A DNA stretch of 30,268 bases from a virus (lineage: Duplodnaviria > Caudoviricetes). Position 1 is the first letter of the stretch; every line of letters begins with the position of its first letter. The notes beneath the pieces were generated by a model. The model was not told the DNA's origin, did not search any database, and was given only the letters and a program-made list of their open reading frames with translations. Location of the stretch: the IMG/VR virus record IMGVR_UViG_3300036713_000669, positions 1 through 30,268 of that record. The stretch is one strand, 5' to 3'. Positions 1 through 30,268 of this stretch are shown here, piece after piece. The translations under genes and the position numbers were made by a program.

Positions 1-410
1 CAAATTATTTTACTCTCAAGGATTTTTTATAGTTCAAGATTTGGGCCAATAAAGAGAGTAGAGAATGGTGTGGATGTAGGGGTTGGAGGCGCAGCCGGGG
101 ATGTAGGGGTTGGGGCGCAAGTCGAGGGGTTGGGGCGAGGATTTCTGGGAGGCGGCGGGCCGCCGGGCGGGAAAAACTATACTGGCATCTTTTTTTCATT
201 AAGACAATCTCGATAGCATTGAGTAGGTTAAAATTGCCATCGAACATTAACGTGCTATAATTTTGCAGAACACTTCTGAGGATGAAAAAATGTCTCAAAT
301 CACTATTGAAATAAAAATAAACAAGGGTTGTGGCCAATTTCCTTGTCCGACAGAGACGGGCGGTGGTAATGAGTCAGGCGGCAACAATAATAATGGTTAA
401 GCGAGAAAAT

Positions 411-1061
411 ATGAACTCATACGCGCACTTCAACTTTGAAATTGGTAATTATTTTGACAGATACTCATCTTTCGGGATGCCTAAATTAAAAACCATTGAT
501 TTTGAGTTGCCAAAAAATTTTAGATTGAAGGCATATAGACGCACAAGGATCAAAAATGTTTCAAAAGAACAAGATTTGTGCCACTTTTTTATAAACGATG
601 AATCAATGTTGACTGCTTTTTCAACACCTAAAACCACTGTTGAATATCTAAAGAATTATTACGCGGTTCTTGAACCGAATTATTCAGTATACACGGATTG
701 GCCTTTAGCCTTGAGTGTCTTTAACACTTACAGAACGCGCTGGTGTGGTAGATATTGGCAAGAGAACGGTTTAAAGGTTATCCCAACTGTAGTCTGGGGC
801 CTGAGAGACACTTACGGCTTTTGTTTTGATGGGATACCTAAAAATAGCATTATAGCAATTAGACCCCCGCCAAATTTCGGCAAGGGTTTTAATGCCAAAG
901 AAATAACTGAGTACTTGGACGGGCTAGACTTAATGCAGTTCATTCTAAAGCCAAAAATCATAATTGCTTTTGGAAAACTTGAAAAATATATCAAAAAAGA
1001 TATCGAAGTGATCACTGTAGAATCAAAGCGGAAAGATTCCAGTATCTTGGTCAGGGTTTAA
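411..1061 (+). CDS. DUF4417-family phage protein (start probably ATG 411; ORF track extends to GTG 330)
   Basis: Motifs CHFFINDE, P(N/D)YSVYTDWP, FNTYRTRW, WQENGLKVIPTVVW, FCFDGIP are characteristic of DUF4417 proteins. Confidence 0.8.
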   Translation: MNSYAHFNFEIGNYFDRYSSFGMPKLKTIDFELPKNFRLKAYRRTRIKNVSKEQDLCHFFINDESMLTAFSTPKTTVEYLKNYYAVLEPNYSVYTDWPLALSVFNTYRTRWCGRYWQENGLKVIPTVVWGLRDTYGFCFDGIPKNSIIAIRPPPNFGKGFNAKEITEYLDGLDLMQFILKPKIIIAFGKLEKYIKKDIEVITVESKRKDSSILVRV

Positions 1062-1873
1062 ACGTCATATTGACAGACTAGCCCGCCTTGTGCGACATAA
1101 AGCGTTGTTCCATTGAAATAGCAATTTGGGCTGGTTATATTTGGGAATTCGCTGGGAGCAAAGCTGCCCAACAATGTACCGCTTGAAATATCCCAAGGAG
1201 TTGATAGATTATATTGCTCGCACACATTCAGTACCACATTGGCCACGATTAGATGTTCGCCGTCAATACAAAAGGCGCTACTTGCGCGGGGTGTTGGCAC
1301 CAGTGACGATATAGAAGTTGGCTGCATTGTCGTTATATCCCAATTTGTCGTTAATGCACCTGTTTCTATCGAGTAGTTGCCGTCTCCATGTGAATAGTCC
1401 GCAGTTATCTCTGAGCCGTCACTTTTGAAATAAAAACCAGTATAATAACTACTTTCTAATGGCGGCATATCTTCGCTGCCTTCGTATGTAACGACGTTTA
1501 TATTCCAAGGGTTTGTTAGTGTGAATTTGGATATTCTTTCATAATTATCAGTTATAAACATTTTTGTGCCTGAGCTATCGACAAACATTCCGCCACTTGC
1601 AGCACTTATAACGTAAGGGCCAATCCCAAATCTATCTGTATAAACTGCTGTACTAACATCCCATGGGGTGCTTAAATTATATTGGTACACGAACTCAAGG
1701 TTGAAGTGTGTGACAAGCAAGATGTCGCCAGTTGTTGAAAAATAAATACCTCGAATACCACTAAGACGCCCAACATCTTCAAAACAGTATGTCGCGGTTG
1801 TCGAGAGCGTGGTTATATCCCAATGAGCCGTAGTGCCGGTTTGAGCTTGCGCTAACAATTTAGAGTACAGCAT
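1058..1873 (-). CDS. Beta-propeller-like repeat virion/accessory protein
   Basis: Repeated Y/FxLST/TNPWDI/V motif (QYNLSTPWDV, FTLTNPWNI, LTTNWDI, QYNLSTPWDI); last gene of the leftward structural operon. Confidence 0.6.
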   Translation of the reverse strand: MLYSKLLAQAQTGTTAHWDITTLSTTATYCFEDVGRLSGIRGIYFSTTGDILLVTHFNLEFVYQYNLSTPWDVSTAVYTDRFGIGPYVISAASGGMFVDSSGTKMFITDNYERISKFTLTNPWNINVVTYEGSEDMPPLESSYYTGFYFKSDGSEITADYSHGDGNYSIETGALTTNWDITTMQPTSISSLVPTPRASSAFCIDGEHLIVANVVLNVCEQYNLSTPWDISSGTLLGSFAPSEFPNITSPNCYFNGTTLYVAQGGLVCQYDV

Positions 1874-2384
1874 ATGTTTCTAAATCCCTTTCTGTCGAGC
1901 CCATAAAATAATTAACTTGGATATTTCTTGCCTCATCAATAGTTGGGCGTTCTGATGAAACAATTTCCAAACCGTTATATACAACTACATCCCTTAAATA
2001 AAAAGCGTATTTTTCTATATCAAATGGGAAATAAATAGGCTCGTCCGTGATATTGCCGGTTAGCTCATCAACAATGGTGGCCCTGATTACTTTTGTGCTG
2101 CCATCCTCATTTTCAATCCTTTGGTATCCCTGTTGGATGCCGGCGTTATGACCTAAGTAATGCCAAACACCTATGATTTCCGGTGCTAACCCTAAATCTG
2201 TCAAGGTGTCATTCACCGCTTGGATAGAGTTTATAGAGCTTAAATTCCCTTGATAGGCTGCACGCCCATTAATTTCACGACATTCTGGCAATTGCGATAC
2301 ATAATCGTATTGGCGAAATACTGCCATTTGCTCAGGCGTTAAATGATCAGTCATTATCGACATTGAAAAAATCACGTTATACAT
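1860..2384 (-). CDS. Hypothetical protein, paralog copy B (family also at 2387-2971 and 14601-15131)
   Basis: Intact 174-aa ORF; near-identical to the upstream copy; overlaps the start of the next gene. Confidence 0.75.
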   Translation of the reverse strand: MYNVIFSMSIMTDHLTPEQMAVFRQYDYVSQLPECREINGRAAYQGNLSSINSIQAVNDTLTDLGLAPEIIGVWHYLGHNAGIQQGYQRIENEDGSTKVIRATIVDELTGNITDEPIYFPFDIEKYAFYLRDVVVYNGLEIVSSERPTIDEARNIQVNYFMGSTERDLETYAVL

Positions 2385-3089
2385 AATTAAACCTGCTCAC
2401 CTTTTAATCGCAAATGAAAAGGAATGAAACTGTTTAGTCTTTGATTGTAAAAGAAAATTAAAACATATGTTCCTAAATCCCTTTCTGTCGAGCCCATAAA
2501 AGAAACTTGGGTATTTTTTGCCTCATCAATAGTTGGGCGTTTTGACGAAACAATTTCCAAACCGTTATATACAACTACATCCTTTAAATAAAAAGCGTAC
2601 TTTTTTATATCAAATGGAAAATAAATAGGCTCGTCCGTGATATTGCCGGTTACCTCATCAACAACGGTGGCACTGATTATTTCTGTGCCATCCTTATTTT
2701 CAATCCTTTGGTATCCCTGTTGGATGCCGGCGTTATGGCCTAAGCAATGCCAAACACCTATGATTTCCGGTGCTAACCCTAAATCTGTCAAGGTGTCATT
2801 CATCGCTTGGATAGAGCTTATAGAGCTGAAATTCCCTTGATAGGCTGCACGCCCATTAATTTCACGACATTCTGGCAATTGCGATACATAATCGTATTGG
2901 CGAAATGCTGCCATTTGCTCAGGCGTTAAATGATCAGTCATTATCGACATTGAAAAAATCACGTTATACATAATTGAACCCGCCTTACTTTTAATTGCAA
3001 AAAGGGAAAGAAACCGCCTAGCTTTTAATTGCAAAAAAGAAAAGGAAAGAAACCGCTTAGTCTTTGATTTTAAAAGAAAATTAAAATTA
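1872..3089. repeat. Tandem duplication of a ~0.6 kb leader+gene cassette (about 1872-2463 and 2464-3089)
   Basis: Direct nucleotide alignment of the two genes, plus the shared leader ttttaattttctttta(c/a)aatcaaagactaa... on the minus strand. Confidence 0.9.
2387..2971 (-). CDS. Hypothetical protein, paralog copy A (true start MYNVIF at 2971; C-terminus reads through into the duplicated leader)
   Basis: Same N-terminus as copy B with AAGG/GGCGGG upstream; ORF-track extension to 3106 is repeat-derived leader. Confidence 0.7.
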   Translation of the reverse strand: MYNVIFSMSIMTDHLTPEQMAAFRQYDYVSQLPECREINGRAAYQGNFSSISSIQAMNDTLTDLGLAPEIIGVWHCLGHNAGIQQGYQRIENKDGTEIISATVVDEVTGNITDEPIYFPFDIKKYAFYLKDVVVYNGLEIVSSKRPTIDEAKNTQVSFMGSTERDLGTYVLIFFYNQRLNSFIPFHLRLKGEQV

Positions 3090-5153
3090 TCCATTATAAA
3101 TATCAAACCTTTTAATAGTCCCGTTCCAGAATGCAGTGTTGTCGTTCTTTCTACCTATATAGAATGTGTCACCTGAGTTCATATCTCCTGAAAAACTAAC
3201 TGGAGTTGCGTAGGTGTCATTTAACTTCCCTTTTAATATATCAGGAGTCCATTCAAAGTAAATCTCATCAAGTGTGCCGTCATCACTGCTTGCGCCTAAA
3301 ATAATGGTGTTTGTCCCGTCGGTGCCTTTCAATAAACCATCTGTATCTTGATAAACCCCTGTAGCATTTCCAAAATCAACAACCCAATAAACGCCATTAG
3401 CATTAAATCTATTTGAGGTCGCTGTAATTATAATACTTCCCTTTACATCATTGAAATCATCAGTTTTTTCATACGACAATTTATCTGCAATTCTTGTAGC
3501 GGATGCGCCACCAGTAATAATAAAACTTGTAGCAAAATCACCCTGTTCAACTTGTGCGTAATCTAAAGAACCATTAACAGTACACCCTAAACTTGTAGTC
3601 GTTGTTGTTATTGTTATAGGATTTCCTTCTGTAACTGTTCCAGAACCTGCACCAGATAGCACGATATCACCAGTCCCTATAGCTGAAATTGTGTAGGAAG
3701 TGGTATTAGTAACTGTAACCGATTGAGTCGCTGGAGCATTGGAATTTAAAAATAAATTTGTTCTCTGCTCTTCAATCAATATCCCTTTTTTTGTACTTTC
3801 CGCTATATTTGAACCTACTGTCTCTGTAACTACCCCATTTCCATCAACAGTGTTCCCGTTTTCAGTCCCATAATATTTCGGGAAGAGATTAAAATTAATA
3901 AGCGTTCCGTGGTTGTTGTTACTGCTATCATAAACTATAGACCCCTCTCTCTCGTTCACATCCCAACTTCCCACTAGCTGGTCGGTCGGTGTTTGATGAT
4001 TAAAAAGTTGGGTTCTTTCTTCAGCAGAAAGAACCTTATTATAGATTCTTGTCTCTTTAATTCCGCCAGTGTACGCTGAAGTTGTCCTGTTCCCATAAAA
4101 ATTACCAATATGAAAATCTCTATCATTAGCATCAAGTAATCCTGTTACATCTTTTGTTACTACCTGAAGGACATTATCAATGTACAATCTAGCGATATTG
4201 GAATTAATTTCTAGTATTACATGTCTCCACGCACCATCATCATTAACTGCACCAGAACCCATTTGAAGATAACCAGCGGTTCCGAAATATGCAGCAAATC
4301 TACCGTTTGTTAGTTTTGCGATATTGTATCCGCCCAAATCACCCACATTCTGCCTCGTTACAATCCCTGCAATGGAGGGTTGACTGACTGCTTGTGCATA
4401 CACAGAAACCGTGAAATTATTGGTTAATGCTAAAGCGGGGATTAATCCCATGTTTATATAGCCGCTCCCGTCAAAATTCAAATACTCGCTTTGCCATTGA
4501 GGCAAGGTAAATTCAGAGGGGTTTTGGTTCGATTGGCCATTAACAACCTCAAGTTGTTTTTGAGATACATAAAAAGGAGTGGTACCTTGTGGCCGCAGTA
4601 CAAACATAACATCCTGTGAACTAGGAACTACCGAAAAATCAGATGGAGTAGATACTCTTTGCCATTCTGTAGTTACTGAAATTGTTTTTTGTACAGTTGC
4701 GAAACCTCTCATAAAAAAATCAGTTGTTCCAACAATAACATCGATAGGAGTATCAGCTCTTAGCCATACAGAACCAGTAACCTCTAAACCCACAAAAGAA
4801 TTTAAATCACCAGAACGAAGACACCCAAGCCTTGTGTTGGCGGTAGTTGTCGATACCTCATTTGCCATTTTACCATTATTCACAGCCCCATCGCCGATTG
4901 TCCATACACCATCAATCGTTCTAAAGTCAGAGGTGGAGTATGTATTAATGGCGTAGTTGTAGACTCTCCTTGCACCCTCAAATCTAGCCTCTCCTGTGAG
5001 AGATTGTTTTTGTAGCTCTTCAAAATCAGTGACTATAGCAGTTGAATTTCTTTCAAATAAAGCGTCGTATAGTGAGCTAGAAAAATTCAACACTGAAATA
5101 AGAGTATTGCGGATAGAGGATTGAAAAATCCCTAACGTGGTACCAAGTAACAT
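3087..5153 (-). CDS. Head spike fibre-like protein with LamG/concanavalin and carbohydrate-binding domains
   Basis: GILIEEQRTNL and AQVEQGDFATSFI..T..SATRIAD motifs as in Rcc01080-type head fibres; LamG-like segment (DGAWRHV...LYIDN...GGIKETRIYNKVLS); follows the spike base gene; GGAG RBS before ATG 5153. Confidence 0.75.
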   Translation of the reverse strand: MLLGTTLGIFQSSIRNTLISVLNFSSSLYDALFERNSTAIVTDFEELQKQSLTGEARFEGARRVYNYAINTYSTSDFRTIDGVWTIGDGAVNNGKMANEVSTTTANTRLGCLRSGDLNSFVGLEVTGSVWLRADTPIDVIVGTTDFFMRGFATVQKTISVTTEWQRVSTPSDFSVVPSSQDVMFVLRPQGTTPFYVSQKQLEVVNGQSNQNPSEFTLPQWQSEYLNFDGSGYINMGLIPALALTNNFTVSVYAQAVSQPSIAGIVTRQNVGDLGGYNIAKLTNGRFAAYFGTAGYLQMGSGAVNDDGAWRHVILEINSNIARLYIDNVLQVVTKDVTGLLDANDRDFHIGNFYGNRTTSAYTGGIKETRIYNKVLSAEERTQLFNHQTPTDQLVGSWDVNEREGSIVYDSSNNNHGTLINFNLFPKYYGTENGNTVDGNGVVTETVGSNIAESTKKGILIEEQRTNLFLNSNAPATQSVTVTNTTSYTISAIGTGDIVLSGAGSGTVTEGNPITITTTTTSLGCTVNGSLDYAQVEQGDFATSFIITGGASATRIADKLSYEKTDDFNDVKGSIIITATSNRFNANGVYWVVDFGNATGVYQDTDGLLKGTDGTNTIILGASSDDGTLDEIYFEWTPDILKGKLNDTYATPVSFSGDMNSGDTFYIGRKNDNTAFWNGTIKRFDIYNG

Positions 5154-5166
5154 TACTTTATCTCCG

Positions 5167-5427
5167 TTATGCCAATGCAACCAAACTGGTAGCAGTCGTA
5201 TCTGTATCGAAAACTCTTATAAATTGCCCAACTAAGATAAATCCTGCCGGCAAATTGACAAAAGTTGCCTCGTCCTCAAATAATGTTAAAGCTTTTATAT
5301 TGCCGGCTGCCCCAATATATATACCGCGTGTAACAAAATCCAAGTTTATAGAGTCGCTTGGAACTATGGCCACTGCTCTTGCTGGTGGCGCAAGTAATCC
5401 AGTTGTGTATTGATTATATTCGTCCAT
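5167..5427 (-). CDS. Head spike base protein (RcGTA Rcc01079-like)
   Basis: PPARAVAIVPSD...TRGIYIGAAGNI...FVNLPAG...RVFDTDTTA signature. Confidence 0.8.
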   Translation of the reverse strand: MDEYNQYTTGLLAPPARAVAIVPSDSINLDFVTRGIYIGAAGNIKALTLFEDEATFVNLPAGFILVGQFIRVFDTDTTATSLVALA

Positions 5428-5438
5428 ATTTTTTCTCT

Positions 5439-5468
5439 AAAAAAAAGGGCACCAGTAATGATGCCCTA
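5439..5468 (-). terminator. Intrinsic terminator after the capsid genes
   Basis: Minus strand AGGGCATC-attactg-GTGCCC followed by a T-run. Confidence 0.7.
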
Positions 5469-5515
5469 GTGATAAATAAATAGCTTGTGATTATTTTGGT
5501 GTGACAACTGTCAGC

Positions 5516-5971
5516 TTATCCTTTGCTTAAAAGGACAGCTTTAATTGTACCAGTTGCACCCGTAGCAGCTACCTCAGTAGCTGTAAGTATTACCAGCCTA
5601 TCTTCGTTTGAAGAATCCATAAAAGCTAAATCCGGCTTATTTACGTGGACAATATTTGTCGCGCCAGTTTGGCAAAAGTCGGAGTCTGCCATAAATAAAT
5701 CTTCGTCGCCTGATGCTATAGTGCCGTCTTTGTCGCCAACACCTACGTCAAAAGTAATTGTAGGCGTGCCATCCGTGTCTAATGGAGTATTGACATAAAG
5801 AATCAAATCAACAGGGATTTCGCCGGCGGGAATTCTAAGTAACTCAATAGTATCATCCGCTTCAATGTCGCCACCTACTATTTCAATTACGCCAGTGTTT
5901 GCAGTAATTGTTGACGCTGCACTTGAGAATGAAGAACTTTTTTTGGATGCTACAGATTGATAAATAGCCAT
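5516..5971 (-). CDS. Capsid-associated (decoration/cement-like) protein
   Basis: Immediately downstream of MCP with GGAG RBS; DTIELLRIPAG...LDTDGTPTITFDVG motif typical of post-MCP genes. Confidence 0.6.
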   Translation of the reverse strand: MAIYQSVASKKSSSFSSAASTITANTGVIEIVGGDIEADDTIELLRIPAGEIPVDLILYVNTPLDTDGTPTITFDVGVGDKDGTIASGDEDLFMADSDFCQTGATNIVHVNKPDLAFMDSSNEDRLVILTATEVAATGATGTIKAVLLSKG

Positions 5972-5982
5972 TAATTTGTCTC

Positions 5983-7089
5983 CTAAGTAGGTTCTGTCGC
6001 TGCGGTATCAATTGCCATAACACCAAAGTCTTGAGAGTTGAAACGCGCTTTTTTAGTGCCAAAGATTGAGCTTGTCGAAATAATAGCAAGGTTGCCATTG
6101 TCGCGTGTGGTTTCGTACCAATCATAATGGACTTCTGCGGGGCCACTCTTTCCATACGCAAAAGATAAAGCTTGGACACCTAAAAATAATGCGCGTGCTG
6201 CCTCTACGTCGCCGCCTGCACCATAATCATCAAACCTAATAACTTTTGGATGCGAGTGCAAAACAACGCCGTTATAAACGCCTAATTTACCTGTAAAGAT
6301 TGGGCTGGTTGCCCCGTCTGTAGCAGCCGCTGCTTTTTGTATATCAAGCCATGAGCCCGTATCTGTGCTTGTGCGTAAATCGTATTCCTGCCACGGATTT
6401 AGCAAGCAAACATAAAACTCTGATCCGGACAATCTTATTGGCTGCAATGAAATAGTACCATTTGCACCTCCACCAAGCATTGACGCTTTAGCTTTGGCTT
6501 TATCCACCAAATTTAATGTGAATTTGTCAGCAGCGACTAAGTCAGCTTTGCCGGTTGCATCGCCGCCATACATTTGATGAGTAGCGTCCGGGGTCTCAAG
6601 AGAGTTGTTAGCTCTACCGGTGTAGTCTGTACCTAAAATAAAATCGTCGTTTATACCTCTAGCACCTGATGCGTAGATAAAACAGAGTTCATCTACAAAT
6701 CGACTCCACCAGTCTGACTCTTTCTCTAAAGCTGCGGCCCGTAAATCATGTATAGTCCGCTTCCTAGTCATTTTCCCACCGCTATTGACCCCACTCCTCG
6801 CTTGGTCAATATACATTACATCAGAATGAAAAACTAGGTTTTCTTCTGTACCTTCTTGGAGACTGTCGCCTTCAATCGGGGCGTTCTTTAATTGCATGAT
6901 TAAATCATAGGTGATTTGTTCACCTTTTGATTTTTCAAGGTCATCAAAAACCAAGACCGGTAACTTCGATGACGGAGGGCCCATAAACCTTGAAGCCCAG
7001 TAACTTTGTTTTGGAGTATCTGAAGATAGAGCGGTACTCCACCTTTTAACAGCCTTTGCGTCATTTAATGGTATCTGAGTAGTCGGCAT
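5983..7089 (-). CDS. Major capsid protein, N4-gp56 / DUF4043 family
   Basis: AVKRWS, KGEQITYDL, IEGD..EGTEE, YIDQAR, RTIHDLR, PIFTG.LG.YNGVVLH, KKARFN..DFGV motifs. Confidence 0.92.
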   Translation of the reverse strand: MPTTQIPLNDAKAVKRWSTALSSDTPKQSYWASRFMGPPSSKLPVLVFDDLEKSKGEQITYDLIMQLKNAPIEGDSLQEGTEENLVFHSDVMYIDQARSGVNSGGKMTRKRTIHDLRAAALEKESDWWSRFVDELCFIYASGARGINDDFILGTDYTGRANNSLETPDATHQMYGGDATGKADLVAADKFTLNLVDKAKAKASMLGGGANGTISLQPIRLSGSEFYVCLLNPWQEYDLRTSTDTGSWLDIQKAAAATDGATSPIFTGKLGVYNGVVLHSHPKVIRFDDYGAGGDVEAARALFLGVQALSFAYGKSGPAEVHYDWYETTRDNGNLAIISTSSIFGTKKARFNSQDFGVMAIDTAATEPT

Positions 7090-7099
7090 TTTAAATCCT

Positions 7100-7759
7100 C
7101 TATTGTGAAGCTAGATAATTGTTACGTTCCTGAGCAGATAACGCTTGAAATGCATCCGCTAATTTCTTGCCTTTTAGCTGATCTAGCTGCTCAAAGATAC
7201 TATCCGGTGTCTTATTGCCGTCAATATCCCTAATAGAATTGGGGGCTGGTACAGGGTTTGTAGAATATCCTCTAAAACCGCCCAAGCTATCAGATGCTTT
7301 TTGCATTATCTCTAATGACGCATATTCTGCACCTTCGTCTTTTTTCATCTTTTCAACTATCCCATTGAATGCAGCATTAATGATAGGGTCGTTTTGGATA
7401 TCTGGATTTTGAGAAAAAAAGATTTTTTTCTCATTGGTTTCACTGACTTGCTTTAACCGGCTATCTATTTGAGATGATATCAAATCTTGTATCTTTTTAA
7501 CATCAAAACCGCCATCTTTAGGCTCCTTTGTAGTAGCTGGAGGTGTGGCCACGATATCTGGAGGTTGCGCCACTGGTTTTGATGCAGTAGCAGGGACTAT
7601 TGAATCGTCCGTCGTTGCTGTCGCCGCCTTTTTAGGGCTTGCAACTGGTTTATCTTTTGGCGGCTCTGGTTTATCCGTCTTGCCTTGAGGGACTGTATTG
7701 TCCACGTCCAACTGCTTTGGCTTGTCTGGTGCGTCTGTCGTTGCATTGTCACTCATCAC
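7100..7759 (-). CDS. Putative scaffolding protein
   Basis: Between portal and MCP; low-complexity Pro/Lys/Ala N-terminus; C-terminal ...LSAQERNNYL motif. Confidence 0.65.
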   Translation of the reverse strand: MMSDNATTDAPDKPKQLDVDNTVPQGKTDKPEPPKDKPVASPKKAATATTDDSIVPATASKPVAQPPDIVATPPATTKEPKDGGFDVKKIQDLISSQIDSRLKQVSETNEKKIFFSQNPDIQNDPIINAAFNGIVEKMKKDEGAEYASLEIMQKASDSLGGFRGYSTNPVPAPNSIRDIDGNKTPDSIFEQLDQLKGKKLADAFQALSAQERNNYLASQ

Positions 7760-7772
7760 TTTTCCTTTAAAA

Positions 7773-9278
7773 TTAACCTGTAGTTACCGATTGTATTGAT
7801 GCGCTACGAGTGCTTTCTGGTAACGCACGCTTACCTTGTTTATTTAACAACCTTATCCTATCAACCATCTCATCCTTCATGGCAAAATCTGTGCTCTCTA
7901 TCAACAAATCAAGCAAGTTTAAGACTACATCTGGCTCTAAATTCTGCAAAAGTGCCGACATCATGGCAAATTGGGCGCGTCTTTCAGAGTATGCGAACGG
8001 CCTTAATGAAACAATAAAATCAACATGATGATCCAATAAGGTTTGATTTTTCAATGAATAAGTCTCAACTTCTTCTATACTTTTTTCAGTAATGACACTA
8101 AATTTAGTGTTTTTCATATAAATTGCGGATAATTGCAATAAATAATTGCCCGCAGATTTTATATGGGATTGCAAATTTTCAAAGATTTCTTTGGTGGCAA
8201 TATACGCTTGCCTTTGTTTAAGTGAAATAGCCTCGCCACTTAATTCCTTTGTTGTCTCACCTAATATTTCATCAGATAAGCCGGCAATATCCTTGATGTA
8301 TTGTTTATCTTCGTCAGCCAACTCAATATGTTCTTTAGCTATATTGATATGGTCAGTTATCTCAAGATCAAACCCTGAGTTTTTAACAATGATCCCGTCG
8401 GGCCTAGCTAACTCCTCTTCAAAGTCGCTGATATCTGAAATTGCGCCCGCTTCGATCACCGCTTGTTTTGAAATAAGGAGTGACAACGCTTTGCTGCGGC
8501 GTTTGTTTAAATCTGTCTGGGCATCTTTAATATTTCGCGTGATGCCGTATGGTAATTTGCTCAGCCCATCTCTGTACGCCCATATTGGGATGTAAGGAAA
8601 TTTGCCCGCTGGATATGGGGAGTCGGTTGGTGGCGTGATGAATTGGCCATCGCCTGTAAGTATTGCATATTTTACCACATCTTTATTAACTTTATACCAA
8701 CACTCTAACAAGAGTGAATGAGCATTAGAATCTGCAAAAATAAGAGTGCTAGGGTAATTGTGACTCAATACGTCGTTTTTTACATATTTAGCTCTGAATA
8801 TGTATTTAGCGTCTCTCAGGTCAGGCTTTATAGAGTTTATATCCCAATACATCTCGCGCCAGTCAATATAATTAATTGCAAAGTCATCTTGATCTCTGCC
8901 GTATTCAACCCAACCAATGCCGACTCGTATTGCATCCTCAAAGGCAGCACCCCATTCTTGCATAACATTATGTTTATCAGAGATATATTTAAAAACCTTG
9001 GTTTGAAAATCGGCTGCCTTCACGTCACTATTGTTTCTGGGCAATACTTGCCAATCCATTTTCATCTCTGAAAACGTCCCTTTATACCAGCGTATGATCC
9101 TTAGGATGTTATTGAACACAAGTGGGGCTTGCCCGCGTGTCTCAAGTACATATCTCTCTTCAGGTGTCCATTGCTCACCGTCACAAAAGCGAGAATCTTC
9201 TTCTTGTTTTAATCTATTCGCAAGGTGTAATCTTTGAGTCTCACTCCACCATTCAAGTATTTTAGCTTCGTCATTCAT
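7773..9278 (-). CDS. Portal protein (P22-like)
   Basis: DGEQWTPEE..LE.RGQAPLVFN, AF.DA...GIGW, FPYIPIW.YR, PYG..RN.KD.Q.DLNKRRSKAL, SG.AI..KQ motifs. Confidence 0.9.
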   Translation of the reverse strand: MNDEAKILEWWSETQRLHLANRLKQEEDSRFCDGEQWTPEERYVLETRGQAPLVFNNILRIIRWYKGTFSEMKMDWQVLPRNNSDVKAADFQTKVFKYISDKHNVMQEWGAAFEDAIRVGIGWVEYGRDQDDFAINYIDWREMYWDINSIKPDLRDAKYIFRAKYVKNDVLSHNYPSTLIFADSNAHSLLLECWYKVNKDVVKYAILTGDGQFITPPTDSPYPAGKFPYIPIWAYRDGLSKLPYGITRNIKDAQTDLNKRRSKALSLLISKQAVIEAGAISDISDFEEELARPDGIIVKNSGFDLEITDHINIAKEHIELADEDKQYIKDIAGLSDEILGETTKELSGEAISLKQRQAYIATKEIFENLQSHIKSAGNYLLQLSAIYMKNTKFSVITEKSIEEVETYSLKNQTLLDHHVDFIVSLRPFAYSERRAQFAMMSALLQNLEPDVVLNLLDLLIESTDFAMKDEMVDRIRLLNKQGKRALPESTRSASIQSVTTG

Positions 9279-9282
9279 AAAA

Positions 9283-9430
9283 CCGCCCAGCATTTAATTG
9301 TAAAAAGAAAAAAAAACAATACCCGCCGCAAGGCCGAGATATCGCCCAGTAGCAAAATGCAAAAAAAGAAAACTGAACACCCGCCGCAAGGCCGAGATAT
9401 CGCCCAGTAGCAAAATGCAAAAAAAAAAGG
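9283..9430 (-). repeat. Diverged ~58-bp repeat array (about 2.5 units) directly upstream of the portal start
   Basis: CGCCCAG cores at 9284, 9343, 9401, each followed by aaTG(C/T)AAAAA; same family as the 24.8 and 29.4 kb arrays. Confidence 0.85.
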
Positions 9431-9431
9431 T

Positions 9432-9737
9432 TTATTTACCAAATATATATGGCCGATGTGAAAATAAATCAGGCACCGCGTCAATAACTTGGCGTATCAA
9501 TTTCTTAATCTCACTGGGGTTTAAATTTATCGCTTTTCCAAATATGACCGCGTTATGAATAAGAGCTTTTGTCGGACTACCATCATGTGTGACAAATAGA
9601 TGAGCGTTATCAATATGTATACCCCAACTAAGGTGTGTTTTATTTGCATCTAATATAAGCCCTGGCTTTACTATACCCTCAACATTGATATACGCCAACA
9701 AGATTGAGTATGAATTATTTCTGTAGATTGTCTTCAT
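9432..9737 (-). CDS. Hypothetical protein preceding the portal
   Basis: Clean 101-aa ORF overlapping the terS 3' end, in operon orientation. Confidence 0.7.
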   Translation of the reverse strand: MKTIYRNNSYSILLAYINVEGIVKPGLILDANKTHLSWGIHIDNAHLFVTHDGSPTKALIHNAVIFGKAINLNPSEIKKLIRQVIDAVPDLFSHRPYIFGK

Positions 9738-10290
9738 CTTCGCTTAAAATACCTTGATATATATCAGAAAATATCTGTTCTTGCCTTGATTGTTCATCAA
9801 ATAGCTTTAAATATTTTGACAACATTATCCGACTATTATTTTTGTCAACAAACTTGTATTGTACAACAGTTTTTTTCTCACCATCTTTTTCTGTTTGCGT
9901 CACTTGTAGATTTTGAATAGCACTGGAGCAATGACTAGGGAGTTGGTGAATTGGAATAAGGTTTCCATTCTCATCGAATAGATCGCTAGGATTGAAAAAA
10001 GCACTCTCCGCAATTGATTGTATAACCTTTTCTGAAGTTATCGCATATTTATCTTTAATTTCATCCAGTAAATTTTTTAACTCCTCTTGCACTGGAGTTG
10101 AGTTAAAGTATCTATGGGCTAAATTTCTGATAGTATTCCAATTTTTCCCTTTATGTTGCGGGAAGGTCGCTAAAAACGACTTCTTGACATTTTGGGATGC
10201 CAAATAATGGGCACAAAAAATCTCTTGGTTTTTAACTGATATGTCGAATCTATTCGGTATCACCTCTAACTGATTTGATAAGGTTTCCAT
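9715..10290 (-). CDS. terS: Terminase small subunit
   Basis: N-terminal HTH (QEIFCAHYL...), then ITSEKVIQSIAESAFFNPSDLFDENGNLIPIHQLP...KFVDK..S..ML.KYL, typical of Terminase_2-like TerS. Confidence 0.85.
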   Translation of the reverse strand: METLSNQLEVIPNRFDISVKNQEIFCAHYLASQNVKKSFLATFPQHKGKNWNTIRNLAHRYFNSTPVQEELKNLLDEIKDKYAITSEKVIQSIAESAFFNPSDLFDENGNLIPIHQLPSHCSSAIQNLQVTQTEKDGEKKTVVQYKFVDKNNSRIMLSKYLKLFDEQSRQEQIFSDIYQGILSEDEDNLQK

Positions 10291-11781
10291 ATGTTCCCTT
10301 CTGACGTAAAAGATAAATTAAAGGCTTGTTTCTCAAGTCAAGAGTGGCGGCTAAACAACTTATACTACATAATCGACAGAGAAGGTAAGAAAGTGTTGTT
10401 TAAATGCCGCCCACAGCAAAAAATGTTATTTGATGATATGAAGGATTTTAACATTATTTTGAAGGCACGCCAATTAGGTTTCTCAACCGCTATATGTATA
10501 TATATATTGGATAGCTGCTTATTTAAATCAAATGTACGCGCCGCCATCATTACGCATACAAGAGAAGATTCTCAATTTTTGTTTAGGGATAAGATAAAAT
10601 TTGCGTACAACAGTTTGCCGGCGATGATAAAAAAACAAGTGCAAGCTGACACAAACACCAGCTCAGTTGTTTATTTTAGCAATAATAGCAATATCCGAGT
10701 CGGGACTTCAATGCGTTCAAGCACACTAAATATCTTGCATGTTAGTGAGTTGGGTAAAATATCCGTAAAATATCCCGAAAAAGCACGCGAGATTAAAACT
10801 GGTGCTTTTAATGCAATCCATGATGGCCAAAAAGTCTTTGTTGAATCTACAGCCGAAGGGAAGGTGGGCTTGTTCTACGAATTATGTAAGGCCGCTGAAA
10901 ACAACACATTGGGCAATAATGTCAAAATGTTCTTTTTCCCTTGGCATGACAACCCTGATTATAGATTGTCCAATGCAAAATTGAACCTTACTGATTCTGA
11001 GCGCGAATATTTTGACCGGCTGAAAACTGTGAAAGAACTTGGATTAACAATGCCACAAAAATATTGGTATGTAAACAAATGGCGTAAACAAAGATTAGGA
11101 GGCGGAGACTCAATGCATCAGGAATATCCATCGTATCCAGAAGAGGCTTTTGAAATACCTATTGTTGGGGCGTATTTCGGCAAGGAAATTGCCAAATTGT
11201 ATGACGAAGGCAGGATAACGTCATTTTCACATGAACCCTCAGTACCAGTGAATACCTTTTGGGATATTGGTTATAATGACACAACCGCGATATGGTTTCA
11301 TCAAAGAATCGGGTTAGAGGATAGGTTTATAGATTATTATGAAGAGAATGGTGAGGTCTTGGCGCATTATGTAAAGATGCTGACAAATAAGCCGTATGTT
11401 TATGGGGGCCACTTTCTCCCGCATGATATAAAGGTTCACGATATTAGTAGGCCGGATAGAAAAAGTCGGCTAGAGGTATTGGCAGAGTTGGGATTGAGAA
11501 ATCTTTATGTAGTGCCAAAGGCTAAAGATTTGTCAAATTCAGTGGAGATGATCAGGGAAGTATTGCCGAGCTGTTGGTTTGAAAAAGAAAAATGTGCCCA
11601 CGGATTATCTGCGCTTGAAAATTATAGAAAAACTTGGAGTGATGCACTAGACAGATTCACTAAACCATTCCACAATTGGGCCTCAAATGGTACTGATGCC
11701 TTTAGGATGTTTGCTACCGGATATATACCGGAGTTGAAAAAAAGTAAAGGTCGAGAGAGGCAGAACTGGAAAACAGTTTAG
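10291..11781 (+). CDS. terL: Terminase large subunit
   Basis: WRLNNLY, Walker A ILKARQLGFST, Walker B ILHVSELG, ESTAEG coupling motif, QEYPS.PEEAF, nuclease WDIG..D and H.WASNGTDAFR. Confidence 0.95.
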   Translation: MFPSDVKDKLKACFSSQEWRLNNLYYIIDREGKKVLFKCRPQQKMLFDDMKDFNIILKARQLGFSTAICIYILDSCLFKSNVRAAIITHTREDSQFLFRDKIKFAYNSLPAMIKKQVQADTNTSSVVYFSNNSNIRVGTSMRSSTLNILHVSELGKISVKYPEKAREIKTGAFNAIHDGQKVFVESTAEGKVGLFYELCKAAENNTLGNNVKMFFFPWHDNPDYRLSNAKLNLTDSEREYFDRLKTVKELGLTMPQKYWYVNKWRKQRLGGGDSMHQEYPSYPEEAFEIPIVGAYFGKEIAKLYDEGRITSFSHEPSVPVNTFWDIGYNDTTAIWFHQRIGLEDRFIDYYEENGEVLAHYVKMLTNKPYVYGGHFLPHDIKVHDISRPDRKSRLEVLAELGLRNLYVVPKAKDLSNSVEMIREVLPSCWFEKEKCAHGLSALENYRKTWSDALDRFTKPFHNWASNGTDAFRMFATGYIPELKKSKGRERQNWKTV

Positions 11782-11800
11782 TGAAATAGCTTTGCGTCTC

Positions 11801-11860
11801 TTGGGGCGGGTGGGCGGGGACATAAAGAGGGTGAATGTTTTTGGGGCGGGTGGGCGGGGA
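11801..11860 (+). repeat. Two GGGGCGGGTGGGCGGGG G-quadruplex-type repeats
   Basis: Exact copies at 11803-11819 and 11843-11859. Confidence 0.9.
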
Positions 11861-11869
11861 TAAAATGTT

Positions 11870-12217
11870 ATGAATGAATTGGTTCAAAAAATGGCTGAAA
11901 TTGAAAAGCACCTTGCGAGTCAAAATGGGAGCTTTAAACTTTTCGCCTTATTTCTTAGAGATGGATCGCCAGACAAGTGGGATGTTTTGGTTTCTGCCGA
12001 CTGGATTAATGCTGATAAACGACAAGCATTGAAGATAATTGTCCAACAATTGACCACTAAACTCAATAAAGATGAACTCATATCTTTGTCTCGCGTTGTT
12101 GTTATTGATAAAGACAATCAAGGTTTATCTGAAATAAACACTGAAATACATGACGAGAACATCTTAGGTTTAGATATAAAGTATGGGTTTTTAATTTCAT
12201 CTCAAGGGATAAAATAG
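11870..12217 (+). CDS. Conserved hypothetical (moron-like) protein
   Basis: 115-aa ORF with FALFLRDGSPDKWDVLVSA.W motif; flanked by G-rich direct repeats. Confidence 0.75.
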   Translation: MNELVQKMAEIEKHLASQNGSFKLFALFLRDGSPDKWDVLVSADWINADKRQALKIIVQQLTTKLNKDELISLSRVVVIDKDNQGLSEINTEIHDENILGLDIKYGFLISSQGIK

Positions 12218-12229
12218 TTCTTGTGTTTC

Positions 12230-12296
12230 TTGGGGCGGGTGGGCGGGGACACTATAGGGAGGGCGGGCGGGGATATCGGGTGTGGTGGGCGGGGAC
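12230..12296 (+). repeat. Three further G-rich repeats (one exact, two variants)
   Basis: 12232-12248 exact; 12257-12272 GGGAGGGCGGGCGGGG; 12278-12294 GGGTGTGGTGGGCGGGG. Confidence 0.9.
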
Positions 12297-12504
12297 TACT
12301 ATGTTGCTTGTTTATGCAATAGAGTATGGACGCTTAAATTTATCGAAGTTATTTGAATGCTGGCGCGAATTACTAAAGTTGTAGCTGAAGGTGGTTTACT
12401 GCTGGTATGAAATATTGAAGTGGTAGTTTGTAGCGCAAGTATGAGATTGATAGCACTTTGGAAATTTTGAAAAACCGAGATAGCACGCGGGCTACGGCGT
12501 ACCA

Positions 12505-12930
12505 TTTAAATAAAACCCTTATTTATCAATACCGTACAAAGATATGGGGTTGGCGCGGTTAAGCAAAAATCCAACCCCAAGCTCAACCCCAAGAGCCATT
12601 TATATATAAAACAATGACTTAACCCCCAAATACGGTTGGCGGGGTTAAAAAGCCTCTATATATATATAGGGGTGTAATATAGAGGATTTCCTAATATTTT
12701 GACTCCCTATACGTGTGGATATAGACTTTCAACCCCGTCAACCCCACTTGAAATAAATACTCTTTAAAAACAATGATTTATAAAAAATCAAAAACTTGGA
12801 TTTTTTTGGAAAAAAAAATAAGAAATTCCGTAAGTATTTGTTCTATATAGAAAACTTGGTGATTTGGCGGCTATGGGGTTGAAAGTGGGGTTGGGATGGG
12901 GTTGAAGTGGGGTTGGAAATTTCAACCCCA
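12505..12930. promoter_or_regulatory. Putative replication origin (GGGGTTG iterons in both orientations, IHF-like boxes, central AT palindrome)
   Basis: GGGGTTG/CAACCCC at 12546, 12572, 12584, 12730, 12739, 12875, 12887, 12898, 12909, 12923; AAAACAATGA(C/T)TTA twice; cctctatatatatatagggg at 12653-12672; no credible ORF. Confidence 0.6.
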
Positions 12931-13027
12931 TATGATGGCTTGTGCCCATAACTATATTAGCGATTGATGATATTGGGCGATAAGATATGCTGGTTTGAAA
13001 CAATGAAAAAAATTGGAGGCAAATATA

Positions 13028-13444
13028 GTGAGTGAATTTTTGATTGACTTCGATGAGTACAAACAGGAATATATAACTGAGCACTTTAAGATTTCTGAGT
13101 TTAGATCAAAGGATGGCGCGGAGATGTCGGATGAGGTGAGGTTTAACATTGTGACATTAGCCAAACAACTAGAGGTTTTGCGTAGTGTCTTAAAAGTGCC
13201 GATACACATTAATAGTGGATATCGTAGCACGGCATACAATCTAGCAGTCGGCGGTGTGTATAACAGTTATCACGTATTGGGTAAAGCTGCCGACATATGG
13301 ACAAAAGAAGTGCGGCCTAAAGAGATAGCATCAACCTTACAATCTTTAATGCGTAACGGAGACATATATATTGGCGGTATTGGTTTGTACAAAACGTTTG
13401 TGCATTATGATATTAGGCTACAGCATAGGTTTTGGTATGGTTAA
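13028..13444 (+). CDS. Peptidase M15A-family endolysin (D-Ala-D-Ala carboxypeptidase fold)
   Basis: HFKISEF, PIHINSGYRS..YN..VGG..NSYH..GKAADI, GIGLY.TFVHYD.R; GGAGG RBS before GTG 13028. Confidence 0.88.
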   Translation: MSEFLIDFDEYKQEYITEHFKISEFRSKDGAEMSDEVRFNIVTLAKQLEVLRSVLKVPIHINSGYRSTAYNLAVGGVYNSYHVLGKAADIWTKEVRPKEIASTLQSLMRNGDIYIGGIGLYKTFVHYDIRLQHRFWYG

Positions 13445-13449
13445 AATTG

Positions 13450-13522
13450 TGGGCCTGGTAGGACTCGAACCTACAACCAATCAATAATGAGTCAAGTGCT
13501 CTACCAATTGAGCTACAGGCCC
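13450..13522 (-). tRNA. tRNA with CAT anticodon (Ile2/Met-like), atypical anticodon arm, possibly pseudo
   Basis: GGGCCTG acceptor stem paired with CAGGCCC, D arm GCTC-AATTGGTA-GAGC, T arm GTAGG-TTCGAGT-CCTAC; anticodon loop CTCATTA; 3' end ACAA. Confidence 0.85.
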
Positions 13523-13560
13523 TTTAATAAAGTGAACATATTACCAGATTGGCCAAAGGA

Positions 13561-13589
13561 TTGACAGTATTTGCTCTGGGCTTTAAAAT
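13561..13589 (+). promoter_or_regulatory. Near-consensus sigma70 promoter upstream of the mini-array
   Basis: TTGACA-17 bp-TAAAAT. Confidence 0.75.
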
Positions 13590-13631
13590 ACTCGCGGCAT
13601 AAATTGCTTTAAATAGGCAAGCGAGTATGAT

Positions 13632-13723
13632 GTTACAGAACCCTATAAGGGGTTATGAGTCAAACGGATGGCTGGATAGTTATGGAAAACCTCAAGTTAC
13701 AGAACCCCATGAGGGATATAGAT
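13632..13723 (+). CRISPR. Cas-less single-spacer CRISPR-like mini-array (28-bp repeat, 36-bp spacer, degenerate repeat)
   Basis: R1 GTTACAGAACCCTATAAGGGGTTATGAG (13632-13659), spacer 13660-13695, R2 GTTACAGAACCCCATGAGGGATATAGAT (13696-13723); 21/28 identical; AACCC/GGGTT hairpin. Confidence 0.65.
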
Positions 13724-13764
13724 GCACGCGAACCCAACACCTTAATTGAAATAAGCAAAAAGAC

Positions 13765-13794
13765 TTGACACGCTCTATCTTAAATTGAGATAAT
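13765..13794 (+). promoter_or_regulatory. Second sigma70-like promoter
   Basis: TTGACA-18 bp-GATAAT with TGn extension. Confidence 0.55.
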
Positions 13795-13799
13795 CCGCT

Positions 13800-13965
13800 A
13801 TGATTTAAACTATACCTCAAGCGGTTAGTAAGGTGATGCATTTGGGCAAAAATGTGGTGTAAATACCACATATCCTCTCCTTCCTCTGCTAAAAGTCCGG
13901 AGTCGTTTGTCCCACCTTAAATTAATCGTGTGTGCCGTCGTTGGTAGCGGCGGCATACCTTATTC
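13800..13965 (+). ncRNA. Candidate ~160-nt small RNA
   Basis: Promoter upstream, internal ATGTGGT-gtaaat-ACCACAT hairpin, CT-rich tract, terminal 13-bp hairpin 13930-13958 whose G-U pairs favour the + strand. Confidence 0.4.
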
Positions 13966-14181
13966 TTAATTCTCAATCAGTTTATCCTTAACTTTGTTGT
14001 AACGATAAAGCTTATACTTCTCAACTAAGTTATTGAAAGCTGTATCCAGATTTACAGTACCCCATTCTGGAGTCAATTCACTTCTGATTACTGCCCACCG
14101 ATTCATCCCAATATTGGTACAGCCAACTATAGCGTATTCACATTCCGTTAATGTGATCCAATCTTCATCATTTTCAGCCAC
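13966..14181 (-). CDS. Hypothetical protein
   Basis: 71-aa ORF with AAGGA RBS; divergent from the holin. Confidence 0.55.
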   Translation of the reverse strand: MAENDEDWITLTECEYAIVGCTNIGMNRWAVIRSELTPEWGTVNLDTAFNNLVEKYKLYRYNKVKDKLIEN

Positions 14182-14245
14182 AATATTATCCTTTTATGTT
14201 AATTTGGGCGATATCAATACTAATAATAACTTATGGAGTGAAAAA

Positions 14246-14608
14246 ATGGTAGATTGGAATCCAATTGTCGATTTTGTTAATATACTCGTAGGATTTTTGC
14301 CATACTTATTTTTAGGGATATTGGGCGGCGTAGTGGGATTGTTTATGAATGGCACTTGCGATAACGGCTGTGGTATCGTCATCGTAATAAAACGATGTGT
14401 AGTCTCTGCATTTGTTTCTTGCCTAGCATTTTTTTTAGCCTCAGAGCTTGCGCTAACAGATAACTATAAGATGTTGTTGGTGGGAGTGTCTGGGTTTGTG
14501 TCGTTAGATATATTGCCGTTGCTTCGGGAATATACGCTAAAGTTTTTTGAAGGGTGGGCTAAAGGAGAAAAGGGGACTCCCTTAAATAAGAGGATTGGTA
14601 ATGTATAA
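14246..14608 (+). CDS. Putative holin (LydA-like)
   Basis: Several hydrophobic helices (LFLGILGGVVG, VVSAFVSCLAFF, LLVGVSGF), basic C-terminus; GGAG RBS before ATG 14246. Confidence 0.7.
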   Translation: MVDWNPIVDFVNILVGFLPYLFLGILGGVVGLFMNGTCDNGCGIVIVIKRCVVSAFVSCLAFFLASELALTDNYKMLLVGVSGFVSLDILPLLREYTLKFFEGWAKGEKGTPLNKRIGNV

Positions 14609-15131
14609 CATAATCTTTACAATAGAAGATATGCATGGCGCAAAATTAATGGCACTTTTGCAATACCTAAAGAGTAAGTTTAGGTTTGTGCATTTAATAC
14701 CGGAGATGCGGAAAGTGGATGGGCGCGTAGCATATCAGGGCAATGTAAGTACTTTGCCCGCAGTAAGAACCTTGAGGTCGGAATTAAGTATTATAGGTGT
14801 GGATTGTGACGTGATAGGAGTCTGGCAGACGGAGGGTAAGAACGCGGGATTACAGCAGGGATACACATTAGCGAATGTGACTGATGATATCGCCCCAGAA
14901 TACAAAGTGGTTAGGGCTAAGGTTGTGGAGCAAACAGACCTCTCTGTTATTGATGAGGCAATAGTCCACCCGTTTAATTTCAATGAATACCGTAAATTTT
15001 TAATTGACCGAGTGACGGTTAATGATGAACATAAAGTTGTGCGGAGTAGGCCCACCGCAAGGGAGGCTCAAGACACACAGGTGGCCTCTTTTTTTGCAAA
15101 TAAAAAAAGGGACTTAACAACTTATGTGTAG
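14601..15131 (+). CDS. Hypothetical protein, distant third paralog of the 1860-2971 pair
   Basis: Shares MYNxIF, PE.R..GR.AYQGN, IGVW...G.NAG.QQGY, RPT..EA...QV..F, RDL.TY. Confidence 0.8.
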   Translation: MYNIIFTIEDMHGAKLMALLQYLKSKFRFVHLIPEMRKVDGRVAYQGNVSTLPAVRTLRSELSIIGVDCDVIGVWQTEGKNAGLQQGYTLANVTDDIAPEYKVVRAKVVEQTDLSVIDEAIVHPFNFNEYRKFLIDRVTVNDEHKVVRSRPTAREAQDTQVASFFANKKRDLTTYV

Positions 15132-15135
15132 CAAT

Positions 15136-15168
15136 AAAAAACGGCACCCAACCTTGTTGAGTGCCGTT
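15136..15168. terminator. Hairpin terminator between convergent genes
   Basis: AACGGCAC...GTGCCGTT stem with an A-run on the left (U-tract on the minus strand). Confidence 0.65.
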
Positions 15169-15190
15169 ATGAGAGCGATGTTAGCGGGGG

Positions 15191-15418
15191 CTAAGCGCTA
15201 ACAGTTGCAGGGTACTGATCAACCAGGATGTGGGTTTGGTTTAGGCATTGGCAATCACAATCTAATTCGCACTTAACCAAATCAACTAAGGCCGCTATAG
15301 CAGCGTTTTGGTCATCATAACCAATCGCGATAAAAGCGGGTATTTCAGGGGCGTAAACAGTCCATCTCTGGGTGACTTGATTACATATTGACTTGAGTTT
15401 GTATTGATTAACGGACAT
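15191..15418 (-). CDS. HicB-like antitoxin-fold protein (orphan)
   Basis: WTVYAPEIPAFIAIG.D...AIAAL pattern resembles the HicB partial RNase H fold; AAGGA RBS. Confidence 0.55.
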   Translation of the reverse strand: MSVNQYKLKSICNQVTQRWTVYAPEIPAFIAIGYDDQNAAIAALVDLVKCELDCDCQCLNQTHILVDQYPATVSA

Positions 15419-15525
15419 ATCTTATTCCTTTTCAGTTGTTAAGTCAAGTTAAACTTTAAATCCACCAGAGACATATTTAGGAGCGGCCATCCGGTGGATT
15501 TGTTTTGCCAACATAGGGGATTGGC

Positions 15526-15762
15526 TTACATAAAATGTAAAATTGGTGATGTTGTGCAAACATCTCCCATTTTAAGGATATCTAACCCCAAAAAATCTGT
15601 AATCTTTTTTAGACTCGCAAAAGAGATTTTTTGGCGATTTTCGACACGACTAACGAGAGAGGTAGATAATCCTACTTTTTTGGCCATATCGCATTGGCTT
15701 ATGAGCCGTCGCTTCCTGGCGTTTTTAATAACAGTTGAACTATCTTGTGTAAAATTATCCAT
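15526..15762 (-). CDS. XRE-family HTH regulator
   Basis: IKNARKRRLISQCDMAKKVGLSTSLVSRVEN...SLKKITDFL. Confidence 0.85.
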   Translation of the reverse strand: MDNFTQDSSTVIKNARKRRLISQCDMAKKVGLSTSLVSRVENRQKISFASLKKITDFLGLDILKMGDVCTTSPILHFM

Positions 15763-15775
15763 CCTTTTACCTTAG

Positions 15776-16483
15776 TTAAAGAACAGTTGTTAAGTCAAGG
15801 ATATTGAGTTTACAGCCCGGATGCGCTTTTTTGCATTGCGCCTCAAGGGCGATAGTAACCTCATTATCTGGCGCGTGTGATCTAAAGCGAAACAAATACT
15901 CTTGGCCAACATAAATTGTCTTGACCTCTTTGACTTGCAAATCAGAATGTTGAAGAACACTTGCGAGTGCGCGGTCAATATAAAACCATCCCCATTTTGT
16001 GCGGGTGATATTGATATCACGCTCTGCGCGACTAAGAGCGTGACTCTTGGCTTTCCAAAAAACTTGGAAAAAAGTAAGGTCTTTACGGGGTGGGTATTTA
16101 CGCCTTTCTTTTGCATCCAGGGCGTTATAAACGGCTATAAAACCTCGACCATTCCAACAGTCGTAACCGTCCGCTATCTTTTTGGGGGCTAGGCCAGAAC
16201 TCTTCAGCTCAGGGAGAGTTTTCATGATTGGCGGCCTATTTGTGTAAACATAATGCTCAAACACCCAAACTTTAGTTTTAGCGTTCCACTTGTACCCAAG
16301 TTGCTGCATTAAAAAAAGAATGCCCTCGCGATCAAGGTTGGGCGGTGTATCGCCGAAAATCTGAGGACTTGAGTTTAAGTGATCGGCCTTAAACTTGAGA
16401 ACCTTCATATTTTCGGCAATTTTTTTGATAGCAGCTTTCCACTTGGGGTTTTTATACCACCTTTGGTTGGTTGCATTTTTCAT
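15776..16483 (-). CDS. Hypothetical protein
   Basis: 235-aa ORF with ATGA overlap to the upstream gene. Confidence 0.7.
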   Translation of the reverse strand: MKNATNQRWYKNPKWKAAIKKIAENMKVLKFKADHLNSSPQIFGDTPPNLDREGILFLMQQLGYKWNAKTKVWVFEHYVYTNRPPIMKTLPELKSSGLAPKKIADGYDCWNGRGFIAVYNALDAKERRKYPPRKDLTFFQVFWKAKSHALSRAERDINITRTKWGWFYIDRALASVLQHSDLQVKEVKTIYVGQEYLFRFRSHAPDNEVTIALEAQCKKAHPGCKLNILDLTTVL

Positions 16484-16683
16484 CGAACCTTACCCTCTTC
16501 TAGTGCCGCAACTACCCGCGCCAATAACTTGGCGGTTTTTATGGCGTTGGGGCTTTTGTCTATCAATGTCAAACTAATAGCCGCCCTTAACCCCTCGGTA
16601 AGTGCCATAAGAGAGAATCCTTCCTTGTTATCTAATTGCCTCACCTTAGCCCAACTTACTAACCCATCTGCTGTTATATTCAT
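16480..16683 (-). CDS. Hypothetical protein
   Basis: GAGG RBS, directly after the primase, coupled to the next gene. Confidence 0.6.
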   Translation of the reverse strand: MNITADGLVSWAKVRQLDNKEGFSLMALTEGLRAAISLTLIDKSPNAIKTAKLLARVVAALEEGKVR

Positions 16684-16692
16684 ACAAACACC

Positions 16693-19491
16693 TCACTTGT
16701 AAACAAAAAACAACTTCTTACCAATTTCGTAAAGAAATTTCTCCAAGTCAAAAGAAATATCAGGACTGATATCAGATGCCATCTCAGTAAGCCCTAATAA
16801 GAATCTATCAGGCTCAAATATTGGTAACCCCTTCATATAAGCCACACATTCGTCAATCATCTTGTCTTTACACACTTCGTAAGTGTCGCGTAGAGTGTTT
16901 CTGGTTTGGGCCGCACTATTTATAGGGTCTTCACGTTCCCCAAGTAAATAAGGCAGATTTTCACCCGAACGATGTAATTGGTAAGTGATTCTTTTACCAA
17001 CAACGTGACGTGTGTTATAAAACCCACCTAATACCCTGTTTTCAAATTCCCCTAACTTACGACTTAGGCCACGGATAGCACCATTTTCTGTTCTAAATTG
17101 CAAACCACCCTCTTCAAAAATCCCTACGTCTTGGGCTAAAGACAAAAGTTTGTTTGAAGACACATGTTTGTCTTCGTGGGTTTCATACCACTGATTGTAG
17201 AAAATTTTCCACACACTCATTTCTAATGAGTCGGTATTGGTCGCATTGTCATAACTAATCGGAGAAAAATCATTAGCCAGTAACACGCTCCCCATAACAT
17301 GGCTCCACTTTTCAAATGAACCTAAAGCACCATATTTATCTACTTTTTCCAACCATTTAGCCCTATCTTTTAGCCAGTTGTTGACCAAAATAAGACAAGA
17401 TAGATTAAGCACGCGGATATTTTCAGTCACCCAGTTATCTAGTGGCGCATGTTTCATACCCTTCCTTAAATGTGGATACTCACACTTGGGGTCTAGTTTT
17501 ATCTCAACTATCCGGCGAGTTAAATCTGTCCCGACGTTAGGATTGTTTGCAGTCAATGCCCAGACGGCGTTATTTTTAACCGCGATTGTTTTTGAACTAC
17601 CTAACAGTCGGTCACTAAAAGAGCGGGTGGTCAACACTAATGAAAGTGCGGGTGCGCTTATCTTTGTGGTGACATTGTCGAAAATAATGTGTGTACTGCC
17701 GCTCAAAAGACGGGAGAATATATTTTTCCGCCATTCCTCATTGGATATACTATCGGGAACTGGGCTTGCACTAACGTCACTATTAAAAACTCTAGCTAAC
17801 TGGACAGCTAAAAGTGACTTACCGCTACCTTGTGTCGTGGCACTAAATAAATGCAGGGGCGTATTGCCGTTAATGAAATTTAAACAGTAAGGCAATAATA
17901 AATAAGATATTGCGATATTGCGGTGATTATTTGATAAAAATGGGAAATTAACCAATAAATGGTTAAGTATCATCGCTTTAGCGAGGGCGACATTGTCGAT
18001 AGTCGGTTCAATTTCTTTGGCTGTGATGCCGTAAACATCCCAATTAAACAATCTATCTTTGGGGTAATAACCCTCGCCCATAATCATATCGCCGTCTTGT
18101 GACACAACGGGTTTGTGAGTTATCTTTTCAAGAGGTGGAAATACTTGTGTATCACTTTGTAAAACACAATCAGCCAATAATCTTGTCGGGGTTGTGTGGG
18201 TAAGCTTTTTATCCTTAGCGTTTTCGGTATAAAACGCAATATATTGTGATGCCTTTAAAAGGATAGCAGGAGCCTCTAGCGGTTCCATACCCGCTATCCC
18301 GCCACAGTCGGATAATGGAGTGAGTTTGACAAGTTGACCACCTTCACGCTGGTAAATCCACTGACTAGCTGGGGCATTTTTCATCCCTTCGCTAATCGAA
18401 TTAATTATTGTGTTTACCTGATGATCTAATTGCGTCCTGTTTAAAACCAGCGGGATTTTTTCTTGACCAGAAGGTTCGGGGCGATGTTCGCTTTCCTGTT
18501 CTTGTGTCGCATTAATGGGAAGGCGGTTTTCACTTGAAGGTGTGTACTCTACCCATCGCAAATCAGACAACACTGTACCTGCCGCGAGTACATCCTCAAT
18601 ATCCCAATGTTCCCCCCAAGAGTCAGGTATTTTTAACATAATCACCGCTATTGCGCCGGCGGCAATTGCCTTTTCTGCAACAACATTGGCGGCTTCAATC
18701 CCTGGTTGATCATTGTCTGGCCATATAGCTAACTTTTTGCCTTTAAGGGGCGAGAAGTCTGTTTTACTTATGGATTTTGCGCCACCTATCGTTGTAGTAG
18801 CAGCCCACCCATCTTTCTTGGATGTGATTTGTAGTGTCGCGATATTGGCGCATTTTTCGCCCTCTAGCCATAACACTGATGAACTATTAATAATATTGGG
18901 GAGATTGTAGAGTGGGCGATGATTTTTGTGGCGGGCTAATCCACCGTATTCCCACCAGTTGCGCTCATTTACGGTCAACACCGTAAATAATTTTTCCCTA
19001 ACCCCAGGGGTTATGTTTGTGTCTAATCTGCAAACCAAGATTTTGACGACACCCTCTTGATCAGAATAAAAGTAAGTCTCGGTGGGCGTTTCATTTTTAT
19101 ATTGAGGTGAAAAAAAGAATTTTTCCGGCAATTTCTGGAAATCTTTTTTTGCAGTTGTGCCTTTGGGGGTTGACACGTCCCGTGAGTTTGTCATAAAATT
19201 CACGCCAAGTTTTTCTGCAAGAGTGAGCATGTTATCACGATAATCAGCGCAGCCATTTAAATAATGGAACAGTTGACATAAATCACTGCCGCGCTCGTTT
19301 ACCGCGAAATCAGCCCATCTCCCAGTTGATAAATTGATTTTAAAAGAGCCTAAGTGTGTATCGTTGCGGGTAGTGTTTAGGGCTACCCACTCTTGCCCCT
19401 CTTGTCTACCAATAGGTAGCCATTGTTTAACAATATCGGGGTTTTGATGCACTACTTTTTTGAGCGTTTCAAAGTCTACATATTTGCTCAT
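16693..19491 (-). CDS. DNA primase-helicase (Toprim + SF3/D5-like P-loop)
   Basis: GSFKINLSTGRWADFA N-domain; Toprim WLEGEK...WPDND.PG; Walker A QGSGKS, IIFDNV, R.LG, TANN, DL.RR. Confidence 0.88.
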   Translation of the reverse strand: MSKYVDFETLKKVVHQNPDIVKQWLPIGRQEGQEWVALNTTRNDTHLGSFKINLSTGRWADFAVNERGSDLCQLFHYLNGCADYRDNMLTLAEKLGVNFMTNSRDVSTPKGTTAKKDFQKLPEKFFFSPQYKNETPTETYFYSDQEGVVKILVCRLDTNITPGVREKLFTVLTVNERNWWEYGGLARHKNHRPLYNLPNIINSSSVLWLEGEKCANIATLQITSKKDGWAATTTIGGAKSISKTDFSPLKGKKLAIWPDNDQPGIEAANVVAEKAIAAGAIAVIMLKIPDSWGEHWDIEDVLAAGTVLSDLRWVEYTPSSENRLPINATQEQESEHRPEPSGQEKIPLVLNRTQLDHQVNTIINSISEGMKNAPASQWIYQREGGQLVKLTPLSDCGGIAGMEPLEAPAILLKASQYIAFYTENAKDKKLTHTTPTRLLADCVLQSDTQVFPPLEKITHKPVVSQDGDMIMGEGYYPKDRLFNWDVYGITAKEIEPTIDNVALAKAMILNHLLVNFPFLSNNHRNIAISYLLLPYCLNFINGNTPLHLFSATTQGSGKSLLAVQLARVFNSDVSASPVPDSISNEEWRKNIFSRLLSGSTHIIFDNVTTKISAPALSLVLTTRSFSDRLLGSSKTIAVKNNAVWALTANNPNVGTDLTRRIVEIKLDPKCEYPHLRKGMKHAPLDNWVTENIRVLNLSCLILVNNWLKDRAKWLEKVDKYGALGSFEKWSHVMGSVLLANDFSPISYDNATNTDSLEMSVWKIFYNQWYETHEDKHVSSNKLLSLAQDVGIFEEGGLQFRTENGAIRGLSRKLGEFENRVLGGFYNTRHVVGKRITYQLHRSGENLPYLLGEREDPINSAAQTRNTLRDTYEVCKDKMIDECVAYMKGLPIFEPDRFLLGLTEMASDISPDISFDLEKFLYEIGKKLFFVYK

Positions 19492-19550
19492 AATTATTAG
19501 GTCACTAGCGTTGAGTGGGGATGCATTGTAACTCTATCGCCACATCGAAA

Positions 19551-19763
19551 TTAATCTCTCAAGATTATTTCGTCGTCCGTCAGTTTAGCAATTAAATTAC
19601 TGTATCGCACGGGGATTAGTTTTTTCTCAAACCACTTACTAGGCGTAGAGCTATGGATGCCCGCAAATTTTGTAAACTCGGCCTGCGAGCCATACTTAAC
19701 AAGCATAGCCATTTTTATTGCCCGGATGTTTCGTTTGGTTAATTTCGTTTGGATAGTTTTCAT
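19551..19763 (-). CDS. Cro-like HTH protein
   Basis: KYGSQAEFTKFAGIHSSTPSKW; first gene of the replication operon; AGGTG RBS. Confidence 0.65.
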   Translation of the reverse strand: MKTIQTKLTKRNIRAIKMAMLVKYGSQAEFTKFAGIHSSTPSKWFEKKLIPVRYSNLIAKLTDDEIILRD

Positions 19764-19812
19764 ATAAACTTCACCTTTATCAAAATAAATCATCATTAAT
19801 CAATCTGGGGCG

Positions 19813-19842
19813 TATAGTAAACTATTTATAGGGGCCAAGTCA
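19813..19842 (-). promoter_or_regulatory. Leftward promoter for the cro-primase operon
   Basis: Minus strand TTGACT-18 bp-TACTAT. Confidence 0.55.
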
Positions 19843-19874
19843 ACCCCTTTTTTGAAAAATTCTAAAAAAAAAAA

Positions 19875-20726
19875 ATGAAATTTAAAATACCCGCTTTGCA
19901 CGCCACTTTTTGGCGTGTGTATGAAAAAATAAATGCTGGACGTGAGAAAAGTATCGCTTGCAAATTTAGTCGCGAAGATAGGACTTTATTGCGGAAAATA
20001 TTAGGTAATCACACATTAAATGATAGTTTGATAAGGGTATCGGGTCTGGCAAAGGAGTATGCGAGTGAGTATGTCGGTGATAGTGAAGTGCATACAGCAT
20101 ATTATAGGTTTATGCGGAGGTTCCAACGAGATAGGATTCCGCATATTATGGTTGGTCGTCAGTTATACACCAAACGTGGTGTCACAAAGTGGAGAGATTT
20201 TAAGTTGACCAAAGCGGAGCGTGTATATTGGACTATATTAATAAAGCTTAATGAAGTGGCAAACAGACGCACCTTGAAATGCCGATTTACAAGATTTGAA
20301 ACTGATTTCCTTTTGAAGACTTTAAAAAACCACCCACTTTACAAAAGCTTAATACCTTTACCGGAGTTTGTGCGTAAACTATTTTTAATAAGGCGAGAAT
20401 ATTTATATAGAAGTCTTTATAACCGTTACATAGGACGGATTAGAAGAGGATATATCCCAGCTTTGAAGGTTGGTGGTAGATGGTTTATGCGTGTAGAGAC
20501 GTTTAAGGAATTTGAATATATTGAACTCAATGGTGGTGAAAAGACCTCACTAAAGCGCGAAACGCGGGAATTTAAAAAAATAGCGAGTATAATAAAAAAA
20601 GAAAATCTTGCCCCCACCCCAGAACTATTGATTACCCGTTTTGAAATGTCGGGCTACAAGAGCTTTCTATTTTTAGAGTATTATGATCATCATCATTTAA
20701 ACATTGAGTCAACGGAGCAACCATAA
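19875..20726 (+). CDS. Basic putative DNA-binding protein with an internal tandem domain duplication
   Basis: Two ~105-aa units each ending in an excisionase/HTH_17-like wing (IPHIMVGRQLY; IPALKVGGRWF). Confidence 0.6.
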   Translation: MKFKIPALHATFWRVYEKINAGREKSIACKFSREDRTLLRKILGNHTLNDSLIRVSGLAKEYASEYVGDSEVHTAYYRFMRRFQRDRIPHIMVGRQLYTKRGVTKWRDFKLTKAERVYWTILIKLNEVANRRTLKCRFTRFETDFLLKTLKNHPLYKSLIPLPEFVRKLFLIRREYLYRSLYNRYIGRIRRGYIPALKVGGRWFMRVETFKEFEYIELNGGEKTSLKRETREFKKIASIIKKENLAPTPELLITRFEMSGYKSFLFLEYYDHHHLNIESTEQP

Positions 20727-20819
20727 AGGATTGCCCCTACAAAAACGGCACTGAAGGTTGGGGCAATCCCTTGTGGTTGTCCAAATTAGCACTCAATAAA
20801 TATATACCAAAGGGCGATA

Positions 20820-21107
20820 ATGCGGAAAAATAAGACTGATAAAAATCAGAAGGCAATTTGTGCTGGTTTGCAAAAGGTAGGAGCCACAGTAGCATACCTG
20901 CAAGGCGTAAAGGGCGGATGCCCTGACTTAATAGTCGGGTATAAGGGCAAAAACTACCTATTTGAAATAAAGAACCCAGAGACAAATGGCCAACTAAATG
21001 ATTTACAAAAAGAATTTTTTGCAAATTGGAAAGGGCAAGTAGTTGTGATCAAAACATTAAAGGAAGCTTATGGATTTCTTGGAATTGAGAGAAACGTTAC
21101 GGCTTAG
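20820..21107 (+). CDS. VRR-NUC / PD-(D/E)xK nuclease (resolvase-like)
   Basis: D.NQ..I, GCPDLIVGY, LFEIK, L...QKEF..W. Confidence 0.85.
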   Translation: MRKNKTDKNQKAICAGLQKVGATVAYLQGVKGGCPDLIVGYKGKNYLFEIKNPETNGQLNDLQKEFFANWKGQVVVIKTLKEAYGFLGIERNVTA

Positions 21108-21678
21108 GTTGGATGCTGTAGGTGCTACTGGTTTTTATAGCGATAGTGAGCTAAACACTTATATCAATAGGGGATTGGTTGCCCTATCTGAGCTCGTGCC
21201 CGTGGCTACAAATATAGTGCTCAACATTACGGCTGGGGAAGCGCGTTATGAAATTTCAGATAATGTGGTGGATGTATCAGGTATCACTCTTAGTAGCGGA
21301 GAGAGTCTAAATTGTGTGCCTGACCTCAGTGTCCCCAGAGAGTATATAGCGGCTGGGCATGATATCGGCACTGTCCCGCGATATTATATAAAGGCTGATC
21401 GGATTATATATATATTTCCAACCCCTGCAATTGATCATACAGCCACTCTTTATTACACAAGATTGGCTACTCCGCTTACATTAAATACTGATGAGCCTGA
21501 GTTAGGCGAAAGATATCATTTTTTGATCATCCATTATGCCGCGTGGCTATGCCTGACTAAAATATCGGCAACCGCAGTTGATGAGACTGCGAAAAATTTC
21601 TTGGCATTAGGGCAATCGGAGTTAGCATTTTTTCAAAGTAACTTTGAGGCAAAAGATGGTTGGGGGTGCAAGAAATGA
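21070..21678 (+). CDS. Head-tail adaptor-like protein (DUF6682-like)
   Basis: FYSDSELNTYIN.G, G.VPRYY, IYIFPTP, PELGERYH..IIHYA. Confidence 0.7.
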   Translation: MDFLELRETLRLRLDAVGATGFYSDSELNTYINRGLVALSELVPVATNIVLNITAGEARYEISDNVVDVSGITLSSGESLNCVPDLSVPREYIAAGHDIGTVPRYYIKADRIIYIFPTPAIDHTATLYYTRLATPLTLNTDEPELGERYHFLIIHYAAWLCLTKISATAVDETAKNFLALGQSELAFFQSNFEAKDGWGCKK

Positions 21679-22283
21679 CGACACATGAGTTATTGGTCTT
21701 GACCAAAACTTTCTTAAAGGATGTGAAATATTTTGATGAGGAAATTTGTGCAATTCTCGATATTGCACAGAGGGAATTTGCATTAAACACTCGTATTTTA
21801 ACTAAACACGTAAATATAGACATATTGGAAGGTGAGCAGGCGTGGGCATATGGTAATGACGTGGTGAAAATTTATAGTGTAATTTTAGCAAGTGAGGATA
21901 AATTACTACAAAGAGTCTCACGGGCTTATTTGAATAAATACTATCCTGATTGGGTATTAACAACCACTAAAGCCACCCCTGATTTATGGATAACCCATAA
22001 TTTTGAGCTGCATTTAAGGGCCCCCGCTATTGCTGACGACACATTGATTTTAACTGCCGCCGTATTGCCAACTGCCACCCTAAGTTGTGCGGATTTGGGC
22101 GCATCCCCAGAAATACCAGTAGCTTATCATATGGCCCTAGTTTGGCATACTTTATCGGTGTTATTAGATGAGCCAAAATACCAAGATAGATATATGCAAA
22201 TGATATGCCATGCACACGGAGCCGAAATAAGAAATTACTCGACTTCAAAGGGCCCACAAGATAATTGGGATAAGGGTTATTAG
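21675..22283 (+). CDS. Second adaptor-like protein
   Basis: LDIAQREFA..TRIL, PEIPVAYH.ALV; ATGA coupling to the previous gene. Confidence 0.65.
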   Translation: MTTHELLVLTKTFLKDVKYFDEEICAILDIAQREFALNTRILTKHVNIDILEGEQAWAYGNDVVKIYSVILASEDKLLQRVSRAYLNKYYPDWVLTTTKATPDLWITHNFELHLRAPAIADDTLILTAAVLPTATLSCADLGASPEIPVAYHMALVWHTLSVLLDEPKYQDRYMQMICHAHGAEIRNYSTSKGPQDNWDKGY

Positions 22284-22285
22284 TT

Positions 22286-22525
22286 ATGATATTTGATAGT
22301 ATTTTCATCTCTCGCGTGTCAGAAGTGCAAGTCAGCGATATAGCTGATAATACCGGTAATTGTGCGGGTTTATATATTGGGAGCGGTGGAGATTTGAAAG
22401 TAGCTTTACAGTCAGGTGATACCGCAGTATTTAAAAACCTTCCAGACAATACCTTTTTGACTGGTTATTTTGCGCGTGTGTTTTCAACCAATACAACATG
22501 CAGCGACATATTAGCAATCTCATAA
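22286..22525 (+). CDS. Second spike-base (Rcc01079-like) paralog
   Basis: GLYIGSGGDLKV...FKNLP...FL.GYF.RVF.T.TT; aligns with 5167-5427. Confidence 0.7.
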   Translation: MIFDSIFISRVSEVQVSDIADNTGNCAGLYIGSGGDLKVALQSGDTAVFKNLPDNTFLTGYFARVFSTNTTCSDILAIS

Positions 22526-22538
22526 GGATGGTTAAATT

Positions 22539-23711
22539 TTGGAAAACAACGTTCTTTTAGGTGAGAAAAGCTTAACAAATACCCCAAACCGCGTAGGCTT
22601 ACAAGTCGCTGAAAATATTGATTTTAGGGCAGGCGGGATAGCGCGACGCGCTGGATGGCAAAAAATTGTAGATATATCAGGGGTTAGGAGTTTTTGTGTT
22701 GCGTCACCAACTTGGGCCCTATTTCAGACTGAAACGGGGTTGTACACATTAAATGCGACGGATTATTCTTATAACCTGGTTGCGACCCTTACTCCGACAA
22801 ATAGGATAACTTGTGTCCAAGCAAATAACGCCATTTGGTGGAGTAATGGGGTTGCAATTGGTTATGTCGATATTTTGACAAACGAAAACACTTTTTTTAT
22901 TCAAAAGCCCGAAAACTTCACTATTGAGTTATTGGTTGGTGGCGGTGATTTAGAGGCGGGTGATTACATGTGTTGCATTTCTTATGCCAGAGAAGATGGA
23001 GTCGGAGGTGTTGGCTCTGATAAAATCACTTTATCTGCATCAGCAGGTGACGGCATACAGTTTTCTTGGGCGGATACAGCACAACCAAATACTGAAACAA
23101 AGGTATTATTTCATATAACCAAAAAAGGTCTTGGCACGCAATATGTAGGTGCAACAATAGACTTTGATGTCGGGTATGGTTATTATCAAAAAGACACATC
23201 TGAACTTGCTGAGTTGTCCACATTTTATGACGCGGCTATCCCAGCGAGTCCAAACTTGGTTTTTTGGGGCCAACGGTTATTAGTGACAAGTGGTAGAAAT
23301 ATCTACTACTCCGCTTTAAATTCATTTGAGAGCAGAGAAAATAATACCGGTGTTTTATTTCCAAGTGATATAAGAAATATGGAAGTTTTATCGGCTACAA
23401 AATTAATAATCAGCACTCAACATACCGTTTATTTATTGCATAGTGACTTCTCTTATAAAACGATAATCAGTGATATAGGCGTGTTTGTTGGTGGCATTTC
23501 TAAAAGGTGCGCGATATTTATAAAAAACGCGGGTAGTGCTTATGCGATAACAGGGTGTTTTTTGTTAAGCGTAAACAATGGCGCAATTTTTATAAAAGAA
23601 ACCGGTGAGTTGTTGAATTTTACAACCAATATATTTAATTATTTAGCATCTTTTGGCCAAAACTGCCGGATAGCAGTTAATAATGGTGAGATTTACTCAA
23701 TCCATTTTTAG
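22539..23711 (+). CDS. Tail/nozzle-like virion protein
   Basis: AENIDF..GG..RRAG N-terminal motif, beta-rich; position after adaptors. Confidence 0.55.
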   Translation: MENNVLLGEKSLTNTPNRVGLQVAENIDFRAGGIARRAGWQKIVDISGVRSFCVASPTWALFQTETGLYTLNATDYSYNLVATLTPTNRITCVQANNAIWWSNGVAIGYVDILTNENTFFIQKPENFTIELLVGGGDLEAGDYMCCISYAREDGVGGVGSDKITLSASAGDGIQFSWADTAQPNTETKVLFHITKKGLGTQYVGATIDFDVGYGYYQKDTSELAELSTFYDAAIPASPNLVFWGQRLLVTSGRNIYYSALNSFESRENNTGVLFPSDIRNMEVLSATKLIISTQHTVYLLHSDFSYKTIISDIGVFVGGISKRCAIFIKNAGSAYAITGCFLLSVNNGAIFIKETGELLNFTTNIFNYLASFGQNCRIAVNNGEIYSIHF

Positions 23712-23720
23712 AGGGAGATT

Positions 23721-24140
23721 ATGTTAAGACGATCTACAGGGTTTAAGAATGCTTTATTGGGCACAAACGCTTTCTCTGCAATTTTAGCAAATTGCTATAT
23801 TAACATTTATTCGGGAACACAACCCGCTAGTGCTGACTCTGCGGCATCTGGCGTGCTATTGATGACAATAACTGCTGATGGAGGCGGGTTAAATTTTGAT
23901 ACTCCGTCAGCAGGTGTAATTGCAAAAGATAGCACTGATTGGTTGGGGACTGGTATTGCGGAGGGAGTAGCTGGATGGTTTCGGTTATATGAAAACACAG
24001 ATGATCCTGCCTTAGCGAGTACAACCAAGGCTAGAATTGATGGGCAAATAGCAATTTCTGGCGCAGAGTGGAATATGTCAAGCACGGCGATTTCAGTAGG
24101 ATCAATTTTGGAGGTTTACTCGTTTACTTATGGGCTTTAA
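23721..24140 (+). CDS. Conserved virion structural protein
   Basis: STGFKNALL, IYSGTQPASAD, GVAGWFRL, RIDG motifs; GAGGGAG RBS. Confidence 0.7.
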   Translation: MLRRSTGFKNALLGTNAFSAILANCYINIYSGTQPASADSAASGVLLMTITADGGGLNFDTPSAGVIAKDSTDWLGTGIAEGVAGWFRLYENTDDPALASTTKARIDGQIAISGAEWNMSSTAISVGSILEVYSFTYGL

Positions 24141-24146
24141 AGAATA

Positions 24147-24782
24147 ATGAATTATGCATTAAGTAACTTTCCATTTAATAGTGGGCTGGGTTTTAAAGAG
24201 CAAGTCACTGTAGTATTGACTGAGCCAGCCCATACAATAACGCTTACAAAGCGTTCTAGTGAAATAAACCTTTCACCTACTACCCCATCAATTAGCTTTG
24301 AGGGCGATATAAGATATGGAGAAGTTAAACGTTTTATCAAGACAACAATAACAGAAAAAATGGAAGTGTACTGCTCCGATTACAAGGCTGATATTAGCGA
24401 TACCTTTACTTCATTAGGTAATTTAGGCGGAGTTATTATTGGTCAGAATAATGATGGGCTTTACGCATTGACAGCTAGTGATGATGAAGGGGCAAGTATT
24501 GATGCCTCCGTAAAAACAACACCGATTGATTTTGATGACGAACAAATTAAATTGATTTTCAGGCTACGGTATATCACGGACTCCGAAAATCTACAGGCGT
24601 TGGTAAGTGTAAACGGCAATGATTACACACTTGATCCATTTTACGCGGGGAGTGGCAACCTTTTTTTTCGTATTGCGGAGCCAGAAAAGGCTCAATTTTA
24701 TGAAATTGGTTTCCAGAATACGGGGGGGGAGGACTTTTTTTTCAATTATTCACAAGTAACATATATTCAGTTTGATAGATAA
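24147..24782 (+). CDS. Putative virion protein
   Basis: Acidic 211-aa ORF in the tail cluster; GLYALT..DDEG..IDA.V.T...DF motif. Confidence 0.55.
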   Translation: MNYALSNFPFNSGLGFKEQVTVVLTEPAHTITLTKRSSEINLSPTTPSISFEGDIRYGEVKRFIKTTITEKMEVYCSDYKADISDTFTSLGNLGGVIIGQNNDGLYALTASDDEGASIDASVKTTPIDFDDEQIKLIFRLRYITDSENLQALVSVNGNDYTLDPFYAGSGNLFFRIAEPEKAQFYEIGFQNTGGEDFFFNYSQVTYIQFDR

Positions 24783-25120
24783 CTTTTACAATACTAGGCG
24801 GTGCTTCGGCCCTGTAGCGGGAGTCGGGCTTTTCTTTTTGCATTTAGATACTGGGCGGTGCTCCGGCCCTGTGGCGGGAGTCGGGCTTTTCTTTTTACAA
24901 TTAGCTGCTGGGCGGTGCTCCGGCCCTGTAGCGGGAGTCGGGCTTTTCTTTTTGCATTTAGATACTGGGCGGTGCTCCGGCCCTGTGGCGGGAGTCAGGC
25001 TTTTCTTTTTACAATTAGCTGCTGGGCGGTGCTCTGGCCCTGTAGCGGAGGTCGGGCTTTTCTTTTTACAATTAGCTGCTGGGCGGTGCTCCGAGCCTGG
25101 GGCCCTTTCTTTTGGCAATG
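24783..25120 (+). repeat. 57-bp tandem repeat array (5 full units + partial)
   Basis: GGCGGTGCT cores every 57 bp from ~24797 to ~25082; each unit is a GC hairpin + TTTTCTTTTT + (G/A)CA(T/A)TTAG box. Confidence 0.95.
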
Positions 25121-25142
25121 TGGAGCTAGGATTGGATAAACT

Positions 25143-26123
25143 ATGGAAACAATTAACCCTGAACAATATGGCGTAGGATATTTAGGGGCATCAAATGCAG
25201 CTAGTATCGCCGGCGTGGGTAGGCACAGCCGTATTGAGATATATTATAGCGTATTGGGGCATAAGCAGGCCCAACCAAGTGCTCCGATAAATTATGCGGA
25301 GATGGGCCATAAATTTGAGGGCGATATAATTCGCCTATTTGAACTACAAAAAAATAAGGTGGTAGTTGATAGGCAGGCTGAGTATACCCATCCTTGCCGC
25401 GATCTAGATGGTTTTCATTTCATCAGGGCCCATATTGACGGAGCAATAAGGGATGCAACCGGAGTCTGTCCAGTTGAAGCAAAACTGGTAAACAAATATG
25501 CAAAAAAAGAATGGATGGAGACATTGCCAATTGATTATTATTATCAAGTGTTGGCGCAAATGATGTTGAGTTGTGCTAAAGTCGGATATATAGCCGCCGC
25601 TTTTGTGGACTGGCAAGCATTGGCAGAGAGTGAGAATTTGGGTTATGCTTTAGATGATTTTGTGATTTTTGAGGTTATGGAAGATAAAGGGATAATGGAA
25701 GAGATTCTAAGCACTCAGATATATTTCTGGGAAAATTATATATATAAAAAAATACCTCCGCCAATCCAACCCGAAAGGGCTGACTATTTACAACAAGTGC
25801 GGTTATTAAAAAAAATGAAGGGCGAAGTTATGGGAGTTTTATCACTTAATGACAATAACGCGAAGCGTGCGGAGATGGTGGCCAAATATAGAGAGTATGA
25901 AGCCATAAAAAATGAGGTTAAATTAATAAATGGTATGCTGCTTTCCTTAAAAAAACAAGAGCGACAAGCGTTAGCTTATATCGAGGAGCAAATGGGTAAT
26001 TTTAAGGAAACTGATGTCATACCAGAACTGGGCGGCAAAATTATTTTTCAGCAAAAAAATAGGCGTGGTTTCACTGTCGCGCCAAATGTGTACTATAAAA
26101 TTGGATTTACGGAGGTGAAATAA
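25143..26123 (+). CDS. YqaJ-family (lambda-exonuclease-like) recombination nuclease
   Basis: LGASNAA.I.G, GHKFE, AHIDG, VEAK, YYYQV..QM, FWENY....PP. Confidence 0.88.
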   Translation: METINPEQYGVGYLGASNAASIAGVGRHSRIEIYYSVLGHKQAQPSAPINYAEMGHKFEGDIIRLFELQKNKVVVDRQAEYTHPCRDLDGFHFIRAHIDGAIRDATGVCPVEAKLVNKYAKKEWMETLPIDYYYQVLAQMMLSCAKVGYIAAAFVDWQALAESENLGYALDDFVIFEVMEDKGIMEEILSTQIYFWENYIYKKIPPPIQPERADYLQQVRLLKKMKGEVMGVLSLNDNNAKRAEMVAKYREYEAIKNEVKLINGMLLSLKKQERQALAYIEEQMGNFKETDVIPELGGKIIFQQKNRRGFTVAPNVYYKIGFTEVK

Positions 26124-26821
26124 TGCAGCAGATGGCGCAAAGCAACACAAGTGGTGGTGCTATAGGAAACACAGCATTAACTGCTTTTAAGGTAATGACA
26201 GAACGATATAAGCCTCAACTGGTTAATACACTCCCAAAACATTTGAGTATAGATAGGTTTTTAGGGGTTGCGTATGAATTGTTAAGAAAAAATCCCAAAC
26301 TTGGATCGTGTAGCCCCGATTCTTTTTTTTCTGCAATATTACGCTGCGCTCAAATCGGCTTAGAACCTGGCGAGTTAGTATATCTTGTCCCATTTAAAGG
26401 GGAGGTATCCACAATTATTGGATACTTGGGATTGTTGGAGCTAGTTTATCGGAGCCAAAAGGTTAAGACAGTGTACGCCGAGGTGGCTTATAAATTTGAT
26501 GTTTTTGACGTGATGCTAGGATCATCTCCGTCAGTTAAGCATATCCCCAAAAATGGGGAGAGGACAAATGAGAATATCATGGCGGTCTATGCGGTCGCTA
26601 AAATCGACGATAGCGTCATTTGTCAGGTCATGTATCTTGATGAGATTATTAACGCTATGCAGCGGAGTGTATCTTGGCGATACGCGGATTCAAAAAATAA
26701 AGATTCAATCTGGCATATGCATTTTGTGCAGATGGCCAAAAAAACAGTACTCCGCCGATTGATCACTTACCTTCCTAAATCTGCGGAAATTATACAAATT
26801 TTACACGATGGGGATAGTTGA
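26123..26821 (+). CDS. recT: RecT single-strand annealing protein
   Basis: LPKH...DRF, NPKL..C...SF, AQIGLEP, YLVPF, IGYLGL.EL..RS, MAKKTVLRRL..YLPKS.E. Confidence 0.92.
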   Translation: MQQMAQSNTSGGAIGNTALTAFKVMTERYKPQLVNTLPKHLSIDRFLGVAYELLRKNPKLGSCSPDSFFSAILRCAQIGLEPGELVYLVPFKGEVSTIIGYLGLLELVYRSQKVKTVYAEVAYKFDVFDVMLGSSPSVKHIPKNGERTNENIMAVYAVAKIDDSVICQVMYLDEIINAMQRSVSWRYADSKNKDSIWHMHFVQMAKKTVLRRLITYLPKSAEIIQILHDGDS

Positions 26822-27477
26822 TGTTAGTTTACAGCAATAACGCGATTGGACATTTAAACGCCTCAGTATCAATTGGGGCGACAACCCTTGTCTTGGAGAC
26901 TGGAGACGGGGCAAACTTCCCATCGCCCACGGCCAATCAATTTTTTTATGTCCGGCTAGGGAATGATACAACTAACGAAGTTGTCAAGGTTACAGGGAGG
27001 GCGGGGGATACTTTTACGTGTGAGGCAACAAGCAGTGGTTGGGACGCTGAGACTTTAGTTATTTGTAGTGTCGCTGCCGAAGTGTTTGATGAGTTTTTGC
27101 AATTGGACGCTGCCGATCAAACTGTGAAAGGGTTTAAAGTACAAAGTTATGCGGAGGTTTTGGGCACGCCTTCTAGTTCGTCTGGTGTTTTGACAATTAA
27201 CCTGGATGATGCTAATCTATTTAGCACAACATTAACTGAAGATATCACGACATTAACTATATCAAATGTGCCGTCAGGGGTTGCAAACTTCGTGTTAATT
27301 TTTACTCAAGATGGCACGGGGAGCTGGAGTGTAACTTGGCCCGCAAGTTTTAAATGGCCTGGCGGCAATTCCCACTCCGTTACTGCCGCCGCAGGGAGTA
27401 TTGACGTTATAGTGGGATTCAGTATGGACGGAGGCTCAACTTGGTTAATGTCTTTAGCAGGGGCCGATTATTCATAA
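26821..27477 (+). CDS. Short tail-fibre/virion protein
   Basis: N-terminal NNA...L..GDGANFP...EVVKVT.R.GDT.T attachment domain; C-terminal QDGTGS..VTWP..FKWPGG domain. Confidence 0.7.
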   Translation: MLVYSNNAIGHLNASVSIGATTLVLETGDGANFPSPTANQFFYVRLGNDTTNEVVKVTGRAGDTFTCEATSSGWDAETLVICSVAAEVFDEFLQLDAADQTVKGFKVQSYAEVLGTPSSSSGVLTINLDDANLFSTTLTEDITTLTISNVPSGVANFVLIFTQDGTGSWSVTWPASFKWPGGNSHSVTAAAGSIDVIVGFSMDGGSTWLMSLAGADYS

Positions 27478-27690
27478 CTTTGTTTTTTGCAATTGCCTAG
27501 CTCGTCGGGACGCTTAAAATTGTGGCCCAGCTTATGTACTCCGACCATAAGCTAAATGCAAAAAGACAAAAGAAAGGGATGGGCCGCACACTCGGAGCAC
27601 TAACTAGCACCGCCCAGCAGCTAATTGTAAAAAGAAAAGCCAGACTTCCACCACAGGCCCAGAGTATCGCCCAATAACCAATTGCAACAA
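27478..27690. repeat. Cluster of 57-bp-family units at a convergent junction (1.5 clear units at 27605-27690 plus degenerate boxes)
   Basis: tagcaccgcccagcagctaattgtaaaaagaaaagcc...gagtatcgcccaata, nearly identical to 29444-29525. Confidence 0.85.
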
Positions 27691-27886
27691 GATTGTTGCC
27701 AGTTGATGATCCTGTAAAAAATTTTTCAGAATTAAGCGAATCTGTGTTAATATTTTTCTAAAGCAAATCTTAAAAAAAGGGGGGCGGGGGGTAAAAAAAT
27801 GACGATTCTTTTTGCAATGGAAAGCTGGGGCTAAGCTATTAAAATAGTGTGAAATCAACCCGCTTTTTAGCGGGCTGATGGCTATA

Positions 27887-28363
27887 TCAATAACTAAAAA
27901 GCTCCTTAATGTTTATAGTTACACCTGCTCTCTTGTCGCGGATGAGCGGGGTTTCTGGAGAATAAGGGCGATTGCGATTGCGATCCCCAAGAAAAACGTT
28001 AATACTATGGGAGGGCGGCACAACAACCCAGGCGGATTTTACGCCCATTTCAAAGTACATCTCTGTCTTTTCAACTAAATATGAGATATACTGTTGGGGC
28101 GATAATATCTCAATAACTAGGTCTGGGATCTCGACGGCGACAGTCCTATCTATCGTCATATCAATCTGACCTTGCGTGTAAACCGCCAAATCTGGCTTGA
28201 CGTAGTTTTGCCATTCTGAACGCCATTTAGCTGGATTTGGGAGAGATAGCGTGCTGATGCTTAGCTCAGTTAAAACAATTTTACCTGGATTCTTGCTAAT
28301 CAGCAAGCTAGAAAGTTTCGCCTGTAAAAAGGCGTGATGTTTTGCAGCCATGATTGTGTTCAT
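27887..28363 (-). CDS. Uma2 (DUF820) family PD-(D/E)xK endonuclease-like protein
   Basis: H..LQ..L, ELS, KPDLAV, PDLVIEILSP, K...YF..GVKS.WVV.P. Confidence 0.88.
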   Translation of the reverse strand: MNTIMAAKHHAFLQAKLSSLLISKNPGKIVLTELSISTLSLPNPAKWRSEWQNYVKPDLAVYTQGQIDMTIDRTVAVEIPDLVIEILSPQQYISYLVEKTEMYFEMGVKSAWVVVPPSHSINVFLGDRNRNRPYSPETPLIRDKRAGVTINIKELFSY

Positions 28364-28435
28364 ATCTTAGTTAGTGCGTAAATAAAAAATGATTGTCAAA
28401 TGTAGGGGCGATGACATCCACCCCTACTCCACCAC

Positions 28436-28711
28436 TTAATCTACTATAACTCTGCGTATCTCAGCAGTTAGGGCGTTGTACTTGGCAATCGCGTTGTGGC
28501 GTTTTAACTCATCATTCAGGAAATCGTTGAATTTTTCCCGATATGCCAAATCATCACACTCACAAGGAAAGCAAGTGGGCAAGGATGGATGAAGAGTAGC
28601 TAAAAAAGCGTCTCGCTCACAGTATGGACATCTCACTCTATTCATTAGAGCAGAGGGCCTAAACCAAGTCCCGCATCGACATTGCCATGTAATCTCATTA
28701 AACTTAGTCAT
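28436..28711 (-). CDS. Small Cys-rich (zinc-ribbon-like) protein
   Basis: CRCG...RCPYC...C.PCEC; GGTGA RBS before ATG 28711. Confidence 0.6.
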   Translation of the reverse strand: MTKFNEITWQCRCGTWFRPSALMNRVRCPYCERDAFLATLHPSLPTCFPCECDDLAYREKFNDFLNDELKRHNAIAKYNALTAEIRRVIVD

Positions 28712-28804
28712 ATAGTCACCATTAAATTTAAAGTTAATCAATACGAATCAATATAAATCAAGTGAGGGTGTATAATACACCACTCACTTAATGAATGTCA
28801 AGGG

Positions 28805-29236
28805 TTAAAAAAGAGCCATAGTTGTTGGCCCATCATTAAGCGCGTCATCAATATCAACATAACGCCCTGTAGCGATACTAACGATTGTGATAGCTAACCT
28901 GTGTTTGTAGGCTGTCTTTATCATGTTTAGGGTTCCAGATCGAACCCTCTTTTCATCCCAAAACGCCAGTAAATGTGTCGCGGCTTTTGCCATTTGGGCG
29001 TTGCGGATTGGGCCTGCTGATCGCCCGTATTGTTGCCAATCAGCTTTAAATCGCATAATCGGCAGGAAATGTTCGGTTGCATATTGTTCTCCCAAGGTAT
29101 CCACACCTTTAGCAGCCCCAGACACAATTATTAATTCTTGCTCAGTATGGGCGGCGCGGAAAAGATGGATATGCGTTTTAATGAGCCCGTAATCAGAACA
29201 ATGACGACTACCTGCAACAATCAACTTAATGGACAT
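28805..29236 (-). CDS. SLOG-family protein (DUF2493/YspA-like)
   Basis: LIVAGSR, IVSG.AKGVD.LGE.YA, ADW..YGRSAGPIRN.QM, AFWD...SGT.NMI. Confidence 0.88.
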   Translation of the reverse strand: MSIKLIVAGSRHCSDYGLIKTHIHLFRAAHTEQELIIVSGAAKGVDTLGEQYATEHFLPIMRFKADWQQYGRSAGPIRNAQMAKAATHLLAFWDEKRVRSGTLNMIKTAYKHRLAITIVSIATGRYVDIDDALNDGPTTMALF

Positions 29237-29443
29237 AATTATTACCCCCATCCTTAATTGAAATAAATCAAAATTAATCAATACAGGAGTAATAATAACA
29301 CAGGTTTAGTGCTTGTCAACCCCTTTTGTTAAATATTTTTTAACCTATTTTTTAACCCTTATATATAATTAGATAGACTATAAAAACCAAATTGTCAATA
29401 GTGAGGCGGTATTTTTTTTAATCTGTGCCCCGCAAGTATGGAG

Positions 29444-30050
29444 TAGCACCGCCCAGCATCTAATTGTAAAAAGAAAAGCCCGACTCCCGCCACAGGCCCA
29501 GAGTATCGCCCAATAGCTAATTGCAAAAAGAAAAGCCTGACCTCCGCTACAGGGCCAGAGCACCGCCCAGTATCTAAATGCAAAAAGAAAAGCCAGGCTC
29601 CCGCTACAGGGCCAGAGCATCGCCCAGTATTTAAATGCAAAAAGAAAAGCCAGGCTCCCGCTACAGGGCCTGAGCACCGCCCAGTACCTAAATGCAAAAA
29701 GAAAAGCCTGACCTCCGCTACAGGGCCAGAGCATCGCCCAGTATTTAAATGCAAAAAGAAAAGCCAGGCTCCCGCTACAGGGCCGGAGCACCGCCCAGTA
29801 CCTAAATGCAAAAAGAAAAGCCTGACCTCCGCTACAGGGCCAGAGCACCGCCCAGTATTTAAATGCAAAAAGAAAAGCCAGGCTCCCGCTACAGGGCCGG
29901 AGCACCGCCCAGTATCTAAATGCAAAAAGAAAAGCCTGACCTCCGCTACAGGGCCAGAGCACCGCCCAGTATCTAAATGCAAAAAGAAAAGCCAGACCTC
30001 CGCTACAGGGCCAGAGCATCGCCCAATAGCTAATTGCAAAAAGAAAAAGG
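29444..30050 (-). repeat. 57-bp tandem repeat array (10 full units + partial), inverted relative to the 24.8 kb array
   Basis: CGCCCA cores at 29450, 29507 ... 30020 with exact 57-bp period. Confidence 0.95.
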
Positions 30051-30181
30051 GGGGGGAGTACCAAAGGCCCTAAACACTCCGACCAGAAGTTAATTATAAA
30101 AAGGCTTCTCTGTACTGCGGGGAATAGTTCCATCTAAATGCTTCCCAACCCTAAAGATTATGGGCGCAGAGGAGTAAGTGG

Positions 30182-30239
30182 AAGGAAGCAAATATGCTTC
30201 CCTGTACAAACGAAAGGAAGCAAATATGCTTCCCTGTAC
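30182..30239. repeat. Two 26-bp direct repeats, each containing the palindrome GGAAGCA-aata-TGCTTCC
   Basis: aaggaagcaaatatgcttccctgtac at 30182-30207 and 30214-30239. Confidence 0.9.
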
Positions 30240-30268
30240 TCGATTTTAGCTATTTTTTTTTCCAAATT

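Follow-up and report, generated by a model that had tools for sequence, protein, structure and literature searches.

In an uncultured phage present in sediment metagenome runs, the genes for the small and large terminase subunits, terS and terL, lie head to head on opposite strands with 0 nt between their start codons. The layout is real, derived and unusual, and it joins two known kinds of arrangement: its halves are separately precedented, divergent terL by phage P2 and zero-gap divergent starts by the overlapping starts of queG/nnr in Escherichia coli, and its weight is limited, as only one phage population is known to carry it. Regulation at the junction is predicted from sequence. As a rule, abutting genes on a single mRNA supply the terminase subunits in a fixed ratio; the present case shows that this coupling can be broken, and the two genes placed start to start, with purifying selection on terL maintained. 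At 400 nt, the junction would make a small natural cassette for studying the effect of overlapping divergent initiation regions on dose or timing, and it suits asking whether one TAAGGT serves as a ribosome site or as a −10 box.

The junction, its start codons and the encoded proteins

The window analyzed here is the entire 30,268-nt contig, which encodes a P22-like portal, a Phage_capsid_3 major capsid protein, a primase, RecE/RecT, an endolysin, a holin-like gene and a tRNA-Met. The features in and around the terminase genes are as follows.

7773-9293, minus strand: P22-like portal gene, likely start 9278 (profile matches), followed by a scaffold-like gene and the major capsid protein gene
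9284-9429, minus strand: 57-nt-family repeat in three copies, immediately preceding the portal start (repeat analysis)
9432-9737, minus strand: gene for a 101-aa protein whose family is found between terL and portal in relatives (HMM, E 1.8e-9)
9715-10290, minus strand: terS, terminase small subunit, 191 aa (Pfam PF03592, Terminase_2; phrog_51)
10288-10293, no strand assigned: CATATG, both start codons back to back (sequence), unchanged in the strain variant L243
10291-11781, plus strand: terL, terminase large subunit, 496 aa, intact (phrog_2, PHROG terminase large subunit, E 4e-26)
11803-11859, plus strand: two G-quadruplex-type motifs (four G-runs), directly after the terL stop (sequence)

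The zero-spacer arrangement at CAT/ATG described in the initial annotation is upheld by reading frame coordinates, profile matches and strain contigs, all of which agree, and both frames open with ATG. The start of terL is predicted firmly, because an in-frame TAA at 10279-10281 caps the frame upstream and bars extension, the conserved W-R-L-N-N-L-Y motif starts at residue 19 (W19) and so matches the homologues' median position of 19 (109/119 homologues), and the next Met is residue 45, a start at which would drop the motif. The initial annotation had considered that true starts at downstream Met codons might leave a normal spacer; for terL this fails on the loss of the motif, while for terS a GTG at codon 10 is possible. 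The terS start at ATG 10290 is accordingly less firm than that of terL, but it is probable because this GTG, the only nearby alternative, lacks a Shine-Dalgarno (SD) sequence. Were terS truly to start there (10263), the spacer would be 27 nt and the zero gap an annotation effect. The first 16 residues of TerS are not conserved, and its N-terminus is about 10 residues longer than that of the median homologue (query residue 21 aligns to median position 11 in 114 of 149 matches), with 26 of 114 homologues as long. We nonetheless consider the GTG start highly unlikely, given a duplex energy of −1.3 kcal/mol before the GTG versus −5.3 kcal/mol before the ATG; moreover, 27 nt would still be too short for two promoters, so the overlap would persist.

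Both proteins are clear members of their families. TerS scores 53.4 bits against PF03592 (curated cut-off 26.1) over residues 22-171. In TerL, Lys58, Arg60, Gln61, Gly63, Glu153, Thr187, Asp325 and Asp469 are invariant in 35 sequences, leaving the catalytic residues intact; we take these to be the residues of Walker A, Walker B, the coupling motif and the acidic nuclease site. The terL family is that of the nearest capsid relatives, with a strong match in 11 of 80 capsid loci, the best one included, and terL composition matches the GC of the genome; family membership and composition together rule out a recent import of the gene. Unusual terL frame lengths (about 400 to 780 aa) were seen in the related loci L100, L134, L127, L136, L154 and L158, and several odd-length frames match only in their N-terminal 260-295 residues, which suggests fusions or swapped nuclease domains.

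Misassembly can in practice be dismissed. The spanning sequence that the initial annotation had proposed as a check exists: the junction at 10290/10291 is crossed by two Logan contigs of a possible source sample, X1 (9396-14500) and X2 (9396-12251), by X4, a 229-nt contig from another study (10218-10446, 2 differences, depth 2), and by the separately assembled L243. No joints are listed in contigs over the junction; in a fourth run, read to 75%, X3 has no piece over 10118-11142. L243 is 98.7% identical to the window, aligns over 10083-13374 with 42 mismatches and 0 gaps, and is the same at CATATG. Its changes in terL are 14 synonymous and 2 non-synonymous, and terL is under purifying selection; in the 208 nt of terS that L243 covers, two codons differ, both at the contig end. 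An assembly error, or an element gone dead through loss of expression of one gene, might be suspected in a genome that is heavily reshuffled and contains duplicated genes, but either is extremely unlikely in view of the four crossing sequences, the synonymous excess in terL and two frames that are open and full length. A 387-nt block that spans the junction (10098-10484) is unchanged in L243 (P about 0.02), with the end of the L243 contig as its left edge. Evidence for extra constraint on this block is weak, and such constraint is not established because X4 differs twice somewhere in 10218-10446.

Comparison with relatives and known systems

The premise that terS and terL are normally co-oriented and adjacent is confirmed by the relatives. 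Among 184 fetched loci with a terL match, 114 also have a terS HMM match (70 do not), and the two genes are co-oriented in all 114 with both strands searched; some of these loci are near-duplicates and the set does not amount to 114 independent lineages. A same-strand frame ends at the terL start in 148 of the 156 loci with enough upstream DNA, and 45 of 50 co-oriented frames tested match terS families. Minus-strand frames before terL in many relatives were considered as terS candidates and rejected as shadow frames, since 0 of 20 match a terS family; this family test covered 50 of the 148 co-oriented and 20 of the 112 minus-strand candidates. The terS-terL gap is an overlap or at most 10 nt in 64 of 76 measurable pairs, a range that the available text of one study links to translational coupling (PMC10666635). 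In the canonical operon, terS immediately precedes a co-oriented terL; the two genes here occupy opposite strands.

A second line of evidence comes from the gene for the 101-aa protein, which overlaps the end of terS by 23 nt. All 36 loci of relatives that have both genes place this family behind terL, on the same strand; here it follows terS, in keeping with the claim that terL was flipped out of the operon. Because of this displacement and of the uniform co-orientation among relatives, the layout is judged from sequence comparison to be derived. Ochrobactrum phage POI1126 (NC_070932; Namazuvirus-like), whose TerS is the only phage-record match of the TerS in the window, likewise has terS, terL, a small gene, portal, scaffold and capsid genes. 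It differs in that the order terS-terL-small gene-portal is co-oriented, with terS 3 nt before terL, whereas terL of the window lies inverted, ahead of terS. The position of the 101-aa gene and the POI1126 order therefore suggest an ancestral order terS-terL-hypothetical-portal, from which terL would have been taken from between terS and the 101-aa gene and inverted before terS, probably by at least two inversions or by one inverted move of terL.

The search for the same divergent layout among relatives, as proposed in the initial annotation, found it in none beyond strain level (0 of 114 loci). Searches with terL, terS and portal found no relatives at about 52-98% identity: the best terL homologue is at 52%, terS homologues appear at 30-40% identity by full search and not by word search, and portal has no homologues among viral contigs. 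The terS search of contigs returned two distant loci, one of which (L255) is co-oriented, and the 101-aa gene matches only itself. At present, a single phage population is known to carry the layout. Because no relative of intermediate identity was found, the sequence of events cannot be established, nor can selection on the layout be demonstrated.

Divergent transcription of terL departs from the norm when set against the 114 relatives, but not absolutely, as P2-like phages already transcribe terL divergently. In phage P2 (NC_001895; operons PQ and ONML), terL is divergent from an operon with terS and the capsid gene, as it is here. By way of contrast, 173 nt separate the P2 operons, a spacer that holds back-to-back start sites (3016, 3127) and an activator site common to both, and P2 terL precedes portal, with the scaffold gene opposite; in the window, the spacer is 0 nt, terL faces terS and portal lies on the terS side. 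The window thus shares with P2 a terL divergent from the terS operon and lacks the spacer, the shared activator and the order of terL then portal. No-spacer, head-to-head starts are found in E. coli at queG/nnr, which overlap by 2 nt at CATG with an SD-like GAGGGG inside queG, and at tesA/ybbA, which overlap by 33 nt. Both pairs are among 16 divergent excludons in the accessible part of the source (PMC12288877). The E. coli cases are chromosomal genes of unrelated functions with RNA-seq support, whereas the genes here encode two subunits of one phage enzyme and are known from sequence only. Two partner proteins are also encoded divergently in diversity-generating retroelement (DGR) architecture B3, TR-(avd)-RT, in which avd is reversed, although that layout, as far as the available portion of the report goes, is recurrent in its lineage (PMC5758913), whereas the terS/terL layout occurs in one phage population only. 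We found no published report of start-to-start terS/terL in the largely open-access literature searched.

Initiation signals and predicted transcript overlap

The candidate signals near the junction are listed below.

10128-10136, plus strand: candidate extended −10 for a leadered terL mRNA, inside terS (TGATAGTAT; sequence)
10260-10266, minus strand: GAGGTGA, a strong SD without a start codon behind it, in terS codons 9-11 (4 copies in the window)
10276-10284, plus strand: TG-A-TAAGGT, an exact extended −10 (TGnTAnnnT), candidate leaderless promoter (0.0014 per position)
10279-10283, plus strand: TAAGG, SD-like for terL, in terS codons 3-4, containing an in-frame stop (−4.0 kcal/mol)
10296-10301, minus strand: GAAGGG, SD-like for terS, in terL codons 2-4 (−5.3 kcal/mol)
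10445-10473, minus strand: candidate sigma-70 promoter for terS, inside terL (TTGGCG-17-TAAAAT, extended TG), predicted start ~10438

Each gene does carry an SD-like sequence within the first codons of the other, as first described: TAAGG lies 7 nt before the terL ATG, and AAGGG (10300-10296, minus strand) 5 nt before the terS ATG. Both are ordinary in strength, the duplex energies over 32 starts in the genome ranging from +1.1 to −15.4 kcal/mol and random windows reaching those of terS and terL in 18% and 28% of cases, respectively. The energies are those of the duplex with the anti-SD sequence. A 4-mer SD core at a spacing of 4-10 occurs at 6.5% of positions and on both sides of a site by chance at 0.4%; among the eight CATATG sites in the window, the junction is the only one with an SD core on both sides. 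The paired SDs support the plausibility of both starts. They do not show that the overlap was selected for regulation, because any working gene needs an initiation signal. The initial annotation had read them as the mark of an evolved layout and not a misassembly; the layout is indeed genuine, on the strength of the spanning contigs, but the SDs attest only to plausible starts.

Given this geometry, the promoters of terS and terL would have to sit in or beyond the opposite gene, as had been proposed. The accompanying claim, that the mRNAs overlap across both initiation regions, does not follow of necessity, since terL has an exact leaderless signature: TG-A-TAAGGT ends 6 nt before its ATG, where the −10 of a leaderless mRNA would lie. 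By this geometry, the leader of at least one gene must be antisense over the start of the other, except where neither mRNA has a leader. There is no −10 at the leaderless register of terS, and the 9 kb upstream of terL are free of same-strand genes; at least the leader of terS is therefore predicted to run antisense over the terL start. The candidate at 10128 is the only other plus-strand extended −10 in 9430-10300. It and the nearest minus-strand extended −10 (10453, −35 TTGGCG) each lie 162.5 nt from the junction, a mirror symmetry that was noticed after the fact, with exact mirror pairs at 24 of 29468 centres.

Neither strand has a stable RNA structure at the junction (z −1.0 to +1.95), and neither an Rfam family nor wider dyad symmetry was detected there; the mirror identity of 24% rules out a fold-back duplication as the origin of the junction. 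No motif is common to the regions upstream of terS and terL and other module heads. Two TAACTGA heptamers (10233-10239 and 10267-10273, plus strand), both in terS, occur within 35 nt upstream of terL, and the window contains 10 such heptamers versus 3.8 expected; TAACTGA is a motif of Beggiatoaceae.

Our leading reading, held tentatively, is that terL has left the operon and stands head to head with terS, that both genes are intact and likely co-expressed late, and that their overlapping leaders damp expression and set dose, and do not act as a switch. The last spacer would have been lost through 5′ extension of terS, to which the longer N-terminus and the stranded GAGGTGA, possibly a relic of an older terS start, would both testify; 5′ elongation is a route named for divergent overlaps in the accessible text of one study (PMC2716372). 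Late co-expression from face-to-face predicted promoters near 10128 (plus) and 10453-10473 (minus), each inside the other gene, would give an overlap of ~295 nt, and the antisense leaders would damp both genes via polymerase interference or RNase III. Such damping may set the TerS/TerL dose, replacing the translational coupling of relatives. Set against this, promoter-like sites are at chance level (11 found versus 10.5 expected), the TerS N-terminus is within the length range of its homologues, and the terL leaderless signature competes with a leadered mRNA. Ranking next, and unlikely, is the possibility that terL is leaderless from TG-A-TAAGGT and terS leadered from inside terL, a one-way control in which the terS leader would cover the terL AUG and TerL would be held down whenever terS is transcribed. 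The exactness and register of the signature speak for it, as do its occurrence at 1 of 27 correctly placed starts (30 rows, of which 3 were misplaced and left out), the lack of any 9-of-12 plus-strand promoter between 9200 and 10290, and the missing terS counterpart, by which terS must be leadered. However, TAAGGT without the TG lies in the same register before an operon-internal helix-turn-helix (HTH) gene at 15762 and is there most simply read as an SD, and the occurrence of the signature at no other start in the window gives no sign that the host favors leaderless mRNAs.

A true excludon switch, in which TerS and head proteins are made first and TerL later, each excluding the other, is quite unlikely. 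A strict switch would fit the excludon definition as worded in the available part of its source (PMC7154746), and the geometry is that of the divergent excludons of E. coli. Furthermore, non-contiguous operons silence genes at set stages in Staphylococcus aureus phage 80alpha, for which the accessible text describes four (PMC11034616), and stable proteins could be made in sequence. A non-contiguous operon at the present locus, enclosing terL within one co-transcribed unit, would require a minus-strand mRNA that begins past 11781 and traverses terL. On the other hand, the layout occurs in none of the 114 relatives and is one of several apparent breaks, and the divergent packaging operons of P2 share one activator site. 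The initial annotation had gone further in proposing that the split separates capsid synthesis from the packaging motor. That version is doubtful because TerS, on the capsid side, is half of the motor, such that the split falls between two subunits of one enzyme, and because the repeat array between terS and portal (9284-9429) may uncouple terS from the capsid genes; the order hypothetical-portal-scaffold-capsid behind terS was correctly given, but the array interrupts it between hypothetical gene and portal. Of similarly slight probability is a selected antisense circuit that replaces coupling, in which mirror promoters and interlocked signals make TerS and TerL alternately, the cutting subunit coming after TerS and proheads. 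If true, overlapping coding sequence alone would encode a timer for packaging.

A reshuffled late operon

Beyond the junction, the terS/terL flip appears to be one break among several in a late operon whose order has been reshuffled. In relatives, the virion genes form a single co-oriented run, with adaptor, tube and fibre genes following the capsid gene on one strand. Here they are split into 1058-10290 (minus), 21070-24782 (plus) and 26818-27477 (plus), the latter two blocks holding the adaptor, tube and fibre genes and being separated by RecE/RecT (25143-26821).

The 57-nt repeat family forms intergenic arrays of 2 to 11 copies at 2982-3043, 9284-9429, 24790-25131, 27543-27692 and 29445-30048. 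Arrays lie directly upstream of, and in the same sense as, the portal gene, a 239-aa gene, the RecE-like gene and a 158-aa gene (28805); they occur in both orientations and could be regulatory or inversion sites. The repeat consensus pattern has no exact match in viral contigs. A terminator role for the repeat is unproven because, in the sense orientation, it folds no better than shuffles.

Several other features of the window are of note. G-quadruplex-type motifs, in a genome of 40% GC, recur at 12232-12297, 12887-12912 and 60-171 in addition to those behind terL (11803-11859), and a 17-mer with four G-runs, C-rich on the minus strand and present in three exact copies, flanks a 115-aa gene after terL. 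Duplicated genes at 1860-3106 form a tandem pair that is 93-96% identical, with a diverged third copy at 14595-15131 behind the holin-like gene, and two phrog_12296 paralogues lie at 5167-5427 and 22286-22525. The tRNA-Met (CAT) gene at 13449-13522 (minus) directly follows the endolysin gene on the opposite strand. A second divergent pair, 19875-20726 (plus) and 19551-19796 (minus), has a 78-nt spacer; its 283-aa gene has weak helix-turn-helix look-alikes and an 11-A run before the ATG, making it a candidate regulator.

Follow-up and report, generated by a model that had tools for sequence, protein, structure and literature searches.

The closest described relatives of the locus studied here are virus-borne mini-arrays (Medvedeva et al. 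2019, PMC6858448; review, PMC11656645), in which a promoter precedes one spacer flanked by two repeats, no cas genes are present and the unit depends on Cas proteins made by its host. The phage mini-arrays in these two reports are leaderless, their repeats are identical to those of the host, and they target related viruses. Some huge-phage spacers match bacterial chromosomal genes, such as a sigma-70 gene and that for glycyl-tRNA synthetase (Al-Shayeb et al. 2020, PMC7162821); they lie in multi-repeat arrays, some of them in loci without Cas. Cracrs (bioRxiv 2024.10.29.618823, bioRxiv 2023.03.03.530964) are phage RNAs that reprogram host Cas proteins onto host DNA. They are copies of host CreA/CreR guides directed at cas or toxin promoters, and are listed for types V-A, I-B, I-C, I-E and I-F; no mention of I-D was found in bioRxiv 2024.10.29.618823. 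Racrs (PMC10651486) are solitary repeats, expressed by phages from a promoter, whose RNA can compete for Cas6 and Cas7. Type I-D systems, as outlined in PMC10212523, comprise Cas10d, Cas7d, Cas5d, Cas6d, Cas3' and a WYL regulator, and their crRNA has a 5' handle of 8 nt.

By sequence comparison, our locus is a mini-array of a little-studied type I-D clade, and its guide is directed to a gene family of the host, not to a virus. It shares with the virus-borne mini-arrays the single spacer, the two repeats, the promoter, the missing leader and the missing cas genes, but its best target is a chromosomal gene family of the likely host, and no identical host repeat was found. Unlike the huge-phage arrays, it sits in a small podophage and has one spacer, of type I-D, against a multi-copy signalling family; unlike Cracrs, it carries a full-length I-D guide to the coding region of non-immune genes; and unlike Racrs, it has two repeats around a normal spacer, with a 64-nt period. 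Repeats of the clade are 28 nt long, its Cas1 reaches its best score with I-B models and its PAM is, by inference, ACC/GCC, whereas the published PAM of I-D, that of cyanobacterial systems, is GTN/GTH and their crRNA measures 72 nt (PMC10212523). Neither an I-D mini-array in a phage nor a phage guide to histidine kinases turned up in our literature search, although supplementary tables could hold related cases. The 3' word of the repeat was absent from two supplements of PMC10120712 (24,000 characters, large tables excluded) and from nine of PMC10651486.

The window is the whole 30,268-bp phage fragment, which comes from sediment and has a GC content of 40.6%. Pfam and PHROGs identified a P22-type portal, a capsid, both terminase subunits, a primase, RecE/RecT, an endolysin and a holin. 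The capsid is 47-49% identical to those of Bcep22-like podophages, and nearly identical phage DNA is present in two other studies. The terminase genes lie back to back with no gap (small, 9715-10290, minus strand; large, 10291-11781, plus strand), and genes of the structural, tail and recombination groups are mixed with one another on both strands, as if their order had been shuffled. Tandem repeats of one family, 57-58 bp long and with shorter related copies, recur in both orientations, often between genes (24734-25099, 27543-27692, 29331-30128, 9285-9429 and 2976-3088), and may be the recombination sites behind this order. Two ORFs of the tail region (1914-2398 and 2504-2985) hold duplicated blocks of 185 and 300 nt with 93-96% identity, which suggest exchangeable receptor-binding tips.

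A promoter-fronted, one-spacer mini-array lies between the endolysin and tRNA genes and the holin gene of this podophage fragment. The order of the lysis region is endolysin, divergent tRNA(CAT), mini-array, a second promoter with a folded RNA, and holin (Table 1).

Table 1. Features of the mini-array, its flanks and the host markers of the phage fragment
Feature	Position	Strand	Remarks
115-aa ORF, host marker	11870..12217	+	77-80% nucleotide identity in at least 8/55 order genomes; 0/121 other gammaproteobacteria
M15 peptidase endolysin	13013..13444	+	Left flank of the array
tRNA, CAT anticodon	13449..13522	-	Divergent from the array
Sigma-70-like promoter, TTGACA-17-TAAAAT	13561..13589	+	11/12 consensus; predicted from sequence only
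Predicted short 5' leader of the transcript	13596..13631	+	Not the host array leader
Repeat 1, 28 nt, type I-D clade	13632..13659	+	Hairpin and last 11 nt intact
Predicted 64-nt crRNA (8-nt handle, spacer, 20-nt hairpin)	13652..13715	+	From the 8-nt 5' handle of I-D (PMC10212523) and the decay boundary
Spacer, 36 nt	13660..13695	+	Resembles kinase receiver-domain motif, same sense as kinase mRNA
Repeat 2, trailer-like	13696..13723	+	nt 1-20 kept, nt 21-28 decayed
Second promoter (13765-13794, 11/12, extended -10) and candidate folded non-coding RNA	13765..13975	+	Fold z = -4.0
Holin-containing ORF	14033..14608	+	Right flank of the array
REP-like inverted pair, host marker	20717..20782		91-94% over 69-81 nt in G452, G453 and G454 (among the matches listed)

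The original prediction had described the promoter, a 28-nt repeat, a 36-nt spacer and a second repeat, and each of these is present. The two repeats are identical at 19 of their first 22 positions and at 21 of all 28, with a period of 64 nt, and form the only pair in the window with at least 19/22 identity at a spacing of 55-75 nt, in a scan that left out three tandem-repeat zones. With a matrix made from eight distinct array repeats of other organisms, repeat 1 scored 31.7 bits and repeat 2 18.5 bits. The next site of the window reached 3.4 bits, and the best site per shuffled window averaged 4.8, with a maximum of 21.4 (n=300). Thus, repeat 1 stands clear alone, and repeat 2 does so only as its partner. 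The decay of repeat 2 at its 3' end, outside the parts that would form the crRNA, was borne out as well: the repeats differ at 2/20 positions in nt 1-20 and at 5/8 in nt 21-28 (Fisher p = 0.009), like 21 natural trailer repeats, in which the mean mismatch per position was 2/21 over nt 1-20 and 11/21 over nt 21-28. The differences at nt 13 and 16 are variants that also occur in natural arrays. These two positions co-vary across L190, L151, L134 and the window, reading CATG or TATA, both self-complementary, although they close no more than a two-base loop; a constraint at the DNA level is possible. No Cas protein was detected among the 44 window ORFs with Pfam and PHROGs or among 16 ORFs with PADLOC, in a contig that is a 30-kb fragment. 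The locus has the form of the predicted cas-less single-spacer unit, able to give a 64-nt crRNA.

Promoter-like sites are no more frequent than chance between 10000 and 18000, since 22 were observed and shuffles give 21.6; nevertheless, the site in front of the array is one of the two best, at 11/12. A profile of 22 host leaders had no match in 13300-13700, and 17 of these 22 leaders end in AGGG or GAGG, against TGAT in the phage. Since it lacks a host leader, the phage unit probably stems from the capture of a host array's last part and likely cannot take new spacers. The RNA candidate downstream has a pyrimidine-rich loop and a terminator-like hairpin at its end, has no Rfam match and is retained up to 13912 in a relative from run X4. 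Its terminator-like hairpin may also end the array transcript.

The stretch 12975-14700 is identical in a second run of the same sample, and a low-depth contig of another study, which covers 13667-13912, differs by one substitution and one insertion, neither of them within the array. In run X3 other parts of the phage were covered and the array was not; no contig there spans the array site, so this is not evidence of absence. None of 80 capsid-related viral loci, whose identity is only 49-59%, was found to hold a mini-array. One could take the unit for a non-functional relic of captured host DNA, given that the phage holds other host scraps (the REP pair and the 115-aa ORF) and that a single further study shows the array, carried by a nearly identical phage. 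We consider this very improbable, because the top-scoring promoter lies 42 nt upstream, the hairpin and the handle are intact and the decay is confined to the eight dispensable nucleotides.

The repeat had been thought to resemble type I-B. As judged from alignments and gene neighbourhoods, however, it belongs to a 28-nt family that adjoins divergent type I-D operons. Species genomes were scanned for two in-register hairpin cores, which yielded nine loci, one of which (L009) is a 29-repeat array beside an operon with the order cas6d-cas10d-cas7d-cas5d-cas3'-cas4-cas1-cas2, and the Cas7d of L009 retrieved three plasmid operons with the same gene order. The plasmid array of Thiothrix fructosivorans has more than 100 copies of a 28-nt repeat with a 64-nt period; this repeat matches repeat 1 at 22/28 positions, the first 5 and last 11 bases being common. 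The metagenome scan gave 92 loci of the family and the viral scan seven more, the best matches to repeat 1 being L190 and L151, at 25/28. Ten metagenome loci carry a Cas7d that is 55-67% identical to the Thiothrix protein, in searches with I-D queries only. WYL, Cas10d, Cas7d, Cas5d, Cas6d and Cas3' genes lie beside arrays of the clade repeat, the array stands 3' of cas2 in the orientation that the phage promoter would transcribe, and the modal spacer length in clade arrays is 36 nt (720/1407), that of the phage spacer. Holders of the repeat family include Thiothrix, Beggiatoaceae and others. Thus, the search for the repeat ended in a bona fide CRISPR family, at 22-25/28 identity, and yielded no array with the exact phage repeat in species genomes, metagenomes or viral contigs, the exact repeat patterns having 0 matches in the last; a one-base shift at nt 6-9, present in both phage repeats, occurs in no array found.

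Some loci of the clade are incomplete or viral. L125 and L356 (G443) hold I-D effector genes, WYL and a short array, with no cas3', cas4, cas1 or cas2 within the 20 kb read; the HD motif is kept in the Cas10d of L107 and L125. The viral contigs L184, L187-L189 and L190 carry two-repeat or short I-D clade arrays, with no targets in the loci compared. In L185/L186 (~2900-3030, minus strand), a 54.7-kb phage, a promoter is followed by one I-D clade repeat, two different repeat-like hairpins, which we take to be I-E-like, and a terminator, possibly a mixed-type decoy RNA. Short I-D arrays are also present in L173 (8781-8970), a Mu-like prophage contig with Parabeggiatoa-named proteins, and in its relative L128 (2455-2676); their first spacers overlap on opposite strands, and L173 is matched by two spacers of L126. 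Finally, L121/L181 (857-950) hold a two-repeat unit adjoining cas4/cas2 remnants, whose spacer is derived from a cas gene (29/36 to cas7d of L174; 26/36 to cas7d of L164, with ACC upstream).

Shared DNA points to a host in the Beggiatoales. In the low-GC I-D loci, protein names point to Parabeggiatoa, Thioploca and Thiotrichaceae, and these loci are the best tetranucleotide matches to the window, which is weak evidence (r 0.55-0.58). A housekeeping protein of one such locus led to the order of G390, with 55 genomes, which we read as Beggiatoales because the operon of G443 has the same scores as that of the Parabeggiatoa-named locus L125. The I-D clade repeat is present in eight of these genomes and was not found in the other 47. 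A DNA search of the order for host markers scored five candidates per genome, and its figures are among the matches listed. Of the eight genomes with the 115-aa ORF among these matches, six carry I-D. The REP-like pair, which lies at the end of ORF 19875-20726, where assemblies break, reached at best 82% in five control genomes, and the phage tRNA up to 89% identity in the order (among the matches listed) against 81% in controls. A read pile at 20713-20779, taken at one point for a second CRISPR repeat, is this REP-like pair. Single REP arms are not host-specific: they occur in 7/401 genomes, and the five of the seven that were tested all lacked the I-D repeat. A distant capsid relative (34%) occurs in one genome of the order, no handle on the host order came out of a DNA search, and searches with RecT and the endolysin gave no close relatives. 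Both the host and its possession of an I-D system are likely; large sulfur bacteria are considered highly polyploid (PMC4971068).

Searches for a viral or regulatory target of the spacer gave chance matches. BLAST against phages and plasmids returned only such matches, and an 18-mer shared with Acinetobacter extends to 22/36 without a seed. Wobble-phase scans had 0 matches in viral contigs (three phases) and metagenomes (one phase), and a viral seed scan gave 55 matches, 31 of them distinct, with a best of 24/36 where 2.7 were expected. Within the window, the best seed was 8, below most mock values, and the best full match 20/36. In ten cas6-upstream regions, among which the promoter of the true host is not included, the best seed was 7, the mode of 200 mock spacers. 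No PAM-proximal match of at least 9 bases to a cas or toxin promoter, the mark of Cracr/CreA-type guides, was therefore found, nor was the match to a related virus or mobile element that marks mini-arrays used in competition, whereas a chromosomal gene of the host lineage, as for host-targeting phage spacers, is matched at 29-30/36. The uses first listed for such units, against a rival element, as an RNA anti-CRISPR or as a CreA-type repressor, are accordingly not the best fit: the search for the spacer and its PAM led to no virus and no cas promoter, and led instead to kinase sites behind ACC/GCC. In the reverse direction, the best match of a host spacer to the phage was 17 nt among 1407 spacers, and of 1563 not one matched it with at most 7 mismatches.

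In frame +2 the spacer reads QTDGWIVMENL, its first base completing a Pro codon and its last bases opening a Lys codon, and a family of hybrid histidine kinases reads, for example, LPQMDGWTVMEKLK. The original prediction of a coding protospacer holds in so far as the spacer is coding-derived, in this frame rather than the one quoted. Its argument from a stop-free frame carries no weight, since three of its six frames are open, which is the modal number for shuffles.

A seed search of the host order gave 65 matches, many in one motif, against 11 for a reversed control, and a degenerate pattern of the motif occurs in 42/55 order genomes, up to 10 times per genome, against 0 in the control. Among 44 sites in fetched loci, the best matches the spacer at 30/36 (L300) and eight more at 29/36; about 0.0003 sites of 30/36 are expected by chance (~240 Mb, both strands, independent bases). 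A 24/36 match in a kinase gene of L175 had been put down to chance, a reading that was rejected, and was later shown to belong to the same family. With positions 6, 18 and 31 left free, a choice made after the kinase family had been seen, 6/55 order genomes match, against 0/251 in a control limited to other gammaproteobacteria; three of the six carry the I-D repeat. On a matrix of 40 kinase sites picked by protein motif, the spacer scored 40.4 bits (4e-14 per site), against -3.4 for the runner-up within the window, at best -24.7 for 1216 natural spacers and at best -5.3 for 200,000 shuffles. We conclude that the spacer very probably derives from this kinase family.

The target genes encode hybrid kinases of 1186-1772 aa, some broken in assemblies, with the architecture HAMP/GAF/PAS-HisKA-HATPase-3xREC, and the spacer motif lies in the first receiver domain. 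Their neighbours are housekeeping chromosomal genes (alaS, D-Ala-D-Ala carboxypeptidase, aminotransferase), and the spacer and the crRNA have the sense of the kinase mRNA. No exact or near-exact target was found, the best being 30/36 and always mismatched at positions 1, 6 and 18, and no non-phage contig aligned to the spacer in the runs (X2 and X4 whole, X1 and X3 to about 75%; the reach of the aligner for 36 nt with scattered mismatches is uncertain). A host gene that reads exactly like the spacer may exist.

The true target might instead be a plasmid, prophage or island with a host-like kinase gene, the mini-array then serving in competition between elements. Most spacers of viral mini-arrays target related viruses (PMC11656645, PMC6858448), and I-D mini-arrays occur in the two Mu-like prophage contigs of the host group with overlapping first spacers. 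We find this quite improbable, as the wobble-phase, metagenome and seed scans returned no viral target beyond the chance level of 24/36, in databases where elements of sulfur bacteria are poorly sampled, and the closest receiver-domain relatives have at most 41% (phage) and 49% (plasmid) protein identity (best 15 each; all matches below 60%).

Next, we compared 1563 natural spacers with 2.4 Mb of the collected loci, allowing up to 7 mismatches. Of six matches, two lie in degenerate array ends and were dropped; the four accepted fall in pairs into a podophage record and a Mu-like prophage contig, and the bases immediately upstream of them are ACC, ACC, GCC and ACC (4/4 RCC), on the basis of two arrays and two target elements. 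A fifth, weak match (31/35, E 0.06) has ACG, and array BLASTs against plasmids and phages gave one weak match. These alignments suggest ACC/GCC, 5' of the protospacer, as the PAM of the clade; we found no paper on an ACC PAM with Thiothrix. The same bases stand upstream of 43 of the 44 kinase sites, against a background of 2.3-5.6%, because conserved Leu-Pro codons supply them at nearly every paralog. The RCC beside the kinase sites places the spacer on the strand and in the register that the clade machinery would need.

At three positions, 6, 18 and 31, the spacer departs from the kinase family; the bases it has there are shared by 1, 1 and 4 of 40 sites, respectively. In the ten best sites, wobble positions account for 45 of the 70 mismatches and every-sixth positions for 23, which leaves 2 elsewhere. 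The two non-wobble departures of the spacer fall at positions 6 and 18, that is, 2/2 at the 6 every-sixth positions among 24 non-wobble positions (p ~0.05), which is only suggestive. Class 1 backbones tolerate mismatches at every sixth position, in I-D probably at position 18 as well. The type I seed does not include position 6 (PMC10212523), and tolerance at every sixth position has been noted for regulatory guides (bioRxiv 2023.03.03.530964); nothing on such tolerance at position 18 for I-D was found in PMC9123187.

Our preferred reading, which we hold at slightly less than an even chance, is that the mini-array makes one crRNA and sends host Cascade to many kinase paralogs, where it would be tied up and would likely cut host DNA. 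The array would be transcribed from its own promoter, and host Cas6d would cut between nt 20 and 21 of the repeats to release the 64-nt crRNA. Its spacer, by comparison a copy of the conserved motif of the first receiver domain or selected to match it, would guide I-D Cascade to several kinase paralogs; as the crRNA has the sense of the mRNA, its pairing would be confined to template-strand DNA. With Cas3' and the HD domain the kinase sites would be cut, and without Cas3' they would only be bound; in either case Cascade would be kept from the phage, and all the more in polyploid cells. Points against targeting of the chromosome are that a lysogen would be harmed by a strong constitutive promoter and that neither the G443 stretch nor L125 shows cas3', cas1 or cas2 nearby. 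More tentatively, with the doubts outweighing the support, one guide to the most conserved PAM-fronted motif could let the 64-nt RNA recruit Cascade to the paralogs on every copy of a polyploid chromosome, combining a DNA-anchored sink with a borrowed host-shredding nuclease.

The spacer might also be a passenger, the phage having captured the last unit of a host array whose abundant crRNA-like RNA competes for Cas6d and Cas7d whatever its target. Capture from an array end fits the trailer-like repeat 2 and the missing leader, and a non-targeting crRNA lowered interference in the Racr study (PMC10651486). Spacers of chromosomal type also exist in the clade, as in the two-repeat unit of L121 with its match to cas7d of L174, and the shift at nt 6-9 is common to both phage repeats alone. 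We nevertheless regard this account as doubtful: Racrs are solitary repeats, while here the spacer is of normal length and the parts of both repeats that would form the crRNA are preserved; the departures of the spacer from the kinase family avoid paired positions, which is suggestive only; and such a passenger would be rare, since none of 1563 natural spacers has the receiver motif (three loose regex matches were to other motifs).

Silencing without cutting, in which a Cascade roadblock in several kinase genes damps host signalling much as Cracrs act at cas promoters, would explain why every site found has several mismatches and why some candidate hosts have I-D effector genes and no nearby cas3'; viral crRNA-like RNAs do reprogram Cas proteins to repress transcription (bioRxiv 2024.10.29.618823). 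It is an unlikely alternative when set against the position of the site, at about residue 1220 of 1552 in L357, deep in the coding region and not at a promoter, the full length of the spacer compared with truncated regulatory guides (bioRxiv 2023.03.03.530964) and the retained HD motif of Cas10d.

Viral mini-arrays are read as weapons against rivals or as repressors of cas genes. If the preferred reading, in which the crRNA sends Cascade to the kinase genes, is true, this locus would represent a third use, the multiplexed self-targeting of multi-copy signalling genes with one guide. The kinase-targeting reading is directly testable, because Thiothrix fructosivorans, a non-pathogen in culture, has a complete operon of the same clade. 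Further results are a candidate PAM (ACC/GCC) and a predicted crRNA size for this I-D clade, of which we found no description, and a likely host assignment for a phage of large sulfur bacteria.
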